NCBI RefSeq assembly: GCF_036321535.1
Contig: NC_087449.1
Location: 50,034,001-50,098,000, forward strand
Length of the DNA stretch: 64,000 nt
DNA from: Camelus dromedarius
Taxonomy: Eukaryota
Reading direction: 5' to 3'
The notes below the pieces were generated by a model that saw only the letters and a list, made by a program, of their open reading frames with translations, was not told the DNA's origin and searched no databases. This document shows, one piece after another, positions 1 to 64,000 of the stretch (position 1 is its first letter; every line of letters begins with the position of its first letter). The position numbers were made by a program, and so were the translations under genes.

Positions 1-1095
1 TGCATTTACTCAGTTCTACTGATGCTCTTCTTCGCTATTCAGCTAGTAATTCTTTCCACGAGTGTCCATTGATTTCCATATTGAAAGATTTCTTGATGCC
101 CTTTCTAATGAGAATCCTGTTTCACGTGTCCTCACATCAGAGTGAGAGCACTTAGACTTACTTTACTGTAAAAACGGTGCCAATAGCTCACTGGGGACGG
201 CTGTACACCTTTCTCCTGGAGATGCTTATTTTATCTTTTTTAGATTGTCTTTTTGCCTTGTAGTAAAATTTATTGCTGATAGCCAGACGTGATGTGTCAG
301 GTCAAAGGAACTCCAGTAAACTGGCATTTAATGGGAGGCGTTACGTTTATCTGGCTAGGAGTTGGGCTCCATTTACATTTGCCATAGTTGCAGTATTAGA
401 GGCTAAAATTTCCTCCAGTCTCCTTGTTTTTGTCTCCAAGAGGCTCCCTAAATAGGATCTGAGGCTTGCTGGCCTTTTAGCTCTGTTTTCATACAAGAGC
501 CCTACTGGGGCAGCGGTGGGGCAGTGGTGGGGTGGCAGGAAGGGAAACATTCTGCAGCCCTGTGATTAGGTCTCAGTCTTCCAGTGCCTCTGAGTTGATT
601 ATTTCCTTTCCCCCAGGTTGTTAGGCTCTGGTAACATAGTTTCCCTTGAAGCAGCCTTGTTAAGGAGAAAAGAGTGCTCAGCGCATATTTCAAAATGGTT
701 ATTTTTCCTCCCTGCGCTGGAAGCAAGAGGGGATTTTTCTCCTGTCTTCACATTGAGAACCTTACGGGGCTCCTGGAGGTAAAAGTCACAAAAATCTGGA
801 GGTTCTCCTTAAGCCTTGGCTGCCTTGGAGTTTTTAACCCCTACGCGAGTCTACAGTGAGCCCCCAGCAGTTCATTATGTATAAAGTGCTCCTACAGTTG
901 CTGGCTCCAGTTAAGGGCTTCAGTCCTCAGTAAACTGTAATTCTAGGGATCTGCTTCTTTCCAGGTTTCTGGGCACCTGTTTGTCTGTGACCTCAATCTT
1001 CTCACGGATCTAAGAAGATGGTTGTTGATTTTCAGTTTGTTCAGCCTTTATTTTTTTAATTGTGAAAATGAAAATGATAAGCTCTTTACAGCATG
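1..1095 (-). mobile_element. Old L1 (L1M-type) fragment: 5' UTR and start of ORF1, running off the left edge
   Basis: T-rich antisense ORF1-like text at 1-260, then L1M 5' UTR-like sequence ending in the typical 5'-terminal motif (tcttctcacggatctaagaagatggttgttgattttcagtttgttcagc...gctctttaca). Recognised from memory of the consensus. Confidence 0.7.
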
Positions 1096-1099
1096 CAGA

Positions 1100-3930
1100 T
1101 CTCACATGTGTTTTGTTACGTCTATAACTAAACATTTCATTTCCTTTTGGAGACTGTAAATGTCATTGTGTTTTAAATTTCAGATTCTGCATGTTCACTG
1201 TTAGTATATATAAATACAGTTAACCTTTGTGGGTTGATCTATTATCCTGTGATCTGGCTGAACTCAGTTCTAGGAAGGTCTTTGTTTTTGTTTGTTTTAG
1301 TAGATTCCTTGTGAAGAGACTCATATCATCTCCAAATAGAAACAGTTTCTTTTTTCCTTTCTTTCAAATCTGTGTGCCTCATATTTATTTTTCTTGCCTT
1401 ATTGCAGTGGCTATATCATCCAGTAGTAGTAGCATGAATGATGAGAATAGATATCCTGCCTTGTTCCTGATCTAGGGGCAAGCAAAGCATTTAGCCTTTC
1501 GCCATAAAGTGTGATGTTAGCTGTGGCATGTTTGATGTTGTTCTTTATCAAGTTTATTCAGGAAGTTCCCTTCTATTTCCATTCTTTGAAGAATTTTTAC
1601 CATGAATGAGTATTTGAATAATGCCAAATGCTTTCTCTGTCAATTGATATGATTATTTGATTTTTTTCTTTAGCCTGTTAACATTATGTATTATATTGAT
1701 AGCTTTTTGAATGTTGAACCAGACTTACAAATCTGTAATAAATTTTGCTTGGTCATGTAATTATTTGTATGCACTTTTGGATTTGGTTTGCTAATATATA
1801 AATTTGAGGATTTGGGGGTCTAAGTTCATGAGAGATATTGGTCTGCTCTTTTTCTTTTTTTGTACTATCTTTGGTTTGGTAACAGGCTATATTGGATTCA
1901 TATAGTGCATTGGAAAGGGTTCCTTCCTCTTCTATTTTCTAAAAGAGATTGTGTAGAATTGGTATTAATTCTTTGAAATTTGAAGAATTCTCCAATAAAA
2001 TCATATGAGCCTGGTGATTTCTTTAGGAGGAGCTTTTAATTATTGTATGTTTCTTTAATGGTAAAAGAGCTATTCTGATTATCTATTTATCTTGATTGAG
2101 TTTGGTAGTTTGGGGTTTTCAAGGAATTGGTCCATAGCTTCTAAGTTGTCAAAATTACGAGGGTAAAGTTATTAATAATTCCCTTAAATCTTTAAAATGC
2201 TGTAGATCTGTAGTGATTGCCTCTATTTCATTCCTGGAACTAGCATATTGTCTCATCTCTCTTTGCATTTTTTTCAGTCTTGCTAAAGGTTTATCAATTT
2301 CATTAATTTTTTGAAGAGCAGTTTTGTATTTCATTGATTTTTTCTATTGTTTTCCTATTTTCAAGTTCATCAGTTTCTGCTTTTATCTTTATAATTCTCT
2401 TCCTTCTGCTTGCTTTGAGTTTATTTTGCTGTTCTTTTTCTCATTTCTTCAGGTGACAGCTTAGATTTTTGGTTTGAGAACTTTCCTTATTTCAGATGTA
2501 AGCATTTAGTGCTATAAACTTTCCTCTCAGCACTGATTTAGCTGCATCCCATATATTTTGATATGTTGTGTTTTTGTTTTCATTTATTCTCTCTATTTTT
2601 TAAATTGCCATTGAGACTTCCTCTTTGGCCTATAGATCATTAAGAGGTATGCTGTTTAATTTCCATGTGTTTAGAGATTTTCCTGTTGTCTTTCTGTTAT
2701 TGACTTCCAATTTGATTCCAGTATAGTCAGAGAACACACCCTATATTCTTTCAATTTTTAAAAATGTATTGAGTTTTGTTTTATCTTGACCCATCTGGTT
2801 AAGATATAGTCTGTTTTGGTGAACGCTTCTTGGGTACTTCAAGACTGTATTTTGATGTTGTTGTGTGGTGTGTTCTGTGTAGGTCAGTCACGTCCTGCTG
2901 GTTGATTGTATCATTTAGATCCTCCACAGCTTTGCTCTTTAATAACATTTCTTTTCTTGTTTATAACTTCTACTTCTTTGCTGAGATTTTCTATTTTTTC
3001 ATTTGTTTCAAGAGAATTTATAATTGATTTTTTGTTTTGTGTTTGTTTTGTTTTAATGGAAGTACTGGGGATTGAACCCAGGACCTCATGCATGCTAAAC
3101 ATGAACTCTACCACAGAGCTCTACCCACCCTACTCCCCAGTAATTGATTTTTGAAACGTTTTAAGTTGGCTGCTTTAAAATTTATGTCAGACAATTCCAG
3201 CATCTGATTCATCTTGGTGTTTAGCATCAGCTGAGTCTTTGCTCATTTAATTTGTAATTGTCTTGGTTCTTGGTATGGTGGATAATTTTCTATTATATCC
3301 TGAACATTTTGTCTGCTCCATTAGAAGAGTCTAAGCCCTATTTAAATCTTTTATTTTAGCAGGCAGCCACCCTGTTTGGGTTTGGCACATGGGTTCCTGT
3401 CCTACAATTGTGGGCTATGGTGCCAGTGGCAGTTTAGTTATCAGAGCCATTGTGGTCTGCTTGGTTTATCTGATGCTGCCTTGATTCTCACTGGCTCCTT
3501 CTGCGGCTGCCTGATGGGGTGTCAGGGGCTTCCCTAGGCCATTTGTGAGGGGCTGGACTGTGGTGGAGTCCTTCTGCTGGTCCTTTCTGGCTGCCCTGGG
3601 GTCTCTGTTAGGGGAGTAGAGTCTTGGGCTCATCAGCATGCAGAGGCTTCCTGGACCGGTATATTTGTGTCTGAGTCCCCCTGGTTCTGCTCACCCAGTC
3701 CAACCCTAGGAATGAACATTACACTCTCAGCTATTTCAAATAATTCAGTGATATTTGCAACAGATACCACCGCTCCATTTTTGAGAACGTATCAGCATGT
3801 GCTAACCTCCATGGCTCAGGGAGGGACTGATGCAGGGGTGTCAAAGGACATGGTACTTGGCAGCAAGAAGCAGGGATTGTACATGCTGACATCTGAGCAT
3901 GTCTAATTCGCCACTGTAAGATGCCTGGCT
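1100..3930 (-). mobile_element. Old L1 (L1MC/L1MD-like): ORF2 endonuclease-RT part joined to 5' ORF1/5' UTR by an internal deletion; decayed
   Basis: Antisense ORF2 hallmarks (ttttctctgtcaattgatatgatt, aggaagttcccttctatt, ccaatttgattccagtatagtcagaga). Near 2990-3150 it jumps to ORF1 5' text (gctgctttaaaatttatgtcagacaattccagcatc). No open frame. Confidence 0.85.
3033..3140 (-). mobile_element. Camelid tRNA-Ala-derived SINE (vic-1 type) inserted in L1
   Basis: The reverse complement reads gggtagagctctgtggtagag...tttagcatgcatgaggtcctgggttcaatccccagtacttcca plus an A-rich tail, with an intact B-box. A 12-bp target-site duplication taattgattttt is at 3021-3032 and 3141-3152. Confidence 0.92.
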
Positions 3931-4319
3931 GTGCAAGTGTCAATAGGGTGGGTTTAATTACTTTAGTTACTTAACCTCTCTCGACCTCAATTAAGGGCTT
4001 TGGAGCTACTCTTACAGGCAAATCCCTGCTCAGCTACTCATTAGTTGCTGGGATAGTCACATACCTTAGTGCTTCTGGGTCTCTGTTTCCTCATCTGTGC
4101 AACAGGAGTGAGGGAAGTCCCACCTCCCAGACTCTTTAACATGATGCTGATGTAAAATTCTGAGTGCAGCAAGGGGCACCTGGTTGACCCCACTCAATAA
4201 CCATCAGCAGTTATTGCCATGATCTGGTGAGTCCAGGCTAATGGATATGTCTGTTTTAACAGTAATAATGAGACAATAACGATGCTTTTATTAGTACTAA
4301 TAATGTTGTGTTTAGAAAA

Positions 4320-4527
4320 CAGACTCAATCAAACCAGCCTGGATCTGAATTCTGACACCGGCACTTACTCACTGGGTGGGATATGGGGCAAGCTACTTAA
4401 CTTCTCTAAGCCTCAATTTCCTCATCTATAAAGTGAGGACACTGAAAATACCTAATTCATAGATCAGTCATGCAAAGGGCCGAGCATGGTGCTTAGAATG
4501 TGGTAAGTGCTCAATAATTGTTGGCTA
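4320..4527 (+). mobile_element. MIR SINE
   Basis: Core ggcaagctacttaacttctctaagcctcaatttcctcatctataaagtg and 3' end gtaagtgctcaataa. Confidence 0.85.
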
Positions 4528-4850
4528 CAGTTTGTCAGGAAGGCAGAGATCTTTGTGTCTTGTTCATGGCTGTATCCCTGTGTCCCCAAAGCCTGGAACA
4601 GTGGTGCTCTGTCCTGACATGTTGGGGCTGCAGCCAGGCTGCCAGCCCGTCTGGTCCAAGGCTGCATCTGGTTCACGACTGTATCTCCAGAGCCTGCCTG
4701 GGAGTCTCACTCCTGCTCTGGGCATCTGAGGAGGCTTCATCACTGGTGCCAGAGTTTAAAAGGAGTCTGAGTCACCTCCCACTCTGCGTTATTACTGAGA
4801 TTGAGATTACTGGTCCCCCCCTCTGTCTCTGTCTGTCTGCCTGTCTCTCT

Positions 4851-4862
4851 CACACACACACA

Positions 4863-4921
<59 letters not shown>
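4851..4921. repeat. (CA)n microsatellite, about 35 units with one interruption
   Basis: Directly visible. Confidence 0.99.
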
Positions 4922-4924
<3 letters not shown>

Positions 4925-5365
4925 CAGCAGCAGTTGGACATTCCACTAACAGTCCTTCCCAAGCGCCTTGCATCCCTCATGATTTTATCGCCTTGAGGAT
5001 GAGCAGAATCAGTGTCCAGGAATCTGGAGGATCTCCTTCCACCAAAGTCCTTCTTCTTTGATGCCTGAGATGCATAGTGTCCATCTGTTAGAATGTGGAA
5101 GTTGCTGCCCTGGGGTACCAGGCACTTGCTCCTTCCCCCTCCTCAGCCAATCACTGTGCAGTGAGAGGGGATTTCAGGGTCCTTCCTGGGTGCAGTTTTG
5201 ATGGGGGAAGGACAGAGAGCACAGGGCTGGGATGCTGGGGGAGATAGATAGTGCCAGAAGGGACAAGAGAAGGTGCTAACATCCACCTCTGTCCACCTGC
5301 CCTCAGCGTGTTGTTCTGATTATTGGGTACCTTTGGTTCAGGTTTATCAGTGAGTCCTACTGGGG

Positions 5366-5750
5366 TGTATGAGTCAGCTAAGCCTGCCATGACAGAACAC
5401 CAGACTCAGGGGCTTAGACAACAGAAATTTACTTTATTGCAGTTCTGGAGGTTGGAAGTCCAAGATCAAGGTGCTGGCGGGGCCATTTCCCTTGAGGCCT
5501 CTCTCCCTGTGTTGCAGACGGCTGCCTTCTCTCTGGGTCCTCACATGGCCTCTTCTCTGTGTGTGTGCATCCGTGGTGTCTCTTCTTCTTATAAGGATTC
5601 CAATCATACTGGATTTGGGCCCCACCCTTATGACCTCATGTAACCTTAATTACCTCCCTAAAGGTCCTATCTCTAAGTATAGCTAAACTGGGGATTAAGG
5701 CTACAACATGTGGATTGAACATGGAGGGGGGCACAATTCAGCCCGTGACA
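5366..5750 (-). mobile_element. MLT1A/B-type MaLR solo LTR
   Basis: TG...CA termini (tgtatgagtc...gcccgtgaca), with internal ttctggaggttggaagtccaagatcaaggtg and ggatttgggcccacccttatgacctcatgtaaccttaattacc. Confidence 0.88.
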
Positions 5751-5879
5751 GGGGTCACAACCTCCAAGGAATGTCTATGGGGTCCCCTGAGCCCCACAAA
5801 GGATCCGGTGTGATTCTTTCTTGCTTTAACATCTCCCCCCACCTCTGACTGCCTCTGAAGTTGTCTGGTCCAGGCCTCT

Positions 5880-5980
5880 CATTTCACCCTTGGAGAATGA
5901 GGCTCAGAGAAAGGCAGTGATCTACCCCAGGTCACACAGCAAGTAGGGAGCGGCTCCAGCACAGCTGAGCCTCCTGATCT
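5880..5980 (-). mobile_element. MIR fragment
   Basis: gaggctcagagaaaggcagtgatctaccccaggtcacacagc. Confidence 0.7.
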
Positions 5981-6864
5981 GGCCTGGGATTTCCCCTGAT
6001 GCCAGTGGTCAGGACTGCAGGGATGGTTGGCAGCTGGCACTGGGATCTGTGGCCTTGGGGACCTGGTGTCAGGGCTGAGGGGGCCTTGGTACCAAGTGAC
6101 TGCTTTTGTCTCAAGTCTGGTTTTTATTTCTCTCTTAATGATTCCAATTTCAGGGTTTTTTTTTTTTTTTGTCTGTGTTTTTATTCTCTTGTCTTTCATT
6201 GCGCTTTCTCTCTGGGTAATCTGAAGCTTGCAGGCAGCTAAGTATGATGTGTACATTCCAATGAAATGCAATAAACTATAATTGAACACATTTCTTTCAT
6301 GTCTGAGCAGTGGATTTAATCTCCCTGGCACATCCTATTTTGTCTTTGCTTCCTCTGACTTTTCTCTTGAGTATTTTTCTCCTCTTTCCAGAATCTCTGG
6401 GATTTGAACAGCCCTGTGGCTTCTGCTCATTGGAGAGACACGTTACAGCCTGAGTCTTCACGATCGACTGGTGATGATGCCGGAACAGCGAAGAGGGAAC
6501 TGCCAGCATCCGCGTGGGCCTGGGAGGGCCGCCAGCCCCAGACGGGGAGTGGAGAGGGGTCTCTGTCAATGATTAGTGTGGAGCGTGTCCATGGGCAGGA
6601 CTGAGGGGTCTCCCGTGGACACACCTGTCACTTAGGCAGGGGTCTCCCTGGGCAGACACACTCATCCCTGCACACGCACTGGGAAAAGGCAGGTTCCTCT
6701 TTGTTGCTCTGGAACTGAGGCTGGATGTCTGTGGTCATGACTCTCAGCCAAAGCAGCATCATGGGTCCTCAGTGAGTGGAGGGATCGGCAGGGATGCCCT
6801 GGATGTGACCGTGAGTTGTGAACTCAGCTCAGGAGGAGAGTGCGAGACATCAGGTGGAGCTGAG

Positions 6865-7045
6865 CAGGACCTTGCTGTGTGACCTTGGGTGAGTGACCCA
6901 ACCCCCAAGCCTCAGTTTCCCTGTCTGTAATACAGGCATACATCAGTGCACTCTACAAAGGGTTGTAGGCAGGATTAAATGAAATGGTGCTTGTAAAATG
7001 TAAGCACGGTGCCTGGTACCTGTGAGTCCTGAATAGAGGCTAGAA
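6865..7045 (+). mobile_element. MIR SINE
   Basis: gctgtgtgaccttggg...gcctcagtttccctgtctgtaa...aggattaaatgaaat...gtgcctgg. Confidence 0.85.
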
Positions 7046-7047
7046 AT

Positions 7048-7320
7048 ATTCATCCATCCATTCATTCATTCACTTTTTCATTCATTTATCCGTCCGGCCC
7101 ACTTTGAGAGCTACTATGCACTGGGCTGTGTGCTGGGCATCAGGGAGAGGGAATAAAACCTCCCATTGCCTCCAGTAGCTCACAGTCCAGTGGTGAGACT
7201 GCAACACACTCTGAGAGAGGGACAGAAGCTGGGTTTTCTGAGTACAAAGGAGGGACAAACACCAAAGAGGATCAGAGAAGGCCTCCTGGGGGAGGTGACA
7301 CTTGAGGTTTGGGGGGAAGG
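7048..7320 (-). mobile_element. L2 3' end
   Basis: (ttca)n-like tail followed by actatgcactgggctgtgtgctggg...agctcacagtccagtgg...gaaggcctcctgggggaggtgacacttgag. Confidence 0.8.
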
Positions 7321-8549
7321 TTATGGTCACCAAGGTTACGCCTCTTTGGTCTTTCCCATCCACACCTTCCCATCTCATCTCTTGTCTGCCCTTCTCGCCC
7401 CCTTGGCCATTTCAGATCCTGAATATCAGCTCAGATCTAGATAGAGATTCCTTGGTCCCACCCTTCTGGAATAAGAGGAGAGGAGGCCCAGAGAAGGAGT
7501 GGGATTTCCCAAGGCCACACAGCCAAATCAGGCAGAGCTGGAAGTGGCTCCCAGAGCAGTGTTCCCTCCGTGTGGTGCTGCCCTCTGCCCTTCTCTGGAC
7601 ATCACAGCCTGGGGCTGGGGCCTCTGCTCTCCAGGCCCTGCCTTGCAGACCTTGGGCGAAGGGCTTCATCACCCACTGAGTCAATAGTTAAAGAAACACT
7701 GTGCTTAAGGTGTAATTTTTTCAGATGGTTCAAAGAGAAGTCGATAAATGGGTCTTGTCTTCTCCCAGGAGATTTTTAGGTTTCCTTTTTTTTAAATTAG
7801 TTTTTCATATTTTATGACTGTTTCTCTAACACAGAGACTCCCCCTCTCTCGTAGCAGCTGGAGTCATCGGGGAGAACCGCTCCTGTGATGCTGCGGGCAC
7901 CTCTCGGCATGTGGCCCTGGGCTGGCAGCACCCTGCAGGGCCGGTGCCTGGAGGCAGCTGCAGCTCAGGGCTCCTTGCCTTGCGCCCGCCTTCTGGTGCC
8001 CTGGGATTCTTGACGCCCAGTCTGGGAGGTGGGGAGCTCCCTGTCGCTAGAGGGGTCTCCAGAGCTGGACAACACCTGGCAGAGTATTGAGGCATCAAAT
8101 GCTGGACTGAGGCTGTGGTTGGGACTCCATCTCTGCGCATCTCCCCCACCCCATCCTTCTTTTGACCCCAACACCAAAGTGGAAATGGAGGAGGGGTAGG
8201 GGAAAGGAGGAAGAGGAACTGAGAGTTACCGTGGGGGAGGGTAGCACTGGGTCTGGCGCTTCAGGGTCCGAATCACCACCTCCATCTCCAGCTCCTCCCC
8301 CATCCCCTCCCAGAGCTTAGGCTGTGTTTTCCTCATTTCACTGATGAGGAAACTGAGGCTCACAGAGGTTAAATGAGGCAGTAAGCAGTGGCGTTGGGAT
8401 CTGCCTGGTTCTTTCCCCAAAGCCCGACTGTCCCCGAGAGAATAAAGGCTGCTCTGAAGTGAGTGCTCACCTCCACCTCGTGCCAGGCTCTGAGTCAAAC
8501 TCTTCCCTCTCCAGATCTCAGGTAAACCCGACAAGAGTCTACTCAGTGG

Positions 8550-8690
8550 AGACTGTTCTCTCCACTTTTCAGGTGAGGAATGGGAAGCTCAGAGAGGTTA
8601 AGTTACTTGCCTGAGAACACACAGCTGGTGAGCCCTGGAGCTGAGATGTAATCCCAGGTCTGTCACCTATAGTCTGCGCTTGTAATCACT
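8550..8690 (-). mobile_element. MIR fragment
   Basis: ttttcaggtgaggaatgggaagctcagagaggttaagttacttgcc. Confidence 0.75.
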
Positions 8691-8750
8691 ACCCCTCCCC
8701 GCAAAGTTCTTCTTGAGGTCCGACCTAGTTCCTCCACCCTGACCTTCAGA

Positions 8751-9091
8751 CCAGCTACTGAAGGTCATGACCCCAGGATGCATTCCTGTATAAGACAGTT
8801 TATAAAATTCTCAAGGTCAAGGAGTCCTTGCTTTCCTTACATCTCTTATCTCCCTTAAGAATCGCTGCAAGCATGCATGAATGAACGTGTGCCCAGTCGC
8901 TCTGCAGACAGGCAGGAGGTGATCAGGCATGTGGGGTGTGGGCAGGCTACTACGATGGGGGTCTACTTGTGGCAGATGAGGGCTTCCCCTTCTGTGGATG
9001 GCCATCTAGCTGAGACCCCGTGGGCCCCTGGAAGAGGAATTCAGTCATCCAGTAGTTAATGCATCCCGGGGTCATGACCTTCAGTAGCTGG
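8751..9091. repeat. 34-bp inverted repeat pair (8751-8784 and 9058-9091, 33/34 identical) around a 273-bp spacer
   Basis: ccagctactgaaggtcatgaccccaggatgcatt versus the reverse complement of aatgcatcccggggtcatgaccttcagtagctgg. Confidence 0.97.
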
Positions 9092-10243
9092 CCTGTAACT
9101 TAGCCTCTCCGAGCTTCCCTTTGGGCCTCAAAAGCTACTCAGGTTTCCAGAGACCCCTGAGAGAGGCAACCATCCCTGGGGGTCTCCCCCTGAGGCCTCT
9201 GTGAGCCGGTGCTCCCTCCGTGGGGACTGGGGGCAGGGTCCCAGGAGCAAGCTGTGGGTCCTGGGGGTGGGGTGCGGGGAGAGTGGAGGTAGCTGGGTTG
9301 GGGCAGGAGGGATAGAGGCAGTGACAATACTAACCGTAACTACTGCATACTGATGGTTTACCGTGTCCTGGGAGGGGGAACCTTGTCCTAAGTTCCTCAC
9401 GCGTCTTAAGTTGGTTCACGTGGCAGAGCGGGAGCTCGTGCTGTGACTATCTGTACTGTTGAGATGAGGAACCTGAGGTGCGGGGAGGTTACGTGGCAGA
9501 GCCGGAACTTTAACCCAGAGTCTGGCTCTTAATGAAGATGCACTGAAGGAGTCCAGCTGGCTTGGCGCAGCCCTTGGTCGTGCCGGCCCTCCCCGTGTAA
9601 GGGTGTAAGCTGACACCACCTCTGAGTAACTGACAGGAGGAGGCCCAGGTCACTCGGAGGGGACGGAGCTGTTCAAGGGTGTAATCTTAGTCAGGGAGGC
9701 ATTAAAATTGATCTTGGTGCAGCTCATACCAGTCTATGTGCCAGGTACATAAATCACTTGTTTACAGGGGCTGTGTGTGGCCCACGTGGTGCCCTCTGTC
9801 TTGGGGAGAGCCTGAAGCTGTATTTACCGGGGAAAGGGTGGTAAATGTATAGACAGCGCCCACTCCCCGACCCCCGTGTCTAGGTGGTTGGTCCAGAACA
9901 GGCGGAGGCAGCAGTTCACTGTTCAGCCCCGAAGTCAGCCTCCTGCTCAGGGACAGCCAGGTGGGTGTGCCAGACCCTAGGCAGCCCTGCTGGGAAAGAA
10001 AATCCAGCCTATGCGACACCCGAGCTGGTAAAGCCAAGATCGCGAGGCATCGGAGTCACAGAGGTTTGGGGTTCAGTCTTACACGGCCCCTCGCTGGCTG
10101 TGCGGCTTGTTGCCACTTCCTGTGAGTCTGTTTTCTTATTTATCAAGGAAGACTGAGCAAGAGCTCTCCTGGATTGCTGAGCGCGGGTCCCAGAAACGAC
10201 GCCCAGCAGTGTGGGGTGAGTGCGACATCTACGCACCCGCTGC

Positions 10244-10297
10244 GGGAGAAGGGGTGGGGGGGGGGCGGGGGGGAGCCCGGCAGGGAGGAGGGGAGGG
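10244..10297 (+). other. G-run tract with G-quadruplex potential
   Basis: gggagaaggggtgggggggggcgggggggagcccggcagggaggaggggaggg contains more than four G3+ tracts with short loops. Confidence 0.6.
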
Positions 10298-10339
10298 ACT
10301 CACCTTCTTAGACCCTTCGGTGTCGGGAAGTGGGCACTG

Positions 10340-10500
10340 TGAAGACACGCTGTCATTTCATCCTGTTCACTTGCAGGCTGATGCTGTCATTGGCCCTACT
10401 TTACATGTGACTCTGAGCTCAGCCAGGTTAAGCCCAAAGTCCCAGAGCTGGTATCTGGTGGCAACCAGAAGAGGGACTCAAAGTCACCATCTTTCTTGAG
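10340..10500 (-). mobile_element. MIR fragment
   Basis: tcatttcatcctg...ccctactttacatgtgactctgagctcagccaggttaag. Confidence 0.6.
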
Positions 10501-11124
10501 TCTACGTGGATGGTTCCTGGTTCCTCCTGTGACGTCCCCCTCTGCACCACTGAGTGTTCATCCACACAGTCATTACCTGGTATGGTAATCTATGGCATAG
10601 CGAGTTAGCCCTAATGAGGATCAATAACTGACCTGGAGCAGAGTTTGTCAAGCGCAGCTCTGGTTTCCTCCTCAGCTTTCCTCTGGAACCTGGCGGTGCC
10701 TCAGCAGAAAGGGACCAGGACTCCCTCCCAGCCCCTCAGAGGCCTGCTCTGGTGACCAGTGCGGCCCGGCCCTCCCCAAGTCCCTCCTGACCCCACCCCA
10801 CGCCGGCTGTGGCCTCAGCTCTGGTCCTGTGAGTCCCCTGGGCCCTCGGGCTCCCAGACACCCCCTTCACCCTCCACTTCTTTCCCCACCTCCCCTCCCC
10901 CGGCCTCTGCCGTGTTTACTCTTGGTCTCCTCCCAGTGGACACGTAGAAGCCCCCTGGGGTCCCCCTGCCTCCAGCCTCTCCTCTTCCAGTTCCTGCCCC
11001 TCACTGGGTCATCTCGGGGAGCGGGGACCTTGCGGGCGGAGAGACCTGTGCCTTTCCTTGAGTTGCCTCTCAGCAGCCGTGTGAACTAGACTAAGAGTTT
11101 TTTTTGTTTGTTTTTTCCCCCTAA

Positions 11125-11290
11125 TCCTTTTGAGCTTTGGTTTCCTTGTCTGTCAAGTGAGTGTCCTCATCCCCACCTCACTTCACAGGTGCTGCTAGAA
11201 AAGCCACTGAGAAATGGGTTAACGCGCTTGACGGGGGCCTGATGCGCAGCGTACGCTCAGTCAACGGTGTCTGGAGTGTGTGTTGTTTCT
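11125..11290 (+). mobile_element. MIR fragment
   Basis: gagctttggtttccttgtctgtcaagtgag...cctcacttcacaggtgctg. Confidence 0.6.
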
Positions 11291-12491
11291 CTTTCCCCAG
11301 GAGATTACTGGTACCCCAGTATTTAATGCTATTTGGTACCATCAAAAGTCCAGACTGGAGCCTGGCATGCTAATCCTTCTAGAGAGGTCTTTACAGCTTC
11401 ATTTTCCTTAATCCCACCTGCCTCCCTGACTCCCTGAGCTGCAGGCTGTGTGGGACACTCACTCTAGCTGTCTCCTCTGAATGGTGTCATCTCCCTCGCT
11501 AACCCTGGACCTGCACCCTTGACCGTGAGCCGGGGGCCGGATCCTGCTTTCCTTCTGGTCCCAGGTCCAATCACACCCCCTCCAGGAAGCCTTCCAGGAT
11601 GTCCCAGCCAAGAGACCTTCTCCTCCCCTTGAAGCCTGTGCCCCCAGCATAGACATTCCCTGTGTTTAGGCAGCATTCTCTTTCCTAGCCAGGTGTGGGC
11701 CTGACGTCAACCTTCCCCAGAGCCACGGCTCCATCCAGGTGGACAGTGAGGTCCCCATAGCCTCCAGACGAAGCTCAGGGCTATGGTTCTGAGTATACTA
11801 CACTGGGCCAGTCCTGCGCAGGCTCAGTGCCCACCCTTCTCCTCTCTGCCCTGCTCCTCTACCATGCCCTGAGCTCCTCATATGCGCTCCCATGGATGTA
11901 ACATATGCTTGGGGTCCAGTATCTATAATTCCTGCAGTCTATGCTTCTCAGGGTCTCTGGGTCTAAAACATGCCCCTTCTGGGGTTTGCAGACCCCCTGA
12001 TGCTCTGATTGTGGGAATTTGCGAGTCTGGGCTGCTCTAGTTCTGTGACTCAGGGAACCTGAGAGGGTGGGATGCTGAAGTCTACCCCCCATTTCTAAAG
12101 TATACCCTTTGGTGAGTCTGACATCCTGAGACTGAGTGTTGGCGACCAACTTGGCACCAGTCTGAGTCTAGACAGCCTGGGACACTGAATGGGCTTGGCG
12201 CTGGCCCCAGCACTCAGCAGTCGTGTGCACCTCAATGCTCTGGGCCTTGGTCTCCTCACTGATAACAGCAGGTGTCTGTGGCTCCACCAACAGCATTCAT
12301 GAGAAGCCTGCTCCATGTCCTGGTTGCCGTGGGGGGCAATGGGGAGGGGGTAGCAGGGTCATGGGTGTGAGGTCCTGCACCCAGGATGCTAGCAGTGGTC
12401 CCTGCTCCAGAGCACAGCCTTGGGCTTAGCCAGGGCTCTAGGTGGGGCCAGGGAACAATTCCTCCCCTCTAGCTGGTACTTAGGTCTAGAT

Positions 12492-12785
12492 CAACACCGT
12501 CCAATAGAAATATCACAGGGGTGATGCATGTAGTTGTATATTTCGGAGTAGTCATGTTAAAGTTAAGAAACAGGTGAAATTTAAAAATGTATTTTATTTA
12601 ACCCAATATATCATTTCAGCCTGTAATCAATGTTAAAATATTAATAGCGAGACATTATACTTTCTTCTATACTAAACCCTAAAATCTGCGTGTCTGACAC
12701 TAATAGTGCATCTTAGTTCAGACCAGCCTCGTTTCAAGTGCTCAGCAGGGGCGCGAGGCTGGGGCTGCCGCACTGGACAGCCCAG
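12492..12785 (+). mobile_element. MER33 (hAT-Charlie non-autonomous DNA transposon), near full length
   Basis: gtccaatagaaatat...aagaaacaggtgaaatt...ttttatttaacccaatatat...tttcaagtgctca...tggacag, matching the remembered MER33 consensus and its terminal inverted repeats. Confidence 0.88.
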
Positions 12786-12904
12786 GGCTCGTGGCTCTGC
12801 CAAGGCTCCCCGGCTCCGTGGGCACCAGAGGGGCCGGTTTTCACTGACGGCAGAGGCGGGGCTGTGTGGGGTTCTCATGTTTGTTTACCTGCACAGCACA
12901 GCGG

Positions 12905-13075
12905 TTATGAGCACACGCTCTGGAGTGACTGGGGCTTTGGTTCAGCTCTCTTCTCCGTCAGGTGACTTTGGACAAGTGACTTCACAGGGTGTTGGGAAGA
13001 TTAGCGAGATAATGCATGTGGAGCGCTCGGTGTGTGCTGTGTGTACCAGGAAGCGGCGGCTGCTCTTATAATTGG
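12905..13075 (+). mobile_element. MIR, internally deleted
   Basis: gtgactttggacaagtgacttcacagggtgttgggaagattagcgagataatgcatgt. Confidence 0.7.
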
Positions 13076-14189
13076 TTCCGTGACTCTGCCACCTCCCTGG
13101 GCACGGACTCAGCCCGGTAGCTGTGGCATCTGCACCTCCCAGACTCTTAACGTTGTCCTGTCAGCCAAACTGCTGGCCAGCAGCCCCCCCGGGGCTTGGA
13201 GGCGGTCTCGCTGCCTGGCAGGAGCCGGCATCACAGGCGTGCAGAGCACAGAGGCTGCCTGGGCTGAGCAGACCGGCTCGTAGCCCCAGCCTGGCTCTAA
13301 CTACTGCAGGAACTGATGGGAACACAGACTCCGCAGGCCTCTGCCTCTTGGCCTAGAAGATAGGAGGATATGACTGACTGACCTTTGAAAGCCACTTCCA
13401 GAGCGAGAAGCTGGTGCACACGACAGCATTTATAGAGCACGTGGACGGCATCTGCAGAGAGCAGCCGTAGACCAAGCGAGCAGCGTAAAATGTCGTTGAG
13501 TCTTTACTCTGCTTTGGGTGACCAGCAACCATGTGTGAGCCTGGTTTCCTCCTCCGTAAAAGAGGCAGCAGTAATAACGGTGCTCATTGGATGCAACCAT
13601 TCCCAGGATGCCTCTGGGTGCCACCCGTCTGTCCACCCAGGATTATCTCCAAAGCCCCAACTCTCCTCTTGCCCCCATCTGGCCTCCCCCAGGACCACTG
13701 CCAGCTGAAGACCTACTGTGTGCTCTTACATCTGTGGGCTCATTGAACCTGCAGCTTCCCCCTGGAGGTGAATCTCATCAGATCTGTCGTTTGCACCGAT
13801 GAGGAACCGGAGGTTCAGAGTGGAGAGGGGGTGAGTGACCAACGCCAACCTGACTTGGTTGAGCGCTTGCGGGTTGTTGTGGGGACCAAGTGAGATAACA
13901 CAGGAAATGTGTCTGCTTGAAATATGATGACTGTGAAAAGAAAGGCCACTGGCCAGTGTGATAAAGGGAAACTGAGGCTCAGAGCACAGGAGTGGCTGCC
14001 CCTAGAGGTCAGACCTCCCCATTGCTGGCTTCCCCTGGGTGACCCTGAGGGCAGGAGGGCAGACTCAGGAGCACCCAGCCACCTCCACCTCTGTCCCGCC
14101 TGCCCATCGACTCCCTTCCCCATCATGGGCAATTTTCCAGGGGAAAAAAAAAATGACTTCCCAGTTTTGCCACAAACTCACCTCTGCTG

Positions 14190-14580
14190 AGTTAAGCAGT
14201 TAACAGAGCTCTCACAGTGGAATGTGTTTTGTTTAATACCTTGATCTCTCTTGTCTGCTAGAAAAATGAATTCTGTCAAATCTCTCGAAGCCAACTGTCA
14301 AATTAAGGCATTGGGGGGTGGTGGGAAGACAGATCTCTTACTCTGACAGCAAAATTCATTTGATTTGATCCCTTAATCCAGTCTCCCTACAAAACCTGGA
14401 GCTGAAATTTTGCAAGCCCTTTGCCCTGAACAGTTTCTTTCTGCTCCTCCTTAATGCCTCCTCTCCCGGGGTCCACTCCCCTTTCACCTTTAAAAATAAC
14501 AACCAAGAACTGCAGCTGGGGTAATGATAACCATTGGGTTTCTGATGGCAATTTTTTAGAGAGAAAATGACAGTGCACAA
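14190..14580. promoter_or_regulatory. Candidate enhancer / conserved non-coding element
   Basis: AT-rich unique island with four TGACAG/CTGTCA sites (14273, 14295, 14344, 14568), TAATCC at 14374 and tgatttgat. Conservation not tested. Confidence 0.45.
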
Positions 14581-15184
14581 AACTATCTCTCAGGGTCTAT
14601 TTGGGGAGAGAGAGAGGTGCTGGCTGTGGAAGGCTCAAGGAGCCCCAGGAAAGACAGGAACACATGGGATGGTTGGGGTTCTGGACCTGAGGTCCCCGCC
14701 AGCAGGATGCAGAGGCAGGGGGATGTCTGGGAGGAAGATGCAGCCTTATTTCCCCTGACAAATCTTTTCCTCTAATCTCTGCTCTCCACCCTGCACCTCT
14801 TTCCTCCCTCAACTGTATCCACATACTAGAACCCAATCCTGCCCTTGGGCTCAGCACTTGGCAGTTTACAAAGCATTTTCACATTTACTACGACTCTTTA
14901 TTTACTCATTTTAATGATCGTTTGTTTATTAACTGTTCTCTCACTCATCACTTCCATCCTTCATGTTATTTATGCTGTGATAACTGGGAATCACCACGGG
15001 TCATAACCTTCGTGACACTTGGGAGCTACAAAGACCTGCAAGATGGAACCTTCCCCTCCAGGATTTTAGGGTCTGAGGGGGGCGACAGGTATGGACAAAT
15101 GATTATGACCTTGTGTGCAGAAGAGTATGGCATGTGAGTGCTGGGCATAGAGAAGGCATTTCTATTCGTTAACATGTGCAGGGC

Positions 15185-15640
15185 AGCATGTATCAGAAAT
15201 GTCAAAAACGGAAGCCCAAACAACTGAAATGTGAAATGTTCTCACACAGCCAGATGTCTGAAGGGAGGTGGTTGCAGTCTCATCAGATGTTTAGAGATGT
15301 CAATAAAGACCCAGGCTCGTCCCTTCTCTCCTCTTTGCTATCCTTGGTTATGGTGGCTTTTTGTCATTAGCTTGTCGCCTCATGGTTGCAGGATGGCTGC
15401 TGCAGCTCCAAACATCACGTCTTATACTGCAGCATTCATCCTGAGAAGGGAGAGGAGTGAGGAAAAACAATTCCCAGAAGCAGTCCCTCCATTAGCAGTT
15501 TTACCCCTCACACATCAATGGCCAGATCTGGGTCACATACCCACTCCCAAAATAATGTCTGGAAAAGACTTGGCTTCACCTCTGGGCTGGGGAGACCCAT
15601 CAGGTCTGGGCCTATTACTGCAGAACAAGCCCAGGGTTCT
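15185..15640 (-). mobile_element. MLT1K/L-like MaLR LTR
   Basis: catggttgcaggatggctgctgcagctccaaacatcac...tggccagatctgggtcacatacccact. Confidence 0.75.
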
Positions 15641-15794
15641 GTGAGTGAAGGAAGGAGGGGTGGGCTGCTGGGCAGGCAGCCACGAGTGTCCACCACCTTC
15701 TCATCAGTGCTTGTGACTGAGTATCCTGGGCCGGGTGGGGTCTCTCTGCCCCCAAGCCTGAGCCCTGGGGGCAGAAAGCCCTGCTCTGAGCCTC

Positions 15795-16250
15795 TGTCCC
15801 TTGCAGGCTGTGTGATCTGGGAAGTACATGACCTCCCCGAGGCACAGCCCCCTCCCCTAGGAGAGGGGACATAACAGCACCTGCCATGTAGGGCGCTTGT
15901 GAAAGTGATGTGGGGTCGTGCGTGCAGGCGCCTGGCCCAAGGGGGTGTTAGCAGCTGGTGGCCATTGCAGCGATTAGCCCCATCTGTAAAATGGGCCCGT
16001 TTGCCTCCTCTGTCACAACCCTGGGGTGACAACAGCGGGAGCATCAGTTCACACAGGTGAACACTTTCTGCGGGTGCTGGGTGCCCTTCACCTGCTCTCA
16101 CTCCCTGAATCCTCACAGCCACCCCGTGAGGAGGGAGCTGTGCTCACTCCCACTTTACAGTTGAGGAAACTGAGGTTCAGGGGGTGACCCCCAGTCAAGT
16201 GAGGGCAGACGGGGCTCCGGATCCTCAGGTTCCAGCCACTGTGCTCTGAC
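15795..16250. mobile_element. Cluster of MIR fragments (plus strand about 15795-16070, minus strand about 16080-16250)
   Basis: gctgtgtgatctgggaagt...; catctgtaaaatggg; ttacagttgaggaaactgaggttcag. Confidence 0.7.
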
Positions 16251-17689
16251 CCCCTGCAGGGCCCTGGGTGGAGCCACAGGCAGATGCTCAGGTAACCACT
16301 CCCCACCGACTGTCACCTGTCCAGGCTGGTGGCTGGGGCTGACCTCTCTCCTGACTCCACTCTCTTTCCCTTCCAGAGCTCCAGGACCCCAGGACCTGCC
16401 TGTGGTGCAGGGAGATTTGCCGCCGTCCCTGCTGCCCTTCATCCTCTGATAAACAGTGTAATCAATGGTGTCATTTCTTTGGTCCTGAACTGGCAACTTC
16501 CATTTGGGGAGGAAATAATATACACTTTATATCCTTAACACAGAACATAGCATATGATAATGATGGATAATACACTCCATATTTATAGTTTTATTGAATT
16601 ATGCAAAAACCACTTTGAATAATTATACACCTACAGCACATCACATTTAATAGCTGCACATGGGGCTCCTGGCCAGCACCATGATGCAAGCTTGGGCACC
16701 AAGTGTGAAATGAAATGGCAGCCCAGCCCTGCAGCACGGGGGTTTGGCTGTCCCCTCTGCCATGCCTCCACTCAGACCTGCACCCATCTCCACTATTTCC
16801 AGTCTTCCTGGTCTTCCCAGCTCCCCAGAGAACTGGCCATGGGGGTGGGTGCAGGAGAGGGATGGGGGAGTTGACTTCCTCATTTTACAGATGGGGAAAC
16901 TGAGGCCCATTCACTCACCCATCTCTCACCCAACAGTCTCCTGAGTGCCTGCTTTGTGCCCGCCTCTGTTCTAGGCTGGGGATGAGCCCCGTGGAAAGAC
17001 CCAAAGCACGTGGGGAGAGAGCATTTCTAATCTTCCAGAATGACAACATTTATTCTTCCACTTTGCTTTGATTCATCCTCTGATTCTAATATTCAGTGAG
17101 CACAGCCTCTGGGACTGTGAAACGCCCCACCTGGGGAACAGGCCGCCCCCCACCCTCAACCTGAGCCTCCCCCAGGCTCTGAGTCATCCCTTCCCCCTCT
17201 CAAATCCCGTCCAGACCATCCCAGGCCTCTCCCTCCTCTGGGGCCCACCCCAGACTCTGGGTTTCTGGCTGTCACAAAATGTGGTCAGCTGTGACAATGA
17301 CAATTAGAAAAATTGTGCCAGGTGAGAAACTCCCACTAGATTTAGAACCCACAGTGAGTCACACCTCCAGACTCAAGGTGGCCACCAGTCTCTGCCCAGA
17401 AGGCAGCATGGCCACAGTGACCAAGTGACACTGCCCCTCTTGAGCAGTGCTGCCCACGGCACCTGGGCCCCTGCAGGGAGCCCACCCAGGCCCTGTGGGT
17501 TCCAGTATCTCCCCTTCCCTACTCTGCACCCCCTGCTCTCTCCCCTCCTGCTCGCGGGACCACATCTCACCGCTGATCTCTGGGGCCCTCCTGGGGGTGC
17601 TGCCGCATCTGATCCCAGACCCTGACGGAGGAGGCGCCATCCCTGTGAGCGGTCCTGAGCTCCAGACCCTGGTCAGAGCACAGGCTTTG

Positions 17690-18170
17690 GCCAAACCTGG
17701 TTTCCAGTCTGGGTTCTGCCACTTCCTGGCTGTGAGACTTAGGGAAAGTTGTTTAACTTCTCTGAGCTCAGTGCCCACACATGTGTGTTGAAGATAAAAA
17801 CATCTGCCTTATGTGGTGGGGACCAGACTTAGACGTGGTAACATGTGTGACGCGCTCAGTGATGGATTCTGTTATTATTACTCTTGTATCAAGCTCCTGG
17901 CACAGGGTCTGGGCACAGTCCAGGCAGACACTCAATAGAGCAGGAAGAGCAGGGACTGGGGAGCAGACTGCACAGGTTCAAGGCCCAGCTCTGCCATTTG
18001 TGAGTTGTGTGATCTTGGATGAGTTTCTAAGCCTCTCTGTGCTACAGGATCTTCATCTGTAAAATGGGGGCATAGCAGCAGTGCCTCCTTCATGGGATTG
18101 TTGAAATGATTCCTAAACTAACGCAGGTGAAGTGCTGAGCACAGGGCCTGGCACAGAGTTAGCTTTTATT
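17690..18170 (+). mobile_element. Two tandem MIRs
   Basis: ctgccacttcctggctgtgagacttagggaaagttgtttaacttctctgagc, and ctgccatttgtgagttgtgtgatcttgg...catctgtaaaatgggg. Confidence 0.8.
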
Positions 18171-18269
18171 ATCCCAGGTCCTGAGGGAGTGATGGCGTTG
18201 AGGGGCCTGGAAAAATCCCCCTTCCTGCCACCACTGCACTCTGAGATGAGAGAATGAGGTCCAGACACA

Positions 18270-18600
18270 CTAAATTAAATGTTTGAGAACAAGACAGTAT
18301 ATGACCGTGCTAAATTATTCAGGGCGGACAATTAGAGAACAAAACCATGTATAATAAAGGGCTAATTGGGCGGGACAGACGCTCAGCCCACCAGGAGCTG
18401 GAGCTGCAGCCCGGGACTGGGATGGCCGCGCCGGCACTCTGGGTAATAACACTGACCTTTCCCCTTCATATAAGTGACGCTTACTTACTACGGCATTTGG
18501 AAAGTGCGACCATTAATATCAAAGAGTGTGTAAATCACTGACAGCTCACCTCCCAAAGGCAGTAGCTTTTACTCTCCTCATTCTTTTTCCTACTTACATA
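18270..18600. promoter_or_regulatory. Candidate developmental enhancer (TCF + PBX-HOX + MEIS grammar)
   Basis: cattaatATCAAAGagtgTGTAAATCAcTGACAG: TCF core 18518-18524, PBX-HOX-type TGATTTACA on the minus strand 18529-18537, MEIS 18539-18544, plus several TAAT cores. Confidence 0.55.
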
Positions 18601-18929
18601 GAAGTACCCGTGCGTGACTGGGTCCACGCTGGTGTGACTGTCAGGGTATGTTAGGGTATAGGACAAAAACCAACAACCTTACCAACAACAGGTTACAACG
18701 GGCTCCTGCAAGGGGATGCTGAGTGAAACAGTATGAAGTTTTCAGAGCCAGTCGTGTTAATACTGATGGATAGATCTCCCCAGCTTCTTTTGGCATGACT
18801 TTCACGTGACCCCACATGTGGGGTCTTCTCCCGCTCTCCAGTTTCTCACCCTGGTCCATCACCATCACGCCTGGACCTGCACAGCGGCCTCCTGCCTGGT
18901 CCCTGCCTCTGCCCTGGCCCCTCTCCCGT

Positions 18930-19460
18930 CACTCACCCCACAGAGCTGGGTGACCCTCTGGGACTCAGGGTGGACCCGTCCCTGCTCTGCCCCACGCCCC
19001 ATGGCTCCTGCCTCACTGGGGCACAGTCCACGCTGTGGGTGGCCCAGGGCTGTGCGTGTCCCCCATCCCGCAGCCCCTCCCCGTCACTGGCTCCCCTCCA
19101 GCCCTGCATCCTTCCTGGACCAGGAGCCCTGGGCCTGCTCCTCCTTACCGCCTGGCCTCGCCCTTCCCTCCAGGCAGAGCCTCTTCCCGTGTCTGCCCGG
19201 CTCCCTCCCTCCCCTCTTTCAGGTCTTTGCCCCGGTGTCACTTGCTCTGAAAGGCCTTCCCTGACCCCTGTTTACAACTGTGACCCCAGCACCCGCCTCC
19301 ACCTCCCCTGCTTCCTTGTCCTCCTGGCTCTTTCCCCGACCTCCCCACCGCGGTCCACCCTTAACGCCAGGGTCTCCTCTCCTGGAACCTGGGCTTCTCC
19401 CTGGGGCCGAGGCAGGGCCCGCCCCCGGGGCTCTCGGTGGACACTTGCTGCAGAGCTGAG
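18930..19460 (+). mobile_element. L2 3' region, strongly GC-shifted
   Basis: tcaggtctttgccccggtgtcacttgctctgaaaggccttccctgacc and a GC-altered terminus ctctcggtggacacttgctg. Confidence 0.7.
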
Positions 19461-19943
19461 TGCCCGGAGCGCTGGCTCCGCTCCCGTGTCAGACGCTGTC
19501 CTAAAGGCCACACTGTCCCGTCACCTGTCACAGCAGCCCCGGGGCGCAGCTGCTGGTGACACCCCTGTTCTCACAGGAGGTTGCAGGCGTGGCCTGGCTG
19601 GGAACCCCCCCCCTGGCTTCACACAGCTGCCGAGGTCGGGGCCGGGGCTGGGCTCTGAGCTCCAGACACGGCTCCCATGCAGGTGTGATGCCGCTCCGGG
19701 ACGTTCCAGAAAGAGCACGGGTGTTGAGTAGTGTGTGAGGTGACCCCAGCACGCCACTGCCGGCGCTGAGGGTCTTGCTAATGTCCTGAAGAGAAACGGA
19801 TCCTCTGCGTCCTTATCCCAGGATGCAGCCACTGCTCCCTAGGGAAACCCGAAGCAGCATTCCTGCAGGAGCACAGGCAGCTGGAGCGATGGTGCTACTG
19901 TTGGGGGAGCTCATCCAGGTGAGCCTTCGTGCGAGCTGGGAAG

Positions 19944-19962
19944 AGGCGCCCCCTGCTGGTCC
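19944..19962 (-). promoter_or_regulatory. Strong CTCF core motif
   Basis: The minus strand reads GGACCAGCAGGGGGCGCCT, containing CCAGCAGGGGGCGC, which fits the CTCF core CCASYAGRKGGCRS at every position. Confidence 0.75.
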
Positions 19963-20329
19963 ATTTATGAGAAGGAAGACTCCTTTCTCTTGGCAGATGT
20001 GAGTGGGGCACAGGCTGCATTTATAACAACTTTGTCTTTAAGACACACCTCTTGCCCAGCTCCATCCAACTGCCCCCCTGATCCCCAAGACCCTCCCACT
20101 CGTCAGTGCACCCAAACCTGCATGGACCACCTGCCCCTAAAGTGTCCCTCTCACCAGAGGTGCAGCCTCCACCTGGTGGCTCTGACCGCCTGGCAGGTGA
20201 GTGGCCTCCATGTCTTTCTCTGCTTCACCCCACTCAGTCCAAACTCCTTTCTCCTTCCCTGGTTCAGATCCTGACCCGGCAGGAGCCCCCTAAGTTCCAT
20301 GAAACTCATTTCTTTTTTGCCTAAACTAC

Positions 20330-20640
20330 ACTGTTTTTCTGTTACTTGCAAAAAGTCCTGACTCAGACACCAAGGAAACCTGTTTATTTAAAAATCTGAT
20401 TTAAAATAAGCACTCTTTCCAACAGTGAATGTCTCTCTTTTTCTCTGTTTCTTCTTCTCTCTGAGAGTCCACATCAAGCAACAGGAACATGGCTTTTAAA
20501 AACCTATGTGGAAATTAAACCCACAATCTGGGCAGGCACTTCTTTGACAAGTGATAATTAACTGCTGACAATATAATTTCAGCTTGGCCGCAAATATGTT
20601 TTTCATGAAGAAGTAATCAAAGAGATCCTTGCGTTGGGGA
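20330..20640. promoter_or_regulatory. Candidate enhancer / conserved non-coding element
   Basis: AT-rich unique island in GC-rich surroundings, with TAATTA 20555-20560, two TGACAA, and TCF core ATCAAAG 20616-20622. Confidence 0.45.
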
Positions 20641-20984
20641 GTCCAGTCTCATCTGTGCAACTCAGCCCCTCTGCCGTCGGCTGCAGAGCTGGTGTGGAGG
20701 GTCCACTGCTCCCTGCCAGGGGGGATTTGGACCCCAGAGGTGATATTGGTATTTCACATCCCTGGGATTTCTGGGCCCCATGGACTCCAGGGCAATTCTC
20801 AGAAGGCAGTTCAGCCAGCCCCTCTCTCACTAACAGACCGTCCTCTCCTCTGGGTGTCCCCAGCCCCAAAGGCGCCTGGAACCAGAACAGGGACTTGGCA
20901 CCAGCTGCAGCTTCAGGGAGGGAGGGGGCATTCTCGCACGTGCAGCCCCTGCCAGGCCTGGGGTCCCCCAGGGGTCCTGCCCAT

Positions 20985-21350
20985 CTCCCATCTGACAGAG
21001 GTAGAAACTGAGGCTCAGAAAGCTGGAGTCACTTCTTCAAGCCCATGCCGCTTGATCAGAGGCCAGATGGGGATGTGAACTCTGACCTGTCTGACCCCCC
21101 AAGTCTGTGCCCCCCTCACCCTACACCCAACTCCCCATCTCTAGTGAACTCAGCTGCTCTATGCTTCAGTTTCCTCATCTGTAAAATGGGGAGAATGGTA
21201 GTACTCTCCTTAGGTGGTCTTTTAGGATGAAATAAACTGATATATACACCACACACATACATGCACACAAATACACAGCACCTAGCTTAGTGCCTGGCAC
21301 ATAGTCAGCCCCCAGCCTGTGATAGCTAGAATGCTTAGTAATTATTATCA
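20985..21350. mobile_element. Two MIR fragments in opposite orientation
   Basis: gaaactgaggctcagaaagctggagtcac (minus) and tcagtttcctcatctgtaaaatgggg...gtgcctggcacatagt (plus). Confidence 0.8.
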
Positions 21351-21361
21351 GTATTAATATT

Positions 21362-21666
21362 TGCTATAGGCTGAATGTGTTTCCCAAAATTCATATATTG
21401 AAACCGCACCACATCCTCAATGTGTTGGTAACAGGAGTTAATCGTGAGGGTGGAGCTCTCAGGAGAGGGTTTAGTGAATTTGTAAAGGAGACTCCAGAGT
21501 GCCCCCAGCCCCATCCACCACGTGAGGACTGAGAACCAGACACCCAGTCTGTCCGCATCTTGTTCTTAAACTTCTCAGGCTCCAGAATGGTGAGAAATGA
21601 ATGTCTGTCATTTATAAGCCACACAGTCTATGCCATTCTGTTATAGCAGTCCCCAAGACTAAGACA
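21362..21666 (+). mobile_element. MLT1A-type MaLR solo LTR with intact TSD
   Basis: tgctataggctgaatg...gactaagaca, with a perfect 5-bp target-site duplication atatt at 21357-21361 and 21667-21671. Confidence 0.92.
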
Positions 21667-21769
21667 ATATTAATAATAGTAATATCAACAACATGCTGAT
21701 ATTATGAGGCAAACTTCTGTCCTGCAACCCCTGGCTCTGCCCCCTTTAGTCACCTCTAATAATCTCGAG

Positions 21770-22860
21770 CAGGGTACACAAAATTAAAACCACGATTAGA
21801 CATACACTTTAGGGAAAATGCAGAGCACCAAGAAAAGAGAAAAATCTGTAAAAAGTAGCTGGGGAGAAGACAGATGCTTCCCAGGGAATGAGAACAGGCA
21901 GCAGAGTCTCCCCAGCAACAGCAGAGGACAGAAAGCCACGGGATAAAATGTTTTTAGTGCCCAATGAAACAAGCAAAGTAAAATTCTAGACCCAGCCTAA
22001 GTTATCACTCAGAATGGAATGAGGAAGAAATACATTTTCAGGCAATGAGACACTTGCAAGCCCTTTTAAAAGAACTGATTTAAAAAATCACTCAGGAAGG
22101 AGGCCATTGAGCCTAGAAAGAAAGAGAGGAGCAAGCCAGCAATAGGGAGCAGAAAAAAAAAAAAGGGTAAATTTGGGGCGGATCATAGTAAGTCAGTGTA
22201 GCCCCCTTGGCCATCCTGATCACAACCAGCGCGGGGACACCGAGGAGGCGGGACCACGGTCCAGAACGCACAACACTGAAGTGGAAAGGATGTCAGAGGA
22301 AACATATTCTGGGTCTTTGTGCTGCTCAGAGCTAGGGGAGGGATATCGATCTACTTTAGACTGTGTTCAGTCAAGTGTGCTTATTATGATTTTTAAGGCC
22401 AAATTAAAAAAGAGAATGGAATATGGAATTTCCAAACCAGTAGATGGGAAAGAGGAAATAAACAGAATCTGGTCAATATGAATGGGGAGGGGNNNNNNNN
22501 NNNNNNNNNNNNNNNNNNNNNNNNNNNNNNNNNNNNNNNNNNNNNNNNNNNNNNNNNNNNNNNNNNNNNNNNNNNNNNNNNNNNNNNNNNNNNNNNNNNN
22601 NNNNNNNNNNNNNNNNNNNNNNNNNNNNNNNNNNNNNNNNNNNNNNNNNNNNNNNNNNNNNNNNNNNNNNNNNNNNNNNNNNNNNNNNNNNNNNNNNNNN
22701 NNNNNNNNNNNNNNNNNNNNNNNNNNNNNNNNNNNNNNNNNNNNNNNNNNNNNNNNNNNNNNNNNNNNNNNNNNNNNNNNNNNNNNNNNNNNNNNNNNNN
22801 NNNNNNNNNNNNNNNNNNGGAAACAGAAAAATCCTTGCAATTAAAAGCACAAAGTATAAG
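21770..22860 (+). mobile_element. Very old L1 ORF1 3' half / HAL1-like fragment, interrupted by the assembly gap
   Basis: A-rich text aaattctagacccagcctaagttatca...gaaatacattttcagg, typical of the ORF1 C-terminal region. Confidence 0.6.
22493..22818. other. Assembly gap (326 N)
   Basis: Run of N. Confidence 1.
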
Positions 22861-23129
22861 GTAGAATCCGGATTCTGCTTTTCACATCTGTGTCTGCTTT
22901 GGGCAAGTGACTTAATGACATCACCTCCCTGACCTTGATTCCTTCATTTGAAAACTGGAGACCACAGCACGTTTGTTACTGATTATAACAGCAAGTTCAT
23001 CTAAGAGCTGCCAGGAGAATTAATGCAGGGAGCCTCCTAGAAGAGGGAGCTGCTGTCACCGGGATCACAGTCCCTCTGTGCCAGGCACTTCCTCTGTGTC
23101 CTCAGCACCATCTCAGTTCCCCTTGCAGC

Positions 23130-23420
23130 AGCTCCGCAGGCAGGCACCACCACCATCACTTTGCTGATGAGGAAACAGGCCCAGTGGCAAGAGGCTTGCT
23201 GAGGTCCCACAGCTGGGGAATGGCTGAGCCTGGACACAAACTCAGGTCCTCTGACCTGAAGCCACTTGCTGACTCTGGGACTGTGCAGCTGATGTCACCT
23301 CCCTGGGCCTCAGTTTCCTACTCTGTGCATTGTGGGCGTGCAAGGCAGTCGTGAGGCTGAGCGGGGACAAAGCCTGTGAACCATCGGCACATTCCCAGCA
23401 CGAGTGACAGGTCAGTAAGT
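23130..23420. mobile_element. Two MIR fragments (minus, then plus)
   Basis: gatgaggaaacaggcccag...ggtcccacagct and cacctccctgggcctcagtttcc...gtcgtgaggctgagcggggaca. Confidence 0.7.
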
Positions 23421-23769
23421 GTTGTGACTGCCTGCACTGTGCAGACAAAGGACCTGGAGCAGAGACAGGCCCAGAGCCCAGGCAAGACCCCCTATACAAG
23501 CTGGCTTGGAGGATCAAGCCCCCGGCTGGAGTGATGGAGTGGGAGGGGCCTGAGTGCCTGGTTCCAATGACTTAAACCAGCGCTGGCCTGGGTGATGAGT
23601 GAATGAGTAAATGAATGAATGAAGGGCCCTCGGTTCTCCTCCATGCTCCTGTCATTCCCATAAGTGTTCTTAGCACCCAGGAGCCTCCCCAGCCAAAAGC
23701 AGTTCTGAGAAGCCTCAGGGCAGCAGGACAGGGCAGGCCCTTCTTTAGGGCAAACGAGGCTGCCTGACA

Positions 23770-23925
23770 TCCTGCTTTATTTCTCTCCTCCGCACTGATC
23801 ACCACCTGACACCTGTCACCTGTCATGTCTTCACCCCTCTGATCTGGGTTGCCAGCCCAACGCCAGCTCCATGGAGCAGGGACTTTGTTTACTGCTGAGT
23901 CTCACATAGCAAGTGCTTAGGAAGT
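23770..23925 (+). mobile_element. L2 3' end fragment
   Basis: gcactgatcaccacctgaca...agctccatggagcagggactttgtttactgctg. Confidence 0.7.
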
Positions 23926-24164
23926 GACATCACTTGACCTTGAAGTGACATCCCCGAGCCTCAGTTTCCCTATCTGCCTGATGGGAGGATGATGCCCCTT
24001 TGCAGCTGTTGTGGGGACGCAGTGAGACTGTCTGTCCTGTCCTGAGTGCCAGCCACACGGGCAGGGGCGAGGGGCTGCCCTTCGCCTCTTTGCAACCAGG
24101 GACCTTGTGTAAGAAATGGGTTTTATGGACATCACGGTGTGAGCCTCTTCCTTTTCCTTTTTCC

Positions 24165-24250
24165 CTTTGATGATAAAGCTTTCTGCTGTCAAGGCTTTAT
24201 CAGAAGAATAAGAGATTATCAAACTGGCTAAGCAGCCCATCAAAGAAATT
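24165..24250. promoter_or_regulatory. GATA/MEIS/TCF motif cluster containing a palindrome
   Basis: tgataaagcttt-ctgctgtc-aaggctttatca (24171-24202), a third GATA ttatca at 24216-24221, and CATCAAAG at 24238-24245. Confidence 0.45.
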
Positions 24251-24400
24251 CCTAAAGGGACAAAGAGGTAGGGAGCGTCTCTCCCAAGACCACCTCTGCT
24301 TTATCTTCCTTCTTCATTTAGTCAATAACACTTACTACCATTTTTTGATGCTTGAAATATCCCAGAAACTGCCATTTTTCTCACATTCCTCCATTTAAAG

Positions 24401-24632
24401 CAGTAGTTCTCAAGTCTGGGGTTGATTTCTGCCCCTCAGGGAAAGTTTGGCAAAGTTTAGAGATTATTTTGGTTGTGACAACTTAGTGGGAGTGGGGTGG
24501 GGACGTGTGTTCCTGACTTGTGGCCAGAAGAGGCCACATCTGCTGCTGAAATTCTACAGTGTACAGGAAAGGCCCCCAGAAAAAGAACGATCTGGCTACA
24601 AATGTTGAAAGTCCTGGAGTGGAGAAAACCGG
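24401..24632 (+). mobile_element. MER20 (hAT-Charlie), full length
   Basis: cagtagttctcaag...gatttctgcccctcagggaaagtttggcaaag...ttttggttgtgacaact...gagaaaaccgg, with a degenerate 8-bp TSD (atttaaag / attggaat). Confidence 0.9.
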
Positions 24633-24714
24633 ATTGGAATCCATCCAGCAACCTTGTGAGAGTGATCATCTCCAACCTGAGAAATGAGGAGACGGGGTTC
24701 TGGAACATAAAGTG

Positions 24715-25010
24715 AAGCCTGCACAAGGATGTGGCTGAGGTTAAATGAAGTTATAAGAATGAGTCTCTGATCTAAAGGATTAGAGTATTTATAGGAAGAG
24801 GAGCCAGAGTGCTCGCCCCCAGAGGCAAACACAGAGGAAAGGCCACGTGAGGGCACAGCGACCAGGTGGCCTCCTGTAAGCCTGGAGGACGGCCCTCGCC
24901 TGAAGTCCACCATGCTGGCACCTCGATCTTGGACTTCCAGCCTCCAGAGCTGTGAGAAAATAAATTTCTGTGGTCTAAACCACTCAGTCAGTGGTGTTTT
25001 GAGCTGCATA
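24715..25010 (+). mobile_element. MLT1A/B MaLR LTR, 5' part missing
   Basis: ggccacgtgagggcacagc...gctggcacctcgatcttggacttccagcctccagagctgtgagaaaataaatttctgtggtctaaacc. Confidence 0.88.
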
Positions 25011-26499
25011 ATCTCCCCTAACAGGAGTCAGTGCATCATGTGAAAAGGACGCTTTAAATGCCCGTGTTTAATTGGGTAGAAGGAAATTTGATCTCATTTC
25101 ATGGGAGTCACTGCTGCCTGTTTCTCCTTTAATTTTTATAGCTTCTTCCTTGGTCTCCAAGGGCAATTTGTGATGATCGAGAACAGTTTGAGAAATGTAG
25201 CAAAGACAGGAGGAGTCCCAGCTGCCTGCCCAGCCGCCTGTGAGGTGGCCTGGAGGTGTCCTTGGCTTCCTGGAAAGGTGAGCAGGGACCCCATGACCCA
25301 GTTCCTGGGGCACCTGCCAGGGCTGCCCCGGCGAGGCCAGACCTGCTGCAGGAGAGCAGAGAGCGTGGACGAGTCCGGCCAGAACGGCCTCGCAGGCAGA
25401 GCTCATGGAGGTGACCTGCCAGGATGGTCACTTGGTCTCTATGCTCAACACCTTTGCCTGAGATGGGAGACAGGTAAGTCCTGGAACTGATGAAGGTCCT
25501 ATAGATGATGGACCCAAGGTGACTTGTTGTCATGGATTCCCTGGGCCCACCAGGGTCACCCCCAGGGTCCTGAACCCTTGGACGAGGGCACTGATCAACT
25601 CGGCTTCACAGAACTCCTTTCTGTGCTCTCCTCACTGGCTTGTCATTGTTAGCAGTTTGGATGCAGTCCACCTTCCTCCCCATGGAGTTCAGGCTCTTGT
25701 GATCCGCTTGGCCTCCCTCTTAGGCTGGTCTGCCCCCTGCCATGGCCAGTTCCATCAGGGCTGATTGGGGAGGGGGTTGGCTGTCACCCAAATGGTCAGG
25801 AGGGTCAGACGCAGACAAGGGTATAAGGGACCACCCAGCACACCTGCAGGCGGGACTTGTCAGATGGAGTTTCCAGCACCTTAGAGAGAGAGGAGGCAGT
25901 TTGAGTGAGCTGGACTATTTAGCAAAGCAGACTTCTGGAAGCAGGAAGACGTTCCAGAGTCACAGGTGCAAATACACAGCGTTCAGTCCACATGATGGAC
26001 AGCAGGGACGGCATCGAGGTCATTGTCAGGGGCCTGGGATCTCCATCCAGCTCCTCCAGGCACTCAGGGGGAACTCAGCAGGTCTCCGCCCCCATCCCTG
26101 TGCGGGATCAGACCCACATGCTGACCTCTCATCACTGCCAGGTCAGGGTCAGGGTCAGTGTGGGGACCTGGAGATACATTAACTCTCTCACACTGTCGTC
26201 AGAGTGGAGCCCCACGGCCCCGCATCACAGCCCGTTGATACTCTGCACAGTCGCACCAGTTTCCAGACATTCAGGCCCACCAGGTGTTGGGGGCAGTGCC
26301 CAGGGAGCAGAGGAGGGGCCAAGACAGGCAGACACCAGTGGAGTCGTGGAAATGAGTGACACTCGGGAGAACGTCAGTGACGGGGCCATTGTGAGAAGCT
26401 CCGTGAGCACGTGCTGAGTGGCTGCCTGCTGATCAAACCTCGTTGTTCTGAAAGGGACTGAAGCGGCTTCTCAGACCCACACTGCACAACAAGATGCAT

Positions 26500-26625
26500 G
26501 TGTTCCTCCACCAGCCTCCACTGAGCACCTACTGTGTGCAGACACTGTGCTGGGACCTGATCGCACACTGAGGATGGGATCAGCTCCACCCTCAGGCTGG
26601 TGGGGGAGACACAGAGACCCCGTTA
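26500..26625 (-). mobile_element. L2 3' end fragment
   Basis: cactgagcacctactgtgtgcagacactgtgctggg. Confidence 0.7.
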
Positions 26626-26924
26626 CCTGGTGATGAGGATGTAGCTGAGCTGTGGGGACACACTTGGTGGTGACTAACTCTGACGCTGAGCTGGGTCTAC
26701 AGTGAGAGCTCCCGGGTGACCTGAGGAGTTTGGGAATTTGAGACCATCTTCACTTCACAGGGGAGGAGCCCAGATGGGGGAGTAACTTGCCTGATGTCCT
26801 GGATCCAGGTTTTCCCAAACCTGAGCTCTGTCCCCAGCATCACCTGGCCGCGGGGTCTCATAGGACAATCATGGCGATGGCGCCAAACCCCTAACTCATT
26901 CCCAGGCCGCACAGCACACTTTCC

Positions 26925-27150
26925 CACGCCGGCAGTAATTACACCTCCCAGAGGTTAATCTGCAAGGAGACAGTGAAAATGTGTTATTTAAATAGCAATT
27001 ATTAAAATCATGCTGGGGGTTTGCTGCATAATAGGTAATTATCTGTGACCTAATTGGGAAAACAATGCAGTCAATTCCGTTTAGCTCTTCCCTCTGAACC
27101 CAGAGCTAATCCCTCCAAGCAGCGCGCCTTCTGCTGAATAAGGTTCTTTT
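26925..27150. promoter_or_regulatory. Candidate enhancer with a dense homeodomain-site cluster
   Basis: TAATTA at 26936 and 27036, TAATTG at 27051, plus ttaatct, caattattaa and cataata within about 130 bp of AT-rich unique sequence. Confidence 0.5.
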
Positions 27151-27401
27151 TGAATCTAAAATGAGGGCACCTTAGGCAGTTCTGTGGCCAAGATCTGCCA
27201 AGGCCTTGGCCTCCTGCCTGGTTGGAGACACTGCCCTTGGACTTCGGGGGTTTGCTACTCCCGGGCACACACGTGTTCAGGAGCCCACTCACACATGTTC
27301 ACCTCTTGAGCTTTTGCTCATTCATTTCTGGTTGCTTGCAGCCCTCTCTTCACAGACATTTAGGTGTTAATTTATTCTGCCCCCATCCCTGTTTTTCCAG
27401 A

Positions 27402-27490
27402 TTTTTTTTTTAACAGAAGTACTGGGGATTGAACCCAGGACCTCATGCCTACTAAGTATGCGTTCTACCACTGAGCGATACATGCTCCCC
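27402..27490 (-). mobile_element. Camelid tRNA-Ala-derived SINE (vic-1 type)
   Basis: T-tail followed by gaagtactggggattgaacccaggacctcatgcctactaagtatgcgttctaccactgagcgatac; no clean TSD. Confidence 0.9.
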
Positions 27491-27509
27491 TCTCCGGCCT
27501 TTCACCCCT

Positions 27510-27790
27510 TGTTTTGTTCATTCCTTCCTTCATTCTTTCTTTGTCCATCTGTGCACCCAGCTCCTCGCACAGTCACCAGAGAGTTCTTTGTTCTTTCCTC
27601 CTTTATTTCCCAGTTCATTCATTCACTCATTCCTGACTGTGCCCATCCATTCAGCACCTTGTGGATGCATTTACTCATCATTTCCTTGTTCATTTGTTCA
27701 TGAGTTTATGCATTTGTTTGTTCTTTCATTCATTCAACACTCATGTACTATCTGTTGGCACAGGGTCCTCCCCTGGGCTTTAGTGCAAGC
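27510..27790 (-). repeat. TTCA/TTCC-rich low-complexity tract, probably L2 3' tails
   Basis: Repeated ttcattcattc variants ending in ttcaacactcatgtactatctgttggcacag. Confidence 0.6.
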
Positions 27791-28149
27791 TTTCCACCCT
27801 GCAGTCCTGCCCCAGTCCAGCCCCGGCCCCAGTCTTCATTTCTGGAGATACATCCTCGGACCCCGCTGGGTGATGTCTGGCCTGGCCACCTTTCCCACCC
27901 TGTGGGTGGATGGGGCTTAGTTCTGCTGGAGAAACTCTGGGACCCAAGAGTGATCCCACCCGAGGGCTGAGGGAACTGGGGCTCCTTGTTGAGGGCTGTT
28001 GCCAAGGGAGTTAATTCCCTGCCCCCTCTGGCCTGCACCGAAGGAGATTGAAATGGGCTTAGAAGGCTCGAGAGGGTCTTCAGGCAATGGAATATAGGAG
28101 CTGGGCTTTAGAATTCAGGCAGGCACCGGAAGAGTAGAGCCACGGTCTA

Positions 28150-28520
28150 TGGCTGGGCCATTGATGGTGTTTACAGTAATCATAAAATGAGGGTAAGAAG
28201 GCAGACCTTAAAGACAGTGACTTGTAAACAGATGGAATTTTATGGTGACACTGAGCTTCCAAGCCTGGATGACTCAGAAGGTTGTAGAATAAATCTTGTT
28301 CACTGGGGACAAAGGTGAGGGGCAGCCTGGGGGGAAAGATGATGAGCTAGGTTTTGTCCATGTTGCGTTTCAGGGCATTGAGTTTGAAATGATGAGAGGC
28401 GGTGACTGAGAGAAGTACAGAGAATAGGTTGAAAGGGCCCTGAGGTTAAGCAGGAAGATCTGGGGTGAGTCTCACCTCTGTGGCTCTCTCTGGGGCTGAG
28501 GTCAGCAGAACCCACCTCTC
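28150..28520 (-). mobile_element. L2 internal 3' fragment
   Basis: ccaagcctggatgact...gggggaaagatgatgagctaggttttgtccatgttgcgttt. Confidence 0.75.
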
Positions 28521-29299
28521 ACCGCATCCTTCTCTGCTCGATGTGTAAGCAAGAGGCCGTCTGAACCATCAGTTGTCAATGACGTGTTCTGGTTTGAAAT
28601 TGGTTTGAGGCTCCTAAAATAGCCAAGCTGAACTTCACTGCCTTGCTGAGCTGCTTCAGAGCCCACTGAGCACCTAGTGTGTAGACGGCAATGAGTTTGG
28701 GATGATGAGATCAGGCTGAAATGGGACAAGGGCGGAAGGATCTGGAAGAGACAAATGTAGAAGTTGACCCCGAGGTGGTGCGTGCCCCAACCCCATTCCT
28801 CCCCAGTATGGGGACCAGGGTCCACCTTCTTTAGGCAAGTGTGGGTCCCTCTCCCGGGGCCCCTGCTCTCGGGGCTGGAGGGATGTGGCAGCAATTTCCC
28901 TGGCATCTGACTGCTCAGGCGTCACCTTGACACCCTGTCAGCTGGGGGACCCCTGCTGAGACCTAGAGGAGAGTGAGAAACTCACTGGGCTCTCAGCCCC
29001 CAGCAGCTTTCTCTAACCAAGTTTTACCGGGTAGGACTCATAGAGGGTGGTCCCACGGGACAATGTCCTTTTCTCAATTGGTCCTCCAGGGAAGGGGGCA
29101 GGGCCTCTGTGACTGGCCCCTAGGAGAGAGATGCCAGCTTTCCATAAACCCACACTGCAGTCACTCTCATTGTCAGCATTTGGGGACCTTCAGAAAGGTG
29201 CAGACCGGCTTCAGGGTCCTTTCCTGTTTTCAGGACTTCAGAGCCCAGGCACCTGCAGAACATGTGATCTGAAGACCACATACCTACAACCCAGGTCTG

Positions 29300-29700
29300 G
29301 CTGGTGCCCTCGGGCTTGTCCTGTCACCTCTTTGAGTCTCTGGTTCCTCATTTATGAATTGATATCCACCTCCTAGGATTATGGGGAGGATTAAAATCGA
29401 CAACGAGTATAAGGATATTTAGCTTACTTGGACCTCTCATTTATAGCCGAGTCATTATCTCCCCAGGAAAGATAGGACGGTATTTTCCTGCACTTTTGTT
29501 CCTTAAATAATCCCAAACCCTCCAGGATTACATTTCCCTCCACTGCCCCCAACATTTATTGCCCTTCCGTTGTAACTAATTTAAAATTTAGGAGGGACCT
29601 TAGAGAAGGACTAGTCCAATTGGGGAAACTGAGGCATGGGGGCAGACAGTGGGTTGCAGGTGACCCAGCCAGCTGTGGCAGAGACTGGCCCCCACCAGGA
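29300..29700. mobile_element. Two MIR fragments (plus about 29300-29430, minus about 29595-29700)
   Basis: ctcctaggattatggggaggattaaaat; ggggaaactgaggcatgg...gtgacccagcc. Confidence 0.6.
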
Positions 29701-29929
29701 GGCTCAGCTCAGTGGCTCTGCCTCACGGGTGTCTGCCTCTCAGCTCCCTGGAGTTGCCTACAAGCTTGCCTTGGATTCTTTGCCAGTTTCTCTCACCAAG
29801 ATCAAAAACTGACAGCCATGAAACCCGGCTTTCCACAGCTGGAGGCTAATTTGCCTTGGGGCCGCTTTTTTGTTTGTTTGTTTGTTTTCTTCTTAGAATT
29901 ACCTCCTCTGCTTAAAAGGCACATTAAAA

Positions 29930-30330
29930 AAAAAACCTAAAGTGGCTGTCAGTTTCACACCAAAAGCAAACACGTGACCTGGCCCCTGTGTGAATGCAGC
30001 ATCACATCTAGTTAAAAGATCCATCAAATGAATGTATTACAGGAAGAAAAGGTTTGATTTGGGAAATTTCAAGCTACCAAACACATATTTTTGCCTTCCA
30101 ACCTTTTAAATATATAATTTTTAACTGAGAAAAAGAAAGTCATTTTCAAAGGTTACCTTCCCCTTAAAAATATCCGAATGTGTGTAATTTAAGCTTGTGT
30201 TGAATGTGTGAAGTGTGAGCGTTTTATCACTTATATAACTTGCCCTCTTCTCTTGCTCCAACACAGGAGATTTTCTCCCTGCACAGCATCAGAGGCAATT
30301 TCTCTTTGTAGCCTGAGGTTCTGACCTTTC
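29930..30330. promoter_or_regulatory. Candidate enhancer with a canonical PBX-HOX site
   Basis: MEIS CTGTCA 29946-29951, E-box CACGTG 29971-29976, and ATCCATCA 30019-30026 (TGATGGAT on the minus strand) in AT-rich unique sequence. Confidence 0.5.
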
Positions 30331-30514
30331 CATCCCTTTGGAGGGACTGAGTTCAGGTGAGCGCTGGCTGGCAGCTGTGAGATTCCATTTCGGATTTCTT
30401 AGGAGCTTCCAGTACCGATCATCATGGCTTGGTCTCCTGAGGGTCTACTGTGTGCCAGGTGCTGTGCTGGTGTTTTTTAAATTCATTTCCTCGAAGTCTC
30501 ATGCTCTCATCTAG

Positions 30515-31130
30515 ATTCAACCTACCATCATCACCCACAGCCTGGATTATTCTGCCCAACCATCTCCCTGATTCCAAACTTGCCTCCTATGGTCTCTTCT
30601 CCACTGAGCAGCAGGAGAACCTTTAACAATGCCAAGCAACCACCTCGCTCCTCTGCTCACACCCTCCATGGCTCCCATCTTTCTGGGATAAAGTAAGAGT
30701 CCTTCCCTGGCTCCCAAGACCCCTGTGACCATCCACCCTCACTTTGCCCCAACCACATGGGTCTCCTTGCTGACCCTCGGGTGTACTGGACACACTTCTG
30801 CCTCCCATCTCTGCACTGTGGTCCCCAAAGCCTGGGGCACTCGCCCCAGGTCCCCTCATGGCTCACAGCCTTACCTCCTTCTGTTCTGTGCTCATGTGAG
30901 TCCTTCCCAGAAAGGCCCTTCCTGACCCACATGAAACTACACCTCAGCCTCCTGGCACTTCTCCCCTCTCCTCCAGCCTAGTTTAATCTCCTGATCACTT
31001 ACCACTGCCTGTTCACCTTGTTTATTGAATACTTTCATCAAAAGGTGAGCTCCATATGGTAGTGACTTTGGTCTTTCTGTTCATGGGTAAATACTGAGCT
31101 GCTAGAACACTGACTAAGACATACATACTT
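30515..31130 (+). mobile_element. L2 3' region
   Basis: ccatcatcacccacagcctggattatt...ctcctctgctcacaccctccatggctcccat...cagaaaggcccttcctgacc. Confidence 0.85.
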
Positions 31131-31139
31131 ATTGTATGA

Positions 31140-31440
31140 AGGAATAAAAGATTTGCACTTGATGTGCATGGAATCAAGAGCATACAGACAAGAACCAAGA
31201 AAACAGATAAAGAATATAATATTTCTAATAGTGGTAGGTGTGGTGCTATGAAGAAAATAAAGCAGGACTGGCTAACTGCTTTAGGTTGGGATCCAGGAAA
31301 GCCTCCTGGAGGAGGTGACATTTAAGCTGAGACCTGGATCTCACAGACCAGACAACAGGCTTTGGGTGGGATGACTTGCCTGAGACCTTGCAGGTGGTGA
31401 TCCTAGTGGAGCAGGTTTGGAGGTCACAGGAAATGTGTAT
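31140..31440 (-). mobile_element. L2 fragment
   Basis: gtgctatgaagaaaataaagcagg...gaaagcctcctggaggaggtgacatttaagctgagacctgga. Confidence 0.85.
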
Positions 31441-31929
31441 CCAGGCTCCTGGGGACCTCTCCTGAATCCCCCAAATGGACAGAGCCCTCAGTCCTGGAGT
31501 GCCCTGTGCTGACCTCACCCTAGCCTTTTGCCCACTGAGTTGTGGTCATTACTCCATCTAGTTCCCTTCCCTATGGGAACTGAGAGTGTCATTCAGTGGG
31601 ATCAACAGGGCCTCGTGCATCCCACATCCTCAGGGCCAACCACAGGGCCTGGCACACAGTGGGTGTCTCTGCAGGTGAGTTTTGAATGAATCTCAGGTGA
31701 AGCAGGTGAGGGTGTGTTGCAGGATGTAAGCTTCATGGACGATTAAGCTGTGAGAGTCCTAGAGAAAACTGAGATCATTTTATCAAAATAGAGGACTTGA
31801 GACCCAGGGTAGGGTATGGTCTTGAGGTCACTCTGTGAAATAAATCATATAAATGATATAAAAATAAGACTCTGCATTTGAAGTTAACACATTTCCTCAA
31901 CCTGAAAAGCCATGTGCATACTCTTAAAA

Positions 31930-34230
31930 TGGAAGAGTCAGATCAGCTTCCAATTCATGACTTTTTCTGGGAACCTATCAAAGAGCTGAGGTCAGGGAGC
32001 AAACAAGCTGCCCCAAATCTGAAGAGACAGGCGCTGCAGGGAGAAAGGAGATGGAGTCACCCCCTTGCCTGGGGTAGGTGCAACCAGTCACAGGTAAGAA
32101 GTGTTGAGCTAGAATAATTAAGAAGTTGGTGAAGACTGAATGAGGCTGACTGGACAGTTTGAAGCCCACAGAACTTCGGGAGTCTGCACCAACTTGCTGG
32201 CTTTCTCTGGGGATGCTCACAGAAAGGGTCAGATAGAGTCCTAAGCAAATGCCCATTGTGGCTTGGACAAGAATGGGTTGGAAAAAATTCTGCCCAGATC
32301 TTTCTCTTCGGTCTTTCCTATGAAACAAAAAACTTAATCTAAGTGGAAAATTGGGTGAGAACAGCTGCCCTTAAGGGGGAGGGGCAGGAATACTCATTGG
32401 GCCCAGAACTACCTGGGGGGAGGGGCAGGGAAATAAAAAGGCCTCACCCTGAAAAGCAAGGAAACAGGGTCTAAGACTGAGGCTTAATCAGAACAACAGA
32501 AAATACACCCCCAGATTTCCCTACTGCCAAGATAACAAGCTTGCTTGACTAGTAAGACCTGAAAAATAAGGCAGATGAGCAGAAGCAGAGAAGAATGCTT
32601 AAAGAAACTCTCTCTGGGGCCCAAAGCAAAGGGAAGGCCTAAAACACAGGTTCAAATAGACGTGGCTCTGGAAAACCATTCTCTACCCTAAACACAAGGT
32701 TGCAAGGCAGGAATTTGCAGCCTGTGGTGCACTGAGGGTAACCATGGCAACAGCAAATCTCTAACCCAGTCCAGCTCCTCCCTGGGTTAACTCAAATCCC
32801 ATCACTAAAGGCCTAGCAGAAGGAAAAGTGTGCCCATTTTCAGGCATAAAAATAATTTTTCTCAGTCTCTTCTGTCTAAGCCAAGAAGTTCAGCTTTAAA
32901 TAAAAAAATCATGAGGGATGTAAGATACAAAGTAATCATTGGAACCAGATGACACTGATGATAGGACTGACAGGGAATTTTAAATAGCTGTGATTAATAA
33001 ACGTATTAATCGTAATAAGGACAATAGGAAAGATCAGATGGGTAATTTCAGCAAAAACTGTAAGAAAAAATCAAATGGAAGTGGTTGAAATAAAAAATAC
33101 AGTAGCATAAATGAAGCATGCCTCCCATAGGCTCCTTGGCAGACTTGGAACAGCTAAGGAAAGCATCAAGGAACATGAAGACAGGTCAGTAGAAATTACC
33201 CAACAGAAACACAAAGGGGAAAAAGAGTAGGAGGAAAAAACCAGAGTATAATACCTAAGAGCATGGGACAGAATCAAACAGCCTAATATATATGTAATTG
33301 GAATTGCAGGAGGAAAAGAGAGAATGAGGCAGAAAAAGTATTTCAAGAAATAATCACCAAGAATTTCCTCAAACTAATGATAGACAAACCCCCCAGGTAT
33401 CCAAGAAGTTCAGAGACCATTAAGCAGAATAAATGACACTCCGCTCCGCCTCCCCACACACACAACCTTAGGCATATATTATTTAAACAATTGGAGAAAA
33501 ATTTGCAATCAGAACATCTTGAAGGTAGAGAAAAGAAAAAATATGCCGAGAGAAACAGAGAAAAGGATTACAGCAGACTTCTAATCAGAACCCATGCAAA
33601 CCAGAAGATAATACAGTAACATTTTTGAAGTATTGAAAAGGAAAAAAACACCCTGTCAATCCAGAATTCTGTACCAGAATAAATATGTTTCAAAAATAAA
33701 GGAGAAAGAAAAACTTTATCAAACAAAAATTGACAAAATCCATTGTCAGATCTACTCTAAAAGAAATGCTAGAGAAAGTTCTTCAAACAGAAAGAACATG
33801 ATATCAAATAAAATCTTGGATCTATACAGATAAAGAGTGCTCGCAATGTAATAAGTAAAAGTAAAATAAAATGCTTTTTTCCTTATTTTTAATTGCTCTT
33901 AAAGGTTAAATGACTCTTTAAAGCCAAAATATGTTTATAGAATTTTTAAAAATATAACGTCTGACCATAATAACACAAAGGATGTAAGGGAGAAATAAAA
34001 TAATACTGTTTAAGTTCCTTATACTATACATGAAGAGGTGTCACATTATTTGAAGGTAGACTAATTAAGGATGTACATTGTAAATCCTAAGGAAACCACT
34101 AAAATATAATATATAAATATGTAATGTGCATACTAAGCTAACAGATGAGCTAAAATGGAATACTAAATGATTAACTCAAGAGAAAGCATAAAAAGAGGTA
34201 AAAAAGAACAGGTGGAATAAACATAACACT
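31930..34230 (+). mobile_element. Old L1 (L1MC/MD/ME-type): 5' UTR, decayed ORF1 and inter-ORF region; ORF2 absent
   Basis: ORF1 text at about 33000-33830 (gaacatgaagacaggtcagtagaaattacc; ccagaattctgtacc), then inter-ORF sequence. Confidence 0.85.
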
Positions 34231-35574
34231 CATCTGATGAATGAAAAAAGTCAGATGGAACAACTATAAAAAAAACCCTTTCCATCTGGAACATTCTCTG
34301 AATCTCAGGGCTGCTTTCTTGACTTGGAAGATTTTCCAGAGTTTCACGTGGCCCTTGATATAGAAACTCTTAATAAAATCTCTTTAATTAGTTTGGTGTT
34401 GATCAACATAGCCTTACTTGGGTTTTTCTTTTATTAAATTGCTGCTACTGGAACAGAAAGGTAAAATGCTTAGAAGGCAATAATATATTAGGAGGTCCTC
34501 ATACTCATGATCGATTTGGCCCTTCTCCCTATAAGGGCCACATTTTGGGCTGTGGAGTTCATATATATTGCCACATCTTCTTCCTCAAACTGGACATCCT
34601 AGAACCAAGATTTAGATTTGCAGTTCAGAGAGGGGAAGTAATCCAAGATCACATAGCAGATTCACTTCTAGTCACTTCTCACTTTAACTCTCCTGGGATT
34701 TATTAACCTATAAAGGTGGAGTGGACCTGCTAAAGTAGGTGATCTTTGAGGTTTCTCTGTCCTGTATGAGTTTACTAGTCCTTGAGTCATAAAAGCCTAG
34801 GCACATAAACTAGGTGCAGGGTCAGAGGCTGTGTGGTTACTGTCCAAGGTGCTGAAGACCCAGGGGCAGGACCTACCCCAATGTATTTAAGGCCAAGGGG
34901 AAGAGGATATAATTGGCTTTGGAAAATACCTCCCTCCCTGCCAGAATCAATCTTCCTGCCATCCTCTCTAGTGCCCCACCTTGTTCCTCCTAAAGTCTTG
35001 GAAACCACAGACGGCAGGCACCTTGGGGGACAGGACGGCAGCACAAAGATGTACAGGACTCTCTAAGTGACAGCTGGAGGTCTGATGAACTTGGTCCTTC
35101 CTGTTGAGGTCCTGAGGCAATATCCCCCCTAGGTCAGAGGTGGTGCAGCATCAAAGATACCAAAACTAAGTTGCCTCCTTTTAGTTATGACGTCTCCATT
35201 TGAAGAATACGGGGATAAATAATTAGGATGGCTTTCCAGTGTGGTGAAGAGAACTGGCAGATTTACTCACTTAATAGGTGCTGGACAAATTAGACAAAAA
35301 GCATCACTTAAGGGCCAGGGTGGTGTTATTACACCAGATCCCATTAGGTGAGTGTCAGGACCCTAATGTAGCAGGTATAGCCAGTAAGATGAAACACCAG
35401 GAATGGGGGTGGGTGGGGGGGGGGGAATCTGAGACAGGAAGGCAGGAGAATTCCAGAGTTAGGATCCAGTTTGGAATCAGACAGAGTCATATAACAGACT
35501 GAAATCAATTAGGGAAAATAGATTTGAGGAGAGTAGAAGGTAAAATTCCAGATGTTCCTAGTGATACCGCTTCT

Positions 35575-36325
35575 TCCAACTTTCAGTTCAGTTTAACACA
35601 CTGTTCCTGAGTGTCCTCTGTGATGCCCGCTTATATATGTGATTCCATTTAATTATTTTACAAATCCTAAATACAACTAAGGATTTGAAACCTCAGAGGT
35701 ATAGAGACTTACCCATAATCTCTCAGGTGGTGTAGTAGGCAGAATTCTAAGATAACCCCCAATGACCCATATTTTTATATAATTATTTCTCCTTGTGTGT
35801 GGGCAGGTTGTGTAACTTGCTTTACCAACAGAATATAGTAAAGATGAAGGGATTTTTCAAATATAGTTCAAGTCCCTAATCATATGACTTTATTTCAGGG
35901 GAGGTTTAACTGTGTGGGCCAGGCCTAATCAGGTGAGTGCCTTCAAAGAAGGCATATAGGTCAGATGCTGATGCAGTAGAGGCTCCCTGTATTCATTGCT
36001 GGCTTTAAAGAAGTAAGCTGACATGCATTTTACAGCCACAAGGAATTAATCCTGCCAACAACTGGAAGGCACTTTGGAGCAGATCCTTCTCTAGTTGAGC
36101 CTACAAATGAAAACAAAGCCTGGAGGACACCTTGATTTCAGCCTTGTGAGACCCTGAGCAGAAAACCTGGCCAAGCTGTGCTCAGACTTTTGACCTAAGA
36201 GGGTTAGTAAGTAGGTATTGTTTTAAGCTCCTAAGTTTGTTGTATTTTGTTAGGCAGCAATGGAAAACTAATTCAACTGGAAAGTGGTAGAATGAGATGT
36301 GAAATCTGCCCTGTCTTCCTGTAAA
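35575..36325 (-). mobile_element. MIR split in two by the MLT1E insertion (35575-35730 and 36276-36325)
   Basis: gaaacctcagaggtatagagacttacccataatctctcag continues after the LTR as actggaaagtggtagaatgagatgtgaaatctg. Confidence 0.65.
35731..36275 (+). mobile_element. MLT1E/D-type MaLR solo LTR
   Basis: tgtagtaggcagaattctaagat...gacaccttgatttcagccttgtgagaccctgagcag...gcaatggaaaactaattca, with TG...CA ends. Confidence 0.9.
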
Positions 36326-36759
36326 GCCTACAGTCCATTGCAGACACCTCCACCATCAACCCCACAGACATGCCATTGTTTCCAGTCAGGGCTGGACTTG
36401 TCCTCAGAGGGAATTTTGATTATGAGCAGGCCAGGCAGGAGTGAAAAGAGAGACAAGCACCTCTGACTGTCAGACAGAGGCAGGTACTGAGGTGGCATGT
36501 CCTGGCAGCTCATTCCAGAGAAGAAGGAAAGGCAGTGACTATAAGAATAGCTGGCAGTGACTCTAAGTGCCCATGGAGAGAGTGATGTGGGAGAAGCTAC
36601 TGGTTAAATCGTCAAAGAAAATTGGCTCTTGGATCATCTTTGGCCCTGGGGCCGGGGTCAGGAACACTGGCTCCCTGGCTAGATGTGCCTGGGATATTGA
36701 GCATCTTTCCCTCTTAAGATCATGTGATTCTGTGAATAACAATAAGAGCTACCATCTGT

Positions 36760-36850
36760 TGAGCATTTCCTTCAGTCATTCAACAAACATTTAACAAGTG
36801 TCTACCAGGTGCAGGATGCTGGTGCTGTAAGAGTAGACCCCAGAAAGCTG
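36760..36850 (-). mobile_element. L2 3' end
   Basis: cattcaacaaacatttaacaagtgtctaccaggtgcagg. Confidence 0.75.
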
Positions 36851-37639
36851 TTGAATGACAGGGGTAGACCAGTTTGACTCCCAGTTACGTGGACACATAT
36901 TTGTGGACTCACCACCATACAAGGGCTTCTTTTTTGTGCTCCGGATTCTCAGGCTCCTCAGTTTTAGACATTCTTTTGTCCCCTCAGCACACACTCCTCC
37001 TTGGCTTTCTCATATCCTTGGATCTTGGAGTCTGGGTGGGGAGAGAAACAAACAAGCAAGTGGAGGACAAATCACAGAACCAAATGAGGATTCTCTGCCT
37101 GCGTCTTCCCCTAGGAAAGGGGCAGCTTAACATGACTTAATCTAAGCACAGCCGGTATCTGTTGAAGAACAAGTTGGTTAGATTCATTTTCTCAACCAAC
37201 TATTTCAAGGCTAGCATTAATCTATTCATCAGTTTAGTTCATCAGGAGAAAACATGCTTCTTCAGGAGTTTTCTAACTGAAAATAATGCCTCATTAAATT
37301 AAACATATTAACCTGAGAACAGTATTGATGTCAGCCAGACTAATGAATGTCATTATGGGAATGCACAGTAGTCCTCAGAGAGACCCCACCAGCCATTAGG
37401 AACTCTCCACAAATGCGCTCAATTATTGTAGGATGTGGAATCATCAAAGAGAGAGGGTGGGAGAGGAGAAAAAAGACAGAAGGAAAGGGGATGATCCTGA
37501 TACCATGGCTGTCTCTGGGAATACTGCCCTGATTAATTCTGATATCTTTGATGCTTAAGAAAGGGCATGTGGCCATCTTCATGTGATGTGATTCACTGTT
37601 GATTCCAAGAGGAGAGAAGCTGTTTTTTGGCCTCCAAAA

Positions 37640-37940
37640 TGTAAGGAGAGGTTAGATTTAGGTATCAGAATCCCTGGATTCTAGTCCTTGTTCTGCCACA
37701 CAGTAGGACTGGGAATAATTCTCAGGTTTTCTCCATGCAACAGTGAACTAGTTTTTTCAAATCTTTATTGAGTCAAATACTGTGCTAAGCACTTTCTCAT
37801 ATGTTAGTTTATGGATTCCTCATAGAAACTCAATTAGACAGATATTTTTTGCTCCAGAATTATGGAAGAGAAAAACCAAGGCTCAGAGAAATGATCTAAC
37901 TTGCTTTGCTAGATCTTTGGGACAGGCAGAGGCAGGCAAT
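37640..37940. mobile_element. MIR fragments (plus, then minus)
   Basis: ggattctagtccttgttctgccac; tactgtgctaagcactttctcatatg...ggctcagagaaatgatctaacttgc. Confidence 0.7.
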
Positions 37941-38039
37941 GAGGTCTTTCCCTGGGGAGACCATCACAGGAGAACTGCATCCACTTTTGCATGACAATGT
38001 AGAAGGGAGACTGAAAACCTGAGCTTGATCAGAGCAGCA

Positions 38040-38310
38040 TGATGCAGAATGCCTAAGGAGGAAGGGCTGTTGAACCTTGGGAGGGAAAACCTTAAACAGA
38101 CAAAAGACATATTTCCAAATACAAAAAGGGCTGCCATGTGGAAGACCAACTACATGCCCTCAATGTGGGCTGAAGGAAGAGATTTTCAACAGTCAGAGCT
38201 GTCCAGAGATGGAATGGGCTACCTCAAGAGGCAATAAGCTTCCCATCCTTACAGGTGCGCAAGTAATAATTAGATACTGTTTGTCAGAGGGCATATTATC
38301 AGTGCCCTCT
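38040..38310 (+). mobile_element. L3/CR1 LINE 3' region
   Basis: tccaaatacaaaaagggctgccatgtggaaga...tttcaacagtcagagctgtccagagatggaatgggctacctcaagagg, matching the remembered L3 3' consensus. Confidence 0.8.
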
Positions 38311-38799
38311 CTGCTTCCAGAAAGGTCTCTAATGGATGAGAATCTCCTGCCCTGCCTCCAGGCCCACAGAGGAGTGGAGAGTCGAGATGGCAGTTTAGTT
38401 TCTTCCCTCCCTACTGCCCAAGCACCTGGGAAATGACTGATGTTCACCTTGAAGGGGGCGGTGGAACAGGCAGGCTGTTCACCAGCATAGTTATGGCCTT
38501 TAGGGATTAGATACACCTTCCGGGGTGAGATTTCAGAAGCTGACTTGTGGGATGATGAGTTCTCAATCATTGTCTTTTGACTTCACAATGAACCTGAACT
38601 GCAGTTCTGAAGACTTCAAAACCCAGGTGTGAATTCTGTGCCAGTGCCCCCTGCAGAGCAGCCCAGCCAGAGTTCTCATCTTCTGCTGGTCTGAGTCTAA
38701 AGCCCTCTCCTCTAACAATAGGCTGCTGAGCACTTGGTAATGGTCAGATTTCTTGGAATTGATCTTCTCATATAGGACATACTTGGGAGAAATAAAATA

Positions 38800-38829
38800 A
38801 CCATCAAAGAAACTTAAATGAATTACACT
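38800..38829 (+). repeat. Copy 1 of a dispersed 30-bp TCF/homeodomain composite
   Basis: accatcaaagaaacttaaatgaattacact; 28/30 identical to 43887-43916. Confidence 0.9.
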
Positions 38830-39844
38830 TTCACCAGGAGAAAAACAGCAATCCACCTGAAGCAGGAACTACAAGGAAAATAAGAGTCTGTTGTGTACAG
38901 AGACCAGGAGGGTGAGGAGAGGGACCCCATGTCTCTGAATTCATTGCATCTTGGATCACTTTCTCTGTTGTATGAGGCTGTACATCCCTACTCTGTTTCG
39001 CACCCCAGCTGCCCCCACAGGGAAGGGGGGTGTCTGAGTCACTCTCCTACCCTCTCTGGGGGGTGATTGCTTTGTCTTAGAGAGGAGGAGGGGTCTCAAT
39101 CTTTCCTCAACCTTTTCCCTCCACCCTGCCATCTTCTGTCTCCTCTCTCACAGCCCCATCAGCTGAGGAATGAGCCTCAGAGACACTGAGCAAAACAGGA
39201 GTGGAGCTTTTACCAAAGTGGGAGGCAGACAGGGGCTCCTGGGTAGCAGGAAAGGGCCATAGTGATGGAATGAATGACCAGGTTGCAGAACGAGGAGTAG
39301 ATCCGGATGGCTTCAGCTGGCAACCAGGCCCAGGGTTCCCTTCTGACAGTGGGCTACACAGTGAATTCCAGAGCCTGGCAGGAGCTGGATGCAGGCTTCT
39401 CAAATACCTCCTGCTCTGGGTGGAGCTGACACAGGCCTGAGCCTGGCCCAGAGAGAGAAGAGCCCCAATTGTGGAACTTTCCCCAGGGGCTGGTTAGTTA
39501 AATCCACATAAACTCAATCTCACTTCAGGGAAGAGAGGTGTGGCTGTGCCAGTTTTCAGAGAAGGCAGCGGGAGGTGACCTCTGGAATGAGTGTAGAGGA
39601 GGAGGAGTGGCGGGGGAGGGGAGGCCGACACTCCAGGGCTTCTGGGACTTGGCCTTGCCTGCCCTGGGGTCTCATGCAGGTGTGGTGCTGATCCAGGAAG
39701 GCTGGGTGGCAGAGGCTGTTGGAGCTCTCTTGTCCAGGCACTTAGTTAAGAAACATGTATTGAGGTCCTACTATGAGCTGAGTGCCAGGGAAACACGACC
39801 CCGACCTCGCTGAGCTTAAAAGAAATTGAATGTATAAAATTTCT

Positions 39845-39990
39845 AGTGTATAGATGGGAAAACTGAGTTCCAAAGAAGGTAAATATTATTCATTACTTAC
39901 AGGTTAGGGAACTGGCATTCAGAGGGGCTGGATAAGTCTAGTAAGTGGCAAAGCCAGATGCAAAGTGAAGTGATCTGCCCTGGGCCTGCA
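39845..39990 (-). mobile_element. MIR fragment
   Basis: tagatgggaaaactgagttccaaagaaggtaaat...tagtaagtggcaaagccagatgcaaa. Confidence 0.65.
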
Positions 39991-40539
39991 CACCTGCCCT
40001 GAGCTCTGCTGTCACACGGGCAGCTGTGCACCCTACGGCCCACCCATGAGCTGCTCTAGGGAAACATTCAGTGAAATGAGGTTCTCCCTGGCCTCTTCCT
40101 TAGGGGTGGGCTGGGACAGCCCAGGCTGTGCTCAGTTTTCTGGGGCTGGCCTTATAGGTGGGGCCACAAAGCCAGGGCCAGGGGACAATTCTACTCAGAG
40201 ATCCAGAGCAGGGCATGGTGCTTAAGCTGGAGGACTATTTCCAGGTACAGTCCAGGAGGAAGTGGGGCCTGGACACCTGAGCAGTGGGGAGACCAAATCC
40301 CTGATTAAGGCAGAGGGGCTGGAGATGGACCATCCAAGGGAGACAGGACCCAGGTTAGGCCTGGCAGCTCCAGGCAACATCCCAGGAGGGCCTCCCAAGA
40401 GATGCCCCATGAGCCTGCAGTGTCCCCTGCTGCTCATCTCTTTAGGCCTGGCAGAGCCCAGAATGAGCTGGAGCTGGCTGCATCTCAAGGACCACCTTGC
40501 TTGTGGATCACCATGGCCTTGACCCCAACATTCTCTAGC

Positions 40540-40870
40540 TGTTGTTGCCATCTTATCACCTCTGTGATACCAGCCCAACGACAGGCACAATCTTCTGATG
40601 ACCAAGTGTTTTATACAAAATCTTACTATGATGAAAGAGTGAAGTCCTCTCATACATATTGGCTGGAAGTTTCTGGGAAGCTTTCCAGGAGGAGGTGAGC
40701 CTTGGGTCCACCCTTGATTTCAGGCTTGGAGAAGAAGATGGTGAAGAAAGGATGTTCCAGACCATGGTGTGTCACATGCAAAATCTAAAATCTGTGCAGA
40801 AGGGAGGGAGGAGACTACTCTCAAAAGGCCAAACTGTGGGATGGTCCAGGGTAGGATGTGAGAGTCCAGT
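40540..40870 (-). mobile_element. L2 fragment
   Basis: gggaagctttccaggaggaggtgagccttggg. Confidence 0.55.
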
Positions 40871-41059
40871 CTGAGTGAAATATTCAGAAAGCTATTAACT
40901 TAGGCTCAAGGAGGAGGAGAAATCAGCATTTATTGAGCACCTTTTCTGTTGCATATATATGTCCTCAATTAGCCATTTCACCTTCAAAATTCTCCTGAAG
41001 GGCATTGGGGTCGGCTGGTTGCATTTCTCCTTTCTGCAACAGGGCTAAGTTTGGTTTGG

Positions 41060-41491
41060 GGGTACCCTCTTCCTCACTCTCAATCCATAAGTGAAGCCAC
41101 ACCCATAGCTCAGGGGTGAGCCCTGAGACCTAAGCTTAAAGCAGTCCATGTGGCATGTTCCTCTGGTCTTGATAATTGGCACAGGGATGTGACTCAGCCA
41201 GAGCCAATTAGATGCAATGAGAACTTTGCTGAGGCTTCTGAAAAGGAACTCTTGCAGTTCTTTGCCACCAACTTGAACCCGGAACTTTCTTGTCCAGAGT
41301 TGTTGCCAGTACTTCACACGTAACCTAAGAATGAGGCCTTGGTGACACCTCTGGGGGACCCCATTAAGCCATGACGGGGATCATTCTTATCCCTGAACGT
41401 TTCCTTATGAGCAATGACTTCCTTTTTTGCTGACCATAGTTTGGATTGAGATTTCTGACAGTTGCAATAGAAAAGAACCGTAACTGTTACA
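41060..41491 (+). mobile_element. MLT1K/L-like LTR
   Basis: cagggatgtgactcagccagagccaattagatgc...gtttggattgagatttctgacagttgcaatagaaaagaaccgtaactgttaca. Confidence 0.75.
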
Positions 41492-41529
41492 CAAATCCAT
41501 GCAAGAAACTCAAGTAGAAAGAAGGGTTA

Positions 41530-41810
41530 TGATAAGGAGACCCAGTATTCCTTTGCACATCTTCTTTTTCACCTCTTCAGACTGGCTTCTCTGCTCGACT
41601 CACCACAGCCACACAAAATCGTAGCCTCTATCTCTGAGCTGCAATATTACCCAGGATGAGTTTTCAGTTACTTGATTTTGTCCATCCTACACTAAAAATT
41701 CTCAAGAAGAAAATCAGATTTGCCCAGCGAGTGAGGTGTCCGCACCTGTCCTATTAATAAGCAATAGGGGCGGGGCTTAGCAGGATTTTGGGCAGAGCAA
41801 GTGGTGATGT
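41530..41810 (-). mobile_element. MLT1J-like LTR fragment
   Basis: aaattctcaagaagaaaatcagatttgcccagcgagtgaggtgtcc. Confidence 0.6.
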
Positions 41811-42714
41811 GCAGGAAGAATAACTATCATTTCTAAGCAAATTTGAATCACAGTTCCTGTTTTCCAAATGAGGAAACTAACGCTCAAAGTAACCTGACTT
41901 GCCCAAGATCACACAGTTGGTAAATTACAAAATCCCCAGATTCACATCTTGTTTTGCTGCACTCCACACTCCATGGTATTTCCACGCTTCCAGCCCCACA
42001 AGTTTTTCATTGGCTTCCTTCCATTTCCTCCTCCCATTTGCCCAATTCCTGCCCACTGACCAGGGTAAAAAGTACGAAAGCAGACTCCCCTGAGAAGAGA
42101 GGTGACAACCAGGCCTGCCACGAGGAGTGGATGCCTTTCTTGACCACCTGAGCACTGAGGGCATCTGTCGTTTCCCACCAGAAGCAGGCACGGCTTCTTT
42201 TCCAGAGACAGACCTGGCCATCTGGAGGCTCCAATCCCACACTCAATTATTCAACACAAATAAGAGCTGAATTAACGTCTCATGGCCACATTGCTTTTTA
42301 CCCAAATAGCTACCTGATTGTGAACACATTTGCCTGAGTCCAGCAGTCCCACTGCTGAGATCTTCATCAGAAGCCTTTCAACCCCCAGAAATCAGTTCTG
42401 ATAACAAGCCCTCTTGTGATTGTTGCAAAATCCAAAGTGGGGGAGGCCCCCTGCAGACACAGTGCTCCAGTGACTGTGGTTAAACAAGGACCTCTAGGGA
42501 GCAAGGCTGGGGCATTTGTTGGCCACGTGGTCCTGGCCTCCTGTTCCAGGAGATGATCAATGACATTTGCTCAGCAGGATTCATGGGATGATTCCAGGTA
42601 AACAGTGGCCAAAAAGGGTTTAGAAAGGGGACTGAAGTGCGGGCTGTAACTGGAGGTTGCTGAAAGCCACATCTCCACAGACGGGGGTGGTGGGAGGGAG
42701 TTGGTGTATGTGCA

Positions 42715-42900
42715 TCCCCTTCAGGATGTCTCAGTGTCAAGTGGGCGACCTTGGGGTGACCTGTCAGGTCCTCGGTTTCCCCACCTGGGAAACAGAGCTC
42801 ATGAACCCTCCTTCACAAGCAGTAGTGAAGGTCACAGGGGAGGGGTTGGGGAAAGCTCTCAGCATGATGCCTGGTACACAGTAGGTGCTCAGATAAGAAA
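42715..42900 (+). mobile_element. MIR
   Basis: gaccttggggtgacc...ctcggtttccccacctggga...gcctggtacacagtaggtgctca. Confidence 0.75.
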
Positions 42901-43886
42901 GTGACCATTGACTTGAGTTGGGTCCAAAGATGACTTGCTGAGCTGGATAGAGGGGGTGATGGGGAACCCTGGCTTCCAGCCCTCGCCTTTCCCATCCATT
43001 ATCATCTGAGGAGGCTTTGGGTACCACTGGGCTGCAGGAGGGTGGGTCTACATCAGGTAGACTGGATGTGGAGCAGTGAGGATCTGGACAAGTTCTCCCG
43101 TCAAGATAGGCAGGAAGGCCCAGCCAGAGGGGATGGAAAACAAGACTCAGCATTTAGAAAGAATAGGGGCAGGTGAGAAATGGCCGGAAAGGTCAGTCCA
43201 GGCCTCCCAGCAACAGAACAGATGGAGAGATCTCTACCCACCATGGAGGCAGGCAGTAGGTGGGGAGGAGAGTTCCTGGCTAGGGCTGAAGAAGGAGAAG
43301 ATCTGAGAAAAGAAGCAGTGCCTGAGCTCAGAGCTCAGCTCAGAACAAGGCCCCAGACCCTGGGCTGTTCTCAGGGCCCATCAGATCCCCATGACACTTG
43401 TTGTAGTAGCTGCTATGAAGGAAGAGTGGAGAGGACTTGGGAATAACTGGGGATGCTCAGTGTGGTGAGGTCTCAGAGACACTTCCAGGCATGCCGTGAA
43501 GGCACTGCCTAGGACTATAGACAATCACAAGGGAGAGAAGGAGAAAGAGATGGTGGGGTCTGGGCAGGACAGAGCTGACCCTTGGGGAACACCATGGTAG
43601 AGGTGAAGTCAGGATACTGGATTCTGGGCCCGACTCTGCTCTAGATCATTGTGTGAGCCAGAACAAGTCACTTGCCTTTTCTCAGCTTGCATATGCACAT
43701 CTGTAAAATGAGAGGCATTAGCCATGGGGTCTGTAAGACTCCTCTCAGCTCAGAGGGTCACGCCTTGACAGTTTTGGGTTCTGTGTGATATCTCCATCCT
43801 ATCTCCATATTCCAATTCTCTGCCTTAAGTCTGACCAGTGGTTCCCCAGCTCAAATCCACCTTCTGCCAGTGGAAAGCAAGTCAGC

Positions 43887-43916
43887 ACCATCAAAGAGCC
43901 TTAAATGAATTACACT
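43887..43916 (+). repeat. Copy 2 of the dispersed 30-bp TCF/homeodomain composite
   Basis: accatcaaagagccttaaatgaattacact, immediately followed by the MARE/AP-1-like TGAGTCAGCA (43916-43925). Confidence 0.9.
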
Positions 43917-44184
43917 GAGTCAGCAGCCCTCACGGTTGCTGCATAATGTGGGTCTGGCAATGACAGGACTGCTCAGTTCATTAGAGTCCAGGGTAATGTG
44001 CTCTTGCCCTTGGAGATGCCATTATGGGCTGGTTTCTGCAGTTTCTTCTTTGGGAGGGAAGAAAATGGAAAGAAGGGTAAGCAGGAGATGAACCTGGCTC
44101 TCAGCCTTGGGGGAGAGGCTGACAGCAAAGTTTTGTGCTGAAATCTCAGCTTGGAGACTTAGATGCTGGAAGGGAGGCAGCCAT

Positions 44185-44700
44185 TAAGATGCGTGTTTCT
44201 GTGTCAGGAATCTCAGAGCAACCTGGCTTGAGCTCAGAAGAGTTTTACTGGGTTATACAAACAGAGAAGCTCAGAGACAGGGTAGCCTTCAGGGGCACCT
44301 TGACCCAGGGGCAAAAATGATACCATCAGGACCTGTTTCTTCTTTCTTCATCTTTTAGCATCTCTCTCCCATGCAAGACCACTGTCAGGTCCCTCTTCAT
44401 GGTGGCAGGGTGTTTTCTATCCAGACTGAAGTCCCATAAAGAAGAGAGGAATTCCTCACAGCTGATCAAAAGTCCTGGGTCACTGGCTCTAAGAGACACA
44501 CCTCAATCCCTGTACCCTCAGAAAGCACAGAAGGTTAGAATGTGCGGACTGGCTTAGGCTAATCAGGGTCCATCCCATGAGTGAGGTTAACCCCACTCAA
44601 GCCACAGGGACTGGAAGTGGGGAGGGGGTGCAGCTTTATCAGTAAAAAACCCATAGATGCTCTCTAATGAGTTTGGGGTAGAGGGAAAGAAAGCATATTA
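44185..44700 (-). mobile_element. MLT1K/L-like LTR
   Basis: gccttcaggggcaccttgacccagggg...atcaggacc...gactggcttaggctaatcaggg. Confidence 0.65.
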
Positions 44701-44804
44701 ACAGAAACAAAATAAAGAGAGAAGAAAAACTCAAATAGTTATTTCTTATGGCTGATCTCATCTCATTTTCCCAATGGTCCGATGATACCAGAGCTACTAT
44801 TATC

Positions 44805-44980
44805 CTAGATACAGAATCCTAGGCTTGTAGAGTTAGAAGAATCTTCGAAATCCTCTGTCCAACCCCCTTATTTTCACAGGCAATGCAACAGAGACCCAGA
44901 GGGCTTAAGTGACTATCTCAAGGTCACACAACTCAGGGGAAGATGTCAGAGTAGGAAGAATCAGAGACTCACCTCCTCAC
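44805..44980 (-). mobile_element. MIR/MIR3 fragment
   Basis: gagttagaagaatcttcgaaatcctctgtccaaccccc...aagtgactatctcaaggtcacacaac. Confidence 0.75.
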
Positions 44981-45554
44981 CTAGGTAAACATTGTACTGA
45001 CAGAATCTGCCTAATGCAACTATTTTGGAAGCTTGCAATCTTTTAGAAGGCTTGCAACTTCCCCCAGGACAAGTCTTGGCCAGTAAATCATTGTTGATTG
45101 TTAATTTTGGTTAATTTCAGCTCTTAGCTTAGTACATCTATCCATCCACCACTCCCCAGCCCAACATCAGGCAGCAGTGCAAAGTTCTTGAAGCAGCTTG
45201 GACATAGCTTGTGGGAGCCAGAGTGAGCAACAGTACTCTGTCCTCCAAATATCAAGATCTGTGCTCTGATCATTAGTTGCTGTACCTTCAGTGGAGGTAC
45301 AGACATGGAGGTGAGTAATCATTGTTGCAACTCTTACCATCATTGTTGCAAGCCCCTCCTGCTACAGATGAAATGACTTCCAAGGGACTTAAAGGACTAG
45401 TGCATTTGCCCCTTAATTCTTCTCTTTTTCCTTCTTTAAGAGCCATATATTTAAGGATGAGGACATTCAAAAGCAGTGCAAAATATGGAAATTTAGAAAG
45501 TCGTTGTACATACCCAGGGAAAGATGCAAGTTTAGACAAAGCTTGAAAAGACCT

Positions 45555-46810
45555 TAAGTTTACATCTCAGGCTGATCCCTGGCACAGAGACAGCCTACAA
45601 AAATCAATCAAACCAGCAAATGCTGCAGAAGTTAAGGAGAGGGGAGCAGTGCAGAATCTGATTTCTATAGTTACCATACTATAAGATCCAAATGGCTAGT
45701 TTTCAACAGCAATAAAAATCACAAAGCATACCAAGAAACAGTAAAGTATGGCCCATTCAAAGGAGAAAAATTAACAGAAGTTATTCTTGAGAAAGACCAG
45801 ATGGCAGGTTTACAAGACAAAGACTTTTAAACAACTGTCTTAGAGATAGGCAAATAACTAAAGGCAAATGTGGGGACTGTCAAGAAAACTGTGTGACAGA
45901 ATGGAAATATCAATAAAGAAGTAGAAAACATAAAAATAAATCAAAAAGAAATTCTGGAGCTGAAAAGTATAGTAACTGAAATGAAAATTTCACTGGAGGG
46001 ATTCCAAAGCAAATTTGAACAGGTGTAAGAAAGAATCAGTGAATATGAAGACAGGAAAATGGGAATTATCAAGTCTGAGGAACAGAAAGAAAAAGATTTT
46101 GAAAAAGTGAACAGAGCCTCAGGGATCTGTGAGGCACCATCAAATGAACCAGCATAACACTATGGGAGTATGATTGTAACTTTGGTTTGTAACTTTACTT
46201 TTTGTTTGTGCATAATTTAAGAAATTAATGCATTAAAATCATTAATTTATGTTTTTGGACACACAATATATAAAGATATAATTCTGTAACATTAGTAACT
46301 GAGAGGGAATGGGATAAAACTGTAAGGAGCAGAGTTTTTGTATGTTTTTGAAGTTAGCTGATATAAATTCAAATTAGAGTGTTATAAATTTAGGATGGTA
46401 ACTGTAGTCCCCATAGTAACCATAAAGAAAATTACTATAGAATATACACAAAAGGAAATGAGAAGAATTAAAATATTTTGCTACAAAAAAATCAATTATA
46501 CACAAAAGAAGACTGCAAAGCAGGAAATGAGGAACAATAAGGATAAGACATAAAGAATATAAATAGCAAGAATTAAGTTCCTTCTTATCAGTAATTACTT
46601 TAAATGTAAATACATTAAATTTTTCGTCAAAATATAGAGATTAATAGAATAGATTAAAATACGTGAGCCACTATATACTATCTACAGGAGACATCTCAGA
46701 TCCAAAGACGAAAATAGGTTGAAAGTGGAAGAATATATTCCAAGGAAATAGTAAACCAGAAAAGAGCATCACGGTTATACTAGTAGCAGACTTTAAGTCA
46801 AAACAGACTT
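45555..46810 (+). mobile_element. Old L1 (L1MB/L1M4-like): ORF1 5' half, internal deletion, inter-ORF region and start of ORF2
   Basis: gtatggcccattcaaaggag...gactttttaaacaactgtc...aaaaagaaattctggagctgaaaagta, then tatctacaggagacatctcagatccaaagac. Confidence 0.85.
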
Positions 46811-47889
46811 TAAATCAGGTTACATATCTCATTAGTGGGAGACCAGGTCTTCCTAGAGAGAATTTGTCCCAGCAGGCGTCCACCTGCTCAGAGATGCTGC
46901 TGAATTACAGGGAACTCCCTGCAAGGTGAACCTCACTCTTGCTCAGTCCAGGCAGAGAAACCAGTGTGCCTCAGGCCCTGGGCCAATCCTGCCCTGGACA
47001 AATGGAAAAGGGGGTCATTGCCTCCCTGACCCCTTCCACCCTCTCCTCTGAGTGGGCAGGCGCTGTTTCAGTCAATGACTCCAACTTGGGCTTGGCTGGA
47101 GACTCCTTTTTGAGGACCCTATGGCTCTTCACACCCCTAGCTGCAGAGCTGACCCCAACTTCTGCCATCCAGCCCTGCCTGCTCGCTTGTCTGTAAATGC
47201 ATACAAGTTAACGCAGAGAGTACAAGAGATGGTGAAGCTCTTCATGGTCATCTAGCCAAAACCCTGCGTTTTATAAGGAGGAGACTGAGGCCCAAGAGAG
47301 GAAGGGCGTTCTAAGGCAGGTAGAGTGATCCAGCTGGAAGGGCTACTGGATCCCAATCTCTCTCCCACTGCCCCACTGGCCTTGCTGACTACATGAGCCC
47401 TGAGCTGTCATCCTCCTGGCTCTTGGCTGGGACGATCAACCATCCTGAAGTCAATACTTACACACTGACAGCCCCTCCCTCTTGAACAATGTCACCCTTT
47501 GCAAGGTGTATCCACTCTCCTATATTAGCACAGAACAATAGAAAACCAGGCAGTGGTTAGGGCTTGTCCAGTATTAGCTGACGACCAGAGATCAGGACCA
47601 GCTCCCAAGTTCACTGTGTCTCAGGACAGAAACTTTCAAAGAGTTTATTACATTTTATCCTCCTTTGATCCCTGCGAGGCTGGCATTCCTGGGACTGTCG
47701 CCTAAGTTATAGGTGAGGAAATGAGACTGGAGGAGACCCAGGCCTCTGGGCTCCCTCACACAGTTGGTCAGTGGTGAAGAGGGGGTGGGCCAGGCTTCCT
47801 TGAGTCCAGTGTGGTGCCCTGTCACCCTGCACACTCCCACTCCTGAGAGATAGGAATGTCTCCCTGAGAACAATGGGGACTGGACCAAC

Positions 47890-48310
47890 AGGGGCGTACA
47901 CATCAGAGGTCACTCTTGTCACCCAACAAGGCCTGTGGCAGGGCCCGGTGAAGGCCCAGCAGTTCCAAGATGCCATTGGCCCAGCCTTCTCCTCTACCTT
48001 CCCCCCATGACCTTGGCCCTGAGGTCACAGTGTGGCTGCTCCAGTCGGACCTCGGGCCCCTTTCAGGCTGGGTAGCCAGTGGCCCACAGGAAGCCCATCA
48101 GTACCAGCCCTTCTGGGGGATTTCCCAGCATGCTCCACAGCAACCATTGCTCCCGTCTCATTGGTGGGAATGGTGTCATGTGACCACCTGCAGAGGGGCG
48201 AGAAACGTAGTGTTTTTAAGTAGGGGAAATTCTTGTTTCAGACAAATGGGTTGTATTAGTAGGAAAGAAGAGGAAGGTGACTATCAGTGGGCAGCCTGCA
48301 GTCTTCCCCA
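47890..48310 (-). mobile_element. MLT1I/J-like LTR
   Basis: tctcattggtgggaatggtgtcatgtgaccacctgcagagggg...gtattagtaggaaagaagagg. Confidence 0.65.
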
Positions 48311-48764
48311 ACGTTTACAGTATCATTTTCATATATTACCTGCTTGGATCCGCACAAGCACATTTGTTGTGATCAGGCAGTGAGAGGCTGAGCCACTTGC
48401 CGGAGACCCAACAGGATGGTTTGAGGAACCATGCTAGAATCCCCACTCCTTGTCCTGAAGCACCCACCCAACAGCTCCCCAGATCTGCACTCCTGCCCAC
48501 ACCCGTCCACCCCATTTGCTCTCTCCTCTCTCTCTGTCTAGTCTTCTGCCTCTCCAGCTCCCCAGACCAGCCCAGGTCACTGCATTCCTGCAGCCTAGAG
48601 GTGAGAGCACAGTGGTTGTGACTTACGTTTCTGATACATAGTGTTTTCAGGCTGATCTACTTTAAGCAAGTCTGCTATGAAAGTCCAAACTCAAATCAAC
48701 CCCCTAGTGTTACACTCCCTCTCTCATATCCTGCTGGTGGGATGTTCACTGGGGTAACCTTGGC

Positions 48765-49160
48765 AGAGGACAGTTGAGCAGTGGTCTATCAAAATTCAAA
48801 ATGCACATAACCCTTTGTCTCGGCAATTTAACTTCTAGGAGTCAATCATTATGAAATAGTCAAGTGTGTGTATTTATGTATGCAAATATGTCCACATTAT
48901 TTGTAAAAACATAATAGCAAAAATTTGAGATAATCTAATGTTCATTAATACATAAATGAAAGCATCTTTCTACTACTGAATATTAAGCAACCATTAAAAA
49001 ATGAGTGTGGTCCCTATGCACTAGCTCAGGAGGCTATCCATCATGTATTTTTGAATAAAAAACACTTTGATGAAAAATATGAACACTTCGCTGCTACTTT
49101 GCATAAAAATTGTATGTGCACAAGTAAATATCTTGAAGGATGAACATTTGTTCTGGAAGA
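48765..49160 (+). mobile_element. L1ME-type 3' UTR fragment
   Basis: tatcaaaattcaaaatgcacataaccctttg...cttctagga...aagcaaccattaaaaaatgag. Confidence 0.75.
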
Positions 49161-49224
49161 CCGTGTGGAATCCTTTATGGATCTGAGACCTTCTGACAAC
49201 ATGAAGTACCTAAGGTCATTGACC

Positions 49225-50535
49225 ACAGGATTACTTTCTCTCTCACCTGCTCAGGGACATCGCCCAGCATCCCTTTCCTCTCTCATGAATGTTATTTCTC
49301 CATGGGATCATTCCCATCAATGTACAACACTGCAATATTTTTCCAATTTCAAAACAACATTAAAAACAAAACTAACCTTTTTCTGCTACCATTGCTTCCT
49401 TTTATAGTAAAATGTCTCAAGAATCATCATACTTGTTATTTCCAATGTCTCTTCTCCTGTTTTCTTTTCTCTCTGCTCAATCCGGATGTCACTCCCTGAC
49501 ACTCCAGCACACCTGTCTTGTCAAGGTTACCAATGATTTCAGTATTGGGTTAACGGTCAACTTCCAATGACACTTTACCTATGGGCATTACCATAGTTGC
49601 TCACTTCTCTCTGAAATCCTCTCCTGGTTTTCTTCCTACCTTTGTGGCTGCTCCTCTTCAGTCTCCTTTGGCTCTTCAACCCATAAACTTTGTATTGTCC
49701 CTGAGCTTTGTTCCTCATTCTCTTTTCCTTGTCCTCTCTCACTCCCTTGGGAACCTCCCTAGACTCACCTCACCTTTACATGCAGTTCATATGCTGATGG
49801 CTCCTAAGTTTACTCTCAACCAGATCTCTCCCTGTACTCCAGACTTGTACATCCACCATGATTCGGCAGCTCCACCTGGGTTACCAACAATCATCTGAAA
49901 ATTCACATGTCCCAAACTGAAATCCCAGTCTCACATCCCCTCACTTTCCAACCTGCTACTCTCAGAGTCTCCCTCATTTCAGTTAAGGCAGCTCCATCCT
50001 CCCAGTTTTCAGGCCAGAAACCTGGAGTCACACTGGACCCCTCTCATTCTCTCAAACCCCATGTCACATCCATCAGCAAACCAGCTGGCTCTCTTTCAGA
50101 GCATTTCTGGAACTCAACCACTTTTCATCATCTCCACAGCTACCTCCTTGTCACCCTCTCCATCCCAGTCACTGTCCACATTCTCCTGGATTGTTACAGC
50201 CGCCTCCTAACCCCACTCCCTGTTTCTTTCCTTTTCCTCTAAGAGTCTATTCCTTGCAGAGCAGTGGAGTGATCTTTTTATATTTGTCAGATAATGTCTC
50301 TCTTCTGCTCAGAAACTTCCAATGCTCTCATTGGCCAGAGAAAAATCCAGAGCCCTTATGATAAACCACTGACCCTACATTTACTGAGCACCCCCATCCC
50401 AACTACCTCACTGACCTCACTCCCACCACTCTCCCCTTGGTCCCTCCACTTCCTGCTTGTCCTTGAACGTTCCAGGTCTGCTTGTGCTCAGGGGCTTGTA
50501 CTTGCTGCTCCTCTGCCCGGGGTCTTCTTCCCAAC
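49225..50535 (+). mobile_element. L2 (L2a-like), about 1.3 kb including decayed RT-region sequence
   Basis: cttgtcaaggttaccaatgatt...catgtcccaaactgaa...gccagaaacctggagtcac...gcttgtccttgaac...cttgctgctcctctgccc. Confidence 0.9.
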
Positions 50536-51332
50536 ATTCTCAGGGCTCAGTCCTCAGTCTAGAATGACCAAACCATGGACCATGGGTATGGCTCTTGTAC
50601 AAAGTTCTGTAGCTCCTGAGAGTCTGCCCCAGAGGAAAGTCTATGTACCTACTTAGAGTAAAGAGAAGATGGATGGTAGCCAGATCCTTTCTAGAAGTTA
50701 CTCTTTCTAGAAATCGTGTTTTCCCCCTTTTAATGTTTTAATTAAGAAATGAAAAGTTTTTAATGGTGTCTTGAATGTGGTAAGAGAGTTGTGACTGGAT
50801 ATCACCAATGTCAAGAGAAGGATTAGAATCCAGCCCTCCCAGAAGGGTCTTCATCTAGCAGACAGAGCCTCCACTGAAGGGGAGATTAGCCTCCCCACAG
50901 GTAACCACAAGATACAGTGCCCTGCATCAGCGTGGGGTCCCAGACCACTCATAAAAGTGACAGCCCCTGCCTTTATGGATGAGGACAGCAGAAATGGGGC
51001 CCTGCATTGCCCACAGAACAGGGGGGCAGAGAAACCCTCTGGGCAGACCCTGTGTGTCCTGAAATTTCCTACTTGTAGTGATTAAAAAAATTGATCAAAG
51101 TCATATCTGAGGCTGAGCAGGGAGCCATCCCTCATCTAAGCAATTCCTAAGATACCTCCACATTTTAATAGTGAGTGTCTTAGATGAAAGGAAGTAGAGA
51201 GAGAATCAGGGAAAGCTTAACATTTTACATTTTTCTTCTTTGCTGTTGAGTTTTTTTTCCCAGCAAATATATATTGCCTTAATAATGTGTGTGTGATTTA
51301 TATACATGTGTGTGTACTAACGTGTGCTTGTC

Positions 51333-51337
<5 letters not shown>

Positions 51338-51367
<30 letters not shown>
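51338..51367. repeat. (GT)15 microsatellite
   Basis: Directly visible. Confidence 0.98.
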
Positions 51368-51370
<3 letters not shown>

Positions 51371-52274
51371 AGCCTCAGGAGTGAAGGCTATTTACAAGAG
51401 AAAGGGATTCTGAGCTTTACAAAAGGATTTGCTGAAGGCATCTTTGAAGTGCTCTGCTCTCCAGGGACCTACAGAGAAGAATTTTGATTTATAAACATTT
51501 TCTTTTCATGCTCTGATGCAACCCTTAAATGTGTGTCCAATTTCTGTTTCAAGTTCCATCCAATTTAACCAGCAATTCTCCAAGTTATAGCTATGTGACA
51601 GGCACAGTGCTTGGCACAGTGGTGGAAGAAAGATGAAGAGGACCCATGTTCAAAGGAAACTGACACTATCAACTCTCATGGAAGAGACTGAAAGAACTTC
51701 TCAGAAGCTGTTGGTATGGGTGATTTAGCAAGACACGCTGCACTGTCCATATATCCAGCCAGGAGCTCAGAGATGGAGAGGCATTTCAGGTCTCCCAGGG
51801 TGACGGAGCATCCTAAGGCTCTAATGCAGTCAGAGAGGGTGGAGATTACGGTGATGGGGGAACAGCCAATCAGCTTCCCCATTACCACCTTCACTGTGCA
51901 GAACCCATAAATGGAGCCCTGCAATATGATGAGTGACAGTTTCTGAAACTCTGATAAAAAGAAGTTAGAGGCAACTTGTGACAACACATCCCAGTTAGAC
52001 TAAGAGTAGGCAGGGAAGGAGCAACTATGCCTTTTTGAATGCTCCATCCCCCTAGCCAGCCCTGTGGTTGACCTCACTCATAGGTCCCCTTCACACCGTC
52101 GATACATAACTGCCTGTGCCCCTGATCCTGAGCAAGGGGGCAATCTGAAACCCTCAGACAGGAATGCAGTTATATTGAATTTTTATTTTATTGTTCCTAC
52201 TTGAGATGAGGCTCCCTACTGATAAAATCTTTTTAAACAAGGATATATTTCTTTTGAAACCAGAAACCAAACCA

Positions 52275-52390
52275 TGACAAACACAGAAGAAAAATGAAGA
52301 TAATAGCACCCACCTCGTTGGGTTGTTGTGAGGATTAAATGAGACCATGCGATGCTCTTGGCACAGTGCCTGGCACATGAGGAGTGGTCA
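52275..52390 (+). mobile_element. MIR 3' half, close to consensus
   Basis: ggttgttgtgaggattaaatgaga...gcacagtgcctggcacat. Confidence 0.88.
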
Positions 52391-53819
52391 GACAGTGGAG
52401 ATGCTGTGACCTCATTACTTTTGTGGCTGTGTGGTTGTGGATGTTGCTGTTGGACATCAAGGATTTTTGTAGTATGACATCCGTACCTTGGCTGAGTCAT
52501 CAGTAAAGTCAGAACAACAAGCTCTTCCCAGCCTGAAAGCAGGATGACCTCTTAATGCCATTCCCACTTTCTGTAATCTCTGTTGTTACGGCTCTGCTGG
52601 GCTGGCAGCCTTCGATGTTGATGGTACAGGAGGACAGGAGGATGAGCTGGAGTGCCCCATCCCTTTCTCTGTGATTCAGTACCTTCATTTGTTCATGCAT
52701 TCAGGAAACACTTATTAGCCTTCTCCTTATTCCCATTCAACTGATGAGGAAACTGAGGCTTGCAACCCATATCATACCTGAAGCCTTAATCCCTCTCTGT
52801 TCAGGCAGTGGGCTCTCTGTTTGCCTTGACTGTGGTATCAGGAGCTCCCAGATTTATGTGGGAAACCAGGATTCCTTGGTCTTGGACGTTTAGAAACAAC
52901 TGGCTCACTTGAATGGCTCAATTTTGTTTCTGGATCATTGCCAGAAAATCTATATGTGATTGTGCCACCCAGTGGGGTGCTTACCTTGCCTCTCAAGAAG
53001 TGGAAGAGAAGATCAATAATCTTGACAAAATCTAAATAAAAGTGTCTCAAATAAACTGGAAGGGAAGGGATGTGTAAGTGGCTCTAGAGGAGGTCATAAA
53101 TCTGAGGCTGATGAATTACCTGGGCAGGTGCCTCTGCCACTGGCTTCCCGGCTCAGGACAGGAGTGGTGTAATTACATCTCTGGTGGTGGTTAACTAAAG
53201 TGAGCTAGTCCATTTATTTCATGTATTACTACTGAATTTCAGGACAGAGTTTGCTAAATCCTCCCTCCACTTCCTTACCTAAATATTAGATTTATTTGGT
53301 GAGGGCCAGAGTGTGCCCTGCAGTAAGAAGGACTCAGTCTCTGAGTCTGCCTTCCCAGAGGATTCTCTTGTGGGTGTGATGGGTGGTGGCAGACAGCCAG
53401 CTCTTCATCACGATCATCCCCATTAGTGGTACCGTAAGTTTCCCTTCTTTCTCCTTCCCCTGCCCTGGATGGATGTGCCCCACTCAAGGCAGCGGGAATA
53501 AGCTGAGGCTTGATATGATTGAGGACTTTGGGAAGGATTATCTTGCACTAGACAGGGGATGGGAAGGGAAAAGGGCAGCTGGCCAGCAAGGCCATTTTCT
53601 TATGTCCAGCTTTAACCTCCTCTTCCCTGCATGTCCTATTGCAGTCTGGTTCCCAACAGGAACTGGCTGCAATCAACAAAGCCACAGATCCCAGGGTGTC
53701 CACAGATCCCCTGGCACTGCAGGGTCCAAGTTGCATATAAACATTAAATGACTTTTCTTCCAGGCATAGACTTCCCTGAGCCATTTCAGCATCCCTGAAA
53801 AACAGACAGGTGCCTGGTT

Positions 53820-54650
53820 CTGGGTACTACTGAAAATCACATACTAAGACCCAACATAATGGTGGCTTATGCAAGGCAGAATTCTATTACTCCTGAACAT
53901 AACAGCTCTAGCATTGGCTATTGAGGACTCTCGAGGTGTCTTCACAGTCTTGGGGACCCAGACTGCTTCCATTTTTTTGCTTGTCACTCCTAAGTTGTTG
54001 GCTCTATCAATTTTGTAAAATATTGCACAATTCCATGTGCACATTCCCTCTAGTAGGAAGGGAGAGCAAGAGGACATGGAAAGTACAGCCTCTCCCTTTA
54101 AGGAGGTGACCTGGAGGAAAAGAAATGTCGCATTCAGGACGAAGCTGCTCCATGTCAGAGATGCTAGGAGGAAACAAATATGCTGAGCTCTTTATCTGTA
54201 ATAAGTTTTGATATAAAAATAGCATGATTCATGAGAGAATATTTACTTCTGCGTAAATATCCCACGAGGTCATCGTGCACATAAGTTCCCAAATATCAGT
54301 GTTAGTTAGTAAGGTTAATAATCTTGAATTTAGGTTATAATCTACTTTTTTTTTTCTGAAAAACAAAAGCAAATTCTGAGGGAATTCTCAATAATATTCT
54401 GTGGATGGAAACAATGTGTAAATTTTTAAAATCAAAATATCTTTTTAAAAAAGGATGCAACCTGGGAATTGCACGTGAATATTCACATGCTATTGGTAGA
54501 AATTAGTCACATGGCTGCACCTTGTTGCAGGGGAGGCTGAGAAATGTATTTTTTAAAAATTTTTGCAGCTGAAACTTGAGGTTCTATAACTAAAGAAGAA
54601 ATAGAGAATATATGGGGGTGGGGTGAGTGGGGAAGGCTGGCTGGCCATAT
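53820..54650 (-). mobile_element. MLT1J-like LTR interrupted by a 336-bp foreign insert (54115-54450)
   Basis: cccaacataatggtggcttatgcaagg...gggacccagactgcttcc before the insert and cctgggaattgcac...attggtagaaattagtcacatggctgcacc...gggaggctgagaaatgta after it. Confidence 0.75.
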
Positions 54651-54914
54651 CAGGGATATGTGTAAGAGGAATGTTTTTGGAAACTGGGGTAGAGCTAGAG
54701 TAGGGAGGGGAAAGGGATGGGCTCATTCTGTCTTTTCTAACTTTCCTGCCTTCCTGGAGTCTTGTTTATCCTCCTTTGATCTTTCTCAACCTTAACTCTG
54801 GTATGTGACTCTTTTCTTATCCTAATTTGGATCTTCTAAACTATCTCCTAGGTCAACTAATAGCTCTATGATTCACTAAACTAAGTGAAAGCACATAAAA
54901 ATGTAGAAAATTTA

Positions 54915-55055
54915 GTTACTGAAACCTACTCTGTGCCAGACATGATTCCAGGTGTTGAGGATACAGCAGAGAGTGAAAACAGATGGGATTCCTTCCCTCT
55001 TGGAATGCAGATTACAGCAGGAGAAAACCAAGCAAATATAAATCAAATTGCAGCT
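54915..55055 (-). mobile_element. L2 3' end
   Basis: gaaacctactctgtgccagacatgattccaggtgttgaggatacagca. Confidence 0.75.
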
Positions 55056-55059
55056 ATGA

Positions 55060-58000
55060 TTTCTACTTATGGCCAAGATGGAATAATAGGAGCTGGATTT
55101 ATCCTTCTACCCCAAACAATTTAAAAATTGGATAGAATATATAAAATAACAATTTTTCAGTCATTAGGCATTAAGCAAAGAAGACATAGTTATCTCTGAA
55201 AGATGGGAAATAAAAACGCTAGCCCCATAAATATTTCAGGGTAAAAATTTTTTTATTTCTTGTTTGCTTTTGAAATATAGTCTTGAGGGTTTAGAATTTT
55301 AAGCTAAGAGGGCTTTTTCCCCCTTAACATTTTAAGATGTTTCTCCACTGTTTTCTCACTTGAATTGTTTCCGAGGAGAAACCTGCTGTCATCCTTATTT
55401 TTATTTCTCTGTACATAATCTGTCTTTATTTTTCATCTGGCTACTTTTAAGGATTTCTCTCTTTTTTTTCTTTCTCTCTCTCTTTTTAAAAATTACTTGT
55501 CTTTATGAAGTATAGTCAGCTAAAATGTGTCAATTTCTGGTGTACATAAGACTTTCTCTTTATCATTAGCTTTGAGCACTTTGATTACGATGTGACTTGG
55601 TGTAGGTATTTTTAATTTTTTATTTTTTTGGTACGTATGTGCATGTTTCTGGGATTTGTAGAGCTTCTTAGACTTGTGAGTTTATACTTTTCATCAACTT
55701 TGGAAAATTTTGCCCATTGTTTTTTTCAATTTTTTTCCCTGTCCTGAAAGAATTAATCACCAGGAGATTCACACCACAAGAAATGTTAAACAAAGCCTTT
55801 AAGTCAGAAAAGAAATATTACTGGAGGGAAATATGAATCTCACAAAGGAAAGAAGCACACTGGAAGTAGTGGTTATACAGGGTAATATAAAATAGTTTCT
55901 GTTGTTATTTAAATCTCTCAAAAAATCATTTACCATTTGAAGACTGATAACAACAATGTAGAGTTATGTTTATAACATACATAAAAGTAAAATGTATGAC
56001 CACAATAGCAAAAAGGCCAAGAGGAGAGACAAGGAAGCATGCAATTACAGAGTTTTTATATTATATGTGAAGTGTTATAAACTATCACTTGAAAGTACAT
56101 GGTGATAAGTTAAGTATATATAGTATAAATCCCAAAGCATTCACTAAAACATGTTATACGTAATAAACCAACAAAAATACATAATGAATTAAAAATACTC
56201 AATTATTCAAAAAGAAAGGAGAAAAAAGTGAACAAAGAACAGATGTGACAAATAGAAAACAAAGAGCAAGGTCATGTATAAAAATTAACTGTATTAACAA
56301 TCATGTTAAATGTAAATGGTTTAAACACCCACATTAAATGTGGAGATTGTCAGATTAGATAAAAAAACCAAGACTGAACTACATGCTACTCACAGGAGAA
56401 TATTCCACTTTATTAAGACACAAATAAATTAAAAGTAAAAGAATGTCAAGTTAAGAATAATCAATAAAAAGCTGGAGTGACTCTATATTAGTGTCAAAGT
56501 AAATGTCAGAGCAAAGAATACTACCAAGGATAAAAAGAGTCATTTCATAGTGGTAAAGGGGTCAGTTCATCAAGAGAAAATAAGAGTTCTAAACACTTAT
56601 GCACCTGAAAGCAGAGTTTCAAAATAATGAAGCAAAAATAAATAGAACTGCAAAGAGAAATAAGCAAATACATAATTACAGAGGCAGATTTCAATATCGC
56701 TCTCAGAGTAATTGATAGAATAAGTAGACAGAATGTAAATAAGAATATAGAAGTTTTTACAACACTATCAAACAATGTGGTCTCATTGACATTTATAAAA
56801 CTCTCTACTCAATAATGACAGGATACATATTATTTTCCACTACACATGGAACATTTACTAAGATAGTTTACATAATCCAAGTCTCAATAATTTAAAAGAA
56901 TCCTAATTGTACAAAGTATATTGTCTGTTCATAATTTAAAAAAATAGAACTCAGTAGCAGAAAGACACTTGGAAAATCTCCCCAATATTTGGAAACTAAG
57001 TAATACACCTCCGAACCACTCATGTTTAAAGGCTGAATCAAAGGAGAAATAAAAAATATTTTGAATTGAATGAAAATGAAAACATATATCAAAATTTATG
57101 ACATGCCACTAAAGCAGTACTTAGGGAGGAATTCATAGCACTAAACACCTATATTATAAACTGAGAAAGATCCAAAATCAATGACAGCAACTTTCACCTC
57201 AAGAAGTTGGAAGAACAAATTAAGCCCAAAATACACAGAAGAAAGGAGATGATAAAAAAAAATCAGATCAGAAATTAACAAAATAGAAAACATAAAAACA
57301 ATAGAGAAATGAAAATAAAATCTGATTATTTGAGAAGATCAATAAGATAATAAATATGTATTTGGAGCGATTCAAAAAAAAGAGGGAAGATATAAATCAC
57401 CAGTATCATGAATGAGAGAAGGGACATCACCACCAATTCTACAGACATTTGAAGAATAATATATAAGGAAATAATATGAACAACTTTATGTAAATGAACT
57501 TGAAAACTTAAAAAGATAAATTCATTTAAAGAAACAAATTACCAAAGATAACACAAGAGGAAATTGATGGCCAACATAGTTCTATGTCCATTAAAGAAAC
57601 CGAATGATTGAACTTGCAGTTATAAACCTCCCACTAAGAAATGTCAAGACCTGGGTGGCTTATCTGTAGAATTCCACCAAATATTTAAGGATGAAATAAT
57701 ACCAGCTCTACACAAAATCTTCCATACAACTGAAGAGAAGGGACTACTTTCTAACTCATTCTATGAGCCTAGCATTACCCTGATATTAAAACTATGCAAA
57801 GACATTATGAGAAAAGAAAAAACTACAGACCAGTACTCCTCATGAACATAGGTGTAAGGCTTTTAAACAAAATTTTAGTAAATAGAATCCAAATATATAA
57901 GACAAAAAGTATGTTATGGTCAAGTGTGGGTTTCTTTTTTCTCCTTTTTAGAATGCAAGGCTTCACATTAAAAAAATCAATCAGTGTTGTTCATGATATT

Positions 58001-58895
58001 GAAGAACAACATGATCATTGCAATAGATGCAGTAAAACCATTTCACAAAATCCAAGATTCACTCGTGATAAATTAGGAATGGAAAGTGAACCTCTATCTT
58101 GATAAAGAGCATTTACAAAATATCTACCATGAGCACCACACTTAATGATGAAAGACTGAAGGCTTTTCCCTTTGAGATAAGGAACAAGGTAAGGACTCAT
58201 TGTCACTATTCCTATTCAATGGTGTAGTGGAGGTTCTAGCCAACGCAACTGAGCAGGAAAAAGAAATGAAAGGCATCCACATTATAAAGAAAGAAGTAAA
58301 TCTGTCATTATTCACAGATGACATGATCATCTATGTTAGACATTCTATGACATCTATTAAAAAAACTAACTGAAAAGTGAATTTTTAAGCAAGATACAAA
58401 GTTAATATACAAAAATCAATTACATTTCTATATACTGGCAATGAAAAATTGGAAATTAAAATTAAAAAATCAGTATCATTTACAACAGCAGAAAAATATA
58501 AGATCATTAGGGATAAATCTGACAAAAGGTGTGCAGAACCTGTACACCGAAAATTATAAAGCATTTCTGAAAGAAATTTAAAACAACCTAGATAGATGGA
58601 AAGATACACTGTGTTCATGGGTTGGAAGACCTATTATTGTTAAGATATTGATTCTCCTTAAGTTGACCTATAGATTCTACATAATTCCAATAATCCCAGT
58701 AGTGTTTTTCAGAAATTGTCAAGTTGATTTTAAAATGTATTTGAAAATGCAGAGTAGTCAAAACAGCATTAAAAAAGATCAAAGTTGGAACACTAACATT
58801 ACACGACTTCAAGACTTAGAATAAAGCTCCAATAATGAAGGCAGCATTGTGTTGTGGTATTGGTATCAAGATAAACAAATACATCAATGGAAGAT
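55060..58895 (+). mobile_element. Old L1 (L1MD/ME-like): 5' end, inverted ORF1 segment (about 55234-55749), then ORF1 end and about 2.5 kb of decayed ORF2; no 3' UTR
   Basis: 5' end tggccaagatggaataatagg; ORF2 text with endonuclease-region aacacttatgcacc, ctcattctatgagcctagcattaccctgat, and ttattcacagatgacatgat (the FADDM-equivalent RT motif). Frames are broken by many stops. Confidence 0.9.
55461..55546 (-). mobile_element. Short, severely 5'-truncated younger L1 3' end nested in the old L1
   Basis: T/CT-rich tail followed by ttatgaagtatagtcagctaaaatgtgtcaatttctggtgtaca. The TSD is taaggatttctct (55448-55460) / taagactttctct (55547-55559), 11/13. Confidence 0.7.
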
Positions 58896-59799
58896 CAGAT
58901 GGAGAGTGTGGGGCGAGTGAGTAAGTGTGTGTGAAATACTTAGAACTGTGCCCAGTACACGGTAAACTCTACTATTCATAGCACTCATATAATTTACTCA
59001 AGTCCCCAACTAGAGTGCCAGCACTGACCTAATGTGCCTTTTGCACTAACTTCAGGACCTAAACAGGACTATCTTCATGATCAGGAGTGGTAGTGTTGCG
59101 ATGCTGGTGAAGAAAAAAAAAAAAAAGAATTTCTATTTAACCTCTGTCCTAAACATAAACTGAGCCTCATACTCACCTCTCCTTCCTCCTGACCTTAAAT
59201 AGGTTAGTAGAAATTCAGGTCTAATCACAGGGAGAATATTATTACCCTGATACCAAAAGACATCACAAGAAAACAAAACTACATATATGTTTATATCATG
59301 CCTAGGTTCTTAACCTGCAGAACCTGAGATAAAAAAAAAAGTGTGTTGTTTTAAGCTGCTAAGTTTTAGGATACAGGAAGTGTGTGCAGAGGCCCAACCT
59401 TGTCTGCTTCCTTCCTGAGGGAGGGAAGAGTTCACTGGGCAAAAAATGCCAGCCCAGGTGCACCAACGAGAAGGCCATCATCATCAATATTCCTCTTCCT
59501 TGCACCCACCTCTTATTCAACCATTGCAAAGCCAAGAGGCCAAGGGGAGATTCATATGCATCTGACATGCGCCGTACTCTCCTGCCCCACTACCCTGGCC
59601 CTCACTGGCTCCTACTCGGGTACCACATCTCTCCCAGCCTGCTCTCGTACTGCCAACTGCTTTTTCTCAGGCATAGCTCTGACCATGCCAGCTCCCCACT
59701 TAGCAACACTCAAGAGCTCTTCACTTCCTCCTGAAGGAAGCCACAAAGCTTAGCAGGTGAGATTGCCCATGACCCACTGATAAAGGTGCAGGAGGATGG

Positions 59800-60020
59800 A
59801 GCGGTGCAGTAAACTCTGGATCCAGGCTGTGGCCACCTAGATCTTGGCTCTGCCACCTACTAGGTTAGTCACCTAACCTCTCTGAACCTCAGTTTCCTCT
59901 TCTATAAAATGAGAATTATAATAGTATCTACATCATAGTGTTGTTGCGGAGATGAATGAGTTAGTGCATGTAAAATATTGAGAAAGGTGCCTGGTATGTG
60001 GTAAGTTCTCAGTAATGTGC
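59800..60020 (+). mobile_element. MIR, near full length
   Basis: ggctctgccacctactagg...acctctctgaacctcagtttcctcttctataaaatgag...gcatgtaaaat...gtgcctgg. Confidence 0.88.
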
Positions 60021-60269
60021 ACATTCTTGTGATCCCTTAGATTGAATGTTTGAGGGGCATTTGTCTGAATAGCACATTTTTCTTGCTGGGATCAGGCCCT
60101 CCTCCCACCTGTGCCTGCCCTACCCTTGACTGACCCACTCAGATGGTTTGCTCTTGCTGTCCCCTCTGCCTGGATGCTGTGTCCCCTAAACTCTTGGTCC
60201 ACCCAAATGCTGCACTTCCCTCAATGCACCAGCACCCACAGGTCTTGGAGGCAGAGCACAGAGGAAGGA

Positions 60270-60485
60270 AATGGACTCTGGAGCTAGAGAGGTGTGGTTT
60301 CATCCCTGCTCCCCCTCTCACTTGCCATTTGATCTTAGACGTGTTATTCCACTGCTCCAAGTCTCAGTTCCTTCATGCTGCACATGCAGACAGTAACACC
60401 CACCCTACAGGCTTCTTAAGAGCATTGACTGTGATAGTTCACGAGAAGGGCTTGGTGCACAGTGGTTGCCTAATCATTGCTGACT
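60270..60485 (+). mobile_element. MIR
   Basis: ggactctggagctagagagg...gtctcagttccttcatgctgc...acagtaacacccaccc. Confidence 0.7.
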
Positions 60486-61796
60486 GACACAATCGATGCT
60501 GGGCTGACATGAGCCAGCCCCACCCCCAGCACTTCACCTCCAGAAGGGCAGGCAAGATCCCTCGGGAAACCTTATCCACCAGTTTGCTCTGGGAAAGAGA
60601 ACTGGAAACATTTCTGATTCTAAAGAGTAAATGTCAGAGGCTTGGAAAGGAATCTAAGGTTCTGAAAATAATCACTGGGTATGGAAAAAAGATGAGGGAG
60701 GGAAAGGAGGGGTTGGGGTGGTGGATCAGGGTAAGAGACGGGATGAAGAGAGAGGGAGGGAGGCAGAGAGGGAGGGGGAGAGAGGGGGGAGGGAGACGCA
60801 GGCTCTGTGGGGACTGCAGGATCCCTCTTCTTCTTGGGATGAAAGACTCAGGCAGCCCCTGAGCATTCTCAGGGGGCAGAGGAACCTGCCCTCCCCTGAG
60901 ACTTGGGCCTGCTGAGCAGAGCCTGGGCAGGGAGACACCTTCAGAGCTCCAGGAACTCTCCATGCTGTGAACCTCCCTGGTCCTCCTTGCATCCTGGCTG
61001 GTCCCAGGGGCCCACCCATGGCAGCTCCTTGAAGTCCTTCCTCAGTACCAGTGTTTCCCACTGTTTCTCCAACCTGGCCCTCGTGACCTGGCTCCCAGGC
61101 CCCTTTCCACCCTGTTCCCTTCTCTGGATCCCCAGTGTCAGTGAGAATTGCCAGTTCCCTGTACAGCCTGGGAGCAGAAGCCCTCCTTACTCTGGGCCTG
61201 GTCCCTCTCCCCTGAAACTGAGGCTGACGCTTGCCTGTCCCTGGGGTCTAGGTCCCTGGTGGGGCAGGGGCCCAGGGCCAACCTTTGTCCCCAGAGGTAT
61301 CAGAAGACACTTGGGCATCAGGAGCCAGTGGAGGACGGCCCAGCTGTACGTCAGCCAGAGGTTCGGATCACAGCTGGGCAGACAGTGGGCTCAGTGGGAA
61401 GGGGCCACACAGAACTGGGAGGGCTGACTGCCCACATCATCCATGCATGTCGGTGATCATGCCTGAAGGATGCTCACCAACCAGAACCAGTGACAGTGAC
61501 CTTGGAGGGGCTGAGGAAGTATAGGGGAAACCCATTTATGGCCCAGAGGCCAAGCATAACGCAGACAGATCTGTGTCATGATGGGGGTGAGAGTGGGTAT
61601 GTATTCTAGAGGCACTGAAGTGAGATGTCTACAGGTCAGAGGCATGTGGGTTTGAGACCTGGCTCTGCCACTAACTGGCTATGGGACTCTGGGTTGGTTA
61701 CTACCTCCCTGAGCCTCGGTTTTCTCCTCTCTACAGTGGGGGTCTTGTTGGGAATTTCTGTTGCTGGGTGACCACCAAGATTAAACATTTATATTT

Positions 61797-61919
61797 GTGT
61801 GCATGTATATGTATGTGTGTATGTGTATGTATATATGTGTGTGTATGTATATATATCAGTGTGTATGTATGTGTATCTGTGTGTATGTTTCTGTGTATAT
61901 ATGTATACATATTTATATA
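61797..61919. repeat. (TG/TA)-rich compound microsatellite running into a gap
   Basis: Directly visible. Confidence 0.95.
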
Positions 61920-62065
61920 NNNNNNNNNNNNNNNNNNNNNNNNNNNNNNNNNNNNNNNNNNNNNNNNNNNNNNNNNNNNNNNNNNNNNNNNNNNNNNNNN
62001 NNNNNNNNNNNNNNNNNNNNNNNNNNNNNNNNNNNNNNNNNNNNNNNNNNNNNNNNNNNNNNNNN
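61920..62065. other. Assembly gap (146 N)
   Basis: Run of N. Confidence 1.
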
Positions 62066-62639
62066 CTTAGAGCTCCCTGGGAAGTATGGTGGACACGGTG
62101 CAGGGCGTGCCCGCTCTCACTTTGCTGAAAGTGCGGCATTACTTACTGCTTCTATGATGACCCCCCTTTGATCCTAACTGACTGGCCCAAAGGTGGACCC
62201 CTCGTCATCTTCACAGCAACATTTCACCTTAGACACACCAAAAGGCCATGTGTCATTTGGACGAATTTTCACCTGTATGCAAAATGACAAGTCATGAGAA
62301 AATCTGTTGGGAGAAGTAGAGAAAGGGTGCATATGACTCCTTGGAGAGAAGAGGAGGAGAGAGATGCTGTCTTGATTCCTTTGGCTTCCCATGCCTGGTA
62401 CCCATGACGTCCAGTGGCATGCTGTTTCCATGATAGGCAGCAGCAAACATTATTAAATACTCCTTCATTGGAGCGGGATCTTGATACCAAAAGGGTCTTA
62501 ACAAGGGTGGTAGCAGTGAGAAGGGAGAGACTAACTTCACCAGAAAGAGTGGGGTGGTAACGTCACAAGAGCTGTGACATTTGAGGGTGGGTTTTGAAGG
62601 GAGACTCACCAACAGCTGCCCATGAATCAGTGTAGATTG

Positions 62640-62790
62640 AGCCCAAGCTATTCTGTCCTTAGAAGGATCCTTGTCACTGGATTTAGGGCCCACCCTGATC
62701 CAGGCTGATCTCATCTCAAGATCCTTATCTTAATTACATCAATGGAGACCTTTATTCTGAGGTACCAAGTAGATATGTCATTCGGGAATC
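62640..62790 (-). mobile_element. MLT1C/D LTR fragment
   Basis: aaggatccttgtcactggatttagggcccaccctgatccaggctgatctcatctcaagatccttatcttaattacatc. Confidence 0.8.
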
Positions 62791-63645
62791 CACTGCCAGG
62801 TTCCTCGCTGCGCTCCAGTTCTGCCTGGCCTTAGGCAAGTCAGTCACTTTCCCTCCCTGGGTCTCAGTTTTTCCCTAGGTCATCTCTAACCCTGCTTACA
62901 TCTAGAATGTTCCAACAGAGTGGAGGTCCCAGGAAATGATTCAGACCAAACTGTCTTTATTCAACAATGATGTTCCTGCTCTGTGCTGGGCACAAGTGCT
63001 GTCCCAGGAGATGGATGAGCTCCAGCCTCAGACCCCAGCCTCTAAGAACAGGGCTGGAGAGAAAGTAAACTTGGGGGGAGGCGACTGCAGCAGACCAGAG
63101 TGGGTGTTCCCTAGGGTTTGGGTCTGCTTCATTCATACCACAACAGGGCCTGGCCCTGAGCAGGGACTGGATCATTCTTTCTTGATATATTTTGCAGCTG
63201 GTAAGAGCTATGAGGAGACATGCCCTGGATATTTGTCTCCAGAGCACAGAAGAGGAGCAGCTGGCTTTGTCTTGGAGGGTCCAGATGGCTTCCCATTGGA
63301 GAGGATGTTCAAGCCAAGGCCTGAAGATTGAGTGACAGTGAACCGGGGGGTAGGTGGTGGGGGTCTAGGGTGCTGCTCCAGGTGCTCAAGGCAGGGGTAA
63401 GAGAGAGCTTTGTCTCCTCTAGGACAGACAAGTAGTACATAAAGGACAGTGTAGGAGGTCACACAACTTGCCTATGTCTTGCAGGTCCTGTACCTCATAA
63501 CAGGTAGAGCCCAGGTGACCCCCTAGAAGTCCGACTCCAGAGCTGTTCTCATGACATCTCTCCACTCTGCCATTTGACACCATTATTGACAGATCACAGT
63601 TACTAGAGTATGTCTTACTATCCCCATTTTAAGATGAAAATGAGA

Positions 63646-64000
63646 TATATTGATTTCCTATTCCTACTGTAACCAATTATCACAAATTTGATAGTTTAAA
63701 ACAGCACAGTTATTTTTACAATTCTGGAAAGTGGAAGTCTGGGATCAGTCTCACAGAGCTAAAGTCAAGGTGTCTGTAGAGCTGGTCCTTTCTGGAAGCT
63801 CTGAGGGGATAATCTGTTTCCTTGCCTTTCCCAGCTTCTAGAGGCTGCCTGCATTCCTTGGCTCATGGCCCCTTCCTTGATCTTCAAAGACTGCGTCAAA
63901 GACTGTTCAGATTTTCTCTGACCTTGACCTCTGCTTATATCGTCATAGGTCCTTCTCTACCCTTATGTCCATTGTCTTCCCTGACTCTGACCCTCCTGTT
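63646..64000 (-). mobile_element. MLT1C/D MaLR LTR, running off the right edge
   Basis: tttcctattcctactgtaaccaattatcacaaatttgatagtttaaaacagcac...ccttgcctttcccagcttctagaggctgcctgcattccttggctcatggcccc. Confidence 0.9.

What the first reader, a model, noticed from the sequence alone, without database searches (positions are those of the whole stretch)
38800..43925. Isolated 30-bp TCF plus homeodomain composite occurs twice, 5.1 kb apart, 28/30 identical
Seen: accatcaaagaAActtaaatgaattacact (38800-38829) and accatcaaagaGCcttaaatgaattacact (43887-43916), in the same orientation, with unrelated flanks and no recognisable repeat. The only two mismatches fall in the spacer between the TCF/LEF site (CATCAAAG) and the homeodomain/POU-like block (TTAAATGAATTA). 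My rough uniform-composition estimate of a chance match this good in 64 kb is about 1e-5; AT bias would raise it. Inference: either a tiny duplication preserved by selection, or a fixed-spacing Wnt-effector/homeodomain cooperative element, possibly an undescribed composite motif. Copy 2 runs straight into TGAGTCAGCA (MARE/AP-1). Partial echoes occur at 24237 (ccatcaaagaaa) and 53111 (atgaattac).
Basis: partly seen in the sequence, partly recalled or inferred. Interest (0 to 1): 0.72.

Follow-up and report, generated by a model that had tools for sequence, protein, structure and literature searches.

The report
Tiny repair-made DNA duplication, not enhancer code
A 30-letter stretch of camel non-coding DNA really does occur twice 5.1 kb apart, but it looks like an ordinary small copy pasted in when a DNA break was repaired, not a special gene switch.

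Summary
The two 30-mers sit at 38800-38829 and 43887-43916 on the + strand and match at 28/30. The two mismatches are adjacent, and these are the only two copies in the window. The flanks are at random identity (20/90 and 15/90). There is no 5.1-kb duplication diagonal, repeat family, RNA fold, coding exon or CpG island.

A match this good is unlikely by chance in one window: 1.7e-5 under uniform composition, about 1-2e-4 under an order-3 Markov null.

Copy 2 looks like an insertion. It is bracketed by a direct 7-mer, AGTCAGC (43880-43886 and 43918-43924), with one extra G at 43917. Such a bracket occurs at 0.12% of window positions. This fits repair-mediated duplication (Pace et al. 2009, PMC2671141). 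In that class most donors lie within 5 kb, and 4-21-nt target duplications and 1-68-nt filler are described breakpoint marks.

The ten positions outside the proposed TCF and homeodomain cores match as well (8/10) as the cores. That argues against long-term selection on two binding sites.

Conservation in other species could not be tested. My odds: repair duplication about 0.62, chance about 0.17, selected composite about 0.05.

The parts
38800..38829 (+). Copy 1 of the 30-mer, the putative donor (template) of the duplication
   Evidence: It has no tight flanking direct repeat.
43887..43916 (+). Copy 2 of the 30-mer, the putative acceptor (inserted copy); 28/30 to copy 1
43917..43917 (+). Single extra G between the insert and the right target copy (filler base, or a later substitution)
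   Evidence: Read directly.
43880..43886 (+). Left copy of the 7-nt direct repeat AGTCAGC abutting copy 2 (an 8-mer if the first A of the 30-mer is counted)
   Evidence: Only 6 occurrences on the + strand of the window, and two of them bracket copy 2.
43918..43924 (+). Right copy of the 7-nt direct repeat AGTCAGC (target-site-duplication-like)
   Evidence: A flanking repeat of 7 nt or more with offsets of at most 1 occurs at 0.12% of window positions.
43916..43925 (+). It is a junction product: last base of the insert, the filler G, the right target copy and the next base.
   Evidence: Without the insert the site would read AAGTCAGCA, which has no TGAGTCA heptamer.
38786..38843 (+). GGAGAAA 7-mers at symmetric 7-nt offsets on both sides of copy 1 (38786-38792 and 38837-38843); unexplained, probably chance
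   Evidence: About 3.5% expected for any 7-mer within 10-nt offsets. The word is common: 18 + 15 occurrences.
43610..43790 (+). Old MIR-type SINE about 100 bp upstream of copy 2 (context only; it does not include the 30-mer)
   Evidence: Read. It shows weak homology to other MIR copies in the window (17977-18073 against 43622-43718).

Best explanation
The pair is a small repair-mediated duplication. A DNA break at about 43886/43887 was repaired by copying roughly 30 nt from a template 5.09 kb upstream on the same strand (copy 1). This left a 31-nt insert (30 copied bases plus one filler G) bracketed by a 7-nt duplication of the target, AGTCAGC.

The adjacent AA/GC difference is either one later dinucleotide change or a copying error. 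The element is most likely neutral. The binding-site look-alikes were carried along by the copy, and the AP-1-like site was created at the junction.

Shown: the match, its sharp borders, the bracket repeat, and the absence of poly-A or repeat-family signs. Inferred: the direction (copy 1 to copy 2), the repair mechanism, and neutrality.
For: - **Sharp borders.** Identity is 28/30 inside and random directly outside (20/90 and 15/90; flank local scores at shuffle level). That is what a copied patch looks like. A decayed repeat or an old duplication would fade gradually.
- **Insertion hallmark at copy 2.** A direct 7-mer, AGTCAGC, abuts it on the left and follows it after one base on the right. 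Such a bracket is found at 0.12% of window positions. The word occurs only 6 times on the + strand of the window.
- **No poly-A or poly-T** at either edge of copy 2.
- **Fit to a described class.** Pace et al. 2009 (PMC2671141) report 824 of 1,136 human duplicons with the donor within 5 kb. Breakpoints carry microhomology, filler of 1-68 nt and target duplications of 4-21 nt (6 of 39 proximal events), and never poly-A.
- **Prior rate.** Cow density in that study is 0.20 per Mb of repeat DNA for events of 50 bp or more. If density is the same outside repeats, that is about 0.013 per 64 kb, roughly 50 times the chance rate of a 28/30 pair (about 1-2e-4).
- **Similar scar nearby.** The same window holds a second short isolated near-perfect repeat, an inverted one (8745-8785 against 9057-9097).
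Against: - No outgroup or population data could be laid, so the 'empty site' has not been seen.
- I noticed the 7-mer bracket after looking for insertion marks, so its p-value (about 0.002 for either copy) is post hoc.
- Microhomology between donor and acceptor flanks is at most 1 nt, whereas most published events show 2-9 nt.
- At about 30 nt the insert is below the 50-bp floor of the published set. At 5,087 bp the donor is just beyond the 5-kb cut-off the authors set to define the proximal class.
- The genome-wide copy number of the 30-mer is unknown.
Confidence: 0.62

Rival explanations
1. Pure coincidence: two unrelated AT-rich stretches happen to agree at 28 of 30 positions. The scan noticed the pair because it reads very many windows.
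For: - Sharp borders and random flanks are also what a chance maximal match looks like.
- Outside MIR, L1 and low-complexity DNA the window's pair statistics follow the Markov null: about 4 pairs at 24/30, as simulated.
- At about 1-2e-4 per window, tens of such pairs are expected over about 250,000 scanned windows (window count from the tool description).
Against: - The per-window expectation is 1.7e-5 to 2e-4. That gives 0.01-0.1 over the 547 windows of this genome that carry notes.
- The published density of repair-made duplications is some 50-fold higher.
- Chance does not predict the 7-mer bracket round copy 2 (0.12% of positions).
Confidence: 0.17
2. Both copies are fragments of a third sequence: a low-copy or unrecognised interspersed repeat, a captured RNA or an organelle piece. 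On this reading neither copy is the other's template.
For: - Copy 1 also has a 7-mer (GGAGAAA) on both sides at symmetric 7-nt offsets. It could therefore be a 44-nt insert itself.
- Copy 1 gives slightly better than random gapped matches to AT-rich L1-like DNA in the window (top score 30, against a 95th percentile of 28 for shuffled queries).
Against: - There is no third copy in 64 kb (best 22/30).
- Homology does not extend past the 30 nt in either direction.
- Copy 2 gives only null-level matches to the L1-like DNA. The longer alignments came from permissive scoring and were not significant window-wide.
- There is no tRNA or Rfam match.
- The GGAGAAA bracket has p about 0.035 and the word is common.
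Confidence: 0.1
3. One reading: a functional fixed-spacing TCF/LEF plus homeodomain/POU composite site kept in two copies by selection.
For: - The TCF core 8-mer and an AT-rich homeodomain-like block are present 4 nt apart. Short spacing is typical of cooperative pairs (PMC12119339).
- The 8-mer is somewhat over-represented in the window (9 against 2.2 expected).
- Repair-made duplications are known to copy predicted binding sites (21 cases in PMC2671141), so a copied site could be reused.
Against: - Non-motif positions match as well as motif positions (8/10; p about 4e-4 if they were free to drift like the flanks).
- The surroundings show no CpG island, coding exon or RNA signal. Small RNA-seq runs labelled with the same species (organism A) hold next to none of the stretch's words.
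- No TCF-homeodomain composite appears in the main text of the CAP-SELEX survey.
- The neighbouring AP-1-like site is a junction by-product.
- Motif look-alikes of 8-12 nt are common in AT-rich DNA.
Confidence: 0.05
4. The two 30-mers are themselves the target-site duplication of a 5.06-kb inserted element, or relics of a 5.1-kb tandem duplication.
For: They are in direct orientation at the two ends of a 5,057-bp segment.
Against: - There is no poly-A or poly-T at either inner edge.
- There are no LTR-like internal repeats.
- No transposon protein domains turn up in ORFs of 87 aa or more in the interior.
- The interior contains an old MIR.
- There is no excess of shared 8-mers on the diagonal near 5,087 (z between -0.7 and 0.5).
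Confidence: 0.02

Closest known systems
Repair-mediated duplications (capture of proximal chromosomal DNA at double-strand breaks by synthesis-dependent strand annealing; Pace, Sen, Batzer and Feschotte 2009, PMC2671141)
   Same: A single nearby donor on the same chromosome (5.09 kb); sharp borders; no poly-A; a target duplication within the reported 4-21-nt range; filler within the reported 1-68-nt range; non-coding setting. Known from cow, dog, mouse and primates.
   Different: The insert is about 30 nt, below the 50-bp detection floor of that study (mean 162 bp). The donor lies just past the 5-kb cut-off the authors set. Microhomology is at most 1 nt. The empty site has not been observed.
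Templated insertions of microhomology-mediated break-induced replication or polymerase-theta end joining (for example Osia et al. 2021, PMC8421209)
   Same: A short insert (10 nt to read length) copied from a template in cis, found as germline variants.
   Different: Here the copy is direct and 5 kb away.
Composite transcription-factor motifs from CAP-SELEX (Xie et al. 2025, PMC12119339)
   Same: Two recognisable core words separated by a short gap (under 5 bp is typical there).
   Different: No TCF/LEF-homeodomain pair is described in that paper's main text. A composite motif is defined by recurrence and binding data. Here there are two copies, identical also at non-motif positions, which indicates copying and not convergence.

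Membership tests
Repair-mediated duplication (RD) | The acceptor is an insertion relative to an ancestral empty site | not testable with these tools
No mammalian genome collection is available. An ORF-based anchor search found nothing.
Repair-mediated duplication (RD) | One donor elsewhere, usually within a few kb on the same chromosome | tested here: met
   There are exactly two copies in 64 kb, 5,087 bp apart, on the same strand. Genome-wide uniqueness was not testable.
Repair-mediated duplication (RD) | Breakpoint marks of break repair (microhomology, filler, deletion or target duplication) and no poly-A/T tail | tested here: met
   A 7-nt direct repeat AGTCAGC brackets copy 2, with 1 filler base and no poly-A/T. 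Microhomology is only 1 nt.
Repair-mediated duplication (RD) | Homology ends abruptly at the insert borders | tested here: met
   Flank identity is 22% and 17%, and gapped flank scores are at shuffle level.
Cooperative TF composite motif | Sequence constraint concentrated on the two core motifs, with freer spacer and flanks | tested here: not met
   8 of 10 non-core positions are identical, against 20 of 20 core positions. The pattern is uniform, as in a block copy.
Cooperative TF composite motif | Recurrence across the genome, cross-species conservation, and binding data | not testable with these tools
   No mammalian alignments or chromatin data are available.
Interspersed repeat (UCON/MER/Eulor/AmnSINE or other TE) | Homology to other family members that extends beyond a short core and decays gradually | tested here: not met
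   Nothing extends past the 30 nt. There is no third copy in the window. No repeat library was available, so annotation as an ancient repeat was not checked.
Tandem or segmental duplication with a 5.1-kb period | Excess of shared words along the diagonal at that offset | tested here: not met
   8-mer diagonal counts near 5,087 are at background, z -0.7 to 0.5.
Small structured RNA gene | Stable fold or a covariance-model match | tested here: not met
   Fold z-scores run from -1.1 to 0.1 on both strands. There is no Rfam hit at the sites and no tRNA-like structure.

The most novel reading that the evidence does not exclude
The 30-nt block is a working regulatory module (TCF/LEF plus POU/homeodomain). 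Break repair copied it to a second place 5 kb away, and the junction added a new AP-1/NF-E2-type site. That would be a caught-in-the-act example of enhancer grammar spreading by repair-mediated micro-duplication.
Probability: 0.05. Interest if true: 0.45.

Novelty: new member of a known kind. Interest (0 to 1): 0.12.

Why it matters
It matters little in itself. It is one more small, probably neutral scar of DNA break repair in camel non-coding DNA.

It is useful as a caution for the scan. Isolated near-identical 25-40-nt pairs within a few kb are expected from repair-mediated duplication at roughly one per hundred 64-kb windows. They will always contain some transcription-factor look-alikes. 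The informative checks are the border sharpness, a bracket repeat or filler at one copy, and whether non-motif positions are as identical as motif positions.

Tried and rejected
1. **Laying reads.** One ORF overlapping the place was left out of the Pfam batch. Later work on those letters was local computation on the window only.
2. **Run look-ups.** DNA runs of two species labels hold 98-99% of the words. Random-primed 'RNA?' libraries hold 9-21%. Small RNA-seq runs hold about none. This says nothing firm about expression or about presence of the insert.
3. **Gene anchor for fetching orthologous loci.**
   - A Pfam scan of 149 ORFs of 87 aa or more gave only one sub-threshold reverse-transcriptase hit and a sub-threshold PLOD GT hit at 40555-40665.
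   - The PLOD hit had E = 0.00097, 18.8 bits against a cut-off of 27, and no PDB match. I judged it spurious.
   - A codon-usage scan and the longest ORFs look non-coding.
   - A homologue search with the ORF at 40225-40719 found nothing.
4. **5.1-kb tandem duplication:** rejected.
5. **The 30-mers as target duplications of a 5-kb element:** rejected. There is no poly-A, no LTRs and no TE proteins.
6. **Terminal inverted repeat of a DNA transposon:** no inverted partner.
7. **L1 or other repeat origin.** The L1 'WIKDLN'-like resemblance rests on my memory of the L1 sequence only. The alignment to (-)3200-3460 scored 55 (p 0.006 for that one pair). Window-wide scans with that scoring give null maxima of 51-70, and a comparable alignment for copy 2 was plainly spurious. 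Not accepted.
8. **tRNA 3' half ending in CCA, or a mitochondrial tRNA:** ARAGORN found nothing credible.
9. **C/D-box-like words at 38551-38610:** no Rfam support.
10. **Earlier scan notes:** nothing related beyond the inverted repeat in this window.
Full report
**Observation**

The window is non-coding DNA of a camelid; the species identity comes from other agents' notes on this genome. They agree at 28 of 30 positions. The two differences are adjacent (AA against GC at positions 12-13). No further copy with up to 3 mismatches exists on either strand. The best third site is 22/30, inside AT-rich L1-like DNA.

A global alignment of 430 nt around each copy shows nothing outside the 30 nt. Ungapped identity of the 90 nt on each side is 20/90 and 15/90. 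Gapped local scores of 300-nt flanks are at shuffle level (p 0.45 and 0.67). A sensitive self-blastn of the window finds the pair as the only hit touching either site.

**Is it more than chance?**

I scored every pair of 30-nt windows in the real sequence and in three order-3 Markov simulations. The simulations gave these numbers of pair clusters:

| Matches out of 30 | Clusters per simulation |
|---|---|
| 21 | 849-917 |
| 22 | 152-190 |
| 23 | 21-29 |
| 24 | 2-6 |
| 25 | 0-1 |

This extrapolates to about 1-2e-4 at 28/30. In the real window nearly all pairs at 24-26/30 are MIR, L1-like or low-complexity DNA. The few that remain match the null count, so the null is fair for unique DNA.

blastn with +1/-1 scoring gives E = 0.005. 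The pair is therefore improbable for one window and for the 547 noted windows of this genome (0.01-0.1 expected). It is not extraordinary for a scan of some 250,000 windows.

**Context**

- Rfam at gathering thresholds finds only two tRNA-derived SINE heads far away.
- No kilobase of the window reaches a CpG observed/expected ratio above 0.43, and 31-46 kb sits at 0.03-0.25.
- 149 ORFs of 87 aa or more gave only one sub-threshold reverse-transcriptase hit and one sub-threshold PLOD hit. The PLOD hit finds nothing in the PDB.
- Codon-usage scoring and the longest ORFs look non-coding.
- RNA-seq runs labelled with the same species (organism A) hold next to none of the stretch's words.
- Folding of 110 nt around each copy gives z-scores between -1.1 and 0.1 on both strands.
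- Shared 8-mers on diagonals near 5,087 are at background, so there is no hidden 5.1-kb tandem duplication.
- The inner edges of the 5,057-bp interval carry no poly-A or poly-T. The interval has no LTR-like repeats or transposon proteins, and it contains an old MIR. The 30-mers are therefore not the target duplication of an inserted element.

**The telling detail**

Copy 2 is bracketed by a direct 7-mer. AGTCAGC at 43880-43886 abuts its first base. AGTCAGC at 43918-43924 follows its last base after a single G at 43917. If the first A of the 30-mer is counted, the repeat is 8 nt.

Over all window positions, a flanking repeat of 7 nt or more with offsets of at most 1 is found at 0.12%. The word occurs only 6 times on the + strand. 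This is the anatomy of an insertion with a target-site duplication and one filler base.

That decamer (43916-43925) is the last base of the insert, the filler G and the duplicated target. Without the insert the site would read AAGTCAGCA and would have no AP-1 heptamer.

Copy 1 has a weaker, probably accidental feature. GGAGAAA sits at symmetric 7-nt offsets on both sides (38786-38792 and 38837-38843). The chance of some such 7-mer within 10-nt offsets is about 3.5%, and the word is common.

**Mechanism**

The anatomy fits repair-mediated duplication as described by Pace et al. 2009 (PMC2671141). A double-strand break is repaired by copying a short stretch from a nearby template.

- In human, 824 of 1,136 such duplicons have the donor within 5 kb and 58 lie farther away on the same chromosome.
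- None of the proximal events has a poly-A tail.
- Their breakpoints show microhomology (2-9 nt), filler (1-68 nt), deletions and, in 6 of 39 inspected cases, target duplications of 4-21 nt.
- Cow has 0.20 events of 50 bp or more per Mb of repeat DNA. If density is the same outside repeats, that is about 0.013 per 64 kb, some 50 times the chance rate of a 28/30 pair.
- Shorter events were below that study's detection floor.

I therefore read copy 1 as the template and copy 2 as the copy. The AA/GC difference is either one later dinucleotide change or a copying error. The direction, the pathway and neutrality are inferences. The match, the borders and the bracket are shown.

**Why not a selected composite motif?**

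If the pair were an old duplication whose flanks have decayed to random while two binding sites were kept, the ten positions outside the proposed cores should have drifted too. These are two bases before the TCF word, four between the words and four after the AT-rich block. They match at 8/10 (p about 4e-4 at 25% background).

Identity is uniform across the block, which means block copying. Convergence on 28 of 30 bases is not credible for degenerate binding sites.

The core 8-mer is mildly over-represented in the window (9 against 2.2 expected). AP-1 heptamers are at 15 against 8, which is unremarkable. The main text of the CAP-SELEX survey of 2025 does not mention LEF1, TCF7L or HMG factors. 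That leaves the idea untested, not supported. Pace et al. did note that repair duplications can copy predicted binding sites, so reuse of the copy is possible but unsupported here.

**Rivals**

- **Pure chance (0.17).** It explains the sharp borders but not the bracket, and its prior is much lower than that of repair duplication.
- **A third source or unrecognised repeat (0.10).** This is kept alive by the GGAGAAA bracket at copy 1 and by slightly better than random gapped matches of copy 1 to AT-rich L1-like DNA (top score 30 against a shuffled 95th percentile of 28). However, copy 2 gives only null scores, and the longer alignments came from permissive scoring. No tRNA-like or Rfam structure exists.
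- **Selected composite (0.05).** See the section above.
- **The 30-mers as target duplication of a 5-kb element, or a 5.1-kb tandem relic (0.02).** See Context.

Work on them was local computation on the window, and external calls were placed beside them.

As a result, three things remain untested: conservation in other species, presence or absence in other camelids, and genome-wide copy number. The N runs at 22493-22818 and 61920-62065 were left untouched.

**Verdict**

'Tiny duplication' is supported. 'Kept by selection' and 'new composite motif' are not. This is an ordinary, small member of a known class of repair scars, and interest is low.

Noticed in passing
window 8745-8785 and 9057-9097: A near-perfect inverted repeat of 38-41 nt (94.7% identity) about 270 bp apart. 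It is a second short isolated duplicate in the same window, possibly another template-switch or repair scar. It is already noted by the scan as s1-188327.
   Followed up: partly
window 3046-3128 and 27403-27485: Two copies of a tRNA-derived SINE head, 83.5% identical over 79 nt. Rfam tRNA scores are 43.4 and 34.2 bits on the minus strand.
   Followed up: partly
window 1111-2784 and 56872-58527: Two old AT-rich LINE-like fragments in opposite orientation (62% identity over 1.7 kb). Further related pieces lie at 33054-33246, 45894-46805 and 56048-56513. One ORF in the window gives a weak reverse-transcriptase hit (E = 0.005).
   Followed up: partly
window 40555-40665 (+): A 37-aa stretch of an ORF gives a sub-threshold Pfam hit to the PLOD glycosyltransferase domain (E = 0.00097, 18.8 bits against a cut-off of 27). 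It has no match to solved structures. It is probably spurious, or conceivably a very decayed pseudo-exon.
   Followed up: partly
window 38786-38792 and 38837-38843: GGAGAAA sits on both sides of copy 1 at the same 7-nt distance. If real, copy 1 would itself be a 44-nt insert with a 7-nt target duplication, and both copies would come from a third source. The chance level is about 3.5%.
   Followed up: partly
window 4849-4927 and 51329-51370: (CA)n and (TG)n microsatellites. They dominate the raw list of near-identical 30-nt pairs.
   Followed up: no
window 7277-7306, 31297-31326 and 11569-11598 (-): Three copies of a GC-rich 30-nt block (26/30 and 24/30). It is probably part of an old interspersed repeat and was not identified.
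   Followed up: no
window 38551-38610 (+): C-box-like (GATGATGA) and D-box-like (CTGA) words about 55 nt apart, upstream of copy 1. There is no terminal stem and no Rfam support (best E = 0.53, to an unrelated family).
   Followed up: yes
whole window: There is no CpG island and no convincing coding exon in 64 kb. MIR-type SINE fragments are very frequent (for example 8329-8398, 16876-16909, 21126-21211, 43610-43790 and 59866-59974).
   Followed up: partly
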